Shown here: positions 1 to 64,000 of the stretch, one piece after another
How positions within the stretch are numbered: the first letter of the stretch is position 1
How the letters are laid out: every line of letters starts with the position of its first letter
IMG/VR virus record: IMGVR_UViG_3300045988_170943
Span: 352,001-416,000 of that record
Length of the DNA: 64,000 bases
Source: a virus
Strand: one strand, 5' to 3'
The notes under the pieces: model-generated
What the model saw: only the letters and a program-made list of their open reading frames with translations
The model's database searches: none
What the model was told of the DNA's origin: nothing
Made by a program: the position numbers and the translations under genes

Positions 1-73
1 GCGGACATGGCTCAGTTGGTAGAGCACCTGGTTCCCATCCAGGAGGTCGCGGGTTCGATCCCCGTTGTCCGCT
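1..73 (+). tRNA. tRNA-Gly (anticodon CCC)
   Basis: Cloverleaf by eye: acceptor gcggaca/tgtccgc, D-arm gctcagttggtagagc, anticodon stem cctgg/ccagg with loop ttCCCat, T-arm gcggg-ttcgatc-cccgt. CCA not encoded. Confidence 0.75.
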
Positions 74-74
74 C

Positions 75-159
75 GCTCAGGTGGCGGAATGGTATACGCG
101 CTGCCTTGAGGTGGCAGTGGGCTGTAAGGTCCATGCAGGTTCGACTCCTGTCCTGAGCA
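75..159 (+). tRNA. tRNA-Leu (anticodon GAG), type II with long variable arm
   Basis: Acceptor gctcagg/cctgagc, anticodon stem ctgcc/ggcag with loop ttGAGgt, 17-nt variable arm, T-arm gcagg-ttcgact-cctgt. Confidence 0.7.
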
Positions 160-165
160 CTTGAC

Positions 166-330
166 AAACCCCAGAAGTGTAGACTTTCTCTTACTTCTTG
201 TGGAATAGGAGAGGACCAGGGTTCGAGTCCCTGGCTGAGAAGGCGAGTCCTTCCAGTGGTGTATCGGGTTAGCACGTTAACGTCAGAGGGGGCCGCTTTT
301 TCTCTGGGGTTTGTCACACAACTCGCCTGA
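166..330 (+). ncRNA. candidate Y RNA (YrlA-like tRNA-like RNA) upstream of Ro60 gene
   Basis: Perfect T-arm mimic (caggg-ttcgagt-ccctg) flanked by an acceptor-like helix (cttctt.../...gagaag), but no D-arm or anticodon arm. A long-range helix pairs ccccaga (172-178) with tctgggg (~303-311). It lies between the tRNA array and the TROVE/vWA (Ro60) gene. Confidence 0.3.
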
Positions 331-604
331 ATCCTCTCACCATTATGTGATCATGTGGTGACACAAGTGAGGAGGGGGCACACTCACACTACGGAACATA
401 TGCTTCCTTGGTGTGGGTGTTTCTGGTTTCGTCGCCAGTTCAGGTACGAAGGCGCAGATGCGTAGTGGTAGGTTACTTCACATTGATTTACACTCAATCC
501 CTAAAACCTGCTGCGGCTGGTTCTCTGCGTCTATAATTTACGAAACGGACTCAACACCAGCCTGGGTCATGAAGCCATCATAGTCTCAAGGAAGGGTGAG
601 CAAA

Positions 605-2197
605 ATGGCAAGGATGAACACGAAGAGCGCTGCTGTAAAGAACAGTGCGTCTTCTCCAGTCAAGACCCGTAAGAGCGGTAAGCGAGTCGCTACGGCCGAA
701 GGTGGGGCCGGGTGGAAGCGCACCGCTAAGAGTGAGTTATTTCTTGCTGCGGTCACAGGCCTGAATGAGGACACGTTCTATGAGTCCGCTGAGAACCGTC
801 AAGAGCGTGTCGCCAAGTTGGTTGCGAAGGTCGCTAAGAATGGCGAGTGGATTCTCGGCCTAGTCGGGTGGCTCCGTCGTGACGCTGGTCTCAGGGCTGT
901 TCCTGTAATGGTTGCTGCTGAGGCTGCCCACTACCGTCTCAGCAAGGGCATGAACGGGCTCAACCGTGAGATTGTTCGTGCATCCATTGGACGCCTGGAT
1001 GAGACCAGTGAGTTCATTGCCTACTGGCTGGAGCGTTTCGGCCGCAAGATCCCGTCCGCTGTCAAGCGCGGTATCAGTGACGCCCTGAACGACCTACTCA
1101 ACGAGGGCTCATACCTGAAGTGGAGCGGTCGCGCATCCCGTGGATCCGTGTCCCTGGGCGACGTCATCAACCTCGTGCACGCTAAGCCGAAGGACAACCA
1201 CCAGTCAGCGCTCTACCAGGCCGTCCTTGACCGCCAGTACGGGGCAAAGGAGGACCTGACTGCACTGCCTGTCATGAAAGCCCGCCAGGACTTTCTGTCT
1301 ATGCCGGTAGACAAGCAGATCAAGGTCCTGTCTGGTAAGAAGGCTGACAGTGTGATCAAGTCAGCGCGCCTCACGCACGAGGTTATCTCCGGGTCTATTG
1401 GCAAGATTCCGGCCGAGGTATGGGAGAACCTGATCCCGCACATGGGGTACACCGCTTTGCGCATGAACCTCAGGCGAATCAGCGAATCCGGTGTCAGCCT
1501 TGACGTAATCGACGAGATCAACAAGGTACTCCGAGACAAGGAGAAGGTCGCCCACGCCAAGGTCATGCCAATTGACTTCCTTCGTGCCTACAGGAATGCT
1601 CCACTAGACTTCCATGCCGCACTCCAACGAGGCGCAAACGGGGTCCTGGACAACATTCCAGCACTCAAGGGACGCACACTAGTCCTACTGGATCGATCAG
1701 GCTCAATGGGAGACCACCTGTCCTCCAAGAGCCAGATCACCAGACAGGACGCAGCCAATGTCTTTGCGGCAGCCCTGGCGCTACGCTGCGAGGATGTTGA
1801 CGTGGTTGCTTTTGACAACGACAGCCAGAGGATCAGCATCACCTCCAAGGATTTGTTGAAGGTTGTTGAGAAGGATATGCCGGATTCTCGTGGTGGTACC
1901 TACACCGCACGAGCATTCAGGGAGCACTACAACAACCACGACAGGGTTATCGTCCTCACAGACGAGCAGACATCCATGTCCTCATACTGGACAGGTGGAG
2001 AGAGTCTTGACGGGGCTCTAGATGCTGGACTGAAGAAGGGTGCAACAGTGTTCACCTGGAACCTTGCTGGGTACACTGCCGCACACAACCAGTCCAAGGA
2101 TCGTCGCTGGACCTTTGGTGGGCTTACTGACAAGGGGTTCCAGATGATCCCGCTACTGGAGAGAGGTGTGTCTCAGTCCTGGCCCTGGGAGAACTGA
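605..2197 (+). CDS. rsr: Ro60/Rsr ortholog (TROVE domain plus C-terminal vWA domain with MIDAS motif DRSGSMGD)
   Basis: The translation has a TROVE-like N-terminal region and a vWA domain (LVLLDRSGSMGD ... VIVLTDEQT). RBS aggaagg lies 8 nt upstream of the ATG at 605. The ORF track starts at GTG 596. Confidence 0.8.
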   Translation: MARMNTKSAAVKNSASSPVKTRKSGKRVATAEGGAGWKRTAKSELFLAAVTGLNEDTFYESAENRQERVAKLVAKVAKNGEWILGLVGWLRRDAGLRAVPVMVAAEAAHYRLSKGMNGLNREIVRASIGRLDETSEFIAYWLERFGRKIPSAVKRGISDALNDLLNEGSYLKWSGRASRGSVSLGDVINLVHAKPKDNHQSALYQAVLDRQYGAKEDLTALPVMKARQDFLSMPVDKQIKVLSGKKADSVIKSARLTHEVISGSIGKIPAEVWENLIPHMGYTALRMNLRRISESGVSLDVIDEINKVLRDKEKVAHAKVMPIDFLRAYRNAPLDFHAALQRGANGVLDNIPALKGRTLVLLDRSGSMGDHLSSKSQITRQDAANVFAAALALRCEDVDVVAFDNDSQRISITSKDLLKVVEKDMPDSRGGTYTARAFREHYNNHDRVIVLTDEQTSMSSYWTGGESLDGALDAGLKKGATVFTWNLAGYTAAHNQSKDRRWTFGGLTDKGFQMIPLLERGVSQSWPWEN

Positions 2198-2350
2198 GAC
2201 AGAAACAGAACGTGACTGCTATCACATCACTGTCAGTTGACATCAGTCTTCTGCTGGTGGTAGAGTAGTCATCATCAAGCCGGTCGGAGAGAACAGGATG
2301 AGGCCAGGCGGGGAACCGAGCAACCCCTTGTTCTCTCTGACCGGTATCAA

Positions 2351-2434
2351 GCCGGAGTGGTGAAATGGTAGACACGCCAGGTTTAGGTCCTGGTGCCTTC
2401 GGGTGTGAGGGTTCGACTCCCTTCTCCGGTACCA
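2351..2434 (+). tRNA. tRNA-Leu (anticodon UAG), type II, CCA encoded
   Basis: Acceptor gccggag/ctccggt, anticodon stem ccagg/cctgg with loop ttTAGgt, variable arm tgccttcgggtgt, T-arm gaggg-ttcgact-ccctt, ends ...a-cca. Confidence 0.75.
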
Positions 2435-2510
2435 AGCGCAACATGTGCTCACAGAATCAGAGGCGTATGCGCTTGAATCACAACTACATAGCGTAAGATG
2501 TAGATTTCAT

Positions 2511-2593
2511 GCTGGATTGGCGTAACGGTAGACGCGCTCGCTTCAGGTGCGAGTGTCCGAAAGGATGTGAGGGTTCGACTCCCTCATCCAGTA
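2511..2593 (+). tRNA. tRNA-Leu (anticodon CAG), type II
   Basis: Acceptor gctggat/atccagt, anticodon stem ctcgc/gcgag with loop ttCAGgt, variable arm tgtccgaaaggatgt, T-arm gaggg-ttcgact-ccctc. Confidence 0.7.
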
Positions 2594-2896
2594 CGATGAT
2601 GAGACCACAGTCACACCAACAAGTGTTGACAAATGTTCACAAGGAACGCTACAATAGGTTTCGTCAAACAGACATGGGAACGAGCGGATCACTCGTTTGC
2701 TTTCGGTTGATCACCGAAAGACGTGCGTAAATCCTCGCACGGTTGTGTACATGGCGTCCGAAATCAAAGGGGGCGGTGGAAGGCCAGCAGGGCTGGTCAC
2801 AAGCCGTCCCTGGAGAAATAAGGGAAGAGGTTCGACTCCTCTTTACACAGCGATGGCAGCACCAACCAAAGGGGCCGCCACAACAATAAATACATC

Positions 2897-2969
2897 TCTC
2901 CGTTCGTCTAGCGGCCAAGGACACTGGACTTTCAATCCAGCGACGCGGGTTCAAATCCCGTACGGAGGA
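2897..2969 (+). tRNA. tRNA-Glu (anticodon UUC)
   Basis: Acceptor tctccgt/acggagg, D-arm gtctagcggccaaggac, anticodon stem ctgga/tccag with loop ctTTCaa, T-arm gcggg-ttcaaat-cccgt. Confidence 0.75.
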
Positions 2970-3046
2970 CCATCTCAACTCAATAGAGAACAACGCCCAC
3001 CAGAACTACTGCCACACAGGATGCTGGCAGCAAGGTGGGAAGCAAT

Positions 3047-3128
3047 GCCCTGGTGGTGGAATGGTAGACACGGCGGCCTCAAAAGTCGCTGCCGCAAGGC
3101 GTGAGGGTTCGACTCCCTCCTGGGGCAC
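3047..3128 (+). tRNA. atypical type II tRNA-like gene (Leu-like, possible anticodon CAA) with oversized anticodon loop
   Basis: Acceptor gccctgg/ctggggc has two wobble pairs. D-arm and T-arm (gaggg-ttcgact-ccctc) match the neighbouring Leu tRNAs. The anticodon region ggcgg-cctcaaaagtcg-ctgcc folds only with a 12-nt loop. Confidence 0.45.
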
Positions 3129-3260
3129 AATGATCCAAAACACAATTGTGAGGCACCATCACGAAAGTGATGCAAGCAACATGGATCAAACTTGACGAGG
3201 CCAACCTGAAGGTGCTACAATATAAGCACAAGATGAGAAAACTTGTCGAGAACAACATGA

Positions 3261-3332
3261 GCCTATGTAGTTCAATGGAAGAATACCACTCTCCTAAAGT
3301 GGGGGTTAAGGGTTCGAGTCCCTTCATAGGCA
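3261..3332 (+). tRNA. tRNA-Arg (anticodon CCU)
   Basis: Acceptor gcctatg/cataggc, anticodon stem ccact/agtgg with loop ctCCTaa, T-arm aaggg-ttcgagt-ccctt. Confidence 0.7.
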
Positions 3333-3382
3333 CTATCTTGACACTGAAACTCTGTGTAGTTTTGTGTCAGGATAAACACGAT

Positions 3383-3454
3383 GCCCCTGTAACTCAATGG
3401 ATAGAGTAGCAGCCTTCTAATCTGCATGTTGTCAGTTCGAGTCTGACCAGGGGT
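3383..3454 (+). tRNA. tRNA-Arg (anticodon UCU)
   Basis: Acceptor gcccctg/caggggt, D-arm actcaatggatagag, anticodon stem gcagc/tctgc (4 bp plus a mismatch) with loop ctTCTaa, T-arm gtcag-ttcgagt-ctgac. Confidence 0.6.
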
Positions 3455-3488
3455 ACTATTCAGAATGTGAGAGGTTCTGAAAATTCAT

Positions 3489-3581
3489 GCCCCCATAGCT
3501 CAGTTGGTTAGAGCAGCGGCCTTATACACCGTTTCGTGCCTGATATGCACAAGGTCCTGGGTTCGAGTCCCAGTGGGGGTA
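3489..3581 (+). tRNA. atypical 93-nt tRNA-like gene with ~20-nt insertion between D-arm and anticodon arm (possible anticodon GAU, Ile)
   Basis: Acceptor gccccca/tgggggt, canonical D-arm tagctcagttggttagagc and T-arm ctggg-ttcgagt-cccag. An extra gcggccttatacaccgtttc precedes the hairpin gtgc-ctGATat-gcac. Confidence 0.4.
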
Positions 3582-3624
3582 CTCGCATCACAAGCCATCT
3601 CAGTCCTGAACCGCAAGGAGCATC

Positions 3625-4176
3625 ATGTCTGACGACCTGACTGCTGAGCAACGCAAGTCTGATCTCAATGTAACCCTGAACGACCTGGTGGCTTCGTATC
3701 ACGGGCGAGTGTTTCGCGCCTCTGACCCTGTGCGCCTGTTGATCAGCCTGATCAAGAATGTTGGTGACTTCGCTGACTGTTGGGAAGAGTCTTCTCGTAA
3801 CCTTGATGACTATTCGCCACGGATTCAGTCCGCGTGCAAGAACCTGGTATACACATGCCTGAACATTACTGAGGCTGACGTTGAGATCGAGTACGACCTG
3901 CACAGTATCGTTGACTCGATTATGGACAAGTCTGACTTCTGGTGGCAAGAAGACATCATGGATGAGTACGAGTATGATCTTGCCATGCCCGCTGTTGACA
4001 GGGTGCAGAGCATGCTTGCATCAGTGGGTGATCTTGCGTCTGTGTGGCCGCACTGCGATCCGCACCCCCGCCCGGATGGCTATGACCTGATTGAGAGAAA
4101 GATGGACGCCCTGGAGTTCGTCATCTATCAGGCTGCATCTGCCCTGGTTGCTGTGCAGCGTGGGGCCCTGGGGTAG
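3625..4176 (+). CDS. hypothetical acidic protein
   Basis: 183-aa ORF with RBS aaggag 6 nt upstream. No recognisable motifs. Confidence 0.5.
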   Translation: MSDDLTAEQRKSDLNVTLNDLVASYHGRVFRASDPVRLLISLIKNVGDFADCWEESSRNLDDYSPRIQSACKNLVYTCLNITEADVEIEYDLHSIVDSIMDKSDFWWQEDIMDEYEYDLAMPAVDRVQSMLASVGDLASVWPHCDPHPRPDGYDLIERKMDALEFVIYQAASALVAVQRGALG

Positions 4177-4262
4177 CCCATGGAGCCTGAGCGAGTATAG
4201 GCCCTGACAACCTAGGTTACCTCCCACGTGCTCTGTTGTGATAAGCGCCACTTGATGCAGTG

Positions 4263-4292
4263 TTGACACAGCGGCCGCGCCTGTCATATACT
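4263..4292 (+). promoter_or_regulatory. sigma70-like promoter (TTGACA-18-TATACT) next to GTGAC..GTCAC palindromes
   Basis: ttgaca at 4263-4268 and tatact at 4287-4292. Inverted repeat gtgacactt-N9-aagtgtcac at 4347-4373 precedes tRNAs 4432 and 4597. Confidence 0.35.
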
Positions 4293-4431
4293 GTAGGTGA
4301 GTAAGGGGCCGGTAAGGACACAGTTACGATTGAACCTTTCAGGTCGCCTCCCACTGTGTGACACTTGATGCCATTAAGTGTCACCAAACCTCTTGTGGAT
4401 GACACTTAAACACTTAAGGTGCCACCACGTT

Positions 4432-4506
4432 GCCCGGCTAGTTTAGTGGTCAAAACGCTTCCTCGGTAAGGAAGAGATGCCAGTTCGATTCTGGTGCTGG
4501 GCTCCA
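4432..4506 (+). tRNA. tRNA-Thr (anticodon GGU), CCA encoded
   Basis: Acceptor gcccggc/gctgggc, anticodon stem cttcc/ggaag with loop tcGGTaa (C at position 33 is unusual), T-arm gccag-ttcgatt-ctggt, ends t-cca. Confidence 0.6.
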
Positions 4507-4596
4507 GTATCTCACCCCCATACACACCCCTGGCCCGCGCGGTCTCATGCCACCTCTTTCCGGGGTAGCAGGCTTTGTGTGGGGTAAAGGTACGCT

Positions 4597-4672
4597 GCCG
4601 GATTAGTTCAACTGGCTAGAACGGTCGTCTCGTAAGCGACAGGAGCGGGTTCGAGTCCCACATTCGGCTCCA
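4597..4672 (+). tRNA. tRNA-Thr (anticodon CGU), CCA encoded
   Basis: Acceptor gccggat/attcggc, D-arm gttcaactggctagaac, anticodon stem gtcgt/gcgac with loop ctCGTaa, T-arm gcggg-ttcgagt-cccac, ends t-cca. Confidence 0.7.
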
Positions 4673-4831
4673 CATTGTTCTCCCGGCCTCTTCATTGTGG
4701 AAGGGCCGGTTTTGTTGTTTCTTGTATTCTCGTGGGCGACATCGGGTTGCTGTTACTGTCTTGCCCGACCTAGCGAAAGTATCGTGTAGAGGCGTCTTGG
4801 GCGCTTAGGTCTTTGCCTGTCTGCTATTCCA

Positions 4832-5647
4832 GTGCGTAAAGCAAGCATGTGGACAGATGGGACACGCCTAGTTATGGATACTGTGAAGCCGGTCAGTTAC
4901 AACGTGACCACCCCAGACAGGTGTGATCTACCGGCATGGTACCTGCCACTGATGCCATACGCTCTGAAGGCGTGTTTTGTTGTATCCAAGCATGAGGACG
5001 TAGACTCGTCGTTCTACTATGTGACAGCACCCGACAGGAACCTCTGGGATCCGGTGTTCTCCACCCTCACTGAGACTGTGGACTTCCTGAGACGTTACGA
5101 CACTGGCTTCTACCTGGACAACTCCTGTGGCAGAAGGGAACAGGGGACCTTCCTGGACTGGTCGGATTATGGGCGCATCCAGGCTGTTCGCCACCGCACC
5201 GCATGGTTCACGCAACGTATTGCCTGCCAGTACGTTATCAACCCGGAGGACTATCGGGCGTCCAGTGACTTTGTAAGGAATCACCCAGCCTTATGGAGGC
5301 TGCGGGCACCATCCACAAGGATCAACACGGTCTCGGCTGTCTCACTCCCCACCGCTGACCCAATCCTCATCCATGAGACCAACGACGGGCTTCATACTGC
5401 GGGTATTACTGAGTTGGCTGCACTGGAGTCGGCGGTGATGCTGGGTAGTGGCCTGTGTGCCAGTGACATACCATCTGGGGTAGGTGTTACCGCTGAGGAT
5501 GCTGTGACAGGTCTAGCGGCAAACATGGCGGCCGTGTTCGACCATGAGGGTAACCTACAGAATGTAGTAGAGGCTCGACCTGTCCACCCCTCTGCTGCCA
5601 GCGGTTTGATGTCAGGATCACGCACAAGGCGACATCAAGTCGGGTAG
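4832..5647 (+). CDS. hypothetical protein
   Basis: 271-aa ORF. Start uncertain between GTG 4832 and ATG 4847. No motifs recognised. Confidence 0.4.
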   Translation: MRKASMWTDGTRLVMDTVKPVSYNVTTPDRCDLPAWYLPLMPYALKACFVVSKHEDVDSSFYYVTAPDRNLWDPVFSTLTETVDFLRRYDTGFYLDNSCGRREQGTFLDWSDYGRIQAVRHRTAWFTQRIACQYVINPEDYRASSDFVRNHPALWRLRAPSTRINTVSAVSLPTADPILIHETNDGLHTAGITELAALESAVMLGSGLCASDIPSGVGVTAEDAVTGLAANMAAVFDHEGNLQNVVEARPVHPSAASGLMSGSRTRRHQVG

Positions 5648-5688
5648 CGGGCGGGCGGTAACAGGAACAAACAAGGTAAGGGGCACAA

Positions 5689-6156
5689 GTGGACGCCAGA
5701 AGAAACGGGGTTATCACCTGGGACCAGATGTTCATGAGGTTCGCTCAGGTCGCTGCGCTGCGATCCAAAGACCCTAGCACACAGGTAGGTGCCTGTATCG
5801 CATCGCCCGATAACCGGGTTCTGTCCATCGGATACAACGGGGCACCAGCCGGGTTCGACGACGAGGACTTCCCCTGGGGTAGAGATGCGGAGGACCCCAT
5901 GTGCACAAAGTACCCGTATGTGGTTCACGCTGAGGCTAACGCCATCCTGAACTTCCGTGGGGCCAGGAGTGAGATTGCTGGTTCTCGACTCTATGTGACT
6001 CACTTCTGCTGCAACGAGTGCGCGAAGATGATCGCTCAGACGGACATTAGTGAGGTCATCTACCTGCACGATCATGCCATGTCGAATGGTCTCACCCCGG
6101 CGACACTCACGATCTTCAAGCGCAAAGGTGTCCAGTACAGGCAGATGCAGTCATAG
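5689..6156 (+). CDS. dCMP/cytidine deaminase (zinc-dependent CDA fold)
   Basis: Signature H-A-E (VVHAEANAI) and PC..C (CCNECAKMI) zinc-ligand motifs. RBS aaggtaagggg upstream. Confidence 0.75.
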   Translation: MDARRNGVITWDQMFMRFAQVAALRSKDPSTQVGACIASPDNRVLSIGYNGAPAGFDDEDFPWGRDAEDPMCTKYPYVVHAEANAILNFRGARSEIAGSRLYVTHFCCNECAKMIAQTDISEVIYLHDHAMSNGLTPATLTIFKRKGVQYRQMQS

Positions 6157-6263
6157 TTGAGACCATGCGGCAGGGTGGCTGCTGGGGCTCGGTATCTTCA
6201 CTGGTGGGGTTGCATTCAGGGTGTCGAGCCGACTTATGTGACAATAGTCACCTCAAGGGCAAG

Positions 6264-6293
6264 TTGACGCCCTAACGCCCCGCATGGTAGGAT
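6264..6293 (+). promoter_or_regulatory. sigma70-like promoter (TTGACG-18-TAGGAT) upstream of tRNA-Ser
   Basis: ttgacg at 6264-6269 and taggat at 6288-6293. Palindrome gtgacaatagtcac at 6238-6251 lies just upstream. Confidence 0.3.
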
Positions 6294-6367
6294 GTAGCCA
6301 CAACGTTGAGAACAGGGTTCTGGCACACTCAGGGCGCTGGGTGATATTCCTGCCTCAACTGAATAAT

Positions 6368-6452
6368 GGATGGTTGCCCGAGCGGCCAAAGGGGACAGCC
6401 TTGAAAACTGTAGTGCTGAAAGGCACCGGGGGTTCGAATCCCTCACCATCCG
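6368..6452 (+). tRNA. tRNA-Ser (anticodon UGA), type II
   Basis: Acceptor ggatggt/accatcc (perfect), Ser-type D-arm cccgagcggccaaaggg, anticodon loop cTTGAaaa, variable arm agtgctgaaaggcac, T-arm ggggg-ttcgaat-ccctc. Confidence 0.7.
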
Positions 6453-6504
6453 CGACCAGGTGAACCCCCACGGACGGGTTTGAGCCGGTGTCACAACCAA
6501 ATAT

Positions 6505-6577
6505 GCCGTTTTAGTTCAATTGGTAGAACGCCTGTCTTGTAAACAGGAGGTCATCGGTTCGATCCCGATAAGCGGCT
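6505..6577 (+). tRNA. tRNA-Thr (anticodon UGU)
   Basis: Acceptor gccgttt/aagcggc, D-arm gttcaattggtagaac, anticodon stem cctgt/acagg with loop ctTGTaa, T-arm atcgg-ttcgatc-ccgat. Confidence 0.75.
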
Positions 6578-6815
6578 CTAGGGCGCACGCTCTCTTTCCT
6601 TCCTTATAGTGTGCGCCCGCCCCCCTTTTTTGGTGTTTCCCCTGGTGTTAAAAGGTGGATAGACTCCCTGCACCCATAACCACCCACACCATATTATGTG
6701 TGATTGTTTTCTCAGTATGGTGCGAGAGTGGAAAAGACAACAGGGTCTTCCTTGTTGGATAAACTAGGTAGCAGCAAATGTCATCTACCACAGAAATCCA
6801 CTAGAGGAGAAACAC

Positions 6816-7355
6816 ATGGCGTCAGATCAGAGCCGCAAGGTTGAAGAGTTCTACAGGGCGTTCCAGCAGGAGCGGTACCTGCCTGACCCTGAAAGCAAGC
6901 CGTCACTAGAAGTCATGGGTGATAGTCGAGTTGACCTTAGGATGAGCCTGATCGTTGAGGAGTTCTGCGAGTTGATTGCAGCAGTCTACAACGAGAAGGC
7001 TGCACAGGAGATGGAGAACACCTGGTGGAACCTTTTCGACGATCATGTCATCACTGAGGAGAACCGCAACTATAATGTGGTTGCTGCCGCAGACGCCACC
7101 GGGGACCTCCGTTACGTCATTGAAGGGCTGGACCTGGAGGCCAATATTCCCTCCGAGGCTATCTTCAATGAGATCCATGTCTCCAACATGTCTAAACTTG
7201 ATGACGAAGGTAACCCGGTCATCTCGGACGGCACAAACAAACCCAAGGGGAAGATCCTCAAGGGTGACAACTACTTCGCGCCAGACCTCAAAGCCATCAT
7301 CGAAGGTCGTACCCCAGACCGCACCCCAGTAAAGTCCAAGAAGGAGAACGCATGA
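6816..7355 (+). CDS. MazG-like nucleotide pyrophosphohydrolase (all-alpha NTP-PPase)
   Basis: EExxEL-type motif (LIVEEFCELIAAV) and downstream D..GDL.YVIEGL. RBS ggagaa. Confidence 0.5.
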   Translation: MASDQSRKVEEFYRAFQQERYLPDPESKPSLEVMGDSRVDLRMSLIVEEFCELIAAVYNEKAAQEMENTWWNLFDDHVITEENRNYNVVAAADATGDLRYVIEGLDLEANIPSEAIFNEIHVSNMSKLDDEGNPVISDGTNKPKGKILKGDNYFAPDLKAIIEGRTPDRTPVKSKKENA

Positions 7356-8110
7356 GACTAGCCAGGAGCCATGGAACAAGGGTAAGAAAGACGATCCTTA
7401 CTGCCGCACTAGGCGTCCTCGTCGCTGGTCTCCTGTCCAGTTGCGGTGGGGCATCCAAGACTAACCCATCATCCACAGTCAGTGCGGGGGTAAACGCCAC
7501 CGCCATCGCAACCACAGGTTCAGGTGCACAGGCCCCAGGCGCGGTAAAGAACGACACCACTGGTGCGGCCCAGTTCGCCAAGTCCTACTATGAGGCATGG
7601 TTCACGTCCAGCAGTGACAGCACCTACAGTGAACTCAGCAACGCCCTGAACGAGGCCACCAAGGACATTGACCGAAACAAGGTCGTCCAGGATGACCCCA
7701 TGAGCGTGTTCAACGCCATGACCGAGGCGCAGCAGAAGAGCATCGCTGAGAAAACCACCCAGATCAACCCCATGTCCGACTACTACGACACTACGGGCAT
7801 GACCGATGCCGAGATCGCCATCCTCAACGTCATCGCCACCGGATTCTCCTCCGGCTACCACACGGACCAGAAGGTTACTGTGGCCGTCAATAAGGACAAG
7901 GTGACAGTAGACGGTAGCACCGGATCGGTCCCCTACACTGCTCTCACTGTGACCGTTGGAGACAAGAGCAACACGCCTACCGGCACCGACTTCACTCTGC
8001 CCCTGATCTACAAGGATGGCAAGTGGAAGGTTGACGGGAAGAAGTTCAGCGCCATGGTGATCAGCAACTACAACACCCACCAGTCCGCAACCGCCACACC
8101 AACACCATAA
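7352..8110 (+). CDS. secreted lipoprotein (lipobox LSSC)
   Basis: Signal peptide MRLARSHGTRVRKTILTAALGVLVAGLLSSCGG with Cys at +1. Start overlaps the upstream stop (ATGA). RBS aaggag. Confidence 0.55.
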   Translation: MRLARSHGTRVRKTILTAALGVLVAGLLSSCGGASKTNPSSTVSAGVNATAIATTGSGAQAPGAVKNDTTGAAQFAKSYYEAWFTSSSDSTYSELSNALNEATKDIDRNKVVQDDPMSVFNAMTEAQQKSIAEKTTQINPMSDYYDTTGMTDAEIAILNVIATGFSSGYHTDQKVTVAVNKDKVTVDGSTGSVPYTALTVTVGDKSNTPTGTDFTLPLIYKDGKWKVDGKKFSAMVISNYNTHQSATATPTP

Positions 8111-8163
8111 CAAACAGTCAGGTAGGTGTGACACTATTCACACAATACGGCCCCTCCCAGGAG

Positions 8164-8193
8164 TTGACATTCGGGAGGGGCTGTTGATATATT
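8164..8193 (+). promoter_or_regulatory. sigma70-like promoter of tmRNA (TTGACA-18-TATATT)
   Basis: ttgaca at 8164-8169 and tatatt at 8188-8193, 13 nt upstream of the predicted mature tmRNA 5' end. A GC-rich hairpin lies just upstream. Confidence 0.5.
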
Positions 8194-8206
8194 AGAGTCA
8201 CGCCTT

Positions 8207-8582
8207 GGGGCAGACAGGTATTCGACATGCGATGCTTGCTTGTGTTGAGTGCGAGCCACCCTTGAACCATGGGTGTCAAACAGGTTCAAACCAACAGTTG
8301 CCAACTCTGACAACTTCGCTCTCGCCGCCTGAGAGCCGCCTGAATCCCACAAGGTAAGGCCCTGCCGGGACTCAATTCAGGTGTTATCGCTAGGGGCTAT
8401 GGTCAAGCGCCTGTCACCTGGGTGCGGGCCGAGAAACTAAACAGGTGACAACCAGGGTTGTGGTAGTCATGCAGGACCATTCCAAACCTTACATGGTTGT
8501 AAAACACTAACGGATCCTGCTACGCTCGTAGAACTTAAAACAGGCACATTCTTGGACGAGGGTTCGATTCCCTCCTGCTCCA
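8207..8582 (+). ncRNA. ssrA: tmRNA (ssrA), tag peptide (A)ANSDNFALAA
   Basis: The 5' end ggggcagacaggtattcgac matches the tmRNA 5' consensus. It pairs with the 3' acceptor ctgctcc. The 3' tRNA-like domain is ggacgagggttcgattccctcctgctcca. An internal tag reading frame gcc aac tct gac aac ttc gct ctc gcc gcc tga runs 8300-8332. Confidence 0.75.
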
Positions 8583-8789
8583 CTATCCAACCGGGGTGCC
8601 GCCAGTGAGTGATGAAACTGGCGGCACCCCGGCTTCCTGCATATGCTCATGCCAATACCACATTAGGTGGCTACCCCTATCCCAGTGTGTCCATACGTTC
8701 TATCTCCTGTAGCAGTCGATACACTATGAGGTAGCACCTGCCATAACCGATGCGGTACCCCATCACGGCGCCCTACCCTGAGGAGAATC

Positions 8790-9980
8790 ATGCTTGACAA
8801 AATAAGAGAGACGGAGTTCTACCAGGAACTTGCAACCGTCATGAAGACTAACAGCACAATGCTGACTGGTTTCGCCGCGATCCTCATCATGGTGTCAGGG
8901 GTCTCTGTCGTTGACCACACTGAACGCTGGTGGGTACCTGTCGTATCCTTAACCGTATTCAGTCTCGTGGTGTTCCTGTTCATGAACTTCAGGGTCATCA
9001 TCAAGGCTATCGGGTCTACTGTCGCCACAGTTATGCTGTCGTCGTTCGCTTTCACAGGCGGGTCGCTGGCAGACCGCTTCGGACTGGGAGGGCTCGTCTG
9101 GGTTGGGATGATCTGGGCGTTGTTCTTCGGCACCCTGGCGTGGTCTTACGGGTTTCAGTCAGGCAGGTCCAGGTGGGCACCCATCATGCTGGCCCAGTTC
9201 GTGTCCTTCTCCGCCACCTACACCCTGATCATGGGGTCTATACCTGTCGCATGGTCCGCCCTGGCTGGTACGACCCTGGGGTTTGTGACGTTCATCGTTG
9301 GGTATACGGTGTTCGGTAGGACCAGGTTCCGAGCGAAGAGCACTCCAGTCAACTTCCTGGACGACGAACTGGCGGCCACCATCGTCGAGGGCGCTGAGAA
9401 CCTTGGCTGGGAGGCCACACCCATGCCAGGTAAGAGCGACACTGGGTCTGTGCTTGTGTGGAACGATGAACGCGCATACCTGCTGCACCCTATCAAGATG
9501 ACGACACCATTCGGCACCATCGGCAAAAGAAGCCAGTCCCTTTCATACCGGCGTAAAAGTATCACCCCATGGTTGAACCACCTGATCTACCACCGGATCC
9601 CGTTGTGGAGGTCCAGGGGCGCTGACATCACGCTCGTGCTAGTGGACCTGAACCGCCGCAACAGTGAATCCATGAAGGTGATTGCCCAGCCTGTGCCTGA
9701 CTCTAACCGGTTCGTGCCTGTGTGTGTGGCACCGATCAGCAGAAAACGTAGCCCCCAGAAGGTTGAACGTATGCTGAAGGACGTGGATTCAACCATGGGG
9801 CCCATGAAACGGCACCTAACAGGGAAGCAACTTAAGGCCCTCGCTGGCATCGGAGCCAAAGATGCCCCAACTGACGAGGCAGACGATGCTGACGAGGAGA
9901 CCACATCCATCACCAACACGACTAGCAGCGAAGACGACACCGGAACCATCGAACACTCGCTGACTAGGTTGGGGTCCTAG
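8790..9980 (+). CDS. integral membrane protein (N-terminal multi-TM region, cytoplasmic C-terminal domain)
   Basis: 396-aa ORF with several hydrophobic helices in the first ~190 aa. RBS gaggag. Confidence 0.45.
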   Translation: MLDKIRETEFYQELATVMKTNSTMLTGFAAILIMVSGVSVVDHTERWWVPVVSLTVFSLVVFLFMNFRVIIKAIGSTVATVMLSSFAFTGGSLADRFGLGGLVWVGMIWALFFGTLAWSYGFQSGRSRWAPIMLAQFVSFSATYTLIMGSIPVAWSALAGTTLGFVTFIVGYTVFGRTRFRAKSTPVNFLDDELAATIVEGAENLGWEATPMPGKSDTGSVLVWNDERAYLLHPIKMTTPFGTIGKRSQSLSYRRKSITPWLNHLIYHRIPLWRSRGADITLVLVDLNRRNSESMKVIAQPVPDSNRFVPVCVAPISRKRSPQKVERMLKDVDSTMGPMKRHLTGKQLKALAGIGAKDAPTDEADDADEETTSITNTTSSEDDTGTIEHSLTRLGS

Positions 9981-10100
9981 CGCACCCCAAAAGAACGCAA
10001 GTAGATGCCCATAGTGTCCCTGGCCTGGAGGTAGAATCCGCCCCAGGGCAACCCGACCCAGGTACCCCAATAGTCAAAACACAACAGCAGTGAGGTAGCC

Positions 10101-11597
10101 ATGCCAGCAGTCAAGGATCAGTTCGTCTCCCTGCACATGCACTCCGACTACTCCCTACTGGACGGCTACGCCAAGCCAGGAGAGTACATCAACAGGGCTA
10201 TCGAACTTGGGCAGCCAGCCATTGGGCTCACAGATCACGGGAACCTTCATGGCATCAAGCAGTTCATTGACCAAACCAGGGACGCTGGCCTCACCCCAGT
10301 ACCCGGTTCCGAGTTCTACATGGCCCCCATCAGTGATGACGGACCATACCCCAAGCATCCTGTCTACTACGGTGAGGGTGGCCGCAAGAACCCTGAGCAT
10401 GACGTGTCCGCTAACGGGACCTACCTGCACCTAACTGTCTGGGCTTACAATGACGCCGGTTTGAGTAACCTGAAGCGCCTGTCCACGCTCGCCTATGCCC
10501 CAGAACGCTACTACCGGAAACCACGCATCGGGTTTGACGACCTGGCGGACCACTCAGACGGACTCATCGTATCCACGGGCTGCCCCTCATCAGAGATCAG
10601 CACCAGGTTACTCATGGGACAGGAGCAAGCAGCCTATGAGTACGCTGGGCGCATGAAGGAAGTGTTCAAGGACCAACTGTTCATGGAGATCATGAACCAT
10701 AACATGAGCATCGACCTTGAACGCAAACTACTGCCTCAGCAGATGCGTCTAGCGAAACGACTCAACCTCCCCCTACTGGCAACCAACGACTGCCACTACG
10801 CCAACTCCGGGGACGCCCAGGGACACAGTGAGATGCTTTGCATCCAGTCAAAGTCCCTCATGAGTGACAAGACCTATGATCAGGGCGGTAAACGGTTCGC
10901 GTTCAACGGCGACCAGTACTACATGAAGTCCGGGGCACAGATGGCGGCACTGTTCCCTGAAGATGACTATCCCGGCGCCCTGTCGAACACGCTACTGATC
11001 GCAGAGATGGCCTCAGACATTAGGATGGTGTTCGACCCCCACCTGAGGCCCGTCCCGTTTGTCCCTGAGGGCACCACGGTAGAGAAGCATCTCCAGCAGA
11101 TGATCAACGACGGATACAAGGCCAAGTATGTGAACCGTGACTACCCAAGCGTGGAGGAGCGCAAACGTGTCCTGAGTGAAGCAAAACGACGCATTCGTGA
11201 AGAGTGGGAGGTCATCTACTCGTCCGCGTTTGACGGGTACATGTTGGTCGTGGAGGACTATCTGAGATATATCCGGGAGAATTACTCGGTGCGAGGCGAG
11301 AACGGGGAGATCCTTGCATCTCCGTTGGGGCCGGGCCGCGGCAGTGTCGGCGGGTGCATCATCGCATACCTGCTGGGCATCTCTGAGATCGACCCTATTG
11401 AGTATGATCTCCTGTTCGAGCGTTTCCTGTCTCCTGGGCGTGGCGCTGTCTGTCGGGTCACTTATGATGACGGCACTACCGAGGACCTTGTGGTGTCCGA
11501 AACCAGAACTGTGCTGGGTGATGATGGTCAGGAGGTAGGCAGATACATTCACCAGATCAACATTGGGGATAAGGTTGTCATTGAAGAGGAGCACTAA
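10101..11597 (+). CDS. dnaE: DNA polymerase III alpha (DnaE)-like N-terminal fragment: PHP domain, truncated before the catalytic PDxDxDF motif, ending in a Cys-initiated Hint-like tail
   Basis: N-terminus VSLHMHSDYSLLDG is the PHP signature. NDCHYAN, GPGRGSVGG and LLFERFLSPGR align to DnaE. Where E. coli DnaE continues VSMPDFDVDF, this ORF reads CRVTYDDGTTEDLVV... (48 aa) and then stops, adjacent to tnpB. Confidence 0.7.
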   Translation: MPAVKDQFVSLHMHSDYSLLDGYAKPGEYINRAIELGQPAIGLTDHGNLHGIKQFIDQTRDAGLTPVPGSEFYMAPISDDGPYPKHPVYYGEGGRKNPEHDVSANGTYLHLTVWAYNDAGLSNLKRLSTLAYAPERYYRKPRIGFDDLADHSDGLIVSTGCPSSEISTRLLMGQEQAAYEYAGRMKEVFKDQLFMEIMNHNMSIDLERKLLPQQMRLAKRLNLPLLATNDCHYANSGDAQGHSEMLCIQSKSLMSDKTYDQGGKRFAFNGDQYYMKSGAQMAALFPEDDYPGALSNTLLIAEMASDIRMVFDPHLRPVPFVPEGTTVEKHLQQMINDGYKAKYVNRDYPSVEERKRVLSEAKRRIREEWEVIYSSAFDGYMLVVEDYLRYIRENYSVRGENGEILASPLGPGRGSVGGCIIAYLLGISEIDPIEYDLLFERFLSPGRGAVCRVTYDDGTTEDLVVSETRTVLGDDGQEVGRYIHQINIGDKVVIEEEH

Positions 11598-13300
11598 AAC
11601 CATCTGAGTACGTATGTGCCACTTCATCTGAACACCTCCCCCTACCTCCTGGAGCAACCGGACCCGTGACTTCTCACGTGTTATTGTGGTTACCATATAG
11701 GGTATGACTATTCCTTAGGATAAACCACATCTACTGTATTTGCAACAGATAGGTCCCTTGTTGGAATTGTCGTGCCGCTGGTTGTCTGAAACCACTCCCT
11801 GTGGTCCACCGCAGAAACCCTAGACTCTGCGGGGCACATCCTTACACTCACCTCCCTCGACTGAAAAGATGGGCGAGTGTGGGTCTTCTTCTGGTTCTGG
11901 GGTGCTTTAGGAGTAGGCCTGTTCTTCGTGCCAGGATGCCTCAGTGGCTTCACACGGCACTTGGATCTTCTGATGCGCTTGGTCTTTGTGGCGTGCCGTC
12001 TCCGTGTCTGGCACGCCTTCTTGACATTCACTCGCTGAGCGATGTTCGCCGCCGCGTTCAAGTCACGATGATGAGTGATGCCACAGGCCGTACAGCGCGG
12101 CTGAGAATAGTCCTGCATGTCCAGGTCAGACTGACACACATGACACCTTCGGGATGTGTGCGCGGCGTTGACCTTCAAGACGCGCCCGCCGTCAGCCTCA
12201 ACCATATCCCGAGTACGCCTGTGGACCTCGCCACGAAACCAGCGGCCGAACTTCATGGTGTTCTTGATGTGAGACAAGTCCTCAAAGGAGACGATGGCAT
12301 TGTCATAACGCCAGGCCGCGTCTGTGATCTCCTGAGCAACGAGGATGCTCAGTTCCTTACGCCGGTTAGACAAGTGACCCCTGTGTGATGCGGCCTCCTC
12401 AGGGCGGTTCTTCCTCTGCAAAGAGGAAACCTGAACCTGAGCCCTCTTAATCTTATTGTTCAAGGACCTGGCACGCTGCCCTAGAAGAGACTGATCAACA
12501 ACCTTTCTGCCCTTGGTATCCCAGACGACGTAAGTGGCCGGGTTAGTCACACCAACATCCACGCCAATAACATAGCGGCTAGAAAACTCGGGACGTCCAG
12601 GATTGGTCTTGCCATGAAAGCCAAACATCACGCGATTCTGATTATCGACCCATATGTCCGGCACGCCAGTCTCACAACCCTTTTCCAGTAATTGGGGTGG
12701 CGTTGGGAAGTGAAGAGTAGTCCATTGGCCTTGAACGACTAGATCCAGGATGATCTTGTCTTCCTGGACATGAATCCTTCTGTACTGGTTGTTTGTTGCA
12801 GAAAGAGAAAGGCGAGGTTGCAGGTCTTTTGGTTTAGAATCCTTGACTGTTCTCTTCCACCCGGCCGAAACATAACCATTATGCGTCCCGTTAGTGGCAT
12901 TGACTCGGGCGGCCCAGGATCTCAGTGTCGAGACCACTCGCTCACGAAACAGCATCTCCAACCGTGAGGCCCCACTCCTGAACCGATTCTTCACCTCACT
13001 GGGAAGAAACAGGCCCATACGCCTACCAGCCTCAGCGGGCTTGAACCTGTCGAAGTAGGTCACCAGGGCAAGATTCTGCTCAGTCAACTCCCGCAGAGCA
13101 TACTCGGCAACCAGTTCAGCATCCGCTCTGATGCCGTCCAGGACCTCATCAAGGTTCAGAGGATCACCAGTCTTACTGAACGCAGCATATGGTGTCCTTG
13201 GGTACGTACGCGACACAGTAGTTCTAGACACCTGGTGAGCCTCCCCCAAGAACTTGACTGGTTGATGGTATGCGTGTATTATAGCACAATATTAGTGGAG
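11550..13300 (-). mobile_element. IS200/IS605-family TnpB-only element (IS1341-like), approximate ends
   Basis: A 513-aa TnpB occupies almost the whole interval. An AT-rich promoter lies at 13250-13440. The predicted right end and omega-RNA region overlaps the 3' end of the DnaE fragment. Boundaries not resolved. Confidence 0.45.
11708..13249 (-). CDS. tnpB: TnpB (IS605 OrfB family, RuvC-like RNA-guided nuclease) with C-terminal zinc finger
   Basis: C-terminal CHVCQ...CTACGITHHRDLNAAANIA (RuvC-III plus Zn finger), preceded by the D...G.N and E motifs typical of TnpB. Confidence 0.8.
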   Translation of the reverse strand: MGEAHQVSRTTVSRTYPRTPYAAFSKTGDPLNLDEVLDGIRADAELVAEYALRELTEQNLALVTYFDRFKPAEAGRRMGLFLPSEVKNRFRSGASRLEMLFRERVVSTLRSWAARVNATNGTHNGYVSAGWKRTVKDSKPKDLQPRLSLSATNNQYRRIHVQEDKIILDLVVQGQWTTLHFPTPPQLLEKGCETGVPDIWVDNQNRVMFGFHGKTNPGRPEFSSRYVIGVDVGVTNPATYVVWDTKGRKVVDQSLLGQRARSLNNKIKRAQVQVSSLQRKNRPEEAASHRGHLSNRRKELSILVAQEITDAAWRYDNAIVSFEDLSHIKNTMKFGRWFRGEVHRRTRDMVEADGGRVLKVNAAHTSRRCHVCQSDLDMQDYSQPRCTACGITHHRDLNAAANIAQRVNVKKACQTRRRHATKTKRIRRSKCRVKPLRHPGTKNRPTPKAPQNQKKTHTRPSFQSREVSVRMCPAESRVSAVDHREWFQTTSGTTIPTRDLSVANTVDVVYPKE

Positions 13301-13448
13301 AATACCAGTAGGAGTAAGGTTAACATAATAATGGTGAACTACAGTGGAATAGGCAGATACAGAACCTATGTCGCGCCTCCACACTAAGAGGACAGACTGG
13401 GATGACAGCATGTGGTGAAACCTTGTACAGGGTGGACGGAGAATACGG

Positions 13449-14537
13449 ATGGCAGATAGAAACAGTGGTAGCGACCCGAAGTTGGAACTCTACAAGCGGT
13501 ACCGGCCCAGCAGGTGGGATGAACTCGTTGGGCAGCAAAAGGTTGCTCACAGTATCCAGGCGGCACTAGCCGCAAATCGGGTCCCTACTGCCTATGGTTT
13601 CTTTGGCCCGCGTGGATGCGGTAAGACTAGCGCCGCATTCATCTTGGCGAAGTCCCTCAACTGCCTCAACATACAGGACGGCCAGAACCCTTGTAATGAG
13701 TGTGACGTGTGCCAGGCTATTGACGACCGCTCCCAGCCGGGCGTCCAGTACATCAGCATGGCGAACCATGGCAGTGTTGACCATATCCGGGAACTTATGC
13801 GTGACTCCAGTCAGGCGACCTACATCAACCGGGCTGTCATCATCATGGACGAGGTGCACAACATCAGCCGCAGCGCATTTGACTCGATGCTGACTACGAT
13901 AGAGGATGAGCACACTCCAGCCCTTATGATCTTCTGCTCCACTGAAGAGGACAAGATCCCCGACACTATCATCTCCCGGCTTCAGGCCCGCACCTTCCGG
14001 CTCGTGAACAGTGATGACATGATTGGTCTCGTATCCCGAATTCTGGACGAGGAGGATGTGTCTGTCAGTGACGAGGCCCTGCTGGAAGTGATTCAGCGTG
14101 GTCGCGGGTCTGTGCGTGACACCTTGTCTGTGTTGGAGGGCCTGATCGTTGGCGGGGACCTGTTGGAGCGTCCTGCCGGGCTGGGGATCCTGGAGGCGTT
14201 GGCTGCCCTGGACGTGCCTGGGTGCTTGAAGGCTGTGAAGGAAGGGTCGGATGCGGGCTACAGTGGACGAACTATGGCTGAGGGTTTGTTCTCGGACCTC
14301 GTGAGCGTCATACAGGCGGTTTCTGGTGTTCGAGGCGTCGTACCTCCAGTGCGGGATGTTCAGGGCTTCTATGACGCCATGGGCGGGTTGCGTGGCCTGT
14401 TCGCGGTGGAGCGCGAGGTGGGGGACGCTATCAATCGTATGTCCATTGGGGCGGACTCTCTGATCCTGTTCCAGATTGCTCTTTTCAACGCTTTGGATAA
14501 GTTGAGGGACATCAGAGATGGTGTAGGCAAGAAGTAG
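13449..14537 (+). CDS. DnaX-like (Pol III gamma/tau family) AAA+ clamp-loader subunit
   Basis: YRPSRWDELVGQ, P-loop GPRGCGKTS, zinc module C..C..C, sensor SRLQARTFRL, and a GS.RD motif. Confidence 0.7.
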   Translation: MADRNSGSDPKLELYKRYRPSRWDELVGQQKVAHSIQAALAANRVPTAYGFFGPRGCGKTSAAFILAKSLNCLNIQDGQNPCNECDVCQAIDDRSQPGVQYISMANHGSVDHIRELMRDSSQATYINRAVIIMDEVHNISRSAFDSMLTTIEDEHTPALMIFCSTEEDKIPDTIISRLQARTFRLVNSDDMIGLVSRILDEEDVSVSDEALLEVIQRGRGSVRDTLSVLEGLIVGGDLLERPAGLGILEALAALDVPGCLKAVKEGSDAGYSGRTMAEGLFSDLVSVIQAVSGVRGVVPPVRDVQGFYDAMGGLRGLFAVEREVGDAINRMSIGADSLILFQIALFNALDKLRDIRDGVGKK

Positions 14538-14590
14538 CGCCTGGAAGAAAACACCTGAGGTCAACATGTGTTGAGTTTTTGGGCATTAAG

Positions 14591-14640
14591 AACGGCGGCC
14601 ATATGTAGAAGTTAAAGCACCTCTACGGCCGCCGTTTTTC
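14591..14640 (+). terminator. rho-independent terminator
   Basis: 10-bp perfect stem aacggcggcc/ggccgccgtt with an internal helix, followed by TTTTT. Confidence 0.6.
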
Positions 14641-14820
14641 GTTGCTTAAGTGTCCTTGCGCACCAATATCAGAAACAATAGCCCTCCAGACGTTGTAACA
14701 GAAAGCCCTGACGCTCAACGGAACAGCCCCAGAAACGGGGTTGAACACAGGTCGTCATATGTGCTACAGTGACATGCTGCATGCCTGAAACCGTTGATAG
14801 AACTGTGAGGATTTAACTAC

Positions 14821-15360
14821 ATGACGTACGCACTCTCAATCGTCCTGGGTCTGGTGGCGTCCGGCCTGCTGGCTGCCATCTCATACTCGTCACGCAACAG
14901 GACGATAACGATCCTGTCTGCGGTCATGTCTGGTATCGTCTGCGGCCAGTACGTCCTGCTCAACCACCCCGGCGCGGCAGTCCTCAGCGCCATCTCCCTC
15001 GTCTTCTCTATCGCATCGCTCTCGCTCAGCAAATCCAGAGCATGGAGACCCAAGGTCGTGCTCGTTACCATGATCCTGTCAATGGTTACCGCCCAATGGA
15101 TCATCAACGGCGTCAGTGTTGGATATGAGACGTTACCACTGGTCGGGTCTGTGCTCATGGCGTCACTGATCTGCATTCACAACCGGGTTGCCATCAAGAC
15201 CATCCAGTTCATCGCTGGGATCGTGTGGATCATCTACCAGGTGCATGTCGGCGCGTGGGGTCAGATGCCAGGAGAGGTCATCTACTTCATCGCATGGTGG
15301 CTGTCAGTCGCACCCAGCAAGTCACGAACTCTAGGTCTGGCGGTCGCTTCTGGCCGCTAG
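14821..15360 (+). CDS. small polytopic membrane protein (possibly PnuC-like transporter)
   Basis: 179 aa, about 6 hydrophobic helices, Trp-rich C-terminus (IAWWLS). The assignment is weak. Confidence 0.35.
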   Translation: MTYALSIVLGLVASGLLAAISYSSRNRTITILSAVMSGIVCGQYVLLNHPGAAVLSAISLVFSIASLSLSKSRAWRPKVVLVTMILSMVTAQWIINGVSVGYETLPLVGSVLMASLICIHNRVAIKTIQFIAGIVWIIYQVHVGAWGQMPGEVIYFIAWWLSVAPSKSRTLGLAVASGR

Positions 15361-15534
15361 AGCCGGAGTGACGTGCCATCCGCATTCTGACACAACATAT
15401 AGTATGGTTGCATCACTGTAAACACCACAGGTAGTGCTTTCGTCCCTACCGTCCAAGAGTCTGTCACGTTAGATACTTACAAGAACCAAAAACGAGACAA
15501 GAACCAAGAAAGACAGCAGGAGGACTGCACAGGT

Positions 15535-17523
15535 ATGAACCTTACCAGCGTGATCGACAACTACTGCGGCCATGACGAGAAGATCATGGACGAGAACGCA
15601 AACAAGGACAGCAAGGTGTTCGCCACCCAGAGAGACCTTCTGGCCGGGGCAATCAGCAAAGAGTACGCACTAGAGAAACTACTCCCCAAGAACGTCGCCG
15701 AAGCACACAAAAAAGGATGGATACACTTCCACGACCTAGACTACGTACTCAATGCCTCCGGGGGCCTGTTCAACTGTATGCTGATCGACTTCCCCGGAAT
15801 GCTCGCCCACGGGTTCACGCTAGGCAACGCGGAGATCGAACCACCCAAGTCCCTCCACACCGCCGGAGAGGTCATCCCCCAAATCGTTGCCAACGTGTCC
15901 AGCAATATGTACGGAGGTGTCTCTGCACACAGGATAGACGAGTTCCTGGAACCATATGCCATCCTGTCCTACCGGAAACACCTCTGCCGTAACCTCGCCA
16001 GAGCCGCCCAGTACACGGGAGTCACCATCACCCCAACCCAGGTGGCTGCCCTCGCCGAGCACTACGTACAGGCGTGCCCACAGACAGACAACGAGTTCAA
16101 GAACGACACCCCAGCCACCACCCCTGTGCCACCAGGGCAGTCCCCCTTACCCCTGGCGGCACAGGACATAGCCGTCAAGGACGCCATCAGCGACACCGGT
16201 AAGGAAGTCGCAGACACGTGCCAGTCATTGGAGTACGAGTGCATGGCACTCTTCAGTGGAAACGGACAAACCCCATTTTTCACCTTTAACCTGGGGTTGG
16301 GGACCGGCAAGTGGGCGCGCGAGATCCAGAAACACATCCTCAAAGTCAGGATCGAAGGACTCGGCCCTGAGAAACGCACCGCCGTCTTCCCGAAACTTGT
16401 CTACACCCTCAAGGAAAGCCACAACCTAAAACCAGGTGACCCCAACTATGACATCAAGAGACTAGCCGTAGAATGCTCCACCAAACGCATCTACCCTGAC
16501 ATCCTCTCCTATGAGAAAGTCATGGAAATCTATGGCACCTTTGTCTCCCCCATGGGGTGCAGGTCATTCCTCAGTGACTACCGGGACAAGGACGGCAACC
16601 ACGTCACCTATGGTCGTCGAAACATTGGGGTCGTCTCCCTCAACCTCCCCAACATCGCCCTCACTGTGAACACTCCCGACGAGTTCATGACCCTACTTGA
16701 TCAGCGTATCCAGGCGGTCAAGGACGGCCTCATGTACCGTTACAACAGGCTCGCCAGCACCACAGCCAGAAACGCGCCCATCCTCTACCAGTACGGGGCG
16801 ACCGGCCACAGGCTTAACTCCGATGAAACCGTGCAACGAATCTTCAATGACGGTGAAGCCACAGCATCCATTGGGTACGTTGGCCTCCACGAGACAGCAA
16901 CAAGATTCTGGGGTAACGACTGGCAGGACAACCCTGAAGCCAAGAACTTCACCATCCAGGTCCTCCGCCGCCTCAACCACTGGAAGGAAAAGTGGGCAGA
17001 AGAGACCGGTATAGCGTTCTCCGTCTACAGCACCCCAGCAGAATCACTCATCTCACGGTTCGCGGAAATCGACAAGGCAACCTTCGGCAGCATCAAGGAC
17101 ATCACAGACAAAGGCTACTACACCAACTCCTTCCACCTGGACGTCCGCAAGCAAGTCACGCCGTTCGAAAAAATCGACTTCGAGGCAGACTACCCGCCAC
17201 TAGCCGCTGGAGGAAACATCTGCTACGTAGAACAGCCATCCCTCATCAAAAACCCCGACGCCCTAGAAGCCATCTGGGACTACATGCACGACCGGGTTCC
17301 GTTCTCCGGTGTCAACACCCCCATCAGCCGATGCTACAAGTGCAACCACGAAGGAGACTTCGACGCTGACGCACGCGGATTCTACTGCCCCCAGTGCGGA
17401 AACCGCGATCCCCAGCAGTGCGAAGTTGTGGAACGGCTCTGCGGCTACCTCGGATCCGTGTCCATGCGTAAACCCATCAGCGGTCGCGTCAAGGAAATGA
17501 AATCCAGAGTCAAACACCAGTAA
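15535..17523 (+). CDS. nrdD: anaerobic ribonucleoside-triphosphate reductase NrdD (class III RNR)
   Basis: C-terminal glycyl-radical motif RLCGYLGS, preceded by the zinc ribbon CYKCNHEG...YCPQCG. Length 662 aa. RBS aggagg. Confidence 0.85.
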   Translation: MNLTSVIDNYCGHDEKIMDENANKDSKVFATQRDLLAGAISKEYALEKLLPKNVAEAHKKGWIHFHDLDYVLNASGGLFNCMLIDFPGMLAHGFTLGNAEIEPPKSLHTAGEVIPQIVANVSSNMYGGVSAHRIDEFLEPYAILSYRKHLCRNLARAAQYTGVTITPTQVAALAEHYVQACPQTDNEFKNDTPATTPVPPGQSPLPLAAQDIAVKDAISDTGKEVADTCQSLEYECMALFSGNGQTPFFTFNLGLGTGKWAREIQKHILKVRIEGLGPEKRTAVFPKLVYTLKESHNLKPGDPNYDIKRLAVECSTKRIYPDILSYEKVMEIYGTFVSPMGCRSFLSDYRDKDGNHVTYGRRNIGVVSLNLPNIALTVNTPDEFMTLLDQRIQAVKDGLMYRYNRLASTTARNAPILYQYGATGHRLNSDETVQRIFNDGEATASIGYVGLHETATRFWGNDWQDNPEAKNFTIQVLRRLNHWKEKWAEETGIAFSVYSTPAESLISRFAEIDKATFGSIKDITDKGYYTNSFHLDVRKQVTPFEKIDFEADYPPLAAGGNICYVEQPSLIKNPDALEAIWDYMHDRVPFSGVNTPISRCYKCNHEGDFDADARGFYCPQCGNRDPQQCEVVERLCGYLGSVSMRKPISGRVKEMKSRVKHQ

Positions 17524-17547
17524 AGCCCCCGACACAGCAACACGCGA

Positions 17548-17600
17548 GTGCGCCCCACCAGAATGCTATCAGGTTTCTGGGTGGGGCGCACTTATTCTCT
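17548..17600. terminator. bidirectional hairpin terminator between convergent nrdD and HNH genes
   Basis: 12-bp stem gtgcgccccacc/ggtggggcgcac with a 19-nt loop, followed by ttattctct. Confidence 0.5.
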
Positions 17601-17618
17601 GATCTGCAAACCTATAAG

Positions 17619-18632
17619 TCACCTCAGGGACTCCCGCAACTTCATGATCTGACTGTTATAGACACCCCGAATACGCCCAGAGGACCTTCGGTCATAGCGC
17701 CCATCTTCCCCAACCTCAAACTGTTTCATGAACCTGTTAATGTAGTCAATAGACTTCGACACCTTCTTAACCTGCTCAGGAGTCATCTCCTTATACAGGG
17801 CAAACCGGCGGAAACTCTCAATCCTTGACAGAACCTCATCCTTCTTATCCTCAGGGACCCTGCTGGTAGACTGCACCCACTCGTTCAAGTCCTTGTTACG
17901 TCGCTCACTGTTGCAGCCAATACACGCCAGGGCCATATTCCCGTAGCGAGTTGTGCCAGGAGGCGGATTCTTCGGGGTCACTGGTGTCAAATGCTCCCCG
18001 GATGCTGCATGCTCATTACCAACACCCGACTGAAACGGCTTGTGGCAGTAGCAGCAGCGGCCACCAAAGAACATAACCGAGGCAACATACCGCTCACGGG
18101 TCATGTCGTTCATCGCAGACGTCAAGATTATCCTTTGAGGCTGATGACGCCTACCATCATTGCGCCACTCAATTGAGGCCGTCATAGACTTGACGTTAGT
18201 AGCAATGATCCTTGAGAACTCCTTCAAATCGACATCATCACCAAGGAACTCCCTCGTCCTCCTGGCGATTGGATCCTTACTTGACAAGAAAGCGTAAATG
18301 TTTCCCTCCGCTCTCTGAAAACGCCTCTGGAGCCTAGGATCATTCAGCCTGTCCTCAAACTTGCTGTAGAAGTCCCGGATAAACGAATAGTCCTCATGAG
18401 AAAACTGCTCCGCCACAGACTCAACCGACTCATGGAACTCCTTCCGAGTCATGCTTCTACCGTAGTACGAGGACACCATGCCAGGAGTCGGTGTCGCCTT
18501 CTTCAAGGCCACCTCAGTGCTCTGCTCGCCTTCTTGCCGAGCCTTGTTCGTCGATGTCGCCAACGCGCCATGAGCCTTCGCCAGAACCTCCTCATTGAAC
18601 GCCCGGATCGTCGCATCACTAGCGTCACTCAT
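17619..18632 (-). CDS. HNH endonuclease-domain protein (free-standing, homing-endonuclease-like)
   Basis: His-Me finger: CCYCHKPF ... EHLTP ... GNMALACIGCNSERRNK. Start placed at internal Met (MSDASD). Confidence 0.55.
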   Translation of the reverse strand: MSDASDATIRAFNEEVLAKAHGALATSTNKARQEGEQSTEVALKKATPTPGMVSSYYGRSMTRKEFHESVESVAEQFSHEDYSFIRDFYSKFEDRLNDPRLQRRFQRAEGNIYAFLSSKDPIARRTREFLGDDVDLKEFSRIIATNVKSMTASIEWRNDGRRHQPQRIILTSAMNDMTRERYVASVMFFGGRCCYCHKPFQSGVGNEHAASGEHLTPVTPKNPPPGTTRYGNMALACIGCNSERRNKDLNEWVQSTSRVPEDKKDEVLSRIESFRRFALYKEMTPEQVKKVSKSIDYINRFMKQFEVGEDGRYDRRSSGRIRGVYNSQIMKLRESLR

Positions 18633-18973
18633 AATGTGCTGGCCGTGCTTACAGCGGCCCTTACCTACATTCTCCGGTTTCGCCCTGCACAAAGACAAGG
18701 TACCATCAGCGTTCTGCCCAAAACGACGCTCAACAGCCACCACGAACCACACTCCCACAAAATCTCAAACCAGCAAACCCTATCACCCTAGGAATAAAGC
18801 CAGCACACTGTACACGACAGTAAACATTCCTACAGGACATATCTAAAACCACTTGTCCAGAACCAGCCGGACAACACTCCAACAAGCGCCCCTAAGAACG
18901 ACAGGCACCAGAAGACCCAGAGTGTCACCCTTCTCATGCCACAAACCTAGAGCAACGGGCGCAAGGAAGGCCC

Positions 18974-20758
18974 CTACCGGTCCTTACGCCACACAAACGA
19001 GCGCACACCACAATCGAACACCTGCACATACCCCTCCATCTGAAGCACGTCAGCATTCGACACCCTAGAACCATCCTCACGAAACCTCGGATAACGCTCA
19101 CCCACCTCAAACCCCAACAGACGATCCGCACCCACACGCCTTGCAGCAGAATCTCGCACATACGCCGGACCCTCACCACCCACCACACGCACCCACATCG
19201 AGTTAGGCCGCCCCGTACGCTCAGCAACCCAACCCGCAAACATTGACTCCGTACGCCCAGTCCCCGTCGCCAAATCCACATACGACACCACCGACACCGG
19301 GTCCACCTCACGGAAAAACACGCTGTCACACCGGCTGAAACCACCCTGCACATGCCACCCCAGCCGCGAACACGACCGAATAGCCTCCCACTCCACATTA
19401 GACCTGAACCGGGCAGGACCATACGACTGCACATGCACCAAATCCCCCCTATAGGTCAGACCCACACAGAACGTCTGACCATTCGCCGCCCCCAACAAGT
19501 GATTCTCCCGGAAAAACCGGTTCGCATCCGCCTGAGACAACGACACAACCTCACACTCACGAGCCCCAACCGAATACGGGCAAACCCCCAACTTCGCCGC
19601 CACCATAGACGCAAAAATACCCTCATCCATCCAGTCAAAATACTGCATCAACGTCACCCCCGCAGACTCCGCCACAAGTGCACGCTCCTGATGGTGACGA
19701 GGCTCAACCGGCAGATGCCTCTTGCGTCCGCACGAACCAGACTCCACAAACTCTGTACACCTGCCCGTCGCATGAGCAAACGACACCGTACTATTATGCG
19801 AGAACGACGGGTTGACATCCACCAACACACCCCCACACCCAAGATCAGCACACCACACGCCGCCACCATCACCAGCAGACCCGAACGCCACCTCAGTATC
19901 AAACCGGTGCCCAGTGACCTCCTCCAAGCGGGCCTTCCACCCCAGATTCACCTTAGACACGCGCCCACCACTAGCAGCAGCACGCTTTTGAACCTCAGGC
20001 AACTGGAAGATGTTCTCAACCCCATACCTCTCCAACATCGTCACCCGGTTACGCTCCGCAAACCCAGGCGCAGTGAACACACACTCAGAACCATACCGCT
20101 CCAACACAGTAGCACGCCCCCTAGCCTGAACCTCTTTGCTCATCATCGGGCTGCGCACCCCAAACCGCTCCATGAACGTCCGCTCACGCTTAGCACGCAC
20201 CTCAGGAGACAACGAAGGATTCGTCACCCCATAGTGAGCCATCAAAGTCTCAGCCTTCTTCGCCTTCACCTCCTCCACCTGAGACACGTTCTTAACACCA
20301 TACCGCTCCATCACCGTCGCATCATGCTTACGCTGACGATCCTCATAGTCAATGAGCCCCCTGGAACACGCCTTCGAGCACGACAAGGAAGGCTGATACA
20401 CATCCACCTCAAACTCCTTCCCGCACACCACACAAGTACGATAATGCGGGCCAGGACAGTACTTCGCCGTACTCCGGTCAGCAGTGAACTCACGACCACA
20501 CCCATCAAACTGGCAAACACACTCCACCACAGGACGATGCGCACGATAATACACGCCAGAACACTTCTTAGAACAGAACCGCAAAATCTTGACCCCAGGC
20601 TTCCGCTGCAACACCTGCCCACCACAAACCTCACACTCAGTATAGTGCGGGCCAGGACAGAACCGGTTAGTCCTCATCTTCGGAGTGAACTCTTTACCAC
20701 AGAACTCACACTGGCGTACAGGCAGATCGACCACGGAACACACCCCAAAATCAACCAA
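18974..20758 (-). CDS. zinc-ribbon-repeat protein with tandem ERYGV-type repeats (putative homing-endonuclease-associated DNA-binding protein)
   Basis: Three copies of C..C-(~17)-C..C (CEFCGKEF...CEVCG) and at least five ~33-aa repeats (MERYGVKNVSQVEEVKAKK...). No catalytic motif recognised. Confidence 0.45.
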   Translation of the reverse strand: MVDFGVCSVVDLPVRQCEFCGKEFTPKMRTNRFCPGPHYTECEVCGGQVLQRKPGVKILRFCSKKCSGVYYRAHRPVVECVCQFDGCGREFTADRSTAKYCPGPHYRTCVVCGKEFEVDVYQPSLSCSKACSRGLIDYEDRQRKHDATVMERYGVKNVSQVEEVKAKKAETLMAHYGVTNPSLSPEVRAKRERTFMERFGVRSPMMSKEVQARGRATVLERYGSECVFTAPGFAERNRVTMLERYGVENIFQLPEVQKRAAASGGRVSKVNLGWKARLEEVTGHRFDTEVAFGSAGDGGGVWCADLGCGGVLVDVNPSFSHNSTVSFAHATGRCTEFVESGSCGRKRHLPVEPRHHQERALVAESAGVTLMQYFDWMDEGIFASMVAAKLGVCPYSVGARECEVVSLSQADANRFFRENHLLGAANGQTFCVGLTYRGDLVHVQSYGPARFRSNVEWEAIRSCSRLGWHVQGGFSRCDSVFFREVDPVSVVSYVDLATGTGRTESMFAGWVAERTGRPNSMWVRVVGGEGPAYVRDSAARRVGADRLLGFEVGERYPRFREDGSRVSNADVLQMEGYVQVFDCGVRSFVWRKDR

Positions 20759-20860
20759 CAGAAACTACCCAAGTATATCCGCGCACACCCCGGAAGTCAA
20801 GGGATATTCCACCGCAGACACCTCACCTACCACACCAAGACGGAAGAGGCAACACAACCA

Positions 20861-20980
20861 ATGCGCGTCACCTCCATCAAAAAGATAGACCCCAAGCCAT
20901 CACGCTGCATCGAAGTCACCGGAGAAGACCGACTTTTCGCAGCAGGAGGCCAAAACGGCCACTCCATCGTCTCCCACAAC
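20861..20980 (+). other. split intein C-terminal fragment (IntC, 40 aa) with Cys at block F position 4
   Basis: IEVTGEDRLFAA and SIVSHN with +1 Ser parallel gp41-1 (IDIEVSGNHLFYANDILTHN) and Npu DnaE IntC. F-block RCIEV resembles the WCLEV and QCIQV of the two class 3 inteins in this window. Confidence 0.6.
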
Positions 20981-21955
20981 AGCGTTACACAGCGCATCAT
21001 CATTAACAGCGTCATCATGCGCCCCGACAGGTGGCGACTCCTCGGCATCGACCTGAAAAAAGTCGAGTTATCGCGCTACCGCAAATACAGTAACGTCGTC
21101 CTCGGAGTAGCCACCGAGATGGAGGATGCCGTAACAATCCTCAAGTTCGCGCATCAGACCATGATGAAGCGTTACTCAGAGATGGAACAGTTGGGAATCA
21201 ACAACTTCGTCAACCTCCCTGAGCCTGGTTTTTCTCTCATGATCCTAGCCGACGAGATCGGTGAGCTCTTCGGGGCGTCTGGTAATAAATCCGATGAAGG
21301 CAAGGCTAAGGACGCGATGGCTAGCGAGTGTCAGTTCATCGCCGGATCTATTCTTCGTCTAGGCCGTGCTGCGGGTGTTCACATGATTCAGGCTACGCAG
21401 CGCCCTGACGCGAAGTTGATCCCTGGTGAGTCTAAGGCTAACCTGGCAGTTCGCATCAACTGTGGCCGCACAGATTCGACAGCCTCCAGCATGATTCTAG
21501 ACAATAGTGAGGGGACTCGCGTACGCGGCTACCCTCGTGGTCGCTTGTGGTTGCAGATTAATGGCGTGGGGAATCATGCTCAGGGGTTTTGGGCTGATGA
21601 GGACTGGTTGGATGAGTGGTTGGCGTCTAAGGGGCTGAATGCTGATGGTTCGCCTGTGGGTTCTGGGGGGCAGTCTCGTCTTGCTCATTTGGCGAATATG
21701 GGCGATTTTGATGGGACGGATTTGGATACTCAGTCGGGTGTGGATAATGCGTCTGTGATTGAGCGTATTCGTGAGGAGGATGAGTGGGGGTTTGATGATG
21801 AGGAGGGTGAGAGTGATCCTGCTCCAGCGTATGATGATGGCCCTATGGGGCGGCCTGAGTTGGGGTCTGTTGGTAAGGGTAGGGGGGATGCTGTGCGTGG
21901 TGATGGGGAGTGGGATCCGTTGATGCAGTTTGTTGCGGGCGAGAATAATGCCTGA
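20861..21955 (+). CDS. FtsK/SpoIIIE-family ATPase C-terminal half with N-terminal split-intein C-fragment (IntC); Walker A half absent from window
   Basis: Residues 41 onward align to FtsK immediately after the P-loop: IDLKKVEL; Walker B FSLMILADEIG; GVHMIQATQRP; arginine-finger region. The first 40 aa, MRVTSIKKIDPKPSRCIEVTGEDRLFAAGGQNGHSIVSHN followed by S, match IntC of split inteins (blocks F and G, terminal HN). Confidence 0.65.
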   Translation: MRVTSIKKIDPKPSRCIEVTGEDRLFAAGGQNGHSIVSHNSVTQRIIINSVIMRPDRWRLLGIDLKKVELSRYRKYSNVVLGVATEMEDAVTILKFAHQTMMKRYSEMEQLGINNFVNLPEPGFSLMILADEIGELFGASGNKSDEGKAKDAMASECQFIAGSILRLGRAAGVHMIQATQRPDAKLIPGESKANLAVRINCGRTDSTASSMILDNSEGTRVRGYPRGRLWLQINGVGNHAQGFWADEDWLDEWLASKGLNADGSPVGSGGQSRLAHLANMGDFDGTDLDTQSGVDNASVIERIREEDEWGFDDEEGESDPAPAYDDGPMGRPELGSVGKGRGDAVRGDGEWDPLMQFVAGENNA

Positions 21956-22191
21956 GTTATTTGTGGTGGTCTAGAGCTTTGCCTGAGGTAGTGCCTGTCG
22001 GCTTGTGGGGCGTGTTCTATAGGCTGGCGGGCGCCTTCCTTTCGCCTTGAGTGTGTAGGGTGCGTCTTCTGGGGTGTAGGTGCGCGCGGCTGCCATCAAG
22101 GGTCGCGGGGTGTCTGTGATTCTGGCCAGGGGTTGGGGTGTTTGTGTGTCTGGTGGCGGTTTTCCTTCCCCTTTGCTTGTGTTGCTCCTTG

Positions 22192-22220
22192 TTGACTTTG
22201 TGGTGGTTTGATGGTAGTGT
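22192..22220 (+). promoter_or_regulatory. sigma70-like promoter (TTGACT-17-TAGTGT)
   Basis: Located in the GT-rich intergenic region upstream of the Cas4-like gene. Confidence 0.35.
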
Positions 22221-22287
22221 GTTGGGCGGTTTAGTGTAGTGTGCGCCCTGTCTTGGCGTGCTGGCTTGGAGGTTTGTGGTGTCTGAG

Positions 22288-24243
22288 ATGTTGCAGGGGC
22301 CGTTGTTTGAGCAGGGTCTTGTTGCGATGACTGATGCGGGTCTGCGTATTGAGGATGAGGAGATCAGTGCGGCGTTTGACCGTAAGTCGTTGAGCCCGTC
22401 ACTGGTGTCGTCTGTTGTGGATGAGAATGCGTGTATGGCTCGTATGCTGGCTTCGTCGTTTGTGGTTGATCGACTGGTGACGCCTCCGGTGGATACGGAT
22501 GCGTCTAGGGGGTCGATGTTTCATAAGGTGATGGAGGAGTTTTTCTCTCTTCCTCCTGAGGGGCGCACGAATGAGGGTATGAATCAGGCGTTCCGGGAGG
22601 TGTTGGCGTCGGATAAGTTCAGGGACCTTGGGGGCATCCCGGATGCGCGGGACTGGCTTGTGCGGGCTGTTCAGGGCTATTTCAAGATGGGGTCTAAGCC
22701 TGATAGGGTGCGGGTGGCTGAACTGGATGTGGGGCATGGTGCGCGCCCTGGCCTTGAGGTTTTTGTGAAGGGGCAGATTGGTGCAGCGTCTCGCCCTACT
22801 TTGGGGTTTGTTGACCGCGTGACTGTGGACCCTAGGGATGGTAAGTCTTTGGTGGTGGAAGACTATAAGGGGCTGGCTCTGGATACTCCGATCCCTACTC
22901 CTTATGGCTGGTCAACAATGGGAAGTCTCAGGGTGGGGGATTTTGTGTTGGGGACGACTGGGGCCTGTAGGGTGACGGTGAAGTCGAGTGTGCATTATGG
23001 TCGGCCTTGCTTCCGGGTGGGGACTGCTGATGGTGGGGCCTTGGTGGCGGATAATGTGCACTTGTGGTATGTGGCTCTCGTTCCGCCGGGAGGTTTTGGT
23101 GGTGGCGTGGTTGAGTATGCGGTCATCAGCACTGAGCGTATGGCTGAGTTTGTGCGTGCAGGATACCTGGTGTTTGTTCCTTCCCCTGACCCGTGGGAGC
23201 CTAAGGCTACTGTTGGCGGTGGCACTGTGAACAGTGTTAGTGGCGGCAGTGTTGACGGTGGGCGCTCTGTGGGGTTCTACTATGGCATGTCGCTGGGGCT
23301 CATGGACAGTGGTAACCTTGACCGGTATATTCAGGCTCACGGCAGTGCGGGCGGCGAGTTCTCCATGATTGAGGTGGCGGACCGTGCACTGGCTGGCACC
23401 ATGGATAACATTTTCGTGATCCCAGCCAATATACGGCGGGACATCATTGACGGCATTATTCACGTGTCCACCATAGAGGCGCCAGCGGACACTCCAGCAG
23501 GGTTGCGTGGTTTCAGGTGGCTGCGGTTCAATGAGTCACCTGACGGGCCTAAGGCTATTTCCACGATCCTTCTTGATCTCATGTACTTGTCTGGGATGTC
23601 CCCCATGCGCGTATTCGACCGCTCCCTAGATGACGGTAGGGGTGTGACTGAGATTGTGGTACGGGACGACCTGTACGCGCACCCACTAGGCATGGAACCT
23701 GGCTGGTGCATGGATGATGGCCTGGACGGTGGCTGGCGTGAGATCACCGTGGTTGAGGCTGTTGACTCTGTGCCCACCCAGTGCATCCAGGTGGACTCCC
23801 CCGACAGCCTCTATCTTGCTGGGCGCACCATGATCACCACACACAACACGGGCAAGGTGAAGAGGTGGAAACCAAACACGAAGGGCGACAAGGGTCTGGC
23901 TGAGCAGCGGCAGCAGACCATCTACTCAATGCTTCTGGAACAGCACGGATTCGAGGTGTCAGCAGCCAGACTCATCTACCCCGTCTATGGCGAGATCGTG
24001 AACGTCAACAAGAATGACGAATGGCTACGCAACCGGGTCGTGGAAGACATTGAACGGGCCGACGTCCTCATGAAGGCGTGCCGGGACGAGAACCTGTTCG
24101 AGTACTCACCATCATTCCTTTGCGCATGGTGCCCGCTAGCAAAACTGTGCCCCGTCGCAGACATCAAAGGCGGAAAATGCCAGGTAGCCTTCCAGAAGCA
24201 GCCAGAGCCAGAACAACTACTTGCGGGGATCAAGATTCGATGA
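22288..24243 (+). CDS. Cas4/RecB-family PD-(D/E)XK nuclease with 4Fe-4S cysteines, interrupted by a class 3 intein
   Basis: Exteins carry GFVDRVTVD (motif II), VVEDYK-TGK (motif III, restored after removing the insert), QQTIY (Q..Y) and C-terminal CAWCPLAKLCP plus an N-terminal Cys. Start is probably ATG 22288 (RBS ggagg). The ORF track starts at GTG 22258. Confidence 0.65.
   Translation: MLQGPLFEQGLVAMTDAGLRIEDEEISAAFDRKSLSPSLVSSVVDENACMARMLASSFVVDRLVTPPVDTDASRGSMFHKVMEEFFSLPPEGRTNEGMNQAFREVLASDKFRDLGGIPDARDWLVRAVQGYFKMGSKPDRVRVAELDVGHGARPGLEVFVKGQIGAASRPTLGFVDRVTVDPRDGKSLVVEDYKGLALDTPIPTPYGWSTMGSLRVGDFVLGTTGACRVTVKSSVHYGRPCFRVGTADGGALVADNVHLWYVALVPPGGFGGGVVEYAVISTERMAEFVRAGYLVFVPSPDPWEPKATVGGGTVNSVSGGSVDGGRSVGFYYGMSLGLMDSGNLDRYIQAHGSAGGEFSMIEVADRALAGTMDNIFVIPANIRRDIIDGIIHVSTIEAPADTPAGLRGFRWLRFNESPDGPKAISTILLDLMYLSGMSPMRVFDRSLDDGRGVTEIVVRDDLYAHPLGMEPGWCMDDGLDGGWREITVVEAVDSVPTQCIQVDSPDSLYLAGRTMITTHNTGKVKRWKPNTKGDKGLAEQRQQTIYSMLLEQHGFEVSAARLIYPVYGEIVNVNKNDEWLRNRVVEDIERADVLMKACRDENLFEYSPSFLCAWCPLAKLCPVADIKGGKCQVAFQKQPEPEQLLAGIKIR
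22870..23847 (+). other. class 3 intein (326 aa, WCT signature, Gly at position 1)
   Basis: Block A GLALDTPI; block B ADNVHLW (Trp at B12); block F TQCIQVDSPDSLYLAG (Cys at F4); block G MITTHN with +1 Thr (Thr at G5). Confidence 0.65.
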
Positions 24244-24836
24244 GGAAAGCAAAAACAGTTGAAGTGCCAGACCGTGAACTCACCTTCGACGAGTTTGAGA
24301 AACTACGCAAGCACGCCCTGAACTCGGCCACCTGGTATGTGGACAGGTACCAGTGGTCCAGGAACAGGGTCAGACAGCGGCTCGCCGAGAAGGGCTACAC
24401 CACGGAACCAGTCACCTACCGGGACCCAGGTGGCACCACCCACACGTGCGACATCATTGAGGAGACCCTGGCTGCGCTACCCTCCAAAGGTGTCCTGGAT
24501 GACACTGACATCGCATCAAGCCGGGTCTGGTCACTCATGGACTCGGGGAAGAGCGCGCGATTCGTCACCACAAGGCTCAGACAGCGCGGATTCATGGACT
24601 CCGACATTCAGGCCGCCATCAACGACTACCTGGGCCACAACCCAGGCCACGATGAGGATGTTGTGGACCGTGCCGCCACGAAGTACGTCAACCGGTCGGC
24701 TTTCCGGGGTGAGCCTGACATGTACAGGCGGGCCCAAAAACTGAAAGCCCACATGATGTCCAAGAGTATCGACCTGGACAGTGTTGACACCTGGATCGCA
24801 GAGCACCCAGAGTACTTCACAGAGGACAACAACTAG
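24240..24836 (+). CDS. recX: RecX-like regulatory protein
   Basis: Repeated helical RecX motifs (L..KG..dD..fA......G..I...L..KGi). ATGA start/stop overlap with the upstream gene. Confidence 0.5.
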   Translation: MRKAKTVEVPDRELTFDEFEKLRKHALNSATWYVDRYQWSRNRVRQRLAEKGYTTEPVTYRDPGGTTHTCDIIEETLAALPSKGVLDDTDIASSRVWSLMDSGKSARFVTTRLRQRGFMDSDIQAAINDYLGHNPGHDEDVVDRAATKYVNRSAFRGEPDMYRRAQKLKAHMMSKSIDLDSVDTWIAEHPEYFTEDNN

Positions 24837-25089
24837 AACAAGGAAGCGGCCGCACCCACCCCGCCTACTCTCCTGTGTAGTGGGCCATAGTGCGTCACTT
24901 ACGCTGTCACCCCCACCCTGCCATGTGCGCCCCAACACCCCGGTTCTGCGGCCTGTGAACCTGCTGGCTGATAATGCCCACACCAGGCACTCTAAAACCC
25001 AGCGGGGGTTCCGCTACCCCTGCTGTCGGTAGAATCCGCACGCTGACAAAGAAATACACCCACAGGGGAAGGGATTGAACACTCGCTGA

Positions 25090-26619
25090 CTAGGTTGGAG
25101 ATCCTCTAGAATCTAGGGTTTCCCTCACCATCATCAGCGTCGCCTCGGTTTTTCTTTCCGAGGTACCAGTGTGTCCCTGGATTCCACTCAGGGCAGTGAC
25201 CGGTTTCGACTGTCGCGTAACAGTCGAACTTCGCTCTAGCGCCCTCTGGCGAAGCAGAGAACGCATTCTATCACGGTTTCTCGTGCTTGAGATAGCACGC
25301 AAGGCAATCTCTCTAGATGCCGAGATGTCACGATCCAGTGAGAAACCACAGGTAGTGCAGGTACCGACCCTACTCTTCGAGTTGTTCGATACCTTACCAC
25401 CGCAGCGAGAGCAGGTCTTTGAGGTGTTCTTGGCGCTCACCTTGGTTACTTTAATCCCGTAGCGCTTAGCAGTTTTCTCTATCCTGTGCTGTATCTCAGC
25501 ATGAGGCCACCTACCACCCAAAGCGTCAAGCCAGGACAGGTTCTCCAGAGACAGATGAGCATCGCTCTTATTAGCGATTTCCACTACCTGGCTGGCGATA
25601 CACTGACTGATCTCATGCTTTATCCTGGTAGCCTTAGCACCGACTCGCTTCGCCTCAGTCCTGAGAATCTGAGCACGCTGGGCTCGGTTGTATCTCTCAC
25701 AGAGGTCCGCTCGTTCGTACAGATGAGCAGATAAATCACGACGTTTCTTCTCTGCCCTAACTAGAGAACCGAGCCACCTCTTGTAACTAACGTAATACGG
25801 AGCAGACCTGTACTTAGCCTCAGGATCTATGACGGTAGTGACGAACGGCTCTACCTTACCCAGGTCAACGCCTACAATCTTGTTGGTGTCTCGCTGATGC
25901 ACCTTGCGCTCGATAGCGATGTCAAAGACAACCTGGCCCTTGTCGTTCAGTCTGATAGTTGGGCGACATACCTTACCATCACCAAAGCGTGACTCATTAT
26001 CTGGAAGTCTGAAGTAGAGTCTAGTAAGACCGTTACTTGGCGTCTTGACCTGAACGATGACACTCAACGGATCGCTGTCGTCTCGAACTGCCTTAGGTGC
26101 GAAGTAGGTGTCACACACAGCCAGGTTCAGTTTGGCGTTCACTCCAGGTAGAGACGCCTTCCTCTCGCCTTTGACGTGATAGCGCCTCAGGTGAGCGCGG
26201 ATCATTCCACTGGTCGGCTGCGGAGCATCAGGATAAGCGACCTTGTAGCAGGAGAGGATCTTTTCTGGCTTGGTCTCCTTAGGGTGAGTGTTCATTACCT
26301 GAAACAGGCCAACTGAGACAGCATAAGACTCTAGAGCGCCAACTATATTGGTGATCAGCATCTCATTCATGTTGTGCTTCTGAAACTCAAAGTCGTAACG
26401 ACTAAGGCGTTTACGACCCCAGGAGTTCAGAGAACCGGTCGGCCTGCCACCCCGTAGAACTTTCACTGCCAGGTCATGAAACTCTGAACCGGCAAGCACC
26501 TCCTGCTCAGCCTGAGCCATCCAAGCAACCATCTGAGCCAGATCAGCACTCACTGAGTCAGCGTCAACTCCATCGTCAGTGGTGAACCTGTGCCTAGTCA
26601 CAGCGTCATAGTACTTCAC
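25090..26619 (-). CDS. tnpB: TnpB (IS605 OrfB family) second, divergent copy
   Basis: VGVDLG (RuvC-I) and SKTCSRCGG...CTTCGFSLDRDISASREIALRA (RuvC-III plus zinc finger). Confidence 0.8.
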   Translation of the reverse strand: MKYYDAVTRHRFTTDDGVDADSVSADLAQMVAWMAQAEQEVLAGSEFHDLAVKVLRGGRPTGSLNSWGRKRLSRYDFEFQKHNMNEMLITNIVGALESYAVSVGLFQVMNTHPKETKPEKILSCYKVAYPDAPQPTSGMIRAHLRRYHVKGERKASLPGVNAKLNLAVCDTYFAPKAVRDDSDPLSVIVQVKTPSNGLTRLYFRLPDNESRFGDGKVCRPTIRLNDKGQVVFDIAIERKVHQRDTNKIVGVDLGKVEPFVTTVIDPEAKYRSAPYYVSYKRWLGSLVRAEKKRRDLSAHLYERADLCERYNRAQRAQILRTEAKRVGAKATRIKHEISQCIASQVVEIANKSDAHLSLENLSWLDALGGRWPHAEIQHRIEKTAKRYGIKVTKVSAKNTSKTCSRCGGKVSNNSKSRVGTCTTCGFSLDRDISASREIALRAISSTRNRDRMRSLLRQRALERSSTVTRQSKPVTALSGIQGHTGTSERKTEATLMMVRETLDSRGSPT

Positions 26620-26762
26620 AGGTTCACCTCCCTTGGGTTGACTAGCATAGATGTGTGTATTGTAACATAGAGTGAGCGATGCTACAAGTCAAGGAATTAG
26701 CGCGACTGCGGGCGACGGTCAGCGTTTTCAATGGCCACTATTCCCAGCAAGTGACCCTTCCA

Positions 26763-27650
26763 CTACTTGAGTTGCGGCACCCCAAACCATGCCATGTGGC
26801 CGACAGACACGAGAATCACCAGCATCAGGATCCCAGTCACAAGCCACTTCTCTGCGTCTCCTCCCGCCTCCATCTTCGTAAACCGTGTCGTCCACCAGAA
26901 CTTGCCAAACAGGATCGCCGACAAGGGGAAGAACAGAGGGTCACCATAGGTGGTGAATGCGTCCCCAATGTCGTGGATGAGCATACCGGCGAACAGGGAT
27001 ATACCAAGCCACCTGAAGTCAGTGACACCAGATGAGATGATCAAAGACCCTGTACCAACAGCACACAGGGCAACGAGCATGACTGCACCCACAATGGGAG
27101 TCTTCTTCATCTTGTCAGTTTGCTTCTTCAGCAAAGTGGAGACAGTCAGGATCACAAGGACGGTGGACAGGAACCAGGCAAACAGCACCCCATAGGTTAA
27201 CTTCCCGACACCAGGGACGTTAACCATGCTAGATGCTTTTGTCGCCAAGTACACGAGGTAGGAGACGACCGCCGCGAGGAATGGCGTGTGCCAGACTCCA
27301 CGGTGAGGGTTCGGGTCGGGGTCGTCACGCCTAGTGCGGATCACTGTCTGAAGTATCTTAGAGGACCAACGGAAGAACAGGCTCAGGACGTTACCAAGGA
27401 TACCTAGGTCATTGATGGCTCTGGCGCTCGTATTGTCCAGGTCGGGGACGAGTGTAGCCCCAATCGTGCACAGGAACGCTAACGTAAGGATGGCGACGCT
27501 ACCAGTTCCGAGGGTGGAGACTAGACTGGTGGGCGCGAATGCGAGGATAGCGGCCATGGCAGCCAGGCCACTGAGAGCGTGTGTAAAACCCATAAACCCG
27601 TGGTCGTTGCAGTGGTTTCGGGTTCTAAGTGCCTGAGTCCAGCATTCCAT
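26763..27650 (-). CDS. polytopic membrane protein (possibly membrane-bound metal-dependent hydrolase family)
   Basis: 295 aa with about 7 hydrophobic segments. The hydrolase guess rests only on scattered His and Asp residues. Confidence 0.35.
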   Translation of the reverse strand: MECWTQALRTRNHCNDHGFMGFTHALSGLAAMAAILAFAPTSLVSTLGTGSVAILTLAFLCTIGATLVPDLDNTSARAINDLGILGNVLSLFFRWSSKILQTVIRTRRDDPDPNPHRGVWHTPFLAAVVSYLVYLATKASSMVNVPGVGKLTYGVLFAWFLSTVLVILTVSTLLKKQTDKMKKTPIVGAVMLVALCAVGTGSLIISSGVTDFRWLGISLFAGMLIHDIGDAFTTYGDPLFFPLSAILFGKFWWTTRFTKMEAGGDAEKWLVTGILMLVILVSVGHMAWFGVPQLK

Positions 27651-27821
27651 TGGTGGCTCATTCCTGTTGTCGTAAGAAAAGTGTTTACTGGCGGGAATAT
27701 CTTGGGGGATTCCCTTCTCACTCTGTTCTCAGTGCCCACCCTGTACCTGTAGAAGGGAGGGTGGGCACTGAATGTGCGTTCGTGAGTCACATGTGTCTAT
27801 GGGTGCGTGACTCATGGACAC

Positions 27822-30335
27822 CTACTTGGAGGCGCCCAACATGATCTTCTCGCCGATCTCGGTGCCGCGTGCTGACCTCTTCGCCACCTCCGGCAGGGCA
27901 ACAACCATGTGGGTCCCCGTGGTCTTGCATGCGACTGGGGCTGGTCCAGTGTAGGCGACGGAGAGGTGATCCTCACCCTTGCGGAACAACTGGGCTGCGA
28001 CTCCCTGCCCGCCGCGACCCTTCCTGGGGATGTCAGCCAGTAGGGTTTGTTTAACACTGGCCCCAGTGCTGGTAACCACCATGTTACCATCCTCATCTGG
28101 GTTACGTAGCCAGTTGAAGTGGATCACCCTATCTTCATTGCCCTTCAACTGGACACCCTTGACTCCACCGGCCTTTGACCCGGTTGGGTTCACTGCTGCG
28201 GCGTCAAACAAGAGAACATTGCCGCCACTGGTCACCATGGAGAACAGGGTACCGCCCGTATCTTGGTCAACCCACCTGGACCCAACAATCTCGTCACCGT
28301 CCTTCAGGGAGATCACAGGGAACTCGTCGAAACTGGTGGGAAAGTCGGTGCGGGCGACCTTCACCACGCCCCCCTTAGTGCCTATCGCCAGCCCCACCTC
28401 ACCATCACCTGACTGCACCTTACTGATGCCGACAACACGCACACCAGTCGGGGCCTTTACACCTAGTTTCTCCGAAGTGGTGGGTGCGTCATCGGTCAGA
28501 TAATTCACTGGGATCTTGTGGCCAGTGCCATCACTGTGAACAATCACGAAACTATCCTGACTCATCACCTGGATCTGGTCCAGGATCGGCGTATACTGTA
28601 CCTTCCTCGGGCCGTCACCATAGGTGAAGGCATCCATGGTACGGGTCAGGGTGCCATCCTGGAACAAAGTCACGTAACAAGGAGTGTTACTGGAGGCTGC
28701 TTTAATCTCCTGTCGGACTGCCTGACGGTCCTCCTTGAACTGGTCTTTCGTGATCCCGTTGATGACGGTACGCCTGGGGCTGCTGATGATTTTCTTCACC
28801 GCCACCAGGTCGGCCTCCACCACCCGATCCAATTCGGCCGGGTCTTCAAGGATCTGCTCCATGCGTGCCCGCTCCTTCACAAGGTCGCTCTTCTCTCGCT
28901 GGATGGCAATAGAGTCCGACCGTGTGAGCCGCCTAAGCCTCATCGACAGAATGAAATCAGCCTGACCAGCGTCAATGCGGAACGCCTTCATCAACTTACG
29001 TCTGGCTACATCCGTGTCCTTCGACTCACGAATGATGGCGACGGCCTTGTCAATGTCGATCAGGACTGCGAGGATGCCGTCAAGGCGGTGCAGGCGGGCG
29101 TCAATCTGGGTGATTCGGTGGCGGCTTCTCGCAGCAGTGCAGTCACGACGGAGATCCACAAAGTTCCGCAGCATTTCTAGGACACTGATACGCTGCGGGA
29201 CGGACTGGTTGATGACTGTGCAGTTCACGGAGAACGACGTCTGAAGGTCCGTCTCATTGAACAGTTCGTTTAACAGGGCCTTGTAGTTGCCCCCCTTCGT
29301 GGTAGTAACAACGAACCTGAGACCGTGACGTTTATCGGACAGATCCTTCGCCTCAGACAGGTTCCTGGCGACCACTGGGTTCGCTTTCGTCGTCTCCTTG
29401 TGTTTCTTCCCGTTCCGGGTGACCTCCCGCACCCTGTCAACCCGAATCTGGTTGATCTTTTCCAGCACGGACTCCGCAGACACCATGTAAGGCAACTCAA
29501 AGAAACTGATCTCGGTGCGTCCTCTGGGTAGTTGCTCCACCTTGTAACGGGCACGCGTCAGGAACGACCCCCTGCCCGTGGTGTAGTAGTCGCGTATCCC
29601 GTCCACACCGATCACTTCACCACCAGTGGGCAGATCCGGGCCGGGCATGATCTTCATGAGTTCATCCACCCCCAGGTCCGGGTTATGTAGAGTGGCGATA
29701 GCGGCATCGATTACCTCGTCAGGGTTATGGGCCGGGATCTTGGACGCGAAACCCACAGCAATACCAACAGTGCCGTTCACCAGGTCGTTCGGCCACCTGA
29801 CAGGAAGAATCTTCGGGATCTGCTCAGTGCCATCATAGTTGGGGATCATCTCGACAGCCCCCTCCCCGGCCTCCTTGAGAAGTTCCATCGCCGCCTTCGT
29901 GAGCCTGGCCTCCCAGTACCGGGGTGCGGCAGGCTGGTCCCCATAGGTGTGGCCCACGGACCCGGATTTGTCGATCAGGGGCACCCTCAATGAGAATGTC
30001 TGCGCCATACGCGCCAAGGCGTCCGAGATAGAGGAGTCACCATGCGGGTGGAACCGGCCCATGGTACTGCCCACGATCCTAGATGCCTTCGTGAACCCTG
30101 ACGTGGGCAGGTTGTTGTTCGTGAACATGTCCCACAGGATACGCCGGTTCACTGGCTTCAGGCCGTCCGCCTCCAGTAGGGCGCGGTGGAACACGGCGTA
30201 CTGGCCGTAAACAATGTACTCGCTCTTCAGCCACCTGTGCGCCGGAGTACGGTTGATCTGTGCGGCGATCTTGTCAATGACAGCGGGGTTGATCATACTA
30301 CCTTGGCCTTCTTCACCGTTGTTAGAATTGGTCAT
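27822..30335 (-). CDS. gyrA: type II topoisomerase A subunit (GyrA/ParC-like) with C-terminal beta-pinwheel
   Basis: RILWDM, SRIVGSTMGRFHPHGDSSISDALARMAQTFSLRVPLID and the active-site Tyr in AAPRYWEARL. Start uncertain (30296, 30335 or 30404). No GyrB partner within the window. Confidence 0.75.
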   Translation of the reverse strand: MTNSNNGEEGQGSMINPAVIDKIAAQINRTPAHRWLKSEYIVYGQYAVFHRALLEADGLKPVNRRILWDMFTNNNLPTSGFTKASRIVGSTMGRFHPHGDSSISDALARMAQTFSLRVPLIDKSGSVGHTYGDQPAAPRYWEARLTKAAMELLKEAGEGAVEMIPNYDGTEQIPKILPVRWPNDLVNGTVGIAVGFASKIPAHNPDEVIDAAIATLHNPDLGVDELMKIMPGPDLPTGGEVIGVDGIRDYYTTGRGSFLTRARYKVEQLPRGRTEISFFELPYMVSAESVLEKINQIRVDRVREVTRNGKKHKETTKANPVVARNLSEAKDLSDKRHGLRFVVTTTKGGNYKALLNELFNETDLQTSFSVNCTVINQSVPQRISVLEMLRNFVDLRRDCTAARSRHRITQIDARLHRLDGILAVLIDIDKAVAIIRESKDTDVARRKLMKAFRIDAGQADFILSMRLRRLTRSDSIAIQREKSDLVKERARMEQILEDPAELDRVVEADLVAVKKIISSPRRTVINGITKDQFKEDRQAVRQEIKAASSNTPCYVTLFQDGTLTRTMDAFTYGDGPRKVQYTPILDQIQVMSQDSFVIVHSDGTGHKIPVNYLTDDAPTTSEKLGVKAPTGVRVVGISKVQSGDGEVGLAIGTKGGVVKVARTDFPTSFDEFPVISLKDGDEIVGSRWVDQDTGGTLFSMVTSGGNVLLFDAAAVNPTGSKAGGVKGVQLKGNEDRVIHFNWLRNPDEDGNMVVTSTGASVKQTLLADIPRKGRGGQGVAAQLFRKGEDHLSVAYTGPAPVACKTTGTHMVVALPEVAKRSARGTEIGEKIMLGASK

Positions 30336-30384
30336 AGGATACATTACCCTATGACCAATTCTCTTATCTGGTGGGGCGGTAGTA

Positions 30385-30894
30385 GTGACATACCACATCA
30401 ACAACGATCACGAGGTAGGCGAGTGCAGTGCAAAGAACCTTACTGACTGCCCGTTCTACAACCCTGTCCTGGGGGACGCGAACCACTATACGACCGAAGA
30501 GCAAGCCAATGAGGCCGCTGAACTTCTCCGCGCCGGGAAGTACCCCATGTTCAGCATCCAGAGCACAAGGTCCATCAAGAACCAGGACAAGATCCTGAAC
30601 ACACTTAACACCCTTAATATTGTACTTAAAGACGGGAAGATGTCGCTCGTCACCAGTGAAACCGACATCATCAGCAAGTGGTTCAATGGCAACAGCGAGA
30701 ACTACAGGAGATTCCTCAACATGAGCAACAGCAGTGACCTTAAGCCCATTGCGCAACGGGATATCGCCAAGATGCTCACCAGCGGCCTGAATGTTCGTAT
30801 CGTAGACAGCCTGGACGAGGCAGAAGATACTAAGGATGGGGAAAGTGACGTGGTTCTTCTGTCCGAGAAGACGGCAGGTATGAGCATCACCTGA
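30385..30894 (+). CDS. hypothetical protein, locally lower-GC gene
   Basis: 169-aa ORF with Asn/Lys/Ile-rich composition, visibly more AT-rich than its neighbours. Confidence 0.35.
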   Translation: MTYHINNDHEVGECSAKNLTDCPFYNPVLGDANHYTTEEQANEAAELLRAGKYPMFSIQSTRSIKNQDKILNTLNTLNIVLKDGKMSLVTSETDIISKWFNGNSENYRRFLNMSNSSDLKPIAQRDIAKMLTSGLNVRIVDSLDEAEDTKDGESDVVLLSEKTAGMSIT

Positions 30895-30953
30895 CATCCT
30901 CCCGCACACAAAACCCCTAGATGATCCTGTGTGTGGGAGGTAGAATAGGGGCC

Positions 30954-32348
30954 ATGAGTAACGGACCCAAGTATGTGTGCACAGTCTGCGGCCGAGGATA
31001 CCCGAAACAACCCATTGGAGGGTGTCGCCAGTGCGGAGGGGAAGACACTGTACATCTCGCATCAGAGATGAACACCCAGGAGAAGGCTAAGTCCGGCAGG
31101 TCTGGGCTCAAGTCTTCCGCTGCCGTCAAACCCACCAGCAGAGCACAGACACTCACCAGCATACGGGCAACACCTGTAGACCGGATCGTGACCGGTATCA
31201 GCGAACTCGACCGGGTACTGGGCGGCGGGTTCGTGGAGGGTGAGGTTATTCTCTTGTCTGGCGCACCAGGAGCAGGCAAGTCCACCCTCACTCTCAGGGT
31301 TGCAGACATGCTCGCCAACCAAGGGATGCGGGTACTGTACACCTCCGGTGAGGAATCAGAGCAGCAGATCGGGCTACGTGCCACCCGCATGAACGTCACC
31401 TCCGACCAGATCAGGGTCGTCTCGGAGACGAACCTGGAGACAGTACTGGGACACATTGAGGTTGAGGACCCTGACGTCCTTATTATTGACTCACTACAAA
31501 CTGTTGCCAGTTCTGAGATCAGTGGCTCAGTTGGCTCCGTCCAGCAGTCCAAGGAAGCCGCCCACACGCTCACCCGCGTCGCCAAGCAGAAAAGCATCAT
31601 CGCCATACTCATCTCCCAGGTCGTGAAATCAGGCGATTTCAGTGGTTCTGAGTCCATCCAGCATATTGTTGACGCCACCATCATGCTGGAGTCCAGCCCA
31701 GACACACCCTTGAAGTTCCTCAGGGCTACTAAGAACCGGTTCGGAGACACCACAGAGGTAGGCGTGTTCCAGCACTCTGAGACCGGCCTGGAAGAAGTCA
31801 AGGACCCATCCGGCGTCCTCATGGGCGATCAAGATGAGAAGATCGTGTCCGGCACATCCCTCACATTCACCAGTGAAGGTATACGGCAGATCCCTGTCGA
31901 GGTGCAGGCACTCGTCTCCAACTCTAACCTGCCCACGCCAAGACGCCAGTTCAACGGTATTCAGTTCAACCGGGGCCAGATCGTGTGCGCGATCCTTGAC
32001 AAGTTCTGCCGGGCAGGCTTGTACGACCGTGATGTCTTCATCAACACGGTCAGCGGCATCAAGGTCAACGACCCATTGGCTGATCTGTCGATAGCGGCAG
32101 CCGTCCTGTCCTCCATTCACGGCACCGTCCTGGGGGAGAGGGTCGCTTTCGTTGGGGAGCTTTCCCTCACTGGTCAGGTCAGGGGTACCCACATGATCGA
32201 GGCGAAAGTTCGAGAGGCCGCACGCATGGGATTTGACACTGTTGTTATCCCGAAGACGGCAGCCAAGACGATACGACACAAAGGCATCAAAATCCGGGGC
32301 GTGTCACTTGTCTACGAAATCCAGGAAATGTTCAAGAGACAGAGGTAA
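30954..32348 (+). CDS. radA: RadA/Sms DNA repair protein (zinc finger, RecA-like ATPase, Lon-like C-terminal domain)
   Basis: YVCTVCG...CRQCG; Walker A GAPGAGKSTL; KNRFG motif; C-terminal Lon-protease-like region. Confidence 0.8.
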   Translation: MSNGPKYVCTVCGRGYPKQPIGGCRQCGGEDTVHLASEMNTQEKAKSGRSGLKSSAAVKPTSRAQTLTSIRATPVDRIVTGISELDRVLGGGFVEGEVILLSGAPGAGKSTLTLRVADMLANQGMRVLYTSGEESEQQIGLRATRMNVTSDQIRVVSETNLETVLGHIEVEDPDVLIIDSLQTVASSEISGSVGSVQQSKEAAHTLTRVAKQKSIIAILISQVVKSGDFSGSESIQHIVDATIMLESSPDTPLKFLRATKNRFGDTTEVGVFQHSETGLEEVKDPSGVLMGDQDEKIVSGTSLTFTSEGIRQIPVEVQALVSNSNLPTPRRQFNGIQFNRGQIVCAILDKFCRAGLYDRDVFINTVSGIKVNDPLADLSIAAAVLSSIHGTVLGERVAFVGELSLTGQVRGTHMIEAKVREAARMGFDTVVIPKTAAKTIRHKGIKIRGVSLVYEIQEMFKRQR

Positions 32349-32423
32349 CAAAACAGCGGACGGCAAGATATTCCCGACTCAACCACCCACAGGTTCTTTT
32401 CTACCACGGAGAGGCACAGGCAC

Positions 32424-33149
32424 ATGGCTACACCAACAGGACACAATGAGCCAGGCCGCCCACCAGCGAACAGGGTACGCCCCAGGATAAACGCTCCTCA
32501 GTCGGCGGGCGTGCCACTCATACGCCCTCGCCCAGTATCCATCGGAGGCAACCTCAGGCCCTCAGATGGAGTGCCTGCCCGCACACAAGTCCCACAACGC
32601 GAATCTGCACCCAACCATACTCCAGCCGTGCGGCCTCCACAAGCCGGAGACCAGCCACACGTACCCGTTGCACCTCGGGAACGTGCCCGCCGCAACCCCC
32701 GGCAAGAGCAAGCACCACAACATCCCAGGCCACGGAGATCAGTCAGTACCCCACCACGTAAGATACAGGAGCCCCACCAGCAGGCCGAAGATGACAGGTG
32801 GGTCGTTGACAAGAAGACCGGTGTCAAATACAAGGCTATGCACCAGACCACGGCAGCCGAGTTGAAGGATATGAAACGCGCCCTCAGGAACGGGATCCAC
32901 GGCGTCTCAGATGCAGACATTCTCCCGCGCGAGGAAGAGTTCGAGGGTATTGACGCCTTCAGCGGTAGCGGCATGGACAAGGCGGCCAAGACACTCCTGG
33001 CCCACCTTCAGGTTCCCCCAAGCCAGGAGGAGATAGAGCGTATGCGCAAGGAGTACGCAGCCAGACAGAAGAAGGCCGCAGAGGAGTACAAGGATATACA
33101 GGGGCAGATCACCAAGACCCGTGGCGACGACGAGACCACGTACTTCTAA
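32424..33149 (+). CDS. hypothetical protein with Pro-rich N-terminus
   Basis: 241-aa ORF. No motifs recognised. Confidence 0.3.
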   Translation: MATPTGHNEPGRPPANRVRPRINAPQSAGVPLIRPRPVSIGGNLRPSDGVPARTQVPQRESAPNHTPAVRPPQAGDQPHVPVAPRERARRNPRQEQAPQHPRPRRSVSTPPRKIQEPHQQAEDDRWVVDKKTGVKYKAMHQTTAAELKDMKRALRNGIHGVSDADILPREEEFEGIDAFSGSGMDKAAKTLLAHLQVPPSQEEIERMRKEYAARQKKAAEEYKDIQGQITKTRGDDETTYF

Positions 33150-33250
33150 ACCTCCCCCAGGTATAGAAACAAACCAAAGACCACTAAACACTACCACAGG
33201 GCACTCGGCGACACTTTGCGCCCTGAAACAAGACAACGGGAGATAAACCA

Positions 33251-33445
33251 GTGCTAAAGTTCATTGGCAAGATGTTCATAGGTGGAATCATCATTGGTGT
33301 TCTCCTAGCCATCCTCAGTTTCTTCGACTATAACCCACTCGCCCTCCTCGGCTGGATCTGGAACAGCATCATCGTGCCGTTCGTCACATGGGTCGCTAAC
33401 CTGACCCGCAACACAGACTGGATTCGTGAGATCTTCCAGAGATAG
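33251..33445 (+). CDS. small membrane protein
   Basis: 64 aa with two hydrophobic helices. GTG start. Confidence 0.3.
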   Translation: MLKFIGKMFIGGIIIGVLLAILSFFDYNPLALLGWIWNSIIVPFVTWVANLTRNTDWIREIFQR

Positions 33446-33593
33446 AGCACCCTAACCACAACCCCTGTACGCATCCGCCTTTCGGCCTGTTCTCAACGAT
33501 CTTCTGAGGGCAGGCCGACATGCTTCATGATAGAATATGTGCGAGAGCAAGAACATCAAGGGCAGCAAGCCCACGCGCACCGAGGAGCCGCAC

Positions 33594-34568
33594 ATGAGCG
33601 ACCAACTCTTCACCAAAGCCCCCTTCATCAGCCATGACGGCCCGGACGCCCAAGGGGTGCGGGCGGAGGTCAAAGTATATACTGGGCACTCAACCATCAA
33701 GGAGTTCGAGGACGGGGAGAAGAGTCTCAAGATCAGTTTCCTGAACCCGAAGTCCAAGTACCTGACTAACGGGTACCTGTGGAAGCGAGACGAGAAACTA
33801 GTCGAGATATTTCAGCGGGCACAGCAAGATGAGACCCCGCTGTGGTTCCGTATCGAGCAGCCAAGGAAGGACGGAATTGACCGGTCTACCCCTATCTCCG
33901 AACTTCTCCCGCCAGGAGACACTAAGGCCGCCCGCGATAACTCTCACCGTCGTGTCGCCGCACTGAAGATCAACGAGGGTGACGAATGGACGTTCAGTTC
34001 TATGGCTCTAACAAACCCGGCCGAAGATCCAGTGGTGGACGGAGTATACAGTGCTCTGAACTACACACCCCCTGCCTCAACTTCCGCTCCAGCAGCCAGC
34101 GACCGGTATGCGTCACAACGTCTTGAGAACCCCCCATATATGACGCTCAACCCGGACGGTACGATCAACCCTGGCGGCCCGCTCGTTGCGTCACTACTGA
34201 GTCTCGCTAACTTCTTGTTCGAGTGGAACCGCGATCATGACGACATATCCTTAAACGAGGGTCAGGTCCGGTATTTGTCCTGCAAGATGCTTGAAATTGC
34301 GAATAGATTGCAACTGATGATCTACCGTGGCGCGATGGTCAAGCCAGACTACTCAATCGGATCCCACACGCGCGCTAAAGCAGCCATTTACGACACAATC
34401 CGTAACTACCATCCGATCACAGCAGAGTCCCTGAAAAGCAAGGATTCGGTTGCTGAGTGGCTACAAAATGTTGAGGAAACAGCAGGAGAATGTTTCGTCT
34501 GGGCTATGAGTATGGCTGAGACGTTCCACCCCAACGCCAGCCATAGCGAAAGCCGCAGCGAGTTGTAA
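33594..34568 (+). CDS. hypothetical protein
   Basis: Start placed at MSDQLFTK, which has a strong RBS gaggag. The ORF track extends to 33537. Confidence 0.45.
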   Translation: MSDQLFTKAPFISHDGPDAQGVRAEVKVYTGHSTIKEFEDGEKSLKISFLNPKSKYLTNGYLWKRDEKLVEIFQRAQQDETPLWFRIEQPRKDGIDRSTPISELLPPGDTKAARDNSHRRVAALKINEGDEWTFSSMALTNPAEDPVVDGVYSALNYTPPASTSAPAASDRYASQRLENPPYMTLNPDGTINPGGPLVASLLSLANFLFEWNRDHDDISLNEGQVRYLSCKMLEIANRLQLMIYRGAMVKPDYSIGSHTRAKAAIYDTIRNYHPITAESLKSKDSVAEWLQNVEETAGECFVWAMSMAETFHPNASHSESRSEL

Positions 34569-34584
34569 ACGTTATCAACTCGGG

Positions 34585-34630
34585 GCGCCCCAGAAAGTTT
34601 TATCGGACTTTCTGGGGCGCTCTTAGTTTT
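34585..34630 (+). terminator. rho-independent terminator
   Basis: 14-bp stem gcgccccagaaagt/actttctggggcgc, followed by tcttagtttt. Confidence 0.6.
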
Positions 34631-34724
34631 GCCGTAAAACGCCCGATATTGGCAGGCGACTTTACTGGCACAACTGATGACGATATAGAAAACCGCGGCA
34701 TCAGAACGTTTCTAGGTGATGTAA

Positions 34725-35027
34725 ATGACATTCGTTGACAACATTCGTACCGTCTTCTCTGCTGATGTTGCGGACGATCCAGATCGTGGTGACTTGGTTC
34801 AGACAATCATCATCACGGCAGGTTTCGCTCTTGCTGGATACCTGATGATTAGCTGGATTTCAACCGCTATCCTCAACAAGGGTGCAGACATTGCCTCCTG
34901 TATCGAGGGCTCCAGTTCGTCGGCTGGCGCTAAGGCTAACAGTGCCGCTTGCGCTAAGAACCACGCATCCGAGAAGTCGAACTCCTTCAGTAAGTCTGAC
35001 GGTTACAAGGGCCGCTACGGGAACTGA
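34725..35027 (+). CDS. small membrane protein, possible Flp/Tad-type pilin-like subunit
   Basis: 100 aa. A charged leader is followed by the hydrophobic segment DLVQTIIITAGFALAGYLMISWISTAI. It sits directly upstream of the Tad-like secretion genes. Confidence 0.3.
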   Translation: MTFVDNIRTVFSADVADDPDRGDLVQTIIITAGFALAGYLMISWISTAILNKGADIASCIEGSSSSAGAKANSAACAKNHASEKSNSFSKSDGYKGRYGN

Positions 35028-35238
35028 CCTAAGCGAACCCGAACTCATCGACTACACAAGAGGGGCACCTGGTTGGTTTTACTGCCACCAGGTGCCCCTC
35101 TTGTTGCAGCAACCTCTCAATAAACACTGTGTCAGCACACCTTCAAAGCACATTAAACAACCAGATATAGAAATAGCCCCTGGGTTTTCGCTGATATTCC
35201 GCCGGTATTCCTGATGTTTTCGCAAGTAGAGGACCGGC

Positions 35239-36147
35239 ATGAACATAGATAATCCAGTGACGCTATCTGTCCTGTTCACACTTTTTGTCGGCCTCATCGT
35301 GTATGACCGTCTCATCCCTAAATCAGGTAGACGGTTCTCTGACGGCACTGGTGACGCTTCCAGGCGCAATCCCTTCCTGAAGTTCGTCACTGCTATGGGT
35401 GACGACATCTACGCGGCCATGCCAGCCTCTCTTGACAAGGGAAGGGAACAGAGACAGTACCCCAGGATCGAGTCGCTACTGAAACGATCCGGCAACCCGT
35501 GGGGGCTGACCCCCAGGGAGTTCGTGTCACTGAAGTTCGTTGCCGGAATCCTCGGGTTTGTCATCAGTTGGCCACTATGGCTGGGACTGAACGCCATGAC
35601 CGGACTCCCATGGTGGGTCGTCGTCATTGTCGTACCAGCGTTCTGCTACATGATCCCCACCATCAAGCACACTGAACTGGCGAAGACACGAGACCTGGAG
35701 TTCAAACGACAGTTGCCAGAGGCCCTGGACCTCATCACCATTACCCTGTCCGGTGGTAGTACTCTATCCCAGGCAATCCGTGACGTCATCCCCACTATGC
35801 AGAAAGGTATCCTCAAGGGTGAGTTCATCAACATGGTGCGTATCATGGACGCTGGAGGTACACTCAAGGAGGCTCTAGACGAGTTCGCCAACCGCGCCCC
35901 CAGTGATGGGATCCTGACATTCGTGCGTTCCGTCCAGTCGGCCGCCGAGGTCAACGCGCCCATGAACGAGATTCTTGAGGCCCGAGCCGAGGCGTCTAGG
36001 CAGGAGTTCTTCGCCCTCGTGCATGAGAAGGCAGCCCAGTTGGAGTCCAAGATCTGGATCATCCTGTCGCCAACCATGCTACCGGCCCTCATCATCATCT
36101 CTGTGGCCCCGTCCGTCAACGCTATCATCGAGATGCTAGGACAGTAA
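35239..36147 (+). CDS. TadC/GspF-domain inner-membrane platform protein
   Basis: N-terminal TM, cytoplasmic GspF-like domain (LDLITITLSGGSTLSQAIRDV...), C-terminal TMs. Confidence 0.5.
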   Translation: MNIDNPVTLSVLFTLFVGLIVYDRLIPKSGRRFSDGTGDASRRNPFLKFVTAMGDDIYAAMPASLDKGREQRQYPRIESLLKRSGNPWGLTPREFVSLKFVAGILGFVISWPLWLGLNAMTGLPWWVVVIVVPAFCYMIPTIKHTELAKTRDLEFKRQLPEALDLITITLSGGSTLSQAIRDVIPTMQKGILKGEFINMVRIMDAGGTLKEALDEFANRAPSDGILTFVRSVQSAAEVNAPMNEILEARAEASRQEFFALVHEKAAQLESKIWIILSPTMLPALIIISVAPSVNAIIEMLGQ

Positions 36148-36216
36148 GACACCACGCCAACCCCACAAAGACTGCAACAACCAGCACAAGGCTACACCAC
36201 TACCACAGGAGCCCAG

Positions 36217-37935
36217 TTGTCACTCATCAGCACACCACTCACCAGCACCAGCAGGCCGGATGCTGGGCGAGCCTCCATGCCTGGCCGACAGCGCATCACC
36301 CGCCCCACAGGAATGGGCCCAAAGCCAGCATTCTTCGCCCAATCTTCAGCGGACATGGCAGACGCCAGCGACCGCATGTTCAGTGACCTCATAGCCGACG
36401 ACGAACTCACCACCAGCCACAACCCCACACAGTACACGACCGGCAACGACCCATACTCCCGCACTCTGGACGCATTTGACAACCGACGCAAGCAAATCAT
36501 CCAGGAAGACCCCTCAGGCGGCATCAAGACCTACTGGTTCATGACAACACGCGACCTCATGGACGCCCCAGCAGACTTCTTTGACAAGTATGCGCCAGCA
36601 GTCGAGGCCGGGATCACATTCGTGCGCAACCGACTCACCGACACCGGCCAGTCCGACCTCGTGAGACAGGCACAGGACCACCCCACAGACGAGAGCAAAC
36701 AGAACCAAGCATTCTACGCAGTGCACTCGCTCGCCTCCGAGTCCCTGGCGAACTCCTCCTGGAGAAACATCCACCGGTCCATCGTCATCAGCCTCATCAT
36801 CGCAGAAGTCATCGGTTTCGGTGTCCTTGACCCACTATGGCGCGACAGCACAGTCACCGAGATCATGTGCAACGGCCCCAAGGACGTGCAGGTCGAGATC
36901 GCCGGTGAGGTCTACAAGGTGCCCTGCCTGACATTCCGGGACAGCAACCACCTCAACGACCTCATTGAACGCCTGTACCGCTCCATTGGTAAAGTCCTGT
37001 CCCAGTCCACCCCTAGAGTCAAGGGGCGCCTACACGACAAGTCCAGAATGTTCGCCGTCCACACATCAGTAGCCCCCGACGGCCCGAACCTCAACATCAG
37101 GCGACACCCCGAAGGTTTCTGGACCCCTGAGGCCATGGTGCATCGCGGGGCGGCCAGCCAGGAAATGATGACCTACATTGGGAACCTCATCCACAAGGGC
37201 GCATCCTGTTTCGTCGTCGGATCCACGTCGTCCGGTAAGACATCCATGTTGAACGCCTTCACCGGGTTCTACGCACCGAACGCCAGGATCCTCACCCTTG
37301 AGGACAACCTGGAGATGAAACCCAACCCGAAAAAGTTCCTCGCTGCCGCCATGGAATGCCGTATCCCCAGCACGACAGACAGTGCGACAGCAGGAACCAG
37401 CATGCGTGACCTCGTGCACGCAGCCATGCAGATGCGACCCAACGCCATCATCGTGGGTGAGGTCACTGACAGCGCCGCCTATGACCTCTGCCAAGCCCTC
37501 AACACCGGCCACATGGGCATGAGCACGTTCCACGCTAACTCATCCCAACTATCCATCACCCGTATCTGCTCTCTCGTATCCCAGTCCGGCCTAACCACCA
37601 TCGAGGGAGCCACAGACCTCGTTGCGGCCGCCTTCGACTTCATCGTCAACGTCCGCCACTTCCCTGTGGACGGCTCCCGCCGCATCGTATCCGTCGATGA
37701 GGTCGGTATGGAACCCATCGAGATCAACGGCCGCCTCACCCTCCCAGTACGCCAGTTGTGGAGGTTCGTTGACGAAGGCACCAACCACGAAGGGAAAGTC
37801 ACAGGCCACTGGGAGCAGGTTGGAGACATCTCCCCTGAGCGCAGACACGCGAAGATGCTTGACCTGGAACGGGACCTGACATGGCCACAGTTGAAGGACC
37901 TGAGCAGCCTACCTGAAGGAGCACTAGAAGCATGA
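36217..37935 (+). CDS. CpaF/TadA-type secretion ATPase (VirB11/GspE superfamily)
   Basis: Walker A GSTSSGKTS, ILTLEDNLEM, an Asp box, a His box (TGHMGMSTFHANS) and IIVGEV. TTG start with RBS aggag. Gln/Pro-rich N-terminal extension. Confidence 0.7.
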   Translation: MSLISTPLTSTSRPDAGRASMPGRQRITRPTGMGPKPAFFAQSSADMADASDRMFSDLIADDELTTSHNPTQYTTGNDPYSRTLDAFDNRRKQIIQEDPSGGIKTYWFMTTRDLMDAPADFFDKYAPAVEAGITFVRNRLTDTGQSDLVRQAQDHPTDESKQNQAFYAVHSLASESLANSSWRNIHRSIVISLIIAEVIGFGVLDPLWRDSTVTEIMCNGPKDVQVEIAGEVYKVPCLTFRDSNHLNDLIERLYRSIGKVLSQSTPRVKGRLHDKSRMFAVHTSVAPDGPNLNIRRHPEGFWTPEAMVHRGAASQEMMTYIGNLIHKGASCFVVGSTSSGKTSMLNAFTGFYAPNARILTLEDNLEMKPNPKKFLAAAMECRIPSTTDSATAGTSMRDLVHAAMQMRPNAIIVGEVTDSAAYDLCQALNTGHMGMSTFHANSSQLSITRICSLVSQSGLTTIEGATDLVAAAFDFIVNVRHFPVDGSRRIVSVDEVGMEPIEINGRLTLPVRQLWRFVDEGTNHEGKVTGHWEQVGDISPERRHAKMLDLERDLTWPQLKDLSSLPEGALEA

Positions 37936-38891
37936 CCATCTCAACTATCTTCCCCTACCTGGTGGCGTTGGGCCTGACCACCTCCATCGGCATCATCGGG
38001 CTCATCGTCTATCTCGTGTGGCGCACCAGCCACAACGATGAAGAGTACGACTCCCAGTTGGCTGAACTTCTCAGCGACGACGTGGAAAGCGAACTGGGCA
38101 ACTCCTCCACGAACGTCACCTACTGGTCCAGATGGTGTGACTACTGGTCCCAGACGCTCCGTGGTGCGGGCGTGGACCGGTACTCCGTTGACGCCACCAC
38201 AGCGGGCCGAGATGTCACCGTACTTCTGGCTACGATTGGTGTGATTGTCGGCGTCATCGCCAACAACATAATCCTGGGGGTGATCGCCACCGTCGTGGCT
38301 GGTACGGGGCTCTCCATGCTCATGAGGTACCGCTACAACAACAAGAACGAGGATCTGAACTTGCAGATCCCTGGGTTCCTGTACTCCCTGAAGGCAAACA
38401 TCCAGGCTGCGGACACGAACGAGCGGGCACTGCTGAAAATCATCCCGTCCATCCCTTCCCCCTTGTATGATGACCTGAAGGTTGCTGAGTCAGTTCTCCA
38501 GTCTGGTGACACGTTCAAGGAGGCGATGGAGACAATGAGCGCGAAAACCACGTCCAGGGATCTTCAGTTCCTCTGCGCGTGCATGATCCAGGCGTCCGCC
38601 AGCGGCTCTAGCATGGTCACCCAGATTGACAGCATCCAAAGGGTCCTTGAATCTCGTCGTAAAGTATCCGATGAGATCAACCGGTCTGTGAAAGCGGTAC
38701 AGCCAGCCATCTGGCTCGCCTCCGTCATTATCCCAGCCCTGTTCCTGGGCTCTTACTTCAGTGACTCTGCCGCACAGGGTTTCTGGTTCGTAACCCCCAT
38801 GTCATGGGCGGCGCTAGCCTTAACGGCCATCCTGTACGCTATTGGCCTGGTGATGACGAAGCGGCAGGTTGACAAGATCAGAAACATGTGA
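37932..38891 (+). CDS. TadB/GspF-domain inner-membrane platform protein (second copy)
   Basis: N-terminal TMs, central GspF-like domain, C-terminal TMs. Start overlaps the CpaF stop. Confidence 0.5.
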   Translation: MTISTIFPYLVALGLTTSIGIIGLIVYLVWRTSHNDEEYDSQLAELLSDDVESELGNSSTNVTYWSRWCDYWSQTLRGAGVDRYSVDATTAGRDVTVLLATIGVIVGVIANNIILGVIATVVAGTGLSMLMRYRYNNKNEDLNLQIPGFLYSLKANIQAADTNERALLKIIPSIPSPLYDDLKVAESVLQSGDTFKEAMETMSAKTTSRDLQFLCACMIQASASGSSMVTQIDSIQRVLESRRKVSDEINRSVKAVQPAIWLASVIIPALFLGSYFSDSAAQGFWFVTPMSWAALALTAILYAIGLVMTKRQVDKIRNM

Positions 38892-39086
38892 CCTACCCCC
38901 AGCCATCAACATGTGTTGAACCTGAGTGGTTAATACAAACACCTCAGCCGTTGCTCTTACAGACAAGGCTGGGGTGTTTCTGTTGCCTCTTTGTAGGCAG
39001 AATAAGGGCGTCGATATGTGTGCGCACGACATCACGTGCACAACTCTACAGACATGCGAACTTCACACTAAAGAACGGACACAACT

Positions 39087-39704
39087 ATGACAACAGGTGT
39101 TGGCAAAAACAGGGTAGGGACCCACAGGAGACTGGAGTTCACCGTGGGACAGAAAAGCATCTTCAACACCAACATGAACATCAAGCACTACATGCAGAAA
39201 GCAAAACTGGTTGACACTATCCGCGCCATGGGAGCCAAAGCCGGTGCAGAAGCACACCCAGACAGAGAGACGGTAGAAGCCAGGCTTGATGCGTTACGAC
39301 AGGAGCGACGCCTCGCTGCACGTAAGACCAGCACCATGAAGAAAATGATGAAACGAGGCGCCAGTCAGGAGGAGATCGACAAGGAGATGCAGGAGATTAC
39401 CGAGTCCCTGTCGCCCTCCAAGCCCAGTAGTCGCATCCAGGCAACCCCACTATTCACCACATTCAAGATAACCATGACCGTCCACCCGCCGACACGCAGA
39501 CGACTGGACCCACCCAACCTGTCCCCCACCCTCAAAGCCCTCGTAGACGGGCTCACAGACGCCTGCTGGTGGGACGACGACGACTACCGGCACCTTGTTG
39601 AGACCTCATTCCGTTACGGCGGCCTATCTGGTACCCCCGGAGAGTGGAGAATCGTCCTGGACGTGGAAGAAGTAGACCCCAGCGGATACGTCACCAGCAA
39701 CTAG
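39087..39704 (+). CDS. RusA-like Holliday-junction resolvase domain protein
   Basis: C-terminal half aligns with RusA: RRRLDPPNL..LKALVDGLTDACWWDDDDY versus [29 protein letters not shown]. Confidence 0.45.
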   Translation: MTTGVGKNRVGTHRRLEFTVGQKSIFNTNMNIKHYMQKAKLVDTIRAMGAKAGAEAHPDRETVEARLDALRQERRLAARKTSTMKKMMKRGASQEEIDKEMQEITESLSPSKPSSRIQATPLFTTFKITMTVHPPTRRRLDPPNLSPTLKALVDGLTDACWWDDDDYRHLVETSFRYGGLSGTPGEWRIVLDVEEVDPSGYVTSN

Positions 39705-39857
39705 AGTCAAAACACCTACCCCAAGAAACAGGGATGCAACCCACCCACACTTCCAAGGCAGGGGATAGATTATCGACTGCTGCCAGACGGAAGGATATTG
39801 AAAACCTATGAGAAACTACCACGATTCGCTTACTAGATGTGACGAAAGAAGGTCGCC

Positions 39858-40313
39858 ATGGGTGGAATAGTCGTCGCAAACTTCACGAACATGTTCAAGC
39901 GACGCATCCTTCTGTACTCGCTCGGTGATCTTAGGCTCAACGCCCCCATATCCCTGAAGAAGGTCGGATACATCATCTTCTTCATTGTCATATACACGGC
40001 ACCCATCATCTACTTCAACGGGATCGTGCTCAAACCATGGTTCCTGTTACTAGTGTTTGTGCCGCCGCTCCTCCTAGGTAACTACGCGGCCGAACCGATC
40101 TGGGCAGGAAGAAACCTCCTGGACTTCACCACAGTGTACATAAAGTTCGCCACCTCCCCAAAGTACTGGTGCGACCTGAAAGCATGCGACGACCTCATGG
40201 TCAACCAGAAGGACAAGAGTGGTACCAGTGAGCCAGTCCACTACGAGATCTGGGTAAGCCGACGTCGCGAGATCGCTGAACTGAAAGCACTCTACGCCGA
40301 AGAGAACCTGTAA
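39858..40313 (+). CDS. small membrane protein
   Basis: 151 aa with two hydrophobic segments. Confidence 0.3.
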   Translation: MGGIVVANFTNMFKRRILLYSLGDLRLNAPISLKKVGYIIFFIVIYTAPIIYFNGIVLKPWFLLLVFVPPLLLGNYAAEPIWAGRNLLDFTTVYIKFATSPKYWCDLKACDDLMVNQKDKSGTSEPVHYEIWVSRRREIAELKALYAEENL

Positions 40314-40380
40314 TAGCCTCCAGGGGTCTCAAAACTTTCATCGCACACTACCACACTGACTGCATGGAGCAAACACTTAC

Positions 40381-41586
40381 ATGGCATACAAGTATAACTC
40401 ATCACTGTTTCTGGGCGAGACGCTTGGGGGAAAACCCAGCCCAGTGTTCTTCGATCCGCACACATGCATCCTGAATAACCGACCGCCCACGACAGTCATC
40501 ACAGGCGGCCCTGGCTCCGGAAAGACCTACATGCTGTTGAACCTGGTGGCCCAGTCTGCCATCCTCGGCAAGGCGTGCGTCTTTTTGGACCCTAAAGGTG
40601 ACGCCCTCGGTCTTCAGGCGCTTTCCAAGGATCTCGGCAACCTGAAGTTCTGGAACCTCGCCGGACGAGGACAGAAAGGCATCCTAGACCCGTTCCAGAT
40701 GCCCATTGATCATGAGAGCCAGCGGCTCGAACTCATCATCAATACTGTGGAGATGTTCGTCGGAAACATCACTGAAGACCAGAGAACAAGGCTCGGAGCC
40801 ATCGTTGAAGACGTCATGCGCGAGCAGGTACCATCCCTGCTGCGTGTCGTTGAAGTCATGATCATGCACCGAGAGAGAGACGTCCGTAACCTTGGGAACC
40901 GGCTGAGCCTGATCTCAAAGATGAAGTTCGCCAACTTGTGCTTCGCCCCTGGCCGTAAGGGATTCAAGCCGCTCAGCCTGGACAGTGGTGTCACCATCGT
41001 CACCATGCCCGGCCTGAAACTCACAGTAGACAGCAAGGACGGCATGTCGGGTGAGGAGCGAATCTCAGCCACCATATTCTTCCTTCTGACCAGCATGATC
41101 AACGGGATGCTCTACTCCTCTGACGTGTCTATGCGCAAGATCCTGATCATCGACGAGGCGTGGGCAATCGCTGGTAACTCTGCTGGGTCCAAGGTCATTA
41201 AGGCGGTAGCAAAACTGGGGCGATCCAAGAACATGGCTGTCATACTCGCCAGCCAGAACCAGAGTGACCTCATGGGGGAGGACATTGATACCACCATATC
41301 CACACGATTCGCGTTCGCTACCGACTACAAGGAGGCCGCGAACATCACAAAGGCTATGCGACTCCCCACAGGGCAAGGGTTCGAACAAATCCTGACCTCT
41401 CTGAGCCCGGGCGAGTGCCTGATGGAGGAGAGTACCAGCGATGATGGGCGCAGTCGTTACTCCACAATGAAAGCCGTTGTCATCTCCCCCAGGTGGGACG
41501 AGGCTTTCAGAACCAACCCTGAAGACGTGCGCGCAAGAGAAAAGAAGAGACGCAAACAGGCGGCAGCAAAAAAGAATCCTACCTAA
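40381..41586 (+). CDS. P-loop NTPase, VirB4/HerA (DUF87)-like
   Basis: Walker A GGPGSGKTY and Walker B ILIIDEAWAI, about 400 aa. Confidence 0.45.
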   Translation: MAYKYNSSLFLGETLGGKPSPVFFDPHTCILNNRPPTTVITGGPGSGKTYMLLNLVAQSAILGKACVFLDPKGDALGLQALSKDLGNLKFWNLAGRGQKGILDPFQMPIDHESQRLELIINTVEMFVGNITEDQRTRLGAIVEDVMREQVPSLLRVVEVMIMHRERDVRNLGNRLSLISKMKFANLCFAPGRKGFKPLSLDSGVTIVTMPGLKLTVDSKDGMSGEERISATIFFLLTSMINGMLYSSDVSMRKILIIDEAWAIAGNSAGSKVIKAVAKLGRSKNMAVILASQNQSDLMGEDIDTTISTRFAFATDYKEAANITKAMRLPTGQGFEQILTSLSPGECLMEESTSDDGRSRYSTMKAVVISPRWDEAFRTNPEDVRAREKKRRKQAAAKKNPT

Positions 41587-41612
41587 AAATAGGATCGACA
41601 TAACTGCTACAC

Positions 41613-41652
41613 AATCCTGAGGAATCCCCGATATTCCTCAGGATTTTATTTC
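41613..41652 (+). terminator. rho-independent terminator
   Basis: 13-bp stem aatcctgaggaat/attcctcaggatt with loop ccccgat, followed by ttttattt. Confidence 0.6.
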
Positions 41653-41677
41653 GCCTGACACAGAAGGAAGCGCCCCG

Positions 41678-42523
41678 ATGGCCGCAATCAGCAAAGTGAA
41701 CAGAAGGAAGAAGACTAACCGTTTTCTCACTGGAATGGTAGTCGTCGTACTAGCGCTCATACTGGTCGGCTCATCCATGATCATGCGTAAGTTCTTCGAG
41801 ACAGAAACCTACTACACGTTGAAACAGGACATCCCAGCACACACCCAGATCACCCCGGACATGCTGGAGCCAAAACAAGCACCCACCGGGTCTATCCCCT
41901 TCGAAAATTTAGTCACCCTCGCAAAAGTCCAATCAGACGACCCTAAGGATGCAGTATTCTCCTCAGTTGCCCTCAAGGCCGGGGACATGGTGCCAAATTC
42001 AGTCGTTACCACCGGAAGTGAAGACCTCAAAAAGCAAATCCCTGAGGGCTGGGTCATCACCAACTTCAGTGTCAGCGCAGACAACGCCGTCGGCGGGCGC
42101 ATCAAGAACGGTTCATACTTTGACATCCTTGTCGCCACATCAGATGGCGCATTCTACCCGTTCCTCAACGTGAAGGCCCTCGACACCACTGTTGACCTGT
42201 CCAACGCCTCCTCATCTGACGCTGTTGATACTGAGGAGGCGCACGCCGGGCAGACCACGCAGTACACGGTTGGGCTCACACCGGAGAACGCATCCAAACT
42301 CCAGTCCATCATGAGCCAGTACAACGGCAACGTCAAACTGGTTCTGTCCAATGGTGTCAGCGACCCTGCCACTCACCAGCCGACAGGATCATTCGCCGGT
42401 AACGCCCCCGCCCCACTGTCAGTCAGCCCTGACACCGACAATGGCGGCCAGGCCCCAGCATCCCAGCAGCAGGAAAAGCCCTCCGCGTCAGGGAATCAAG
42501 ACCAGCGGGCCGAGAACAAGTAA
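41678..42523 (+). CDS. CpaB/RcpC-like pilus assembly protein (N-terminal TM plus SAF-like domain)
   Basis: Membrane anchor after a K/R-rich start. Domain with GGRIKNGSYFDILVATSDG, like the CpaB beta-clip. Confidence 0.5.
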   Translation: MAAISKVNRRKKTNRFLTGMVVVVLALILVGSSMIMRKFFETETYYTLKQDIPAHTQITPDMLEPKQAPTGSIPFENLVTLAKVQSDDPKDAVFSSVALKAGDMVPNSVVTTGSEDLKKQIPEGWVITNFSVSADNAVGGRIKNGSYFDILVATSDGAFYPFLNVKALDTTVDLSNASSSDAVDTEEAHAGQTTQYTVGLTPENASKLQSIMSQYNGNVKLVLSNGVSDPATHQPTGSFAGNAPAPLSVSPDTDNGGQAPASQQQEKPSASGNQDQRAENK

Positions 42524-42547
42524 CTAGGGATCTCCTGAGTCGATATA

Positions 42548-42597
42548 GTAAGGGTACCGAAAGTTGCAAAACAATCGGTACCCTTACACTTTTCTAC
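42548..42597 (+). terminator. hairpin terminator
   Basis: 12-bp stem gtaagggtaccg/cggtacccttac, followed by acttttct. Confidence 0.45.
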
Positions 42598-42649
42598 CAC
42601 CAAATGTCAACACCCCAATAGTGTTGATCGTTGAAAGCAAGGGATACTA

Positions 42650-44077
42650 TTGGCTACTAGTATTATGCGCCCAAGAGCCATGTTTGTTGGACCAGAGCAG
42701 GTCTCAAACGTCATCAGGGACCACGCATGCCCCGACTGGGACTGGTACCGGGTAGACACACTACAGGACGTTATAGCGGGATCACGAGACGGCGACGACT
42801 ACTCCGACATCAACATGATCATTCTTGTTGACAGAATGTTCGAGAAGGAGTTCAACCCGGAACGCGAGTTCGAGACCATCGTCGCCTCATTCGGCACCAG
42901 CAAAATCGTAACTATCCTCCAATACAACAGCAGTCTCCAGTACAACATTGAGAACTCAGTGGCCGCCTATGCGAAAGACAAGGGGATCGGCGATGTCTCC
43001 ATGAACTTCGTTGGAGCGGACTACGAATCGGCCATACCCCGCATCATCCACAACTACGTCAACGACCCCTATGCTGACGACTGGAACAAGGCAGTCATCA
43101 GCAACCGTGTCACCATCGACGAGAACGGCCAGGTTGTCAGCATCGCAGCCGACGAAACTACCGGTGAGGAGTGGGACGACGGCAGCAACTACTTCGAGGA
43201 GCAGGTAGACGACACCCAGTACCTCGGCCAGATCATCGCCGTCACCTCCAGCAAAGGCGGGTCAGGTAAGTCCACCGTCGCCGTCACTCTAGCCTCCTAC
43301 CTGGCACACTCGTCCATGAGGTCAGTGGAGACCGGGGCGGTTGACAGGCCCCTGAAAGTCGCTATCCTCGACCTAGACATTGAAGACGGCCAGATCGGGT
43401 TCATTGCGGGCAGCATCCAGCCGACCATCCTGAACATGCGCACCCGGGGTATCTCGCAAGCCGCGTTTGAGGACACTGTTATCAAGAGCAAGCGGCTTGG
43501 TGTTGACCTCATCCTAGCCCCCAAGCGGCCACGCTCCAGTGCTGACACGCCACCTCAGTTCTACCGCGAGGTGATCGACTTCCTCAAGCAGCGGTACGAT
43601 TACGTGATTCTGGACACTTCTGTACGCTACATGGATCCCCTTCTGGAGCAGGTGGCGTACCCCATGGCTGACGCCATAGTTTTTGTTACCGACATTGTGA
43701 TCCAGTCCGTGATGTCTATGACACGGTGGGTGCAGGAGGTGACCTGGCCGGTAGAGAAGAACGGCATGGGGATCCCGGCATCCAAGATCGGTCTCGTGGT
43801 CAATAAGGCCATCGCTGATGTGCACATGAACGGGACTCGTATCGCTAAAGCCGCTCCGGGCGTCGCCGTCGTTTCTGTGATCCCCAATAATGCGAAACTG
43901 ATGGCTCACGCCGCTAACCTTCAGGCAATGCAGGTTGTTTTGAATCATCCAGAGATCCGCAAGTCATACAAGCGAATAGCAGATGCCATCATGGGTAAAC
44001 GTTACGACAAGCACCTAGTGGATACCACCAAGGGCGAACGCTACAAGTTAAGTGACGACTTCAAGGTCACCACATAA
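42650..44077 (+). CDS. CpaE/TadZ-like ParA/MinD-family ATPase with N-terminal receiver-like domain
   Basis: Deviant Walker A IAVTSSKGGSGKSTVAV with a ParA-like fold. The N-terminal ~180 aa resemble a pseudo-receiver. TTG start is uncertain. Confidence 0.55.
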   Translation: MATSIMRPRAMFVGPEQVSNVIRDHACPDWDWYRVDTLQDVIAGSRDGDDYSDINMIILVDRMFEKEFNPEREFETIVASFGTSKIVTILQYNSSLQYNIENSVAAYAKDKGIGDVSMNFVGADYESAIPRIIHNYVNDPYADDWNKAVISNRVTIDENGQVVSIAADETTGEEWDDGSNYFEEQVDDTQYLGQIIAVTSSKGGSGKSTVAVTLASYLAHSSMRSVETGAVDRPLKVAILDLDIEDGQIGFIAGSIQPTILNMRTRGISQAAFEDTVIKSKRLGVDLILAPKRPRSSADTPPQFYREVIDFLKQRYDYVILDTSVRYMDPLLEQVAYPMADAIVFVTDIVIQSVMSMTRWVQEVTWPVEKNGMGIPASKIGLVVNKAIADVHMNGTRIAKAAPGVAVVSVIPNNAKLMAHAANLQAMQVVLNHPEIRKSYKRIADAIMGKRYDKHLVDTTKGERYKLSDDFKVTT

Positions 44078-44461
44078 TAGAAGTAGCGCAACATGTAAGA
44101 CCTTCCCGCCCCTTTAGTGTGCGGCCTGGAACTCTCTTCTGCTGGCATGGTGCCTGTCTGGTGAAGATACCATGCGAAGCGGCAAGTAATGTTGCCTTGT
44201 GTGTTGAGGTGAACATGCGGCAGGAGAGCCAGCCAGGGCTGTAGTGAGGGGTTAGGGAACATGAAGGGTCTGGCCGGGATGCCTAGTGGTAGGGGCTCCC
44301 GGCCAGACCTGTTTCTTCGTGTAACAAGGTGCTAAATGTTGAGGCTTCGCTGATTGTGTGCCTTAAACTAGAGCGTTATCACACAACGGCTTGTGCTGTT
44401 TTCTGTTGCGTTGGTGTGCTCAACTTAGACGCCATGTCATGATCGCACCCCAAGGTAGACG

Positions 44462-44508
44462 AGTACTGCCTGCAATTACACTTCAATGCCGTCATTGCAG
44501 GCAGTACT
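44462..44508. terminator. bidirectional hairpin between convergent cpaE-like and pilT-like genes
   Basis: Perfect 15-bp inverted repeat agtactgcctgcaat/attgcaggcagtact with a 17-nt loop. Confidence 0.45.
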
Positions 44509-44523
44509 TCAGCCAGGACCGGC

Positions 44524-47385
44524 CTATGCGATAGTGATCTTGTCCTTACCCAGTAGACCCTTGAAGTATACGAGGTCGGCGGCGTGCCTCATACCCTCCT
44601 CCACAGTGCACCTCCCCTGCTCTACAGCATTAACGATCTGCCGCTCAATAGTCAGGTCATTGTCGCGCATATAGTCCTCAATGCCGTGGTCGTCGCCCGC
44701 GCCGATCATTTCCTGTACTTCACGAGTAATCTCAAGGACAGAGAACAGGGCGAACCGGCTCTTACCGTCAACAGTCTTCAAGAGTTCCTGGTTAGCGAGC
44801 CCACGAATGTTTGTCTGAAGCGTTGACAGTATACGCCTCTGATCCTCACCATCATACAGCGACTTGATACGGTTCAACGTGACGGCAGGCGTGTTTGAGT
44901 GGATCGTCGTCATCGTGAGGTGCCCTGACTCGGCTGCACGAAGAAACTCGTCAACCTCTTCCTGGTCTCGAACCTCACCCACCAGAATCGTGTCCGGGTC
45001 CTCACGCATAGCAGCCTTCAGCGCGTTCGAGAACGAGTGTGTGTCACTGCCCACCTCACGTGGAGTCAGCAAAGTAATGCCATCGTCAGGGTAGATGTAC
45101 TCGATGGGCTTCTCAATAGTGACGATCCTCTGGTTACTGTTCTTCTGAAGGTTACGGATCAGAGATGCGAACGTTGTCGTGTTATGGGTTGGCACATAGT
45201 CCCTTGTGCACAGGAACAGGTGTGACGGGGAGTCCACCTCAAGGCACCAGAACTCCGACTGGGAGGCGTGCACCTCCTCCATGTACTCGATCTCAACAAT
45301 GTTCCCCCCGTCTATTGTGGCGCTTGCGTGCGAGCCTCTAAAGTCATCGTTCAGGTAATCCCGCACACCAGTAATGCTCAAACGGTCACCCATAGTCTCA
45401 GTGGCGTGCATCCCCAGTGAGCGAGCCACACGAGCCACACCCTCCCTGTGCTCATCATCCGGGATGCTGACTGTCGTGTCGCTGGAGTCTGCTGGCCCCT
45501 GAACCAGTAGTGCCCCCAACAGCATCAGCCGATCCGACACGCTCCAGGAGACCGCCTCAGCAAGAACCTCACGTACCCCATCCTGCCCCTCTGTAAGGCC
45601 CGTGACAGCGGCCGCAAGCGCCACTGGCAACACGGTAGGGGCGGGGGGCTCAGGTACCTCCACAGGCCCCCTGAGTCCCCTGATAACGGGGTTGTAGCCG
45701 AACCTCTGGCACACCTCGAACATTTGCTGCGTCGTCACCGTGCGCGGCCCCTCAACGCGGCCCATCAGTGATTCCTGGGAGTGCAACTCCAGCAGGTGGG
45801 CGCACGACTTACCGACCAGGATCCCGTCACCAGTGTCACGGAACGTCCGAGAAAGAACACCAGCCACCATGTCTGCCATGTCGCCCGTGAGCCCAGCCCG
45901 GCGGGTGATCTCGTGGGCAGGCAGCCGTTCACCGTCTCTGGCAGCAACAACCATGTCCAGGAGGGCAGCAACAGACCTCTTCGGCAGGATGATACGGCAG
46001 TAATTGTCACAAGGGAACTCCGCGACCCACAGGTGGTTCCCCCCAGCCAGGACAGTCTCACTAAGGCCACGGAACTTGATGTGGAAGAACCTCTCCGACC
46101 CTCCGGGGTGCTTTCTCACCACTTTGCATGTGCTGCCGTTCTCGTCATACACGATGTCACCGACCTGCACGTCCCCAAGCCTGATGAACCCGCCAGGATA
46201 GTTCGGGCCAGGTATCAACGTGTCCTCGTGAAGATCCTTACCGGAGCCAGTAATACCCCCCAGGATGATGCCGCCCTTACCGAACTTCGTCCACTCAATC
46301 AGGCGCGGGTCCACGTTCAGTTCCTCAGGAGACGGGATGACATCACTGATGATACGGAACGTCATAGCATTGTGCCCAAGAGTGCGCGCAACATTCAACC
46401 TGGTGCGCCTCCCCGCGTGCATACTGGAACGCAACTCATAAGAGGTGTCCAGTTCCCAGTGCTCATGATAGTCAGTCTGGTTATCCTTGGTGACAATGTC
46501 CATGAAGATACGGCTCGTGACATCATAGGGGATAGGCCCGAACTTCTCGTCGCGCACAATGTCTCCATTGACCCTGTACGCGATACGCTTGTCTGGGTCG
46601 ATATGGACGTCAGAAGCACCCATGTCGATACCTTGTGCGATTACGGCGTCGATGTCGAAGCCTTTAAACGGATCCTCTTCCGCCTCCTCCTCTTCAATGC
46701 CGATCCCGTCTATGACGTCAAGAACCCCATCCAATGGGTCATCGTCATAATCGTCGTCATAGTCCTCATCATCGTACCCGGCGTAAGGGTCCTCATACTC
46801 TGGATACTCATCATCCATAGGGGAGAACGGGTCCTCATCCTCCCCGTCAACACTCCCCTCACTGGTGTCGCCCGCGTCCATGTTGTCACTGTCAGCAGCA
46901 ATGTCTGCACTGACGGCAACATAGTCTGCGTCACCATAGAGATCACCGTCACCACTACTTGCAGACAGGCCGCTAGCAGCCCCCAGGGCCTCAGGAGCAC
47001 TACCTGCACTGTACTCAGAAACACCAAAATCTGTGACCGGTTCATCACCGTCAGCACCCAAACTAGCGTTCACAGGATCATCATAGTCGCCGTCGAGCAC
47101 GCCATCATACTCAACACCTTCGTCGCTATCGCCCCACAGGCGCTCACTGTACCCATTATCTGGAACCTGGGTGGGCGCGTTCATATAGTCGGCGTCAACA
47201 GGTGTCGTTACCACGTCATCCTCGCCCGGCTCATCATAGCCGCCAGGAATAGTAGTCTCCTCCATGTGCGGCTGCGTGACCGGGGCGGCATGACCGGGCA
47301 CATACTCATCATCCCCGTCACCCTGAAGGAACGGGTTGTAGTCCTCATCCCAGGCCTCAGCAGTAAGGTCAATACGGTCAGACAT
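44524..47385 (-). CDS. PilT/PilU-like secretion ATPase with acidic N-terminal extension, interrupted in its P-loop by a class 3 intein
   Basis: Exteins carry ASDVHIDP...RVNGDI (PilT N-terminus), GGITGSGK joined to TTTFASLI (Walker A restored), RIVTIEKPIEY, EDPDTILVGEVRD and AAESGHLTMTTIHSN. An Asp/Glu-rich N-terminal region of about 250 aa precedes these. Confidence 0.7.
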   Translation of the reverse strand: MSDRIDLTAEAWDEDYNPFLQGDGDDEYVPGHAAPVTQPHMEETTIPGGYDEPGEDDVVTTPVDADYMNAPTQVPDNGYSERLWGDSDEGVEYDGVLDGDYDDPVNASLGADGDEPVTDFGVSEYSAGSAPEALGAASGLSASSGDGDLYGDADYVAVSADIAADSDNMDAGDTSEGSVDGEDEDPFSPMDDEYPEYEDPYAGYDDEDYDDDYDDDPLDGVLDVIDGIGIEEEEAEEDPFKGFDIDAVIAQGIDMGASDVHIDPDKRIAYRVNGDIVRDEKFGPIPYDVTSRIFMDIVTKDNQTDYHEHWELDTSYELRSSMHAGRRTRLNVARTLGHNAMTFRIISDVIPSPEELNVDPRLIEWTKFGKGGIILGGITGSGKDLHEDTLIPGPNYPGGFIRLGDVQVGDIVYDENGSTCKVVRKHPGGSERFFHIKFRGLSETVLAGGNHLWVAEFPCDNYCRIILPKRSVAALLDMVVAARDGERLPAHEITRRAGLTGDMADMVAGVLSRTFRDTGDGILVGKSCAHLLELHSQESLMGRVEGPRTVTTQQMFEVCQRFGYNPVIRGLRGPVEVPEPPAPTVLPVALAAAVTGLTEGQDGVREVLAEAVSWSVSDRLMLLGALLVQGPADSSDTTVSIPDDEHREGVARVARSLGMHATETMGDRLSITGVRDYLNDDFRGSHASATIDGGNIVEIEYMEEVHASQSEFWCLEVDSPSHLFLCTRDYVPTHNTTTFASLIRNLQKNSNQRIVTIEKPIEYIYPDDGITLLTPREVGSDTHSFSNALKAAMREDPDTILVGEVRDQEEVDEFLRAAESGHLTMTTIHSNTPAVTLNRIKSLYDGEDQRRILSTLQTNIRGLANQELLKTVDGKSRFALFSVLEITREVQEMIGAGDDHGIEDYMRDNDLTIERQIVNAVEQGRCTVEEGMRHAADLVYFKGLLGKDKITIA
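45181..46236 (-). other. class 3 intein (352 aa, WCT signature, Asp at position 1, large central insert)
   Basis: Block A DLHEDTLI (GAT codon verified on the reverse complement); block B GGNHLW (Trp at B12); block F EFWCLEVDSPSHLFLC (Cys at F4); block G YVPTHN with +1 Thr (Thr at G5). A central ~200 aa may be a degenerate endonuclease. Confidence 0.65.
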
Positions 47386-47658
47386 GCGATGTTACTCTCT
47401 TCCAAGAGGGGTGGTAGCGGTAGCCAGGGAACGCGAACGACGGTACATCCAGCAACAGAATCATACCAATAAAACGTAAATCTCTGGTCTGAAGGAATAT
47501 CCCGGGACGAAGCCACAACTACACTAACACGCGAGAAACAGGCCAGCCAGTACCCCGCACAGCAGAGCCCACACACGTATTCACCTCCCAGAGAGACCGC
47601 CCCAAAGCCTGTAATCGCAAAAGTATGGTAAGCACCACGTTAGGGCACTGTCCCTCCC

Positions 47659-50070
47659 CTACACGGCGACCTGAGTCAGTTCCAAAGGCTTACCATCCAT
47701 ACCCATAATGCGCTCAACCTTCACCGCATCCCTGAGGAAGGCCGCCCCCGACTTGAAGAACCCCCTGTCCCGAGGATTAGGTTCACGCTTCGCCCGGTTC
47801 TCAAACTCTACAGCCACAGACTCCACACACTCACTGATGAACCTGCCCAAAGAGTCAGACACCACCAGGTAGCGGACCTCCCCATACGCGAACCACCCCG
47901 ACCAGGCATAGTTTCTGAGCACCTTCTTCAACGCGCTACCCTGTTTACGAGTCAACTCGATCTCATATGCGATAGACCTAGCCCGACCATTCTTGTCCCG
48001 CACATCATAACGCATAATAAGGTCTGGCTGATGGTACGACGAGTACTTATCCTTCTCATCATCCTTCGCGCACGGTACCCACAGCATCGGATACTTCTCC
48101 ATGATGCCGTCACGTAACCCACTCGACAAGTCCTGGTATGCGTCAAGCATCTGCTCACGATACCTCACCAGACGTTCATCTCTCGACAAGGTGACACCAG
48201 AGCAGTTGCGCTCCATCCACCGCTCATTCACAAAGAACGCGGGCATAAACCCATGCAACTTACACTCGCGGGCAACAGTGTACGAAACCATAGCATTATG
48301 TGCGCCACGCTCAGTCATACGCGCACCCTTACGGGCACTACGCACCTTAATGTTGTCAAAATCCACGCCAGACCTGTTATCCCGGAGCACCTGAAGACCC
48401 TTGCTCTTCAACCGGTAAATACTCTTACCACCAAGGAACACGGTATCACTGATAATCAGGCCCATCTCCGCCAAACCAAGAAGACGCTTCGGCGCAGACT
48501 TCGGAGCCTTCAAACCCAGAATCGTCTGCACACTCCTAGCAGTAGCGGAACCAGACACAGCAATCAGTTCCAGCACCAACAAATCCTTCTGAGTGATCTT
48601 TGACCGATGATACTTCTTTCTCGGATTCCGCTTCTTCCTACCTGAGACAGTCTCGCCACGACGCTGCCTGTGCCGCAGATCCGCCTCCTGAGCCTTACTA
48701 CGCACAGGGAACTTCACATCAGGAGCGAACTCCTGCCGCATGTACTCGCCAGTGTCAGAAGGAAGCGGCTGCAACCCCTGACCAGGCTTCTTCGGCGGAG
48801 GACGGTACCCCTTCATAAACGGCTTATTCTCAGGATTCAGGATATGCGGGTCAGTGACACCAACCAGATTCGGGTCAACTGGTTTCTTAGGTCGAGGCCG
48901 CTTAGGCTTCTGATACTGAACCACATACTTGCGATCCTCCAACACGTTCACATCATCAGTACCCAGACCAGCAGGCTCAGGACGCGACTCGCCACCACTG
49001 AGAGACAAGCCCCCGCCAGTAGACACACCGCCGGATCGCCCCCCGTCGTTTACTCCACTACGAGATTGCGCACCATTAGCATCTCCTCGACCACTACTGT
49101 CACGACGGAACCCACCCGAACCAAGACCAGCACCCACAGTGAGACCAGCAGTTACAGCAGGTTCCTGTGGGCTTCCCTGAACGCCACCACGACCATCACC
49201 CGCGCCACTGCCCGCAGCGCGCACACGACCCGAACCTTGCACCTCACCATCAGGAGAAACGGGCCGCCTATCAGACGTTGAGCGGCCACCCGAGGCTACA
49301 CTACCAGTGGGACGACGGCCTTCCCCCAACTGCGGGCGACCACCGCCCTGAACCCCACCTACTGGCCTCTCATGATGTATAGCAGGCCTCGAAGCGCCTT
49401 CGCCCCCACCCGAGGTGCCCACGCCAGCACCATTACCAGCAGTCCCATGAGGAGCAGTGCGACGCTCAGGGTAAGAGTGACGAGAACTTCCCCCGTCCCC
49501 TACAACACCACCCTGAGCCCTCACGGGGCGGGCACCGCCAGCAGGAGATGCAGGGCGAGAGCCACCTCCCATGCCAGAGGTAACACCCTGCCTGACAACA
49601 GGTCCACCACCAGCCATACGACTTCCGCCACCCTGTGACTGTCGGACACCCATTGGGGCGACACCACCATGCGGTAGATCGCGGCCACGCACACTGTCAC
49701 CCTTCACCACACCACGGGCGCTGTCGTTACCCCCAGGGTTGGACCTACCAAGAGACCCCACACCCCTAGGATGACCGCCTCCCCCACGCGACGGCACCAC
49801 ACCAACACCAGCCCCAGTAGGTCGCCCAGCGCCTCTTGCGTCACCCTGTGGCCGGGTGGGGGAAGCCTCGTCGTCACTGAGCAGGTCACTCATCATGTCA
49901 TCGAGAAGATCATGCTCCACCTCAGCAGGCACGCCAACAGTACTACGTGCCGGGCCGCCATTAGTGCCAGAGACAGTCGGGCGCATGGGGCGGCTCACCC
50001 GGCTACGGTCACGGAAACTATTACGTGCGCCATCACGGCCAGGCTCATCAGTCACAAGCACACCCTCCAA
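47659..50070 (-). CDS. DNA-binding protein with ~430-aa Gly/Arg/Pro/Ser-rich disordered N-terminus and a C-terminal wHTH plus replication-relaxation-like domain
   Basis: C-terminal ~370 aa are well-composed (LLVLELIAVSGSATARSVQTIL...). The N-terminal low-complexity part could be over-called. Confidence 0.35.
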   Translation of the reverse strand: MEGVLVTDEPGRDGARNSFRDRSRVSRPMRPTVSGTNGGPARSTVGVPAEVEHDLLDDMMSDLLSDDEASPTRPQGDARGAGRPTGAGVGVVPSRGGGGHPRGVGSLGRSNPGGNDSARGVVKGDSVRGRDLPHGGVAPMGVRQSQGGGSRMAGGGPVVRQGVTSGMGGGSRPASPAGGARPVRAQGGVVGDGGSSRHSYPERRTAPHGTAGNGAGVGTSGGGEGASRPAIHHERPVGGVQGGGRPQLGEGRRPTGSVASGGRSTSDRRPVSPDGEVQGSGRVRAAGSGAGDGRGGVQGSPQEPAVTAGLTVGAGLGSGGFRRDSSGRGDANGAQSRSGVNDGGRSGGVSTGGGLSLSGGESRPEPAGLGTDDVNVLEDRKYVVQYQKPKRPRPKKPVDPNLVGVTDPHILNPENKPFMKGYRPPPKKPGQGLQPLPSDTGEYMRQEFAPDVKFPVRSKAQEADLRHRQRRGETVSGRKKRNPRKKYHRSKITQKDLLVLELIAVSGSATARSVQTILGLKAPKSAPKRLLGLAEMGLIISDTVFLGGKSIYRLKSKGLQVLRDNRSGVDFDNIKVRSARKGARMTERGAHNAMVSYTVARECKLHGFMPAFFVNERWMERNCSGVTLSRDERLVRYREQMLDAYQDLSSGLRDGIMEKYPMLWVPCAKDDEKDKYSSYHQPDLIMRYDVRDKNGRARSIAYEIELTRKQGSALKKVLRNYAWSGWFAYGEVRYLVVSDSLGRFISECVESVAVEFENRAKREPNPRDRGFFKSGAAFLRDAVKVERIMGMDGKPLELTQVAV

Positions 50071-50361
50071 GAGTTAAGAAAACAAGCGGGCAACAATCCA
50101 GACATTCTACACTATATTACCCCAAAACGCCAGCGGCACAAGAAAAGAAGCCCAAGCGACGACACCGCGACCCAACATCACGTACACTCCCGGTCACAAG
50201 AAAACCAAACCCATAGCACCCAGCCACGCACCATACAGAACCCGTAAAGGAACCCACCCCTGTGCCCCATATCACACGGCACTGGCTTGACCAATGACGA
50301 TCACGCGGCATACGATCAGGCCAGATCCAAACAAGCCAACCCCAAGCAAGGAAGTTACGCC

Positions 50362-50784
50362 ATGTGTAGCACAGACAACTACGACCTCATGATCCTCAAG
50401 ATGTCCCAGTACTTCATGCGTCGAGCACGTGGCAAGTCCTACCGGGTGCCAGACGAACTGAGCCTGATTTGCATGAAGGAAGACAACCCTGAAGAATGGG
50501 GCGACCTGATCCACGACCTCATCAACGAGGCACACCCATTCACTGACGAAGACGGAACATGGACCACCACCCACATGGGTAAGGAGGTCACCCACACCAT
50601 CGGCTCCGACGAGGTTATGGCTGCCGCACGCTACGCACGAACCATGCTGGAGATGGCAAACCGGGGAGACTACGCCCTCCTCCACCTCACGTCCGACACC
50701 TTGAGCAAGGCGCTGGACGACCTGTACAAGAAAGGCCGCCAGGACGCCCGCACAGCCCTAGCAGCAGAACAGGGACTCATCTAA
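50362..50784 (+). CDS. hypothetical protein
   Basis: Start placed at MCSTDNYD. Normal composition. Confidence 0.35.
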   Translation: MCSTDNYDLMILKMSQYFMRRARGKSYRVPDELSLICMKEDNPEEWGDLIHDLINEAHPFTDEDGTWTTTHMGKEVTHTIGSDEVMAAARYARTMLEMANRGDYALLHLTSDTLSKALDDLYKKGRQDARTALAAEQGLI

Positions 50785-50973
50785 AAGAACCAAACGAAAA
50801 CACACAGGCCCACATACCAGGTGAAACCACTAACCCCCGGCATGCGGGCCACAAGTATGTTCAAGAACCAGCAGGAACACAAACACCACACCTCACACCA
50901 TGGGTGACACGCCAAGGCACTGCGCAACCAAGGCCACCTGCCCGCACAAAACGATGGGGCGCACAGTTAACGC

Positions 50974-51381
50974 CTAGAGTGGAAAAGACTCAGAAATCCT
51001 CATCCAGGTACATGTTTCCAAGTACATGTGACCCACCCCGTCATTGAAGTGCTTCACCCTGAGCATACGAGACTCACAAGACGGGACGCGGATCAGCACC
51101 TCACCATACACTACACCAGCAGGGTCGGGGTTAAACAGGAGTGTGTCACACAAGATCCCCTCCAGACGATCAGGGAGACTCCCGCTATAGTCCGCAAAGG
51201 AGAAGCGGACAGCAACCACCCCGTCGTCAACCTCCACAATACAGAGGTTCGTCCCATTCGGGTTAACCTCATTCACCCGCCCCACAAGCCACTCAGCACG
51301 CTTCACAGCCTCACTCTCAGGTAACCCAGACACGTACCCATCAACCGACACTGGACGGTCAATCAACTCAACACTTCCCAT
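50974..51381 (-). CDS. hypothetical protein
   Basis: Start placed at MGSVELIDRP (cat at 51379-51381). Normal codon usage. Confidence 0.4.
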   Translation of the reverse strand: MGSVELIDRPVSVDGYVSGLPESEAVKRAEWLVGRVNEVNPNGTNLCIVEVDDGVVAVRFSFADYSGSLPDRLEGILCDTLLFNPDPAGVVYGEVLIRVPSCESRMLRVKHFNDGVGHMYLETCTWMRISESFPL

Positions 51382-51399
51382 AACAGTGTCTCCCTTCCA

Positions 51400-52660
51400 G
51401 ACGGAACCCAGTCCGTCCCAGGCAATCTCTTGCTTCGCTGGCAGTCCACTCGATCTACAGCACACCACCACCCACCAATATACAGGACAATACACCCAGA
51501 ACACAACCACCCCAGACCATGCCATACCACCCCTGGCAAACCCGACCGCCAGTGGCACACAAACAGCCCCAGGAAGACGCCCTCTGAGCAAGGCCACCCC
51601 ATGCACTCACACCAACCCGAGCACAAACCAGGCGGCAGGAGCCACGAGAAAAACCAGGCTCACCTACAAGCCCCGCACGCACAACACCAAACATGCCCAC
51701 CACCCAGAGTGGGAACATGCGCCTAACCCCCTGACGCCACCTCCCCGTGTTCCCATGCCCCTGTAAGAGTGAACCAGACAAACGTTACCGCTACTATCAT
51801 TGTTTACGACTAATCCGCACCCCCAAGAAACAAGCCACGCCCACACCAATTGAAACACCATGCTCACCCCATAGTTTCACGCTTGCCGCAACCAACCGGA
51901 ACACCATCAGCACAGAAAAGCGGCAGAGACGAAAACGGACGCAAGCCACAACAGCCACCGACCAGGAAAGGGGTCTAAACCCCTGTGCCGCAACACCCCA
52001 TATACACACCACCCAGCACCATTCCCCCAAACAGAGTAAACAGGGGTAAGAACACGACCCAGGATCGCAAGAAGCCGCATCCGGTAACCCAATCACGGTC
52101 ACGGCCCCACCCTATAGAGATCGACACCGAACCCGCCTCATGAGAATCACCCCCCTTGCGGCCACCTCAAAACAAACACAGGCCACGCACACGAACCCCA
52201 CTCAACACGACAATACACCACCATACGCCATCACAAGAACATCAGGCAATAGTCCCGCACATGAACGCCCACCCCAAAGGCGACACAAATAACCAACCAG
52301 CACGCATGACAAGAACACTTGACACCCAGCCAGGAAGACATCACATACATCCAAACAAGCCCGCAAACACACAAGACGAAGCAGCACCAAGACACAACAC
52401 GCAGACATGCGCAAAGACAAGCACACTTTACACACCTACCACATACCTGCACACCTCTCAAAAGGCATAGTCACCCAGGCAGCACACCGCCCCGCACAAA
52501 CAATAGACACACACCCAGAAACAGGCACACAACAAACCCCAAGACCAACCCCCAAAACACCCATACACCCAGAACGCACAACCAAAAACCACAAAACCGC
52601 GCCATTCCAACGAAAAGTCCCAATAACATGTGAAGAAGGGGTTTCCTATACGGGTACCAA
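51400..52660. repeat. low-complexity C/A-rich (on + strand) arm of a skewed ORF-poor region
   Basis: The + strand is almost devoid of G and T (cacaccaaccc... style) for about 1.26 kb. All frames are open because stop codons are depleted. Confidence 0.7.
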
Positions 52661-53085
52661 ACCCCAAAATTTCCGCCAAGCAAAACCCACCCACTTGGTG
52701 TCTCGCGCTGCTGTCGCTGTTGTGGTGCTCGTCTCTGTCGTGTTTGTTGGTGGGTTTGTGCTTGCCTGCACGGGCGTTCGCTGGGGCTCTCTGTGCAGGG
52801 TGGGGGTTGGTCTTGGGGTTGGGTGTGGTGGTGTGCGCTTACTGTCGTGATGAAGAGGCAGTGAGCGTGAGTGTGCGCATACTGTTTGGCTGTGTGGTGG
52901 ATGGGTGTGCGCACATAGTGTCTGGGCGACTACTGCGCAACAGGGGGCCAAACAGCCACAGGGGGTAAGGGGTTCAAGACAAAGGAGGAGGACGTAACCG
53001 TGCGCGTGGGGGTTGGGGGACTATTAACCCCTGACGGGTGCATAGGCGTGTGGCGGTACCTGGAGTGGTCACCTGCTACCTACCG

Positions 53086-53368
53086 GCTGCGTTCACTGCG
53101 TTCACTTCGCCTGGTTCCGGCATCGTGTTGGTTTGGGTTGTGGGTGGAGTCCTGGGTTGGGTTGTGGTTCTTGTGAGCAGTGTGTGGACAGTGTGGTGGC
53201 AGGTGTGCGCACATGGTGGCGGCATGGGGTGTGCGTGTGGGGTGGAGTGAAGCGTCAGCGGAGCGGAACCCCCTCCTGGGGTGAGAGAGTGTGCGTGTGC
53301 GGCACCCATAGGGGTGGTGGGGGGTTTGGTGAGCAAAGGCGGGGCAGAGTGAACGCAGTGAACGCAGC
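53086..53368. repeat. inverted-repeat pair (gctgcgttcactgcgttcact ... agtgaacgcagtgaacgcagc) flanking ~240 bp
   Basis: Exact ~21-nt reverse-complementary copies at 53086-53106 and 53348-53368. The motif family gtgaRgcgtcagcgRa recurs at 53253, 53528, 53583 and 53775. Confidence 0.6.
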
Positions 53369-54600
53369 CCCCTTCTTGGGGTGCTGGTGGATTCTTTGGG
53401 AGGGAGTGTGGGCCCGGACTGGTACCCAAGGCAGAGGGGAGCCCTGGCGGGGCGGCCCCTTGGTGTGCGGTCAGGGTGTCAACAGGGGGGGCATGCGTGG
53501 GTGTGCGCACGGTAGCCTCATGGGGGCGTGTGAGCGTCAGCGAGCGCGCGGCCTGGGGTCGGGTGGAGCGGGACCGGAGGGTGTAGTGAAGCGTCAGCGG
53601 AGCGGAGCCCGTAGTGTTCCGTGGGGGAGGCCCTGGTGTTGTTATCGGTTGGGGACAGACCTGTTGGCATGTGATCCCTGGGCGGGGTCTCCTGGTGGGC
53701 CCGGGGTGTGGGTGCCTTGCCTAGGGGTGCAGGGTGGTGTGGTAAGGGATGCAGAGTTGAGCATGGGGTGGGTTGAGTGAGCGTCAGCGAACGAAACCCC
53801 TAAGGTGAGTGTGGTAGCGTGGGGTGGGTGGAGGCCTGTGGGGCTGGTAGGTGAGCACGTGGGGTGAAGTGAATGGAGTATTCGGGTAGCGAGGAGAGCC
53901 TGGGTGTGTTGGGTGGCTGGGTGTCAGTGGGGTTGGGGGGCGACCTTCTGTAGGCATGGGTATAGGGTGTGGGTGTCTGGTGGTGTTGTCTGTGGGGGTG
54001 AGTGGTTGAGGTTGGGTTGGGTCTTTGGGGTGTTGGTGGTGTGAGGGTGGCTGGTGTTGGGGGTTGTGTGTGGGGTGGGACTGGTTGGGGGTGTATTTTT
54101 TTGTTTGGGGTGTGGGGTGTGGGTTTCACTGGGGCGCTTGGGGTGGGGTGTTATTTGTGTGTGATGTCCGCCTGGGGTTTGGGTGGGGAGGTTGTTGAAG
54201 CGTATTTGGGTGCGGCCTGTTTTGGTGGTGGTGAGGTAGGTGCCTTGGTTGATGCTGTTGATTCGTTTGCTGGTGAGGGGTTTGGGTGGTTGTGGCAGGC
54301 GTGTTTTGGGTGAAGTGGGTCATAGTGGGGTGGTCTGGGGTTTTGGTGGTGCCAGTATTGGGGGTGGGACGGCAATAGTGGGGTGTGGGGTTCTTGCTGC
54401 GTGTGTTGTGTTCTTGCTGGGGCGGGTGGTGTGGTTCTGGCCGCGAGTGCTGTGGTTGTCTGTGTTCGCATGTCTTGGGGTGTCGTGTGGCATGGTTCAC
54501 TCGTCTGGGGGTTGTGTTGGTGTGGTGGTCTGGGTTAGGGTTGGGTCAACAGGCCGGGAGGCAGAGGGCCCCTGGCATGAACCCGAGAAAGGGGATTAGG

Positions 54601-54954
54601 ATGTTTGATCTGCACGCTGCTGAGGCTCAGGTTCGTGAGGCTGCTGAGGCTGTTCGTACGATTGTTGGTATGCCTGTCACACAGGTGGATGTCCATCAGG
54701 TACTTCAGGTGGAGGAGAATGTTGCCACTCAGGTGGTGATTACTGGGCGGTACACGAAGGATGTTTTTGTTAGCGGCGCTGTCTTTGGGTACGGGAACCC
54801 GGTTCTGGTGGGGCGGCAGGTTGACCGGGTTGAGGAGTCGTCGGTTTTTGCGGGTGGTGCCTTTTACTGGTCTGTGAAGGCTTTTGATGCTCAGGGGGAT
54901 CTTGTTTTTGAGATTTCTGGTGAGGGTGTTGACTGGGAGGTGCGTTCTCGCTGA
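54601..54954 (+). CDS. hypothetical protein (T-ending codon usage)
   Basis: 118 aa from MFDLHAAEAQ. Well-composed protein inside the GT-rich arm. Confidence 0.4.
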   Translation: MFDLHAAEAQVREAAEAVRTIVGMPVTQVDVHQVLQVEENVATQVVITGRYTKDVFVSGAVFGYGNPVLVGRQVDRVEESSVFAGGAFYWSVKAFDAQGDLVFEISGEGVDWEVRSR

Positions 54955-55264
54955 GTCTCTGGGTTTTGGTTGGGGCCTACTGGGGTGTTGGATCCTGGTG
55001 GGTCCCAGTCTTTGTTGTCTGTTGGGGTGCTTGCTTGTTGTGTGGTGTTGGGCTGTCTGGTTAATTTGGGTGGGGTGTGTGTTGCTGTGCTCCTTCGGTC
55101 TGGTGCTGTGTTGGGTTATGGTGCGGCCTGGGATCTGGGGCTGTGCTCGTGGAGGTGTGTGGTGTACTTCATGTTTTTGGTGGTGTTGTGGTAGGTGGCT
55201 GGTGGTGTAGTGTTGAGCCGGTGCCGGGCCAGTCGGGCCGGGCAATGAACCTTGGGAGGGCTCT

Positions 55265-55720
55265 GTGATGTGTGTGTCTGATGATGTGGCTGTTGGGGTT
55301 GCGTCTGGTGTGGTTGGGGGTGTGCCTTCTGGGGGTGTGGTTTTTGATCCTGCTGACGTTGGTGGGGGTAACACGGCTGTGAGGGGCGCCTATTCTGTTG
55401 TTCGTCGTTGGCTGCCCTGGTATGCCAGTGTCAGTGGCCGGTGGGGTGGTGATTGGTGTGTTCTTCGTTCTGACGTGGGGAAGGATGAGGGGGTGGACAA
55501 CTCTGCTTCTGTTACTGTTGCCAGCCGGTGGGATGGTCGGGTGTTTCACTGGGATGTTGTTGCTGTGCACCGTGGTTGTGAGGCTTGTTGTTCTGGGTCG
55601 GGTGACTGGCATGCTATGCGGGTTGCTGTCTTTGGCACGGTGAACAGGGCGGTGGTGGCCTACTTGTCGTCACCCTTGGATTTTGATTGTGATGAGTGTC
55701 GGGAGGCTGGCTGGGTGTGA
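55265..55720 (+). CDS. hypothetical protein (GT-rich codons)
   Basis: 151-aa ORF with a diverse amino-acid composition, but an artefact of stop depletion cannot be excluded. Confidence 0.25.
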   Translation: MMCVSDDVAVGVASGVVGGVPSGGVVFDPADVGGGNTAVRGAYSVVRRWLPWYASVSGRWGGDWCVLRSDVGKDEGVDNSASVTVASRWDGRVFHWDVVAVHRGCEACCSGSGDWHAMRVAVFGTVNRAVVAYLSSPLDFDCDECREAGWV

Positions 55721-56883
55721 CCGGCCAGGGGGTGGTCTCTTGTGGTGGCGGGGCTGCCTCTAGCCTGCTTGTTGGTTGGGTGTGTTGGGTGCTTCCAGGT
55801 TGGGTGGGGTGGTCTTGGTGTGCTGTGTTAGGGTTGTGAGGTGGGGTTGGTTGGGGTAGATGGTAGGGACGCCATATGGTGGGGTGGTTGGGTGGTTTCA
55901 TGCTGGTGTGCGGCCTTGGGGTTTGAGTGCCTTGTTGCTTGCTGTGGGTTTCCCCTGTCCTCTGGGTCTTGTTGGGGTGCGGCCTCTGTGTGTGGGTGGT
56001 TTTCCTGGGGCTGGTGGCGGGTTGGGTCTGATGCCTGTTGGTCGGGCTGGTTGAGTTGCGTGTCTGTGTCGTGGGGTGGTTTCCTATGGCGTTGGCTGTC
56101 TGGCTTTGCCTGCCCGGTTGGAGGTCTCCTTGTGGGGCGTCTCCTTGGAGTGGTGGCGGGTTGTTCCTTGTTGGCCTCAGGTGGTGTGTGTGAAGGTGGG
56201 TGTCACTCAGGTTGTGTGAAGGCGCGAAGATGTGCCACCCAGGGTGCGGGTATTGGGGTCCGCACCCTGGGTGGTTTTGTTTGCCTGTGCTTTTCTTCTT
56301 TGGCCTGTCCGTCTGGTGCGTGCTGGGGCTTCCTGGGCTTGCTGGGTGCCTGAGTGTGGGACCCTTGTCTGGGCTCGTGGTGGATAGTGGGGACACCAGG
56401 ATAGGGGTTGGGTGGCGATTTCGTGGAGGGTGTGGTAGCCCGTGTCTTGTTTCTGGTGCATGTTAATGATGTCGTTCACTTGGGCCGCAAGAACTTGGTG
56501 TCGTCTTCTTGTGGTCTTGGCTGTTGTGGGTGGGGGTGAGGGCTTCGCTGTCTTCTTTGTTGCGTGGGGTGTCCTCGGAGAGGGGGCTGGTGATCTGGAC
56601 TAGGGGTGGGTGCGGCCTCGATGGCGTGGGTGGTAGTTGGCGGCCGGGTCGGAGAGGGTGGCGCAGCCTGAGATTCTGTGGCGGGTCAGGTTCTCGTTCT
56701 GGTTTGTTGGGTGGGGTACTGTTGCTCTGGGTTCAGGAGGTCGCGCATGTCCTGGTTGGTGGATTGGATGCGGTAGGCGGCGCCTGGGTGGTGGCCATGG
56801 TTGCTCACCCCTCTTTTGTGGGTCTGGGTGATGTGGGGCTTGTTTGTCTTGTGGCCTGGCGGCGGTGTTGGGGTCTGGTGGGG

Positions 56884-57240
56884 TTAGAACAGGGTGACGG
56901 ATAGGGTGTCATAGCCTTCGCCCATGATCGTGAGAGGGCGGTCACGGATGTCGTCTCCGCGGATCCAGATCTCCCACAGGGTGTCCGTGCCTGCCTCGGA
57001 CTCGTACCAGCAGCAGTTGGGTTCGCCAATGGTGAGCCCTTCCAGGTTGGTGGTGGTCTTGAAGACTACACCCTCGATCAGCAAGCGGCGTCCTGGGGTG
57101 GTGTCGATGACGATGTTGTTCCACCCGTCAGGGCGTGTCTCCCATGTGGCGGTCTCGATGGTCTGGCCCTTGACCTCTTTGAGGATCTGGGTGGCGGCCA
57201 GTACCTTGTCGTGGCCTTGGTGGCTGTTGGTGCTGAGCAT
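56884..57240 (-). CDS. hypothetical protein
   Basis: 118 aa on the minus strand. Local composition is normal, unlike the flanks. Confidence 0.4.
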   Translation of the reverse strand: MLSTNSHQGHDKVLAATQILKEVKGQTIETATWETRPDGWNNIVIDTTPGRRLLIEGVVFKTTTNLEGLTIGEPNCCWYESEAGTDTLWEIWIRGDDIRDRPLTIMGEGYDTLSVTLF

Positions 57241-58531
57241 GGCTGCCTCCCTACAGGTTGACGGGTCTGGTTCTGTCTTGTAGTGGCTCGCGCCCTGTCG
57301 GCGGAGCCCTTATCTGTGGTTACAGCATAGGCGTGTGCTGGGTGTGTCCGCAACCCTTGGGCGTGTGAACTGGGGCACAGTCAGTGCGGGTGTGCTTGTG
57401 GTCTGTTGGGGCTTCTTGGGGTTTGTTCTGTTCTGCTGGGGTGGATCCATGGGTGTGGGTGCTCGGTTGGGAGTGCTTGGGCACTGGGGTGGGTGCGTGG
57501 TTGGTTCGGCCCGACTTTCTGTCTTGTGGTCGTTGGTCGCCTGCCTGAACTGCTGCCCGTGGAGGGGTGTGCTGCTGGTGCGGTGGTCTGGGGTTGCGTG
57601 TACGGGATGCGGAGGGGTGGGGTGCCTGTTGTGTGCGAAACCTGGGTGAGGCTGGGACTTTTCGTTGTTATTCCAGTGGTAAAGTCCGTGCAGGCAAGGT
57701 CGTGTACTCTCGTTCGTTCCTGTTGTCGGGGTCGCCTTGTCTGCTCCTCCCTGAATCTGTCCCGCTGAGTGTCTGGTGGTGTCCCTTGTTTGGGGCTTGT
57801 TTTGTTGTGGTAGTAGGGGAAGGTGGCTGTGGGTGGGCTGGTCGTCCAGGTGGATGGGCCCGTGCAGGCAAGGGGGTTTTGAACGTACACCATATGAAAA
57901 AGAGATCTTGTATTACCAGGGAACGCTGCACGGGGTACCCGCCATTGTCACCTGACAGTTCCTCATCGTTTGTGTCCGCTGACTTGTGGGGGCGGGGCGT
58001 GTTGCTGGTTGAGGGTGTGATCGGGTTGGTGGTCTGTTTGGGTGTGGCTGCGACTGGTGGAGGGGTGACGCTGGGTGGGTTGCCTCAGCCTGCTGCTGGG
58101 GGTGGGGGTGGCGGAGAACCCTCTGGAAGAGCGTGTAAGCCACGCTGAGGCGTTTTTGGGGATGTACTGGTACCCTGGATAGGGTGCGGTGGCTCTAGGC
58201 CGTTAGGGGCGCTGTGACGACTCCTTGGGTGCTTGTCGCTCACATGTCCTGCCTTGCCCTTTACTTTCCGGCTGGGCTGGAGGTACGTATGGGGGTGTGG
58301 GGCTTAGGTTGTCCAGTGAATGGGTGGGGAGGGGTGGTAGAGGTAGGGCCGTGCTTGCTTTGGCCGGGTGTTTGTTTATGTGGGTGTTCTTCTGGGTGGG
58401 CATATTGTGTTAGGGGTGAATGGATTCTGTCACCCTGTCCACGGTTTGTCCTCGTTTCAGGGTTGACGGCCGGGGAGTGAGGGTGTTAAGGTTGTGAGAA
58501 TTCCTGATTTGGATGAGAGTGAGAGCAAGGT

Positions 58532-59320
58532 ATGAGTGAGCGACTTGGTGGGGAGCCATCGGATCTGTTGGGGGAGTCTGGTGTGCCTGTTTCAGTGCCC
58601 CGTCCTGAATCGGCAGCCATAGTGGATGCTGTGCCTGCTGGTGGTTCCGCTGTTGCGGGTTCTTTTGTGTCTCGTGTGGCTCCGCTTCGGGAGGATGGGG
58701 AGGTTCTGCCTCTGCCGACGGTTGAGGGTGGTTTCAGGACGGTGCTGGCTGATCCGCCGTGGCGTTTCCGGAACCGTACTGGGAAGGTGGCCCCTGAGCA
58801 CCGTCGTCTGGACAGGTACTCCACCATGACGTTGGAGGACATCAAGGGTATCCCTGTGGATGGTGTGACTGCTGAAAATGCGCACTGCTATCTGTGGGTG
58901 CCGAACGCTCTGCTTCCTGAGGGGCTGGAGGTTTTGCGGGCCTGGGGGTTCCGGTACGTGTCGAACCTGGTGTGGGCGAAGCGGCGTAAGGATGGTGGTC
59001 CGGATGGTCGTGGGGTGGGGTTCTACTTCAGGAACGTCACTGAACTGATTCTTTTCGGGGTCAAGGGGTCTATGAGGACGCTATCTCCGGCCCGTAGTCA
59101 GGTGAACATGATCGAGACCCGAAAGAGGGAGCACTCGCGTAAGCCGGATGAGCAGTACCCGTTGATTGAGGCGTGTTCTCCGGGACCCTATCTGGAGATG
59201 TTTGCCCGCTATGGTCGCCCTGGCTGGGTGGCGTGGGGGGATGAGTCCGCGGATGATGTCACCCCCAGGGGTGGTGTGCACAGGGGGTACGCGGGTGGGG
59301 AGATCGTTCCCAGAGTGTGA
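58532..59320 (+). CDS. MT-A70-family N6-adenine DNA methyltransferase
   Basis: DPPW catalytic motif (VLADPPWRF) and an MT-A70-like core (CYLWVPNALL, RYVSNLVWAK). Confidence 0.7.
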   Translation: MSERLGGEPSDLLGESGVPVSVPRPESAAIVDAVPAGGSAVAGSFVSRVAPLREDGEVLPLPTVEGGFRTVLADPPWRFRNRTGKVAPEHRRLDRYSTMTLEDIKGIPVDGVTAENAHCYLWVPNALLPEGLEVLRAWGFRYVSNLVWAKRRKDGGPDGRGVGFYFRNVTELILFGVKGSMRTLSPARSQVNMIETRKREHSRKPDEQYPLIEACSPGPYLEMFARYGRPGWVAWGDESADDVTPRGGVHRGYAGGEIVPRV

Positions 59321-59655
59321 GACAGGACTGTAGGTGGTGGGGCTGGTTGCCTGGGGTGGCGTGCCCTCTGAGTGCGGGATGCGGCTGCCAGGGGTGCAGG
59401 GTGGTGTGGGGTCGGGTGCTTGCTGGGTGTGGTGGGTCTCAGGGTAGGTTGGGTCCAGTGTGGGCTGCGCCCGGTGTGCTTGGTGCCAGCATGTTGGCGT
59501 GGGTGGCATTGTTGGGACTTGTTGCGAGGGTGGCGGCTAGTGCTGCATGTGGCCCAGTTCACTCACACTGGGGTTGCGTGGTGCTGGTGGCTGGGGTACG
59601 CTTGAGTCATCAGCCGGAGGGAAGAGCCTGACGGCGTGACCTTAGAGGAGTCAAA

Positions 59656-60183
59656 ATGACTGAGTGCGGAGACGTTAAGGGTTTCACCTGCCCTGGCGAT
59701 GAGCGCAATGCCCGCGTATTCGTGGAGGTAATTGAGGGTCTACTGAAGGGGGCAGTGATTGACTCTATCAAGACCTGCTTCCGTAAGAACATGACTGTCC
59801 TCACGGAGAACCTTACTGAGGATGACGAGACGGATGACGTCATTGTCATCGAGGGTCGGAAGTATGGTGAGCCTTTTACGCTGAGTATTGTTGGGGTGTC
59901 ATTCCCTATCCATGACACCACTACATGTTTCAAGATTGTGGAGGCGTCTAACTCACTGGGGGAGGTCAAGGGCGTATCCATCATGGATCCGTCGCACGAG
60001 TTCTACAACGACTGGGAGTTTTCTCTTTTTTACACTATTTTGATTAGTCGTGGGTGCGAGGGGGACGTTAAGATCCTGGTCGATGTAAGTGGTGACGGAC
60101 AGTTGTCTCTCCCCTTCATGGTGTACAATAAGACTCACATGTCGTTCTTCAACGGGGAGGTCAGTACCTGGGAGATCGAGTAG
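59656..60183 (+). CDS. hypothetical protein
   Basis: 175-aa ORF with normal composition. Confidence 0.4.
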   Translation: MTECGDVKGFTCPGDERNARVFVEVIEGLLKGAVIDSIKTCFRKNMTVLTENLTEDDETDDVIVIEGRKYGEPFTLSIVGVSFPIHDTTTCFKIVEASNSLGEVKGVSIMDPSHEFYNDWEFSLFYTILISRGCEGDVKILVDVSGDGQLSLPFMVYNKTHMSFFNGEVSTWEIE

Positions 60184-61173
60184 TCATAGCCGCCTTTGTA
60201 GCAGACGGGACCAGTCTCAACCAGGGGGCTGGTCCCGTCTGCTATCTGTGTGTGCATGGTTTAGTGGTGCCACTGAAGTCCTTCCCGCTCTCACCCGAAG
60301 GGGTCCCTTGGTTGTTCTGAGACGTTGGACGCACTGGTACCTCTGTCATCTACTTCTTCTGCTGGTGCCGTTGAGGTCTCACACTTTCTTAGCCCTGCCT
60401 TTCGGGGCCCCTGCTGACGACCTTTTGGTAGGTGGCAGGCTACTGAGCCCGAGCACACCTGTAGCGGGGCGGAAACGGATGCGCGTATTCTGTACTGGTG
60501 TCGTTTCCTCCCTGAGGGCATGTGCGCCTGGCCTCGGGTTTCTTTTTCGCTAGGACTGCCTTTTCTACTCTTCACAGGTGGATCCTTCTAGAGTGGAAAC
60601 GACGCTTCCGCAGTGCGGTTTCTTGGTGTGCCTGCCGTCATCTTTTGTCAAGGGGTGTGCATGTTCACGGCAACTGAGTGTATCTGGCATTACCCCGCCC
60701 GCGCCTGTGATACTAGGTGAGTCTAAGGCTGCCGGAAGTCGGGTACTGGGTGGTTGTGTCGCTCTCGGGTGGGTTGAAGTGCTTTTCGGTGAGTGCGTTT
60801 CTGGCTAGTACGTCAGGGGTGGGTGGCTTCTGTCAGCAATGCTTCTGCCTGTCTCACAAGGGGGACGCCAGAATAGGGTCGCTGCTCGTGTTCTTGCCGC
60901 CACCGTCGCTCACAGTGTATGCGCGTGGATCCTGTCTGCACCCTGTACTGCGGCCAGGGGAGGAACGTGTAGGTGGGCAGAGAGATGCTGGAGGTGCTGC
61001 TACAGGGGCGTCATGTTAGATGCGGTTGCTCGGGCGATGCATGTTCACGACACACTGGCTCTGGATCGTGCGCATGAGACTAAGGGCAAGATGGTGGCAC
61101 GCTGATCATAAAGCACTGGTGGGGCCAGCCGGGAGAGGATCCCAGCCAGCCCCACCAGGGGATGGATTGGTTG

Positions 61174-61533
61174 TCAGATACCTGAGGCCAGGCCCTTACA
61201 TCCGATGATGGCTCCCTTGTCATCGCGGACAACGCGGTCCGGCGATACGAAATCGGTGCGTCCGACACTGACAGCGTAGTCCGCGAGCGCCTTGGACACG
61301 ATGTACAGCACTCCGTCCTCCTGGGGAGGAAGCGACTGCCCATCAACGAGTTCGTCGAGGAACTTAAAGCCCCCCGACAAGGGAATGCTGACCCCGTCCA
61401 CGTCAATCTGGCTTGAGGTTCCCTTGAAGGTCTTAAGACGAGGGGCCTCAGCGGCAGGCTTGATGGTCTTGAGGACGTTTCCGTCCTCATCCATGAAGTT
61501 GACGTTGTGGGGGGTGAGGTTAACGAGTTCCAT
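61174..61533 (-). CDS. hypothetical protein
   Basis: Start placed at MELVNLTPHN (cat at 61531-61533). The ORF-track N-terminal extension looks non-coding. Confidence 0.4.
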   Translation of the reverse strand: MELVNLTPHNVNFMDEDGNVLKTIKPAAEAPRLKTFKGTSSQIDVDGVSIPLSGGFKFLDELVDGQSLPPQEDGVLYIVSKALADYAVSVGRTDFVSPDRVVRDDKGAIIGCKGLASGI

Positions 61534-61828
61534 TGTAATCTCCTTGGGGTTTGTGCCGTTGCCCCTTTGGCTCTGGCGATGACTTAACCTTAGCGCGTCT
61601 GTTGGGTGTAACGCAACCCGGTTTGGTGTGATCTGGCGCACACGGGTTTCTGCTTGCTGATGGGTCGTAGTGGGGTGCCCTGAGGGGCGGATAGCGGTAA
61701 CCCCATCAGAGAGACGAACCCGCTCCCCTGGTGGGGTTTTGTGGCTGCTCTGGTGGGGTCTTGACGTAGCAGGGTGTGTGTTAGTCGTGTTCTGGCGTGC
61801 CCACGCGACTAGCACAACGCACCTTGTG

Positions 61829-62248
61829 TCAAGGTCGCTTTACAATGCTGGTGCTCATGGCGGCTGCCAGCGCCTCCAGTACCTTGGTGGTGTCGTAATC
61901 GCCTAGTTCCAGGTGGGCGACAACCTCAGCAATGGTGTACATGGGGGACAGGTGCACGCCGACACCGCCCCAGTTCTGGTCGTTGGTGATTTCGACGACC
62001 ACTCCTCCGGGGGTGTAGATGAGAAGGGACCTGCCCTCATGGTCCCATGCGAAGATCTGTGCCGTGTCGTCAGGTGAACTGATCGTGCGGGCTACGGCGG
62101 GCAGGCTGTCACCGGCCATCTCTTCGTCGTTGAGCAAACGGCAGATCTGACTCTCAAGGGCCTCCAGGGTGTCGATGTCTGCTCCTAGGCGGGCGTTGGA
62201 CACCTCGGGGCTGATGGATAGTGCTTCCCACTGGATCCTCTGGCTCAT
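61829..62248 (-). CDS. hypothetical protein
   Basis: Start placed at MSQRIQWE (cat at 62246-62248). The upstream extension is low-complexity. Confidence 0.35.
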   Translation of the reverse strand: MSQRIQWEALSISPEVSNARLGADIDTLEALESQICRLLNDEEMAGDSLPAVARTISSPDDTAQIFAWDHEGRSLLIYTPGGVVVEITNDQNWGGVGVHLSPMYTIAEVVAHLELGDYDTTKVLEALAAAMSTSIVKRP

Positions 62249-62712
62249 GATGACACCTTCCTTGTCTTGTTTGCGGCTTGGTTTCTCTAAGGAGTATTCA
62301 ACCATGCTTGTTGCTGTGTCGCCACTCAAGAACGTGTGATGTGAGTCCCTTATCCCCTTATTGGGCTTGCACCAGGGGCGGCAGGCTGGTTCAAGGCGGG
62401 CCTGTGCGTTGGCGTGGTTGGTTTTCTCATCCATCTGAGCACCCTGTCCTGTTCTTGTGTTTCTAGTACTGGTGCAATGGTGTCCCCAGTGATTGAGGTG
62501 CTTTCGTCTGCCGCACTGGGTGAGGGGTGCCTCTGGGGGTGTTAGTGTGAGGCAAGGCTGGGGCGTGGTCTTGGTGGTGCGGTCCGCCATGGTTCTCCTG
62601 TTGCGTCAGGTGCTTTTCTCGTGTATCATGTCGGTAGTGGTGTGTCCGCCTGTGCCTGTGGCGGGGCGGTTAAGAATGACCCACACCTGAACTCTATGAA
62701 GGAGAAGAATGC

Positions 62713-63381
62713 GTGTGTGCGTCTGAGAAGGTTGATGACGTGCCGACCCTGGATTCTGATGGGCCTCGCCCTACTGGGGTGGAGGCTGTCAGGCGTGTCC
62801 TTGCTGGCCTGGGTGTGCCCGATAGCGTCACCCCTTTCACTGTCACCCCTGAGGTGCCGGAGTCTGGTGTTTTCGTGATGGCTGCCGTCGTCATGAAATC
62901 AGTGGGGGCGGTAGAGTCAGATCTTGCTGTCGCTGTCGTCTGCTACCTGAGGGACGGCCAGGAGACGGCCAGTGACATGTACATCCAGGTCCTAGCCGGG
63001 GAGGATCCGCTGGTGGTGTCCTTCCCGAGGGTGTGGAGCGAGACCCTGGACAGTGCGGGAGTCAGTGCCCTGGAGGCCGCTAGTGTCGTCCTGGACATTA
63101 AGACACTCTTCCCTGGTTGCGAGGGCGACAGCAGTGGTCTTACGGTCCCGGTGGAGGGTGAGGGTTCCTTCATCCTGGCTGTGCGTGGAGGCCCTGAGGC
63201 TGGGCGCGTGGATGTCATCTTTCGCCATGGTTGGGAGCATGCTGAGACGATAGTGGACGCCCTGGGCAGAGATCGTGTCCTGTCTGTGATCCCTCAGGGT
63301 GACTGGTGGGCTGAAGTCCTGTGTACTCGGGTTCTCACAGTCGGCGATTTCAAAGCCCCAGTGTTCGTGAAGAAGGCTTGA
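62713..63381 (+). CDS. hypothetical acidic protein
   Basis: 222-aa ORF with T-ending codon usage. Confidence 0.4.
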   Translation: MCASEKVDDVPTLDSDGPRPTGVEAVRRVLAGLGVPDSVTPFTVTPEVPESGVFVMAAVVMKSVGAVESDLAVAVVCYLRDGQETASDMYIQVLAGEDPLVVSFPRVWSETLDSAGVSALEAASVVLDIKTLFPGCEGDSSGLTVPVEGEGSFILAVRGGPEAGRVDVIFRHGWEHAETIVDALGRDRVLSVIPQGDWWAEVLCTRVLTVGDFKAPVFVKKA

Positions 63382-63478
63382 CGACTATAGGTTCATCTGT
63401 TATGGTATATTCAATGTGAAGGTCTATCTACCTGATATTGGTGTACACCACAGGTAAGCATTACAGGAGGGGTTTGTT

Positions 63479-64000
63479 GTGGGTTGGGTTCGGGTGAAGA
63501 AGGCTGCTGAGATTCTTCGGATGTCTCCAGAGACGGTTCGTCAGTGGTCTAATACTGGGAAGATTGAGTGTCAGAGGTCGGCTGCGGGTCAGCGTGTCTT
63601 TGATGAGGACTACCTGAGGTCTCTGGTTGATCCTGATTCGGAGGTGTCCTCGCCGCAGTGCGTTTTCTATGTTCGTTCATCCAGTGGTCAGGACACTCCT
63701 ATGGAGACTCAGAGGAAGGCTCTGGAGGCGGCATATGGTAAGCCGGTGAAGGTTTTCAGTGACAAGGCGTCAGGGCTGAACGAGCGGCGTAGAGGTCTTA
63801 CTTCCCTGCTGAACTGGGTGAATGAGCATCATGGTACGACTGTCTGTGTGACGGCTAAGGATCGTCTGACACGGTTTGGTTTCACGTATCTGGAGATGCT
63901 TATTCAGGACCGTGGTGGTAAGGTGGTTGTTCTGGATGATGAGGCATTCAAGGAGCCTCATGAGGCTTTGATGGGTGACTTTATGGCTCTGCTTGCGTCT
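63479..64000 (+). CDS. tnpA: IS607-family serine recombinase TnpA (MerR-like HTH plus resolvase catalytic domain), partial; runs off window
   Basis: GTG start. N-terminal HTH (VKKAAEILRMSPETVRQWSNTGKIECQR) then resolvase motifs (VFYVRSSSGQDT with catalytic Ser, ...DRLTRF). No stop codon before 64000. Confidence 0.6.
   Translation, partial: MGWVRVKKAAEILRMSPETVRQWSNTGKIECQRSAAGQRVFDEDYLRSLVDPDSEVSSPQCVFYVRSSSGQDTPMETQRKALEAAYGKPVKVFSDKASGLNERRRGLTSLLNWVNEHHGTTVCVTAKDRLTRFGFTYLEMLIQDRGGKVVVLDDEAFKEPHEALMGDFMALLAS

Follow-up and report, generated by a model that had tools for sequence, protein, structure and literature searches.

Animal mitochondrial DNA reportedly has a G/T-rich H strand and an A/C-rich L strand, with cytosine and adenine deaminating while the H strand is single-stranded. 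Here we describe a comparable asymmetry in a 64,000-nucleotide stretch (the window) of a phage of roughly 420 kb, recovered from samples of the human mouth. As in animal mitochondria, there are keto-rich and amino-rich strands via both C>T and A>G; synonymous sites are the most extreme, with phage third codon positions reaching 94-100% G/T; minority-strand genes have mirror-image codon usage, and amino acids are dragged along; and the skew is graded by position. Unlike the mitochondrial pattern, that of the phage is bipolar and extends over just 2-11 kb per arm, in a large double-stranded DNA genome, and two such domains—here A and B—occur within 32 kb.

In bacterial chromosomes and some phages, replication is reported to leave linked GC and AT skews that change sign at the origin, with a G- and T-rich leading strand; such skews extend over whole replichores and usually stay under 0.2. 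Replication-type skew is seen in about 30% of huge phages (Al-Shayeb et al. 2020, PMC7162821). The phage locus shares the negative-to-positive sign change expected at an origin, the apparent independence of gene orientation, and the joint shift of both skews in the keto direction; however, its magnitude is far larger (GC skew 0.76 and AT skew -0.72 at the extremes of 300-bp windows), and it is back to baseline in 2-11 kb with no run to a terminus.

R-loop-associated GC skew is said to occur downstream of CpG-island promoters and to be mirrored at bidirectional promoters. That system resembles ours in its kilobase scale, promoter proximity, G-rich non-template strand, mirror symmetry at divergent starts, and possible self-reinforcement through G-rich RNA stabilising R-loops. 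It differs in that the phage excess of T over A is as strong as that of G over C, the domain A sign change falls within coding sequence, counter-oriented genes follow the DNA strand, and the genome is prokaryotic and viral. Skew is also reportedly found in linear viral genomes with strand displacement from the ends (adenovirus, phi29-type); by analogy, a displaced strand would collect deamination transitions graded by its single-stranded time. There the switch has terminus-like polarity and is found mid-genome, synthesis starting at the physical ends; the phage centres, by contrast, are internal, and contigs of several independent assemblies run through them without a break.

Gene content and features of the locus

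The features discussed below are as follows, in window coordinates.

17000-18600, no strand assigned: weak outer shoulder of the domain A left arm; plus strand A/C-rich at third positions
18600-21150, minus strand: left arm of domain A; plus strand A/C-rich, minus strand G/T-rich
18974-20758, minus strand: DUF7487 homing-endonuclease-like gene (Pfam DUF7487 match, E 2.9e-22)
20861-21955, plus strand: FtsK-like gene, 364 aa (independent gene calls, Pfam FtsK_SpoIIIE match)
21150-23900, plus strand: right arm of domain A, the island of the first-pass annotation; plus strand G/T-rich
22279-24243, plus strand: Cas4-like PD-(D/E)xK nuclease gene; N-extein 22279-22869
22870-23847, plus strand: class-3 intein, 326 aa, in the Cas4-like gene (phmmer)
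44500-52560, minus strand: left arm of domain B; plus strand ever more A/C-rich toward 52.5 kb
52545-52842, no strand assigned: core of domain B, a 300-bp block straddling an abrupt sign change at 52.62-52.69 kb
52690-63500, plus strand: right arm of domain B; plus strand G/T-rich

The first-pass annotation had placed the start of a G/T-rich island within an FtsK-like gene. We reject the 867-aa ORF at this place (19352-21955) as a single gene—its first 1.5 kb is an antisense shadow of the DUF7487 gene—but the switch does lie inside the real gene, which starts at 20861. The Pfam match of the latter begins at profile position 53, and the gene is without the Walker A half; its N-terminus is a 40-aa split-intein C-fragment (20861-20980). 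The family as a whole retains this IntC-like fragment, which matches the Cas4 intein at its C-terminal block (E 7e-5) and ends in SHN, followed by S, right at the serine of the P-loop. In reported cases of fractured genes, split inteins join the parts and free-standing endonuclease genes lie nearby; the FtsK-like gene resembles them in its opening intein fragment and in the DUF7487 endonuclease-like gene directly upstream on the other strand. The likeness concerns gene anatomy rather than skew and, unlike in those systems, an N-terminal FtsK half with an intein N-fragment is absent from the window.

The Cas4 intein matches PDB entry 6BS8 (chain named replicative DNA helicase; phmmer E 2.5e-24), which we take to be the mycobacterial DnaB1 class-3 mini-intein, and both its N-terminal block (residues 2-67) and its C-terminal block (291-326) align. 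Cas4 proteins of relatives, at 318-347 aa, are without the insert. The phage also carries 13 tRNA genes.

Domain A

We use GT3 for the G+T (keto) content at third codon positions; in baseline plus-strand genes its mean is 0.42 (sd 0.11, range 0.16-0.74, 668 windows of 50 codons). Consecutive 50-codon blocks of the FtsK-like gene have GT3 values of 0.14, 0.30, 0.54, 0.66, 0.66, 0.98, and 0.96, and the best single change point, at 21535 (0.41 to 0.94), was matched in 0 of 1000 permutations. The codon switch previously noted in this gene is real, and stronger than claimed. The island reaches 0.94-0.98, far outside the baseline range.

The right arm comprises the 3' part of the FtsK-like gene, the spacer at 21956-22278, the Cas4-like N-extein, and the N-terminal part of the intein; its G+T is 0.63-0.76 in the composition profile, with a plateau at 21.54-23.1 kb and decay at 23.1-23.9 kb. 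GT3 is 0.88-1.00 at 21536-22500, 0.72-0.88 up to 23.25 kb, and 0.32-0.4 by 23.9 kb. The composition was correctly described as spanning the intergenic region: GT3 is 0.8-0.94 across spacer and N-extein, and the spacer is 76% G+T. A return to normal usage within the intein is likewise borne out by a change point in the Cas4-like gene at 23217 (0.85 to 0.50; 0 of 1000 permutations). This right edge lies about 80-140 codons into the intein, within which baseline GT3 (0.3-0.5) is regained at 23.1-23.9 kb. G+C holds steady at 0.52-0.61 over the whole island; the change is therefore a strand skew and not a shift in GC content.

Sharp boundaries had also been reported, which is true of a single step at 21536; otherwise the edges are ramps of about 0.65-0.8 kb (20.9-21.55 and 23.1-23.9 kb). 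Within the first ramp the composition crosses 0.5 at about 21.15 kb, inside the FtsK-like gene, and GT3 pauses at 0.54-0.66 from 21.16 to 21.53 kb before the step to 0.9 and above.

Left of the island lies a mirror-image A/C-rich arm (about 17.0/18.6-21.1 kb, with or without its outer shoulder), which the first-pass annotation did not see. It contains the minus-strand DUF7487 gene, the ~100 opening codons of the plus-strand FtsK-like gene, and the spacer between these genes, and its plus-strand G+T is 0.27-0.38. Plus-strand third-position keto content is 0.06-0.20 in the DUF7487 gene and 0.14 in FtsK codons 1-50, and the spacer (20759-20860) is 27% G+T. The outer shoulder spans the 3' end of the plus-strand NrdD gene (0.16-0.18) and a minus-strand HNH-like gene (0.26-0.36), against the baseline mean of 0.42. 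The HNH-like gene diverges by 0.3-1% between strains, versus about 5% in its flanks; this near identity suggests a recent arrival whose composition has not yet equilibrated.

Domain B

A stronger version of the bipolar pattern is found at 52.6 kb; its arms measure 8-11 kb and its non-coding DNA is up to 87% G+T. This second, larger copy had also gone unseen. The left arm consists mainly of minus-strand genes, with one plus-strand gene (50287-50784) and non-coding DNA at ~51.6-52.56 kb. Plus-strand G+T falls along it from about 0.45-0.5 to 0.21 at 52.35 kb, and three of its genes have plus-strand third-position keto contents of 0.26, 0.32, and 0.31. In the right arm, G+T rises to 0.87 in non-coding DNA at 53.8-54.3 kb and is down to about 0.6 by 59-63 kb; in strain L021, the 10 kb beyond it have baseline composition. 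The reappearance of T-ending codons claimed for 54.6-55.0 and 58.5-64 kb holds, with GT3 of 0.85, 0.77, and 0.85 in three genes and 0.62 in two.

The core is essentially invariant in three strains and its flanks are rich in indels. Only two positions vary in the three-strain alignment, near 52626-52629 and with the window as the odd one out, compared with about 6-8% divergence elsewhere in the region. An inverted repeat (52528-52554 / 52801-52827; 27-nt arms, 93% complementary) partly overlaps the core, which may be an origin, a promoter pair, or a packaging signal. Copies of the palindrome TGTGCGCACA and variants of it are clustered at 52872-53511, three of the copies at 298-bp spacing. The 8-mer GTGTGCGC occurs five times in the right arm; it also precedes three gene starts by 25-55 nt, in the orientation of the gene. 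We found no motif shared between domains A and B.

A common architecture set by the DNA strand

At both centres (~21.15 and ~52.65 kb) GC skew passes from negative to positive and AT skew from positive to negative. Read in the G/T-rich orientation, all four arms have A at 0.10-0.145, C at about 0.175, G at 0.38-0.42, and T at 0.29-0.33—they are two mirror-image pairs of one composition. The skew appears to follow the DNA strand and not the coding strand. Plus-strand genes at either end of the domain A left arm, FtsK-like (5' end) and NrdD (3' end), use A/C to an extreme degree (the lowest GT3 among the 668 baseline windows), and the minus-strand gene between them is a G/T user. Similarly, minus-strand genes at 61.2-62.2 kb (61174-61533 and 61829-62236) keep the plus-strand G/T excess, with plus-strand third-position keto of 0.57 and 0.65 versus 0.39-0.49 in minus-strand genes elsewhere; this evidence of orientation-independence comes from few genes, and two counter-oriented ORFs show little sign of being coding.

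The skew is greatest where constraint is low: G+T is 0.76-0.87 in non-coding DNA and up to 1.00 at third positions, but only 0.54-0.66 at positions 1+2. Even so, it has shifted the amino-acid composition of the arm proteins; G, V, W, C, L, and F jointly make up 0.35-0.38 of residues, compared with 0.21-0.30 in orthologs (0.33 in one FtsK ortholog). Both domains are located at divergent gene junctions, and the window has no other native ones; most arm genes point away from the centre, so that their coding strand is the G/T-rich one.

Substitution process, strains, and relatives

At third positions in the right arm of domain A, A/C>G/T changes occur at 0.353 per site and the reverse at 0.058, a 6-fold bias with a 4-fold mirror image in the DUF7487 arm. 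The equilibrium keto content predicted from these rates is 0.86, and the island has 0.88. The directional bias is similar in domain B (mirrored in its left arm) and much weaker in controls. Over all sites, C>T and A>G exceed their reverses 1.4-3.4-fold per site on the G/T-rich strand, which is the deamination signature that the first-pass annotation proposed to look for. The island shows a balance of forward and reverse changes, and the left arms a modest surplus of the reverse class, which is the bias that a known parsimony artefact would introduce. Synonymous divergence is 0.09-0.17 in the arms and 0.11-0.13 in controls. The skew is thus at substitution equilibrium, without elevation of the rate.

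All strains examined (90-94% identical to the window) have the skew, whereas relatives with 54-72% FtsK identity show it weakly or not at all at this locus. Judged from these sequences, the skew is restricted to one species-level lineage. FtsK and Cas4 are syntenic core genes, in the same order in relatives. A weak FtsK shift is present in three relatives with divergent upstream genes (L005, L007, L013) and absent in two with no divergent junction (L009, L016). Strains are mosaic in their divergence; the window and strain L010 are nearly identical at 16.0-16.6 and 17.2-18.4 kb, with a jump at 18.45 kb.

Origin of the asymmetry

We propose that the island is one arm of a bipolar strand-asymmetric substitution domain that arose in place and has equilibrated, with recurrent single-strandedness as its likely cause; we put the probability of this reading at about 0.5. 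The strand running 5' to 3' away from ~21.15 and ~52.65 kb gains T from C and G from A, and the cause is most likely repeated, prolonged single-strandedness of that outward G/T-rich strand. The shared arm composition and the common polarity of both centres favour this interpretation, as do the skew's apparent attachment to the DNA strand, its peak where constraint is lowest, the directional substitution at equilibrium with neither a raised rate nor a deaminase-specific sequence context, the amino-acid drift, and the distribution among strains and relatives; we also count for it the essentially invariant 300-bp core exactly at the domain B switch.

Transcription alone is a possible, though less likely, cause. 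Strong divergent promoters at each centre would expose a non-template strand to deamination over the first 2-10 kb, possibly in R-loops stabilised by G-rich RNA, and replication would need no role. The outward genes, the divergent junctions, and the upstream 8-mer all fit, as does, by analogy with R-loop-linked GC skew at bidirectional promoters, the promoter-proximal decay over kilobases; since both domains coincide with divergent junctions and the weak FtsK shift in relatives tracks the presence of one, a transcription-linked cause fits nearly as well as the reading we favour. However, the domain A sign change lies 300-680 nt inside the FtsK gene and not in the intergenic spacer, and the rightward-transcribed FtsK 5' and NrdD 3' ends show leftward-arm composition at the genome's extreme. 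The counter-oriented genes at 61.2-62.2 kb also follow the DNA strand, and the right arm of domain A fades mid-Cas4 although the operon runs on through RecX. Dominant antisense or read-through transcripts may be compatible with all of these objections.

Selection for G/T on one strand, or selection-like biased gene conversion, without mutational asymmetry strikes us as improbable. Proposed targets are GU-rich transcripts, codon choice for a temporal tRNA pool—the 13 tRNA genes count in its favour—or a DNA-level signal. Relative to controls the forward class is faster and the reverse class slower, as selection or biased conversion predicts, so that either acting at synonymous sites is equally compatible with the rates. 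The skew is nevertheless strongest in non-coding DNA, where codon-level selection cannot account for spacers of 76-87% G+T, and it reappears in mirror image on the other strand beyond each centre, follows the DNA strand in counter-oriented genes, and drags amino-acid composition along. Avoidance of palindromes (restriction sites) is no stronger in the arms than elsewhere.

Mosaic import from a differently composed relative had been the first suggestion; whether by recombination or by homing-endonuclease co-conversion, we now regard it as very unlikely. The island does have homing-endonuclease-like genes (DUF7487, HNH-like) and inteins on its flanks, and the mosaic strain divergence and the step at 21536 would suit such an event. 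Against it, G+C is unchanged, the arm covers syntenic core genes, the four arms are identical in composition as mirror pairs and common to every strain, and the sampled relatives have no such composition at the locus. Imported DNA would also decay toward the genome average, whereas in-place substitution rates reproduce the composition observed.

The other early suggestion, strand-specific hypermutation, was right about direction only—the excess classes are the two deamination transitions, and the phage encodes a zinc-dependent deaminase-fold protein (5689-6156)—but a recent episode of editing, whether by a diversity-generating system or by a DNA deaminase of APOBEC-like, TadA-like, or toxin type, is scarcely credible given balanced or nearly balanced counts, normal synonymous divergence, presence in all strains, no APOBEC-like context (no TC or CC preference, only a 2-2.7-fold CpG effect on both strands), and a deaminase that best matches dCMP deaminase/ComEB-type families, all below curated cut-offs (TadA only at E 0.004).

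Recurrent single-strandedness has difficulties of its own in its origin-like form. We found no enrichment of DnaA boxes; the local extent of the skew (2-11 kb, not replichore-wide) is unlike classical origin skews and counts against such a form, and the 21.16-21.53 kb plateau with the 21536 step is not predicted by a single sharp origin. The asymmetry itself is long-standing and still maintained; neither imported DNA nor a mutation burst is supported as its source. In the mechanism we favour, cytosine and adenine would deaminate during single-stranded exposure, giving C>T and A>G, much as strand displacement is invoked for the H/L asymmetry of mitochondria. The centres would be zones where synthesis starts and a strand is displaced for a few kilobases before it is copied. 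Such zones would resemble origins, with an R-loop or nick as a possible primer of initiation; alternatively, they would be fixed R-loop zones. For this phage, domain A would then be an initiation zone of about 0.65 kb within a replication-gene cluster, and domain B a sharply defined site within a 3-kb non-coding region.

A Bipolar Skew Domain at the FtsK-Like Gene

The switch from C-ending to T-ending codons that the first-pass annotation placed in the middle of the FtsK-like gene is real, and more striking than that account had it—within one gene G/T content at synonymous sites climbs from 14% to 98%, the pattern is mirrored about a point, and it is present twice in the window. The genes around the first of these points are:

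15535–17523, + strand: NrdD
17619–18743, - strand: HNH-like
18974–20758, - strand: DUF7487 homing-endonuclease-like
20861–21955, + strand: FtsK-like
22279–24243, + strand: Cas4-like PD-(D/E)xK nuclease
24240–24836, + strand: RecX-like
25090–26619, - strand: TnpB

We followed composition as GT3, the G+T (keto) fraction at third codon positions, for which + strand genes have a baseline of 0.42 ± 0.11 (range 0.16–0.74, n = 668 windows). Far from being uniform, GT3 in consecutive 50-codon blocks of the FtsK-like gene runs 0.14, 0.30, 0.54, 0.66, 0.66, 0.98, 0.96, and continues through the Cas4 gene as 0.92, 0.94, 0.82, 0.82, 0.82, 0.78, 0.68, 0.52, 0.58, 0.60, 0.50, 0.38, 0.32; from 21.6 to 22.4 kb, third-position A and C are entirely absent from several 25-codon blocks. 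Change points fall at 21535 and 23217, each reached by 0 of 1000 permutations. The spacer between the two genes (21956–22278) is 76% G+T, in keeping with an island that spans the intergenic region, and G+C content is constant throughout. The right edge lies 80–140 codons into the insert at 22870–23847, hence inside the Cas4-gene intein, as had been proposed. The coordinates first offered for the island (21200–23250) were good; its boundaries, described as sharp, are ramps of 0.65–0.8 kb. The switch is also present in the true FtsK-like gene, which independent gene callers start at 20861. The 867-aa + strand ORF originally taken for this gene (19352–21955) is an antisense shadow of the DUF7487 gene over its first 1.5 kb, a stretch that translates to low-complexity, P/R/H/T-rich sequence.

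What had been missed is that the island (21150–23900) is the right arm of a bipolar structure, here domain A, centred at ~21.15 kb, whose left arm (18600–21150) is equally A/C-rich on the + strand. There, the + strand third-position keto fraction is 0.06–0.20 in the DUF7487 gene and 0.14 in the first 50 FtsK codons, and the spacer stands at 0.27. A weaker left shoulder (+ strand keto 0.18–0.36) extends from the HNH-like gene back to the NrdD 3' end; the arms reach baseline within 2–3 kb.

Strain comparison reveals some local peculiarities in this region. The HNH-like gene and part of NrdD (17200–18400 and 16000–16600) diverge by only 0.3–1% from the close strain L010, with flanks at 5–9%, a near-identity that, on sequence grounds, indicates recent exchange between strains; at 18.45 kb, where divergence jumps, the strongly skewed left arm also has its sharp outer edge. 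Three stretches are hypervariable among strains (18800–19000, 20400–20600, and 22000–22200; 38–75 variable alignment columns per 100)—two are intergenic, and the one in the N-terminal part of the DUF7487 gene may be a swapped segment or an alignment problem.

A Second Domain and Its Core

Domain B (centre ~52.65 kb; left arm 44500–52560, right arm 52690–63500) repeats the same bipolar figure at larger scale. Its G+T content is 0.21 at 52.35 kb, flips within ~150 bp to reach 0.87 at 54.0 kb, and declines to ~0.6 by 59–63 kb; in a related strain, composition beyond the right arm is at baseline over the next 10 kb. The arms fade within 8–11 kb.

A 300-bp block (52545–52842) sits on the exact switch, is essentially invariant in three strains, and is surrounded by an indel-rich 3-kb non-coding region, which points to a putative cis-acting element. 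It is partly overlapped by a 27-nt inverted repeat (52528–52554 and 52801–52827), and TGTGCGCACA-type palindromes lie downstream, three of them spaced 298 bp apart (52831–53511). As a possible replication origin, the invariant core and inverted repeat are suggestive only. Folded as DNA or as RNA, the core is not significantly more stable than shuffled controls (z -1.6 and -0.8), DnaA boxes occur at chance frequency without enrichment, a scan found no sigma-70 promoter at domain B, and domains A and B have no element of at least 12 nt in common. When viral contigs were scanned for the palindrome motif, the sole match was one strain of the same phage; homologs of the PilT-like ATPase C-extein, sought as a guide to domain B in distant relatives, turned up only on short contigs and as bacterial PilT proteins.

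The ~3 kb from 51600 to 54600 lack convincing signs of coding, substitutions being aperiodic across codon positions (17/11/14 and 14/15/14), and no known RNAs were found in the 51–58.6 kb non-coding region by Rfam, in gathering and E-value modes, or by tRNA scans. Short repeated hairpin-like units occur within 51600–54600, such as GTGAAGCGTCAGCGGAGCGGAACCCC at 53247 and 53586, and GTGTGCGC(A) is repeated five times in 52831–53511. The unit GTGTGCGC also lies 25–55 nt 5' of the Cas4 gene, the DUF7487 gene, and the gene starting at 39072, each time in the gene's orientation, and may therefore be a candidate promoter or operator element. On the - strand, 47659–50070 encodes 803 aa, with coding status backed by a third-position substitution excess (37/46/83); the N-terminal ~400 aa are G/R/S/V-rich and of low complexity, probably shaped by the G/T-rich coding strand, and the C-terminal half looks ordinary. 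The right arm of domain B also holds a + strand gene for an MT-A70-family adenine methyltransferase (58532–59320; Pfam E 4.7e-28).

An Apparent Property of the DNA Strand

At ~21.15 kb and at 52.62–52.69 kb GC skew crosses from negative into positive values and AT skew crosses the other way, and these sign changes fall at the same positions in five related strains. The four arms share one composition once each is oriented with its G/T-rich strand forward: A is 0.10–0.145, C ~0.175, G 0.38–0.42, and T 0.29–0.33. As judged from few informative genes, the skew follows the DNA strand irrespective of gene orientation: at either end of left arm A (NrdD 3' end, FtsK 5' end), the + strand genes lie at the limit of the genome range in their use of A/C-ending codons, the - strand gene between them favours G/T-ending codons, and two - strand genes of right arm B (61.2–62.2 kb), whose coding signal is good (substitutions by codon position 11/3/22 and 1/3/8), have a + strand G/T excess of 0.57 and 0.65, against 0.39–0.49 for - strand genes elsewhere. 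The arms are local, and the skew does not extend replichore-wide from origin to terminus.

Skew is strongest in non-coding DNA, weaker at third positions, and weakest at positions 1 and 2. Protein composition has nevertheless been shifted—in arm-encoded proteins the combined fraction of G, V, W, C, L, and F is 0.35–0.38, versus 0.21–0.30 in orthologs, with one FtsK ortholog at 0.33. The skew also strips stop codons from the A/C-rich strand, which opens many long but spurious ORFs in every arm (those at 51.2–52.9 kb and 53.9–56.5 kb are examples, as is the 867-aa "FtsK" ORF). CpG is depleted, with observed/expected ratios of 0.58–0.77 in three arms; left arm A stands at 0.95 and the control at 0.85. 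CpG transitions are 2–2.7-fold commoner than transitions at other C or G sites on both strands; together these hint at cytosine methylation or another CpG-specific lesion in the phage.

Relatives, Age, and Maintenance

The window belongs to a family of contigs of ~419 kb, the complete ones spanning 394–424 kb, drawn from the human oral metagenomes ERZ27262911, ERZ989754, SRR23388436, and IMG 3300008363 and 3300045988. Contigs L001–L004, each from an independent assembly, match it at 100% identity over 14–22 kb and are thus uninformative on substitutions; two IMG/VR viral genomes (394 kb and 201 kb) are ~94% identical to it. Deposited phages include no close relative: a megablast search of the INPHARED collection found no match to the 19–25 kb region, and deposited-phage protein matches to FtsK and Cas4 are all distant (<60% identity). 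The first 8585 nt carry an array of 13 tRNA genes (four tRNA-Leu, three tRNA-Thr, and two tRNA-Arg among them), a tmRNA gene with tag peptide ANSDNFALAA, and a + strand gene for a dCMP-deaminase/ComEB-like protein (5689–6156). Two TnpB (Cas12f-like) genes are insertions relative to L010 (11702–13348 and 25080–26728), and the YdjM–GyrA segment adjoining the second (26729–30316) is inverted relative to L010 and the more distant L009 and L016; the young divergent junctions at these insertions and this inversion are without skew.

Strains at 90–94% nucleotide identity have the same profile (L010–L012 for domain A, L018 and L019 for domain B), and relatives with 54–72% FtsK identity (GC 34–54%) show no extreme skew at the syntenic locus. 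Distant relatives with divergent upstream genes (L013, L005, and L007) have a weak same-direction shift in FtsK (GT3 +0.11 to +0.22); those with co-oriented neighbours (L009 and L016) have no GT3 shift within FtsK.

Substitutions were polarised by majority rule in three-lineage alignments. They are mostly transitions, and C>T and A>G are 1.4–3.4 times as frequent per site on the G/T-rich strand as their reverses, T>C and G>A, which is the direction of the deamination signature raised in the first-pass annotation; the bias is mirrored in the left arms, with roughly symmetric rates in flanking controls. At island third positions, A/C>G/T changes occur at 0.353 per site and the reverse at 0.058. 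A 4–6-fold directional bias holds the skew at equilibrium: predicted keto content is 0.86 in the island versus 0.88 observed, and 0.20 versus 0.12, 0.32 versus 0.25, and 0.75 versus 0.80 in the other three arms, the small shortfalls being of the sign that a known parsimony artefact would give. In the island and in right arm B about as many forward as reverse changes were counted; the left arms have some surplus of reverse changes, which is the way the artefact would push the counts. Synonymous divergence in the arms (0.09–0.17) is in line with controls (0.11–0.13). The domains are currently maintained, neither decaying nor the product of a burst, and the equilibrium rates, together with the profiles of strains and relatives, make them old with respect to strain divergence and young at genus level.

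Inteins and a Candidate Fractured Gene

Class 3 inteins have Hint-fold splicing blocks at both termini and are distinguished by a first residue that is neither Cys nor Ser, a Cys in block F, and a C-terminal T-H-N plus nucleophile. The 326-aa insert in the Cas4 gene (22870–23847) reads G1, then ...CIQVD..., then ...TTHN/T, which places it in this class by its residues; both splicing blocks match PDB 6BS8 (phmmer, E 2.5e-24), recorded as a replicative DNA helicase chain, the mycobacterial DnaB1 mini-intein. A non-Cys first residue is normal in class 3, which rules it out as a product of hypermutation. A second class-3-type intein (45181–46236, 352 aa) is inserted after the GSGK of the P-loop in a PilT/T2SSE-like ATPase (44524–47385, - strand); it ends ...CLEVD...VPTHN/T, and it resembles the Cas4 intein in its N- and C-terminal blocks.

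The FtsK-like gene opens with a 40-aa intein C-fragment (20861–20980; MRVTS...CIEV...IVSHN/S) that sits at the P-loop serine; the gene is without the Walker A half, and its Pfam profile match begins past Walker A. The fragment is conserved in 17/17 aligned homologs with the region present, down to 54% identity, from contigs of 400–680 kb. We found no gene with the FtsK N-terminal half and an intein N-fragment within the window. Its architecture makes the FtsK-like gene a candidate fractured gene with a split intein.

Candidate Causes

We infer, at a probability of about 0.5, that both domains mark initiation zones or other sites of recurrent single-stranded DNA. The strand running 5' to 3' away from each centre turns G/T-rich through the two deamination transitions, a polarity expected if that strand were repeatedly displaced or left uncopied. 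It might be exposed by bidirectional leading-strand synthesis from the centre with delayed lagging-strand synthesis, by strand displacement primed by a nick or R-loop, by break-induced synthesis across a recurrent break (included here since it would give the observed polarity), or as the non-template strand of divergent transcription units. More specifically, and tentatively, the domains could be footprints of mitochondrion-like strand-displacement initiation zones (D-loop or R-loop primed) in a huge phage; on this view the ~0.65-kb FtsK ramp would reflect initiation spread over a zone, and the essentially invariant 300-bp block at 52.6 kb would be an origin at a defined site. Against initiation zones stand the absence of any origin signal among those sought and the position of the centres, which are the only native divergent junctions in the window.

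That position raises transcription or R-loops alone as the cause, which we consider possible but less likely. For most arm genes the G/T-rich strand is the non-template strand; the exceptions are the 5' part of FtsK, the 3' part of NrdD, and the 61.2–62.2 kb genes. A DNA-level cause is favoured over a purely transcriptional one because the sign change of domain A lies inside coding sequence, the start of FtsK and the end of NrdD share the extreme A/C usage of the leftward arm, and the counter-oriented genes of domain B behave like the surrounding DNA strand. Selection-like causes appear improbable. The rate pattern, a further point against initiation zones, fits mutation bias, selection, or biased conversion alike.

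Mosaic recombination, offered in the first-pass annotation, would have imported the island from a differently composed relative. This is very unlikely—the arms form mirror pairs in core genes syntenic with relatives, G+C is constant, and composition is not decaying towards that of the host, with predicted equilibrium equal to observed. Hypermutation, the other early suggestion, is correct only as far as a strand-specific directional bias goes; counts are about balanced and the rate is normal; episodic editing is scarcely credible, as APOBEC/ADAR-type enzymes or a diversity-generating retroelement fit poorly with two transition classes and substitutions that show no TC or CC context preference.

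Other candidates were rejected individually. The protein at 5689–6156 best matches dCMP deaminase/ComEB-type families and was set aside as an editor. Restriction-site avoidance is ruled out: 6-bp palindromes number 6.6–7.1 per kb in the arms versus 7.6–8.8 in controls, which fall still further below the expected density. Resection of a double-strand break made by a homing endonuclease is rejected by argument, since its 3' tails would produce a skew of the opposite polarity.

Relation to Known Systems and Implications

Phage strand skews are usually weak and genome-wide, and serve as mere rough guides to origins. In the literature searched, we found no description of local, near-saturated bipolar domains in phage genomes. 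Mitochondrial H/L-strand asymmetry comes closest in kind and magnitude, R-loop-linked skew at bidirectional promoters in scale and mirror symmetry, and the skew centred on origins in bacteria and some huge phages (PMC7162821) in polarity.

Such domains distort codon-usage and horizontal-transfer predictors, and phylogenies built from affected genes are biased by them. If the cause is transcriptional, this would be, to our knowledge, an unusually strong prokaryotic case of transcription- or R-loop-driven mutational asymmetry. If single-strandedness at initiation zones is the cause, the domains would provide a sequence-only handle on where DNA synthesis starts in an uncultured ~420-kb phage, and the distance over which the displaced strand stays exposed would become readable from the genomes of uncultured phages.

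Follow-up and report, generated by a model that had tools for sequence, protein, structure and literature searches.

The bona fide Gram-positive type IV secretion system (T4SS) of pBCXO1 comprises TcpC, TcpE, an AAA_10 protein, a membrane protein and a lysozyme-like protein, and TcpE adjoins AAA_10. A T4SS cluster on a Nocardiopsis plasmid also has TcpE beside AAA_10, together with SLT and MinD/ParA genes. Type IV pili of conjugative plasmids aid mating, for which TP114 is a precedent (PMC9045228). In the human mouth, plasmid-like elements termed Inocles have been described, and according to their authors VirB4, VirD4 and the PF13814 marker are present in all of them.

The window analyzed here, a stretch of 64,000 nucleotides from record IMGVR_UViG_3300045988_170943, belongs to a virus-like DNA element of giant size (about 0.4 Mb) that also originates from the human mouth. 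Inocles may be its closest described relatives, and its low-GC relatives look similar to them. The genes listed in Table 1 between the pilin-like and PilT-like reading frames appear to form one conserved hybrid envelope machine, which would be shared as core genes by a clade of giant (0.2-0.8 Mb) extrachromosomal virus-like elements. On sequence evidence, we favor a conjugation-like apparatus for cell-to-cell DNA transfer that uses a Tad-type filament, and we give this reading a probability of roughly 0.45. All of the reading frames named in a preliminary description of the region were found where it had placed them, and the module bounds that it gave are the start of the pilin frame and the end of the PilT frame.

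Table 1. Features of the module and its neighborhood (positions in the window)
Feature	Position	Strand	Characteristics
FtsK/SpoIIIE-domain protein, 364 aa	20861..21955	+	PF01580; FtsK NF007615 1.5e-13
Two-helix membrane protein, 64 aa	33251..33445	+	two hydrophobic segments
Soluble conserved protein, 343 aa	33537..34568	+	always just upstream of block
Hairpin	34582-34623		19-bp stem, terminator-like; 3' of 343-aa protein gene
Pilin-like protein, 100 aa	34725..35027	+	one predicted TM segment, residues 24-42
TadB-like platform protein, T2SSF domain, 4 TM	35239..36147	+	PF00482 9.6e-12, above cut-off
CpaF/TadA-type secretion ATPase, 572 aa	36217..37935	+	T2SSE 6e-27
TadC-like second platform protein, 4 TM	37932..38891	+	weak T2SSF, PF00482 5.6e-5
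RusA-like Holliday-junction resolvase	39087..39704	+	phrog_34 1.9e-18
TcpE-family (VirB3-like) small membrane protein, 2 TM	39858..40313	+	PF12648 2.6e-9
VirB4/TcpF-type ATPase, 401 aa	40381..41586	+	AAA_10 2.9e-41
Hairpin	41613-41645		13-bp stem; 3' of VirB4-like gene
CpaB/RcpC-like protein, single-pass membrane, N-terminal TM	41678..42523	+	RcpC 6.6e-6
Two-domain ATPase, TadZ/CpaE-type architecture	42650..44077	+	AAA_31/CbiA/MinD profile matches
PilT/PilU-family ATPase, 953 aa	44524..47385	-	TIGR01420 5e-72
Divergent Replic_Relax protein	47659..50070	-	C-terminal ~330 aa, winged helix + PD-(D/E)XK

Most of the Tad-type assignments in the preliminary description were confirmed. The CpaF/TadA-type ATPase matched CpaF structures (1.6e-50, 8rjf) as well as T2SSE, and its top NCBIfam match was TIGR03819, "TadA family conjugal transfer-associated ATPase" (9.8e-50). 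Its Walker A, Asp box, Walker B and His box are intact and conserved in six lineages. The two platform proteins, identified earlier by their GspF domains, match each other; the TadB-like one is 29-68% identical to its relatives, and the TadC-like one scored 23.5 bits against PF00482, below the cut-off of 25.2. The CpaB-like protein matched TIGR03177 (2.9e-11, positions 31-241 of 262) in addition to RcpC, both under the curated cut-offs, and gave no PDB sequence match. The ParA-type ATPase carries a canonical KGGSGKS motif in its MinD/ParA domain, and the pseudo-receiver proposed for it agrees with a receiver-like (beta-alpha)5 domain at the N-terminus of an AlphaFold model. The pilin-like protein has a leader of about 22 aa that ends in DRG; after DLVQT come a single hydrophobic helix and a small C-terminal region, in which two Cys are conserved in an alignment of six orthologues. 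However, profile searches gave no family match for it, Flp_Fap included, even at E<=10. The term near-complete was an overstatement, as no prepilin peptidase, Flp-family match, TadE/F or secretin was found in about 94 kb.

As in Gram-positive conjugation systems, a VirB3/VirB4-type pair is present, here interleaved with the Tad-type genes of the same-strand block. The TcpE-family protein, which had been overlooked, scored 37.9 bits against PF12648 (cut-off 29.9), and its gene lies directly 5' of the AAA_10 gene in every relative. The VirB4/HerA-like NTPase reported earlier also matched TcpF (8e-24), VirB4 (2.8e-13) and CedB (1.5e-11), but the loss of its N-terminal half had been missed. It aligns with the 813-position TcpF model at 466-784 only, and from this alignment it is the C-terminal ATPase domain alone, the N-terminal domain having apparently been lost, whereas all characterized VirB4 proteins possess one. 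The protein has 158 homologues, and all 120 of those listed are 376-415 aa long; Walker A and Walker B are invariant in 26 sequences. In plasmids and genomes, the nearest homologues each make up half of a full-length protein, annotated at 685 and 847 aa and, in L023, encoded by an open reading frame of ~940 codons. A TrbL/VirB6-like protein is encoded 6 kb 3' of the pair in a relative (L017).

The Tad-like components have the best sequence support, and they might form an adhesive pilus displayed on the host for aggregation, biofilm formation or colonization of oral surfaces, as a conversion trait or one that benefits the host; the VirB4-like pair would then be an unrelated neighbor, as would the PilT-like ATPase and the Replic_Relax protein. 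Cell-surface genes are reported to be abundant in Inocles, and the hairpins may divide the block into sub-units, both of which agree with such a pilus. However, in every lineage with the full module, TcpE and AAA_10 lie inside the block, flanked by TadC/RusA on one side and CpaB/ParA on the other, and TcpE, AAA_10 and ParA persist in four relatives (L015-L018) despite the absence of local Tad genes. These three are seemingly the most conserved part of the module, with the T4SS-like pair outlasting the Tad genes. A core place among replication genes would also be unusual for a conversion trait, and we regard a purely adhesive role as unlikely. The conserved trio, the replication and recombination genes that surround the block and the ParB-like proteins among the neighbors in relatives would also suit a membrane-anchored segregation or replication-factory system, in which the ParA-type and VirB4-like ATPases and the membrane proteins serve a very large replicon. 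This is highly improbable, since CpaF, the two T2SSF proteins, the pilin-like and CpaB-like proteins and PilT belong to dedicated filament-machine families. We know of no segregation system that uses them.

The PilT-like ATPase converges on the block and carries an intein, as had been described. It matched PilT structures (3.6e-40) and has an acidic N-terminal extension of ~240 aa. The intein (352 aa, aa 384-735, class-3-type) lies within the Walker A motif, and after conceptual splicing the protein aligned over its full length with PilT (2.2e-48). The orthologue in L014 has an intein at the same site and those in L011 and L013 have none; the CpaF/TadA-type orthologues of L004 and L013 contain one within the P-loop. 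The occurrence of P-loop inteins in both T2SSE ATPases, in different lineages, fits the view that both genes are probably indispensable.

A retraction motor of the PilT type suits DNA import as well. If the machine were competence-like or Ced/ComB-like, DNA would be imported by a Tad-type filament that retracts and a motor of the VirB4/CedB kind, and RadA and RusA would recombine it for the repair, recombination or nucleotide supply of the giant genome. The radA gene lies just upstream of the module and rusA inside it, in an order kept in relatives, and the AAA_10 protein does match the model of the DNA importer CedB. In Micrococcus luteus, Tad pili are reportedly needed for transformation (PMC4322843). 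On the other hand, no ComEC/ComEA-like channel or DNA receptor was found in the window, the CedB match is limited to the Walker B region and is outscored by TcpF and VirB4, and RadA and RusA also belong to the usual replication and recombination equipment of large phages. DNA uptake is decidedly unlikely.

The same gene order was found in relatives at 30-74% protein identity, on contigs of 0.2-0.83 Mb with GC of 0.28-0.56, and the catalytic motifs of the module ATPases are intact across them. Because motifs and order have been kept despite this divergence, the function is probably essential to the element. This recurrence speaks against a borrowed cargo island, an idea raised earlier. Chimerism of the contig is contradicted as well: GC is flat across both module edges (0.53-0.59), and the order is identical in four independent samples. 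The combination was absent from every cultured phage, PLSDB plasmid and GTDB species genome searched.

The Replic_Relax-like gene pairs with the PilT-like gene in three relatives (L011, L013 and L084). Its product has a Gly/Arg-rich N-terminal half of low complexity, and its length varies with the gene caller (305-798 aa). It had no direct Pfam match, but a family profile recovered 112 representatives, with PF13814 in 21 of the 50 tested (best 8.4e-11); the orthologues in L014 and L100 matched PF13814 weakly (E 0.015), and a D..ExE..K motif is invariant. This transitive evidence bears out the earlier replication-relaxation-like label and suggests that the C-terminal region is a divergent Replic_Relax domain of the MobC relaxase superfamily. 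CONJscan treats PF13814 as MobC (PMC5357655), and the domain could equally indicate a replication initiator (PMC3424549). The FtsK-like protein, 13 kb upstream and with no predicted TM segment, is a possible coupling or translocase partner of the module.

All three marker classes by which conjugative elements are recognized are encoded, in divergent form: VirB4, a relaxase-superfamily protein and an FtsK-type translocase. They support the transfer reading, as do the TIGR03819 conjugal-transfer clade and matches of the PilT-like ATPase to the conjugation ATPases TraJ (1.4e-29) and DotB (2.6e-27). The element would use the apparatus for contact-dependent transfer between cells, a role already suggested for a phage-plasmid and a sensible reading of the gene set. 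A partner cell would be captured and drawn in by the Tad-like filament, which the PilT-like motor may retract, similar to the role of type IV pili in IncI plasmids. TcpE and the VirB4-like ATPase, perhaps with the FtsK-like protein, would power the movement of DNA at the TadB/TadC platform, with the Replic_Relax protein processing the DNA and the ParA-type ATPase positioning the machine or the DNA substrate. Against transfer weigh the truncated VirB4, the unanchored and distant FtsK-like protein, the transitive Replic_Relax assignment with its alternative of a replication initiator, the lack of a prepilin peptidase and a pilin family match noted above, and the absence of VirB6, VirB8/TcpC and cell-wall hydrolase genes from the window and its 10-kb flanks. 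Should the element produce virions, one would not expect it to have a second route of transfer. The mix of a Tad-type pilus and conjugation genes in a conserved core suggests that such elements may spread by cell-to-cell contact.

A true huge phage could use the block during infection, to remodel or block host pili or secretion (superinfection exclusion) or for exit of the genome or particle across a Gram-positive envelope. Close and more distant relatives alike come from viral contigs of IMG/VR, and the repertoire of the window and flank resembles that of jumbo phages: 13 tRNAs, tmRNA, a CCA-adding enzyme, Ro60, NrdD, PolIII alpha, a clamp loader, GyrA, GIY-YIG and HNH endonucleases, inteins and TnpB. 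The earlier term phage-like genome is based on the replication, tRNA and homing-endonuclease repertoire and on membership in IMG/VR, and it is unproven. Searches of 54 unannotated proteins (window, flanks and eight relatives) and the Pfam annotations of the window, flanks and relatives revealed no family of head, tail, portal or terminase proteins. None of the phage-collection records carries the AAA_10 family; the four matches are weak (<25% identity), the one annotated among them being a "conjugative transposon protein", and a "Microcystis phage" record with a CpaF match looks bacterial. Exclusion functions are rarely core genes across hosts this different. A function in a phage infection cycle is unlikely.

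Further genes accompany the putative transfer module. The 64-aa membrane protein has no Pfam match and has positional homologues of 62-75 aa in L011, L084, L004 and L013; it is conserved upstream of the block and is a possible accessory component. The 343-aa protein, with neither a Pfam nor a PHROG match, has homologues in L004, L011, L013 and L014-L018, and with the hairpin behind it the gene is probably a separate transcription unit, apart from the putative machine. The RusA gene, placed merely nearby in the preliminary description, lies inside the block and is kept there in L004, L011, L013, L014 and L084.

Profile searches of the open reading frames showed that the Tad-, PilT- and VirB4-like gene set noticed in the preliminary description is real. 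The block runs exactly from the start of the ORF for a 100-aa protein to the end of that for a 953-aa protein (34725-47385), and nine consecutive plus-strand genes are met by two convergent minus-strand genes. A TcpE-family gene had been overlooked. A break in GC at the edges of the block, which had been named as a sign of a chimeric contig, was not seen: GC content was 0.53-0.59 on both sides of each edge. An identical protein with identical neighbours was present on contigs from four independent samples, among which one sample was labelled human oral metagenome and one contig was 418,686 bp long. Because GC is flat across the edges and the neighbours are the same in four samples, the observation is confirmed and chimerism of the contig at the block is rejected. 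The stretch from the pilin-like gene through the AAA_10 gene (a VirB4/TcpF-type ATPase) is bounded by strong hairpins and forms an apparent sub-structure.

Features of the block and inteins in its ATPase genes (window positions unless a relative's locus is named)
Feature	Position	Strand	Basis
Strong hairpin	34582-34623		
100-aa pilin-like protein, one hydrophobic helix	34725-35027	+	No Pfam, PHROG or NCBIfam family
T2SSF protein, TadB-like, 302 aa	35239-36147	+	PF00482 9.6e-12
T2SSE ATPase, CpaF/TadA-like	36217-37935	+	T2SSE 6e-27; CpaF structures 1.6e-50; TIGR03819 9.8e-50
Second T2SSF protein, TadC-like, 319 aa	37932-38891	+	PF00482 5.6e-5, just below the Pfam cut-off
RusA-like resolvase	39087-39704	+	Family match
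TcpE-family protein	39858-40313	+	PF12648 2.6e-9, above cut-off
AAA_10 protein	40381-41586	+	AAA_10 2.9e-41; TcpF 8e-24; VirB4 2.8e-13; CedB 1.5e-11
Strong hairpin	41613-41645		
CpaB/RcpC-like protein	41678-42523	+	Significant, yet under curated cut-offs
MinD/ParA ATPase after ~190 N-terminal residues	42650-44077	+	Profile match
PilT/PilU-family ATPase, Walker A interrupted	44524-47385	-	PilT structures and profiles
Intein in PilT-like gene	44524-47385, aa 384-735	-	
803-aa protein, C-terminal Replic_Relax-like family	47659-50070	-	No direct family match
Intein in PilT-like gene, relative L014	L014 15935-18253	-	
Intein in TadA-like gene, relative L004	L004 7478-10687	+	
Intein in TadA-like gene, relative L013	L013 4883-7696	+	

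The block is a new combination assembled from known kinds of parts. Our preferred reading, to which we assign a probability of about 0.45, is that it encodes one hybrid machine for contact-dependent DNA transfer. In such a machine, the Tad-type filament and the PilT-type motor would make contact with a partner cell, the TcpE/VirB4-like pair would energise the passage of DNA, the Replic_Relax protein would process the DNA, and placement of the machine or of its substrate would fall to the ParA-type ATPase. That the block, with this ATPase, serves as a segregation scaffold appears very improbable.

The Tad-like parts are of uneven similarity to their models. The TadA-like ATPase aligned with CpaF structures over residues 179-554 and has intact catalytic boxes, yet its match to TIGR03819 (the NCBIfam model 'TadA family conjugal transfer-associated ATPase') lies below the equivalog cut-off of that model. 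The paired platform proteins of TadB and TadC type have four TM segments each and gave weak reciprocal matches between paralogues. The CpaB-like protein matched the greater part of the TIGR03177 model (2.9e-11) and, at 6.6e-6, RcpC, and a sequence search of the PDB with it returned no match. The 100-aa protein gave no match to Flp_Fap or any other Pfam or NCBIfam family, even at E<=10. Members of its family have a leader ending in DRG, then the sequence DLVQT, a single helix and a pair of conserved cysteines; the Flp Glu5-Tyr6 signature is lacking, and the leader Gly is not invariant (Ala in L013). As far as the sequence goes, the protein may be called pilin-like by architecture only.

No prepilin peptidase (TadV/CpaA, Peptidase_A24) was found in the window and 10 kb on each side, in precomputed Pfam assignments or our own scans, or beside the module in relatives. 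The sole small polytopic candidate for TadV, a 179-aa protein with five TM segments (14821-15360), proved to be an Imp-YgjV protein. The secretin RcpA, TadD and the minor pilins TadE/TadF were absent from the Pfam lists of the window and flanks; the host is probably monoderm, and a secretin would not be expected in such a host. The term near-complete Tad system was therefore too strong, since the peptidase, TadE/F and secretin are missing from the ~94 kb covered and the pilin-like family is not of the Flp type.

The closest comparison for this part of the block is with Tad/Flp (type IVc) systems, especially the tad-like loci of the actinobacterial 'helicase/secretion neighbourhood' (TIGR03819/TIGR03815). 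Shared with them are the CpaF/TadA-type ATPase, two T2SSF proteins, a putative CpaB-like protein, an apparent receiver+MinD ATPase that may be of the TadZ type and a small single-helix pilin-like protein whose leader ends in Gly. Unlike in these systems, the pilin lies outside Flp_Fap without the G/XXXXEY signature, TadG as well as TadV, TadE/F, secretin and TadD was not found with the block in the window and flanks, and the block comes with a PilT-type ATPase of its own, whereas a bifunctional CpaF normally serves Tad pili (PMC6920026). The block further differs in enclosing a TcpE/VirB4-like pair and RusA and in being the core module of a giant mobile replicon. We consider it unlikely that these genes serve an adhesion pilus only.

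The ATPase domain of the AAA_10 protein is clearly VirB4/TcpF-like. The protein is not a full-length VirB4: it has 401 aa, NCBIfam models matched in the C-terminal ATPase half only, and the match to the TcpF model is confined to positions 466-784 of 813. Its homologues in plasmids and genomes are annotated at 685 and 847 aa, besides an open frame of ~940 codons. The adjoining TcpE (VirB3-like) gene is adjacent to it in every relative. Searches of the window and its 10-kb flanks found no VirB6/TcpH, VirB8/TcpC or peptidoglycan hydrolase, and a TrbL/VirB6-like protein (6.6e-5) was seen only in the relative L017, 6 kb downstream. VirD4 was not found either; the only protein of this kind was FtsK-like, with 364 aa and no TM segment, 13 kb upstream of the block. 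A plus-strand ORF in this region (19352-21955; 867 aa, the longest on that strand) is an artefact; gene callers place at 18974-21955 the 364-aa FtsK-like gene (20861-21955) and an opposite-strand DUF7487 gene.

No plasmid or genome with the same module was found in PLSDB or among the species genomes searched. The matches in PLSDB were full-length VirB4s in ordinary T4SS clusters, and the best match in 185,579 species genomes was 32% identical to a full-length VirB4. In both collections the nearest relatives are at most 32% identical and correspond to the C-terminal halves of full-length VirB4s that sit in ordinary Gram-positive T4SS clusters without Tad genes. In comparison with Gram-positive conjugative T4SS (the Tcp type of pCW3, MPF FA/FATA, for example the clusters of pBCXO1 and a Nocardiopsis plasmid), the block likewise has a TcpE-family gene directly upstream of an AAA_10/VirB4/TcpF ATPase and a MinD/ParA gene near the pair, as in the actinobacterial plasmid, and the same element carries a candidate FtsK-type translocase and a putative MobC-superfamily relaxase-like protein. 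It differs in the low identity to plasmid VirB4s, in its VirB4-like protein of ~400 aa instead of 685-847 aa, in the lack of TcpC/VirB8, VirB6 and hydrolase near it in the window, and in the complete T2SSE/T2SSF set joined to the pair, which those systems do not have.

Type IV filament and T4SS-type parts are also found together on single mobile elements in the cases of the IncI1 R64 thin pilus, IncI2 TP114 and PAPI-1, and the pilus on TP114 promotes mating (PMC9045228). The PilT-like ATPases TraJ and DotB of some conjugation systems were matched by the PilT-like protein of the block at 1e-29 and 3e-27, respectively. However, the pili of R64, TP114 and PAPI-1 are of type IVb, belong to Proteobacteria and come with secretins and a full T4SS, while a Tad-like filament set, a minimal T4SS part and a phage-like replicon of 0.4 Mb are combined here.

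In archaeal Ups pili with Ced DNA import and in the ComB system of Helicobacter pylori, DNA is moved into cells or from one to another by a type IV filament acting with small membrane proteins and an ATPase of the VirB4 family. DNA uptake in the Ced or ComB manner is another possible function of the block, and RadA, RusA and the match to the CedB model (1.5e-11) point that way. No orthology with Ups/Ced or ComB was detectable past the P-loop region, and in those other lineages the two machines are encoded separately and on the chromosome. We regard DNA uptake as quite improbable, and retain the hybrid transfer machine as the preferred reading.

The PilT-like protein shows full-length similarity to the PilT/PilU family, with intact Walker A and B, Asp box and His box. 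Conceptual removal of its intein restores GITGSGKTT and gives an end-to-end alignment with residues 6-353 of Aquifex PilT (2.2e-48). It matched TIGR01420 at 5e-72, and its motifs are kept in four lineages. The AIRNLIRE motif is typical of PilT; it was not recognisable by eye in the window protein. At the P-loop site GSGK|T, inteins of the same unusual type occur in PilT-like and TadA-like genes. They have no Cys1 nucleophile, the first residue being Asp, Ala or Glu, and carry His-x-Trp in block B, Cys in block F and a THN|T end, which is the class 3 'WCT' pattern. The shared site in paralogous ATPases of different lineages suggests that inteins may have homed between paralogues.

Direct Pfam search of the 803-aa protein gave no significant match to PF13814. 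When the profile of its C-terminal family was run against 1.84 billion representatives, 112 proteins were recovered; 50 of these were scanned, and 21 independently matched PF13814 Replic_Relax (best 8.4e-11). The top remote match passes the PF13814 gathering score, and orthologues in the relatives L014 and L100 match the family weakly. The family has an invariant D..ExE..K pattern. Judged by this profile transitivity, the 803-aa protein would belong to the Replic_Relax/MobC superfamily. PF13814 is a PD-(D/E)XK family (PMC3424549), and CONJscan treats it as a MobC relaxase superfamily (PMC5357655). The AlphaFold model of the protein (pLDDT 49) was too poor for use, and tblastn against plasmids gave no match. 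A 38%-identical Replic_Relax-like gene is carried by a family of ~33-kb contigs (L094-L097), labelled 'Caudoviricetes sp.' in NCBI; a giant contig of 374 kb, IMGVR_UViG_3300006292_000168, has both this version and that of the giant elements. The ~33-kb contigs could be a satellite or a second element with the same initiator/relaxase family.

A search with the VirB4-like protein (E<1e-5) in a collection of 5.8 billion proteins gave 158 homologues. Among the 120 matches listed, all were 376-415 aa long, and many lay on contigs of 0.2-0.83 Mb. The neighbourhoods of relatives were searched with the window proteins to establish synteny. The common order was RadA, a proline-rich protein, a 343-aa protein, pilin-like, TadB-like, TadA-like, TadC-like, RusA, TcpE, AAA_10, CpaB-like and ParA-like, and the convergent pair of PilT-like and Replic_Relax-like genes followed wherever the fetched stretch extended far enough. 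This order was kept in L004 (GC 0.36, 309-kb contig), L084 (GC 0.48, 390 kb, with relatives on many contigs of 500-541 kb), L011 (GC 0.54, 828 kb), L013 (GC 0.43, 437 kb) and L014 (GC 0.28, 244 kb), at protein identities of 30-74% to the window. Reduced forms were also found: L009 (GC 0.44) has pilin-like, TadB-like, an unassigned 698-aa protein, TcpE and AAA_10, and in L015-L018 (GC 0.30-0.31) only the 343-aa protein, TcpE, AAA_10 and the ParA-like gene are left at the block locus. The contig names of L015-L018 did not overlap with those of contigs carrying Replic_Relax-like genes. Walker A and B of the AAA_10 family were invariant across 26 sequences, and the TadA-like and PilT-like ATPases keep all four catalytic boxes. 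The idea that the module is a cargo island is contradicted by synteny kept across GC 0.28-0.56, by flat GC and by the identical order in four samples. The block is the conserved core of a large clade of giant elements, which makes the finding more interesting than it had first seemed. The largest module-bearing contig, L011 (JGI 3300062451), is 828,236 bp long and, to our knowledge, exceeds any published phage genome in length. Either the element truly measures 0.8 Mb, or the assembly may have concatenated a genome of ~414 kb.

The genome had also been described as phage-like. This holds for the repertoire of the window and upstream flank, which resembles that of jumbo phages (13 tRNAs, tmRNA, CCA-adding enzyme, Ro60, NrdD, PolIII alpha, clamp loader, GyrA, dCMP deaminase, GIY-YIG and HNH endonucleases, inteins and TnpB), and for the contigs of relatives, which IMG/VR lists as viral. 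On the other hand, no capsid, portal, large terminase or tail protein was found with Pfam and PHROGs in ~94 kb, about one quarter of the genome, or in the relatives' loci; the PHROG screen covered 54 unannotated proteins from the window, flanks and eight relatives, beside precomputed Pfam lists. Divergent virion proteins are often missed by profile searches. The phage context of the block is thus unproven, and a function in the phage cycle, such as exclusion or exit, seems rather unlikely to us.

Comparison with known phages gave little. Megablast returned no phage relative, and tblastn with TadA, AAA_10, RadA and the 343-aa protein against a phage collection either gave no match or matched only fecal contigs lacking annotation and sequences that are likely contamination from conjugative elements or bacteria. 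The AAA_10 family had four weak matches there (<25% identity), the sole annotated one being a 'conjugative transposon protein'. The 'Caudoviricetes sp.' label is no evidence of phage here, as it belongs to the unrelated ~33-kb contigs and not to the giant ones. 'Microcystis phage MaAM05' was rejected as a Tad-bearing phage: around its CpaF match, MW495066.1 14546-33571 carries rplU, rpmA, thiL, ispD and ruvA together with a full Tad locus with secretin, and at least this stretch looks like bacterial chromosome. The huge-phage papers that we consulted make no mention of Tad or pilus modules.

The closest described elements may be the Inocles, giant extrachromosomal elements of oral Streptococcus (Kiguchi et al. 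2025; PMC12340149), which we set alongside by their published description. Inocles are intracellular, circular and plasmid-like, with 245-395 kb and GC 24-32%; all have VirB4, VirD4 and a ~454-aa PF13814 marker (InoC), and they conserve gyrase, PolIII, exonuclease and a bifunctional PBP (PMC12340149). Noting VirB4 and VirD4, the authors call transfer 'possible'; Tad, T2SSE and PilT genes are unmentioned, and the word 'pilus' occurs 0 times (PMC12340149). Points of likeness are the human oral source, the size of the contig (418 kb), the presence of a VirB4-like protein, the length of the Replic_Relax-like homologues (430-478 aa), and the low-GC relatives L014-L018 (GC 0.28-0.31, assembled from IMG metagenomes), among which L014 encodes a class A PBP at a distance of 2 kb from the module. 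In contrast to Inocles, the window element has a GC of 0.55, and is therefore not Streptococcus-type in composition, and has an FtsK-like protein where VirD4 was not found. Because Inocles were compared through their published description and the GC differs, the link is circumstantial. The PBP gene (L014 20-2269) is close to the TcpE-AAA_10-ParA genes, as is a SecA gene with a SecY-like gene in L016 (16178-19659), so that the giant elements encode envelope and export functions of their own.

Almost all knowledge of the huge phages and giant extrachromosomal elements in the human microbiome comes from sequence. The block, with pilus machine, conjugation ATPase pair, retraction-type motor and putative relaxase-superfamily protein, is a concrete candidate for the route by which such elements move between cells. 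A wider proposal, which we regard as doubtful but worth stating, is that a widespread clade of 0.2-0.8 Mb elements spreads mainly through an undescribed hybrid machine, instead of or beside virions, in which a Tad-type retractile filament would be functionally fused with a minimal VirB3/VirB4 core and a MobC-like nuclease. If so, these giant elements, now catalogued as huge phages or left unclassified, Inocles being an example, would form a new class of conjugative, virus-like mega-replicons in Gram-positive hosts of widely differing GC. If they also make virions, viral and conjugative lifestyles would be combined at the scale of a fraction of a megabase. The block is unusual as a natural chimera in which the superfamilies of type IV filaments and type IV secretion are joined, and its VirB4 would work without the N-terminal domain. 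The truncated AAA_10, TcpE and the apparent receiver-ParA provide a marker set for finding the whole clade.

Other features of the window were also recorded. The 13-tRNA island and the tmRNA (tag ANSDNFALAA) lie in 1-8585 and the 10 kb upstream (L082), flanked by Ro60/TROVE, the CCA-adding enzyme, two GIY-YIG endonucleases, dCMP deaminase and a MazG-like protein. At 50000-64000, GC skew reaches +0.50 and AT skew -0.60, and only small ORFs without a family match occur, except for an MT-A70 methyltransferase (58532-59320). There are three TnpB (Cas12f1-like TNB) genes inside or immediately outside the window (11708-13249 and 25090-26619, both on the minus strand, and L019 15573-17120); one of them breaks up the region that follows a PolIII alpha PHP/N-terminal fragment (10101-11597), and another is paired with a resolvase. 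These genes represent insertions of the IS200/IS605 type, which agrees with the 'insertion sequence' trait described for Inocles.

Follow-up and report, generated by a model that had tools for sequence, protein, structure and literature searches.

A predicted class 3 intein with Asp at position 1 in the P-loop of a PilT-like T2SSE-family ATPase encoded by a very large phage-like element

Class 3 inteins have Ser or Thr, rarely Cys, at position +1, and their position 1 is usually, but not always, without Ser, Thr or Cys. They are reported to be monophyletic. The class has been defined by the WCT (Trp-Cys-Thr) triplet (PMC2807308). Mutagenesis of the MP-Be DnaB intein demonstrated that it cannot do without Cys F4, His B10 or Trp B12. 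The substitutions C320A and C320S each abolished splicing as well as N-terminal cleavage, and replacement of Pro1 by Ala, Ser or Cys was tolerated with reduced splicing (PMC2807308). The junction between Lys and Thr of the P-loop is named a 'classic' intein insertion site (PMC5050341). Exactly this position, between the invariant Lys and Thr, is occupied by the class 3 intein TerL1-a of mycobacteriophages (PMC5222942, PMC5050341). A further class 3 intein is located in IcmO of Burkholderia vietnamiensis, a type IV secretion coupling ATPase (PMC5222942).

Here, we analyzed a 64,000-nucleotide stretch of viral DNA (the window; positions 352,001 to 416,000 of IMG/VR record IMGVR_UViG_3300045988_170943). 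The gene of interest is located on the minus strand (44524..47385) and its ORF of 953 aa encodes a T2SSE/PilT-like ATPase split by an intein, as assigned from the ORF list and the matches to Pfam T2SSE and NCBIfam pilT_fam. The precursor carries an acidic N-terminal extension of approximately 235 aa. Its N-extein (residues 1-383; 46237..47385, minus strand) ends with the first half of the Walker A motif, GGITGSGK. The putative class 3 intein follows in frame from Asp1 to Asn352 (352 aa, 1056 nt; precursor residues 384-735; 45181..46236, minus strand). The C-extein (residues 736-953 and the stop codon; 44524..45180, minus strand) starts at Thr+1 (45180..45178) with TTTFASLI and supplies the rest of Walker A, which is split as GSGK|TTT. 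A protein 94% identical to the precursor, P0001, represents 206 member sequences.

With the insert deleted, the Pfam T2SSE match became contiguous and its score went up from 95 to 125 bits (cut-off 24.9). The spliced core was aligned to profile positions 2-339 of the 343 positions of NCBIfam pilT_fam. Compared with seven intein-less homologues (P0006-P0012) the junction was without gap, and the alignment to P0006 had zero gap openings over its whole length. Shifted splice boundaries were ruled out, since only GSGK+TTTFAS yields the ten residues that the intein-less homologues have in this motif. These results agree with an earlier reading of the window (the sequence-only reading), which had described a P-loop insert of 352 aa with exactly these coordinates and junctions and a Walker A motif restored upon its removal. 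It had also named the host protein a PilT-like ATPase. This holds for the PilT-like/T2SSE superfamily (125 bits) but not for the PilT/PilU subfamily, as the spliced core reached 268.8 bits and stayed below the curated cut-off of TIGR01420 (319.1 bits). Therefore, PilT-like T2SSE-family ATPase is the correct name.

The insert alone gave no significant match in Pfam and NCBIfam. This is explained by models that detect the insert and its Asp1 relative P0002 weakly, and not by absence of homology. Used alone in a word-indexed protein search, the insert likewise yielded zero matches, and the full protein together with an exhaustive profile search was needed. Against the PDB, the insert alone matched class 3 DnaB inteins (E 1.2e-5). 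In total, five homologous inteins were found at the same GK|[ST]TT site, two with Asp1 (P0001 and P0002) and three with Ala1 (P0003-P0005). A family profile built from the insert and these five matched the MchDnaB-1 intein (6rix) from end to end with E 3e-19 and the MsmDnaB-1 intein (6bs8) with E 3.5e-19; position 1, HxW, the F4 Cys and THN were all in register.

An AlphaFold model, based on a six-sequence alignment only, had a mean pLDDT of 73 and values of 82-92 in both splicing lobes, for which the HINT fold was predicted. The top 30 PDB matches of this model in Foldseek were inteins or HINT domains, with PI-SceI, TliVMA and, at a target TM of 0.77-0.80, MchDnaB-1 as top hits. The WCT triplet was present in 224 of the 236 inteins delimited within the best 150 profile hits, and in a rough NJ tree the insert nested among the WCT inteins. 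A bacterial intein-like (BIL) domain was considered and rejected: the insert occupies a conserved catalytic motif site, ends with His-Asn followed by Thr and has true inteins as nearest relatives, with BIL 2lwy at E 0.014. Judged by homology, the insert is a class 3 intein related to the known ones.

The signature residues are distributed over both splicing lobes. Block A (DLHEDTLIPGPNY; 46198..46236, minus strand) is in residue-by-residue register with ALRLDT/ALALDT, which stands at this place in the Ala1 homologues and in the Mch and Msm DnaB-1 inteins; the first codon of block A is GAT for Asp1 (46236..46234). Block B (ETVLAGGNHLWVAEF; 46015..46065, minus strand) contains Asn67-His68-Leu69-Trp70 (codons at 46038..46027) with His68 as B10 and Trp70 as B12, which matches HQW of 6rix and 6bs8. 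Blocks F and G (EFWCLEVDSPSHLFLCTRDYVPTHN; 45181..45255, minus strand) align to RCVEVDNPxHLYLAG..VPTHN of the class 3 structures. Here, the positions were assigned by matching to the MP-Be DnaB mutagenesis (PMC2807308): Cys331 (F4), Asp335, His339, Phe341, Thr350 (G5), His351 (G6) and Asn352 (G7). Cys331 lies within WCLEVD (Trp330-Cys331 codons at 45249..45244) and matches the catalytic Cys of the Msm and Mch DnaB-1 inteins, and Thr350-His351-Asn352 (45189..45181) are directly followed by Thr+1. In alignment A1, N67, H68 and W70 as well as C331, V334, D335, S336, T350, H351 and N352 were invariant.

The insert thus has the complete set expected of a class 3 intein, namely His B10, Trp B12, Cys F4, Thr G5-His-Asn, Thr+1 and a non-nucleophilic residue 1 (Asp). 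The sequence-only reading had already called it a class 3 intein in the P-loop on the grounds of a GAT codon for Asp1 and the triplet Trp B12, Cys F4 and Thr G5. The codon was confirmed, and position 1 and the triplet are in register with 6rix and 6bs8; the site, the profile match to class 3 inteins and the predicted fold point in the same direction.

To judge Asp at position 1 we used 148 WCT inteins that could be delimited with confidence within the best 150 of 15,842 hits of the exhaustive profile search. Among these, the first residue was Ala in 93, Asp in 13, Pro in 11 and Leu in 8, followed by nine other residues (Gly, Arg, Asn, Ser, Glu, Gln, His, Met and Lys). Asp1 appeared at no fewer than five separate places on the rough NJ tree of WCT inteins. 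It was scattered within the 'xLHKDT' clade (P0121, P0125, P0142, P0175, P0185, P0213, P0218 and P0233), which comprises P-loop inteins of T2SSE/VirB11-like and TraG/VirD4-like ATPases of secretion and conjugation, and was also found outside of it (P0205, P0117 and P0176). From these sequences, Asp1 is a recurrent natural variant and not a rarity. The former view of Asp1 as highly unusual is not upheld, as Asp is the second most frequent residue in this sample of best hits. Equally, Asp had been thought to replace Cys1, whereas what it replaces in this lineage is Ala, as carried by the same-site homologues P0003-P0005. No characterised class 3 intein with Asp1 was found in the literature searched.

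The central part of the intein is, by comparison with P0005, a decayed LAGLIDADG endonuclease, as had been supposed before. The intein of P0005 keeps both LAGLIDADG motifs. Relative to it, motif 1 is deleted in the window intein and motif 2 reads LLGALLVQGPAD instead of LLRGLMDTDGSVD, with the catalytic Asp replaced; the pair of motifs of a LAGLIDADG homing endonuclease, with an acidic catalytic residue in both, was accordingly not found in the intein centre. A remnant of the second half-domain (SDRLMLLGALLVQGPAD...VARSLGMHAT; 45352..45492, minus strand) could be aligned to the Pfam-positive LAGLIDADG_3 segment of P0005. Pfam itself gave only a weak Hom_end match on the window (E 0.18, below cut-off). 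In some actinophage inteins the endonuclease is encoded antisense or out of frame (bioRxiv 10.1101/2025.01.02.630785). Such an arrangement was ruled out here; the antisense ORF of 563 aa (45781..47472) was without Pfam match.

Taken as a whole, the insert is very probably a class 3 intein that occupies the Lys|Thr site in the P-loop of a PilT-like T2SSE-family ATPase; it would splice by the class 3 route and thereby restore the ATPase. Splicing and the order of its chemical steps are modelled on experimentally studied class 3 inteins. After translation, the thiol of Cys331 in block F would attack the Lys(-1)-Asp1 peptide bond, aided by His68 and Trp70, and form a branched thioester. The N-extein would then be transferred onto the hydroxyl of Thr+1. 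Cyclisation of Asn352, assisted by His351 and with Thr350 in a positioning role, would free the intein, and an O-N shift would join the exteins and recreate GSGKTTT in an ATP-binding-competent ATPase. Asp would be tolerated at position 1 because the side chain of residue 1 plays no part in class 3 chemistry. Since the homing endonuclease is decayed, the intein would now be a fixed passenger that is retained only because a failure of splicing would kill the ATPase.

Alternatively, Asp1 or other changes could block splicing, which would leave a dead intein in a P-loop-disrupted pseudogene or in a protein with an ATP-independent function. The decay of the endonuclease would fit this explanation, and Arsp-FB24 Arth_1007 offers a natural precedent for a dead class 3-like intein; however, the latter lacks His B10 and Cys F4 and has stub exteins only (PMC3196547). 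In the window both exteins are full length. Compared with P0001, dN/dS was 0-0.03 in the ATPase exteins, 0.07 in the N-terminal splicing lobe, 0 in the C-terminal lobe and 0.24 in the less constrained intein middle, values that measure sequence constraint and not the splicing reaction itself. Strong purifying selection thus acts on both splicing lobes. All catalytic residues were retained at splicing-domain identities of 92% (P0001), 61% (P0002) and 48% (P0142), and P0002, with an intein identity of 46% and saturated synonymous sites, still carries Asp1, His68, Trp70, Cys331 and THN. Furthermore, the synteny around the gene is conserved on contigs that range from 28 to 394 kb, and 11 other Asp1 WCT inteins among the best 150 hits reside in intact ATPases. 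A loss of splicing is therefore very unlikely in our judgement. A class 1 or class 2 splicing route is hardly credible. Class 2 inteins are likewise without a nucleophile at position 1 (PMC2807308), but class 2 (KlbA) combines Cys+1 with Asp at F4, whereas Thr+1 and Cys at F4 are present here; moreover, position 1 is neither Ser, Thr nor Cys, the WCT triplet is complete and the nearest solved relatives are class 3 inteins.

A further alternative is an active role of Asp1. Its carboxylate, next to both the scissile bond and Lys(-1), could modulate or gate splicing, for instance in response to pH or a metal ion or by forming a salt bridge, and the intein would then be a conditional one that regulates the ATPase. 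In favour of this, Asp1 was kept in P0002 through a synonymous codon change (GAT to GAC, besides CAT to CAC in His351) between lineages with saturated synonymous sites. Lys(-1) precedes Asp1 in 13 of 13 cases as compared with 99 of 135 other inteins (Fisher p = 0.02, uncorrected for phylogeny), and conditional splicing of the class 3 MsmDnaB-1 intein has been documented (PMC6195587). However, Lys precedes most P-loop inteins anyway. Within the same clade position 1 is freely swapped among Ala, Asp, Asn, Ser, Gln, Glu and Leu, as expected for a site under weak constraint. We regard a regulatory Asp1 as unlikely. The more specific proposal is that Asp1 is selected and makes splicing conditional, for instance on pH, on a metal ion or on a salt bridge between Lys(-1) and Asp1, with 'Asp1' inteins as a functional subclass of class 3. 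It is very unlikely; if true, the huge phage could turn on its PilT-like ATPase post-translationally.

We thus prefer ordinary class 3 splicing with a tolerated Asp1, and consider the intein real and, on sequence evidence, probably active. The variety of residue 1 in nature fits a mechanism with a non-catalytic residue 1, and the current view of intein mechanism is unchanged by the window intein. A tolerant position 1 could interest protein engineers who look for class 3 inteins that are less demanding at their junctions.

The intein is carried by a very large phage-like element. No match was obtained when phage and plasmid records were searched at the DNA level, and no relatives were found among the 185,579 species genomes scanned. 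A second class 3 intein, with Gly1, is located elsewhere in the window (22870..23847).

Among the inteins compared, those of P0003-P0005 are found in the same host family at the same GK|[ST]TT site and are homologous over their full length, but have Ala1. Together with the 'xLHKDT' clade they are metagenomic, uncharacterised sequences, and 0 of the 10 same-site or 'xLHKDT' relatives looked up were present in NCBI or UniRef; some cluster members bear generic JGI/IMG labels as their sole names. The window intein adds a well-documented class 3 case to the Lys|Thr hotspot of the P-loop and extends the known class 3 hosts to PilT-like and other secretion and conjugation ATPases of huge phage-like elements. 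It shares its class with IcmO and TerL1-a and, with the latter, also the exact site; both are different host proteins, IcmO has Cys+1, and Asp1 is not reported for either intein in the accessible parts of PMC5222942 and PMC5050341.

The mycobacteriophage Bethlehem DnaB intein, the class 3 prototype (PMC2807308), is likewise of phage origin, with a non-nucleophilic residue 1, WCT and Thr+1. Its His B10, Trp B12, Cys F4, block F Asp and His, aromatic F15, Thr G5, His G6 and Asn G7 all have counterparts here. In contrast, it has Pro1, an active LAGLIDADG endonuclease and another insertion site and host protein. The closest solved relatives are the mycobacterial DnaB-1 inteins of M. smegmatis (6bs8) and M. 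chimaera (6rix/6riy), which have homologous N- and C-terminal splicing lobes (profile E 3e-19) and superpose on the predicted fold (target TM up to 0.8). They share xC(V/L)EVDxPxHL(Y/F)L with the F4 Cys, His-x-Trp, and VPTHN followed by Ser/Thr+1 in register, and are likewise inserted after the Lys of a nucleotide-binding motif (SVGK context, PMC7664689). The DnaB-1 inteins, however, are mini-inteins of 139-145 aa with Ala1 in a replicative helicase, whereas the window intein has Asp1, 352 aa, a helical insert, an endonuclease vestige and a T2SSE-family ATPase as host.

The ATPase gene corresponds to the minus-strand ORF 44524..47385, which encodes a protein of 953 aa. Residues 384-735 of this protein form the insert (45181..46236 (-), 1056 nt, 352 aa), flanked by GGITGSGK on the N side and TTTFASLI on the C side. 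The sequence-only reading had placed an insert of this length with a GAT first codon between the two motifs, and its coordinates and residues were right in every detail. On the minus strand, the Asp1 codon GAT is located at 46236..46234, Asn67-His68-Leu69-Trp70 at 46038..46027, Trp330-Cys331 at 45249..45244 and Thr350-His351-Asn352 at 45189..45181, with a Thr codon directly after.

With the insert kept, Pfam T2SSE matched the C-terminal part of the protein only (95 bits, profile positions 156-367), whereas its deletion resulted in one contiguous match (125 bits, positions 11-367). Additionally, the insert-deleted ATPase covered positions 2-339 of the 343 of NCBIfam pilT_fam. The spliced sequence was gapless at the junction when compared to seven intein-less homologues, whose motif there is GSGKST[ST][FL] or GTGKTTT[FL], and it aligned with one of them, P0006, over 352 residues without gap opening. 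The proposal that removal of the insert restores the Walker A motif was thus confirmed. PMC5050341 describes this position, after the invariant Lys of Walker A and before the next Thr, as the 'classic' insertion site of P-loop inteins. The intein had a G+C content of 60.6%, higher than that of the exteins (54.7%) and of the window as a whole (56.1%), which fits a foreign origin or a differing amino-acid composition.

The insert alone matched two class 3 DnaB-1 inteins with crystal structures, from Mycobacterium chimaera (6rix, E 1.2e-5) and M. smegmatis (6bs8, E 1.2e-4). A search with the whole protein revealed an insert at this position in five proteins. In P0001 (94% identity) and P0002 (52%) it begins with DLHEDT, and in P0003, P0004 and P0005 with ALRLDT or ALFKEE. 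All six inserts could be aligned over their entire length, with L2, P9, N67, H68, W70, C331, V334, D335, S336, T350, H351 and N352 invariant. The profile built from them matched 6rix and 6bs8 with an E of 3e-19 and with the signature residues in register: position 1 fell on Ala1, HxW on HQW, the Cys on the catalytic Cys of block F, and both THN motifs on each other. An AlphaFold model based on the six-sequence alignment had an overall mean pLDDT of 73, with values of 82-92 in the two splicing lobes. Its closest PDB structures were all inteins (PI-SceI, TliVMA, and MchDnaB-1 with a target TM of 0.77-0.80). Each residue found to be important in the Bethlehem DnaB prototype (PMC2807308) has a counterpart here: H68 for His B10, W70 for Trp B12, C331 for Cys F4, F341 for the aromatic residue at F15, T350 for Thr G5, H351 for His G6, N352 for Asn G7 and T+1 for Thr+1. 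The assignment of the insert to the class 3 intein lineage, as proposed from the WCT triplet, is well supported.

The view that Asp1 is exceptional did not hold. When 1.84 billion representative proteins were searched exhaustively with the profile, 15,842 matched at E ≤ 0.001. Within the best 150 of these proteins, 236 inteins were delimited with N- and C-lobe HMMs, and 148 of them had exact boundaries and the full WCT signature. In this sample, which is skewed to relatives of the query (three of the six profile sequences begin with Asp) and whose percentages are not a census, Asp was second only to Ala: Ala 93, Asp 13, Pro 11, Leu 8, Gly and Arg 4 each, Ser and Asn 3 each, Glu, Gln, His and Met 2 each, and Lys 1. 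The share of a single column in profile scores of 150-470 bits is very small, and without the window's two close relatives, 11 of 146 inteins began with Asp. The +1 residue was Thr in 81, Ser in 63 and Cys in 4 inteins.

Hosts of the Asp1 inteins included T2SSE/VirB11-like ATPases (P0121, P0125, P0142, P0175, P0185, P0213 and P0233), a TraG/VirD4-type coupling protein (P0218), a protein without assigned family (P0205), as well as P0117 and P0176, both longer than 2000 aa. None of ten checked Asp1 proteins was present in NCBI or UniRef; generic JGI/IMG labels on some cluster members were the sole names. No description of an Asp1 class 3 intein was found in the literature covered, which did not include key published intein lists. 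Many of the best matches (P0087-P0233) were proteins of 1100-2200 aa with two or three class 3 inteins apiece, several of them located after GSGK of P-loops and others after DPK or GE.

A rough neighbour-joining tree built from the splicing lobes placed the window within a clade whose N-terminal signature is xLHKDT (x = Ala, Asp, Asn, Ser, Gln, Glu or Leu), and parsimony gave approximately six switches between Asp and other residues. Judged from these sequences, Asp is a recurrent and apparently tolerated first residue in this class 3 branch. Such tolerance is expected since the class 3 mechanism makes no use of residue 1. Lys(-1) preceded all 13 Asp1 inteins and 99 of the 135 others (p = 0.02, a statistic that ignores phylogeny), an association we regard as a weak lead. 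That Asp1 has a regulatory role beside the P-loop Lys seems very improbable.

Codon by codon comparison with P0001 gave a dN/dS of 0.07 for the N-terminal splicing lobe, 0 for the C-terminal lobe (41 codons, no replacements, six synonymous changes), 0.24 for the middle of the intein and 0 to 0.03 for the ATPase exteins. For P0002 synonymous sites were saturated. Despite an intein identity of only 46%, it has kept Asp1, His68, Trp70, Cys331 and Thr-His-Asn, with synonymous swaps at Asp1 (GAT to GAC) and His351 (CAT to CAC). A third and more distant lineage, P0142 (48% identity in the splicing domain), shares the extein motif TTTFASLI and begins with Asp as well. With 352 residues interrupting its P-loop, an ATPase should function only once spliced. 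Since both exteins are constrained, splicing itself would then be constrained, and the intein is probably active.

The endonuclease was suspected to be decayed, and this is supported by the alignment. In the 450-aa intein of P0005 both LAGLIDADG motifs are present (LGAWLGDGSSD and LLRGLMDTDGSVD), and the Pfam models LAGLIDADG_3 and Hom_end match above threshold. In the window intein the segment with the first motif is deleted and the second reads LLGALLVQGPAD, so that the catalytic Asp is lost; Pfam gave a sub-threshold Hom_end match alone (E 0.18). In P0003 (257 aa) the endonuclease region is wholly lost. An antisense ORF of 563 aa (45781..47472 (+)), which overlaps the ATPase/intein gene, had no family match in the domain search and is probably an artefact of codon composition. 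With a decayed endonuclease and no family match for this ORF, the intein would be a fixed, immobile passenger. The dN/dS of its middle region (0.24-0.31) shows that this part does not evolve neutrally, and precursor folding is one possible cause of the constraint.

Scanning all six frames of the window with the two lobe HMMs revealed one further intein, with an E of 2e-12 for the N-terminal and 5e-8 for the C-terminal lobe. This class 3 intein of 326 aa (22870..23847 (+)) lies in a PD-(D/E)XK (Cas4/RecB-like) nuclease ORF (22258..24243) in the context VVEDYK/GLALDTPIPT...NVHLWYV...TQCIQVDSPDSLYLAGRTMITTHN/TGKVKR, and thus between DYK and TGK. It begins with Gly1 and its WCT triplet is complete (HLW, QCIQVD, and THN followed by Thr). 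From its position it looks like it splits the putative (D/E)xK motif of the nuclease. Class 3 inteins are common in Cas4/RecB-type exonucleases of actinobacteriophages (bioRxiv 10.1101/2025.01.02.630785).

The ATPase gene was found at 96% identity on three viral contigs in IMG/VR (201, 248 and 394 kb), and P0001 has the same neighbouring genes as in the window, on contigs of 54 kb and 113 kb. A scan of 185,579 species genomes found no cultured or species-level genome carrying the gene. An array of 13 tRNAs and a tmRNA (tag ANSDNFALAA) with interspersed ORFs spans 1..8585; among these ORFs is a Ro60/TROVE + vWA protein (596..2197). No Y RNA was found in the window at Rfam gathering thresholds. 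The window also encodes NrdD, GyrA, RadA-like and FtsK-like proteins, a clamp loader, a DNA methyltransferase and two TnpB-like ORFs with a Cas12f1-like TNB domain (11708..13249 (-) and 25090..26619 (-)). Within 10101..14537, the former is located after a DNA polymerase III alpha fragment of 498 aa and before the clamp-loader gene. In this fragment, just the PHP domain and the beginning of the NTPase domain are present; the gene for the polymerase is possibly truncated or split.

A Tad/type IV secretion-like cluster (35239..44077) adjoins the intein gene. Its products are two T2SSF proteins, a further T2SSE ATPase, a VirB4-like AAA_10 ATPase, RcpC/CpaB and an ATPase of the TadZ/ParA-like type. 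This pilus/secretion-like cluster is carried by an element listed in IMG/VR as viral contigs of 201-394 kb. An ORF of 803 aa with a long, Gly/Arg-rich N-terminal half (47659..50070 (-)) had no Pfam or PHROG match and has conserved counterparts at the upstream side of the ATPase in relatives (798 aa in locus L001, 787 aa in L003). The gene content fits a huge phage or phage-like megaelement. This phage-like setting is in agreement with the association between class 3 inteins and phages proposed earlier (PMC3196547).
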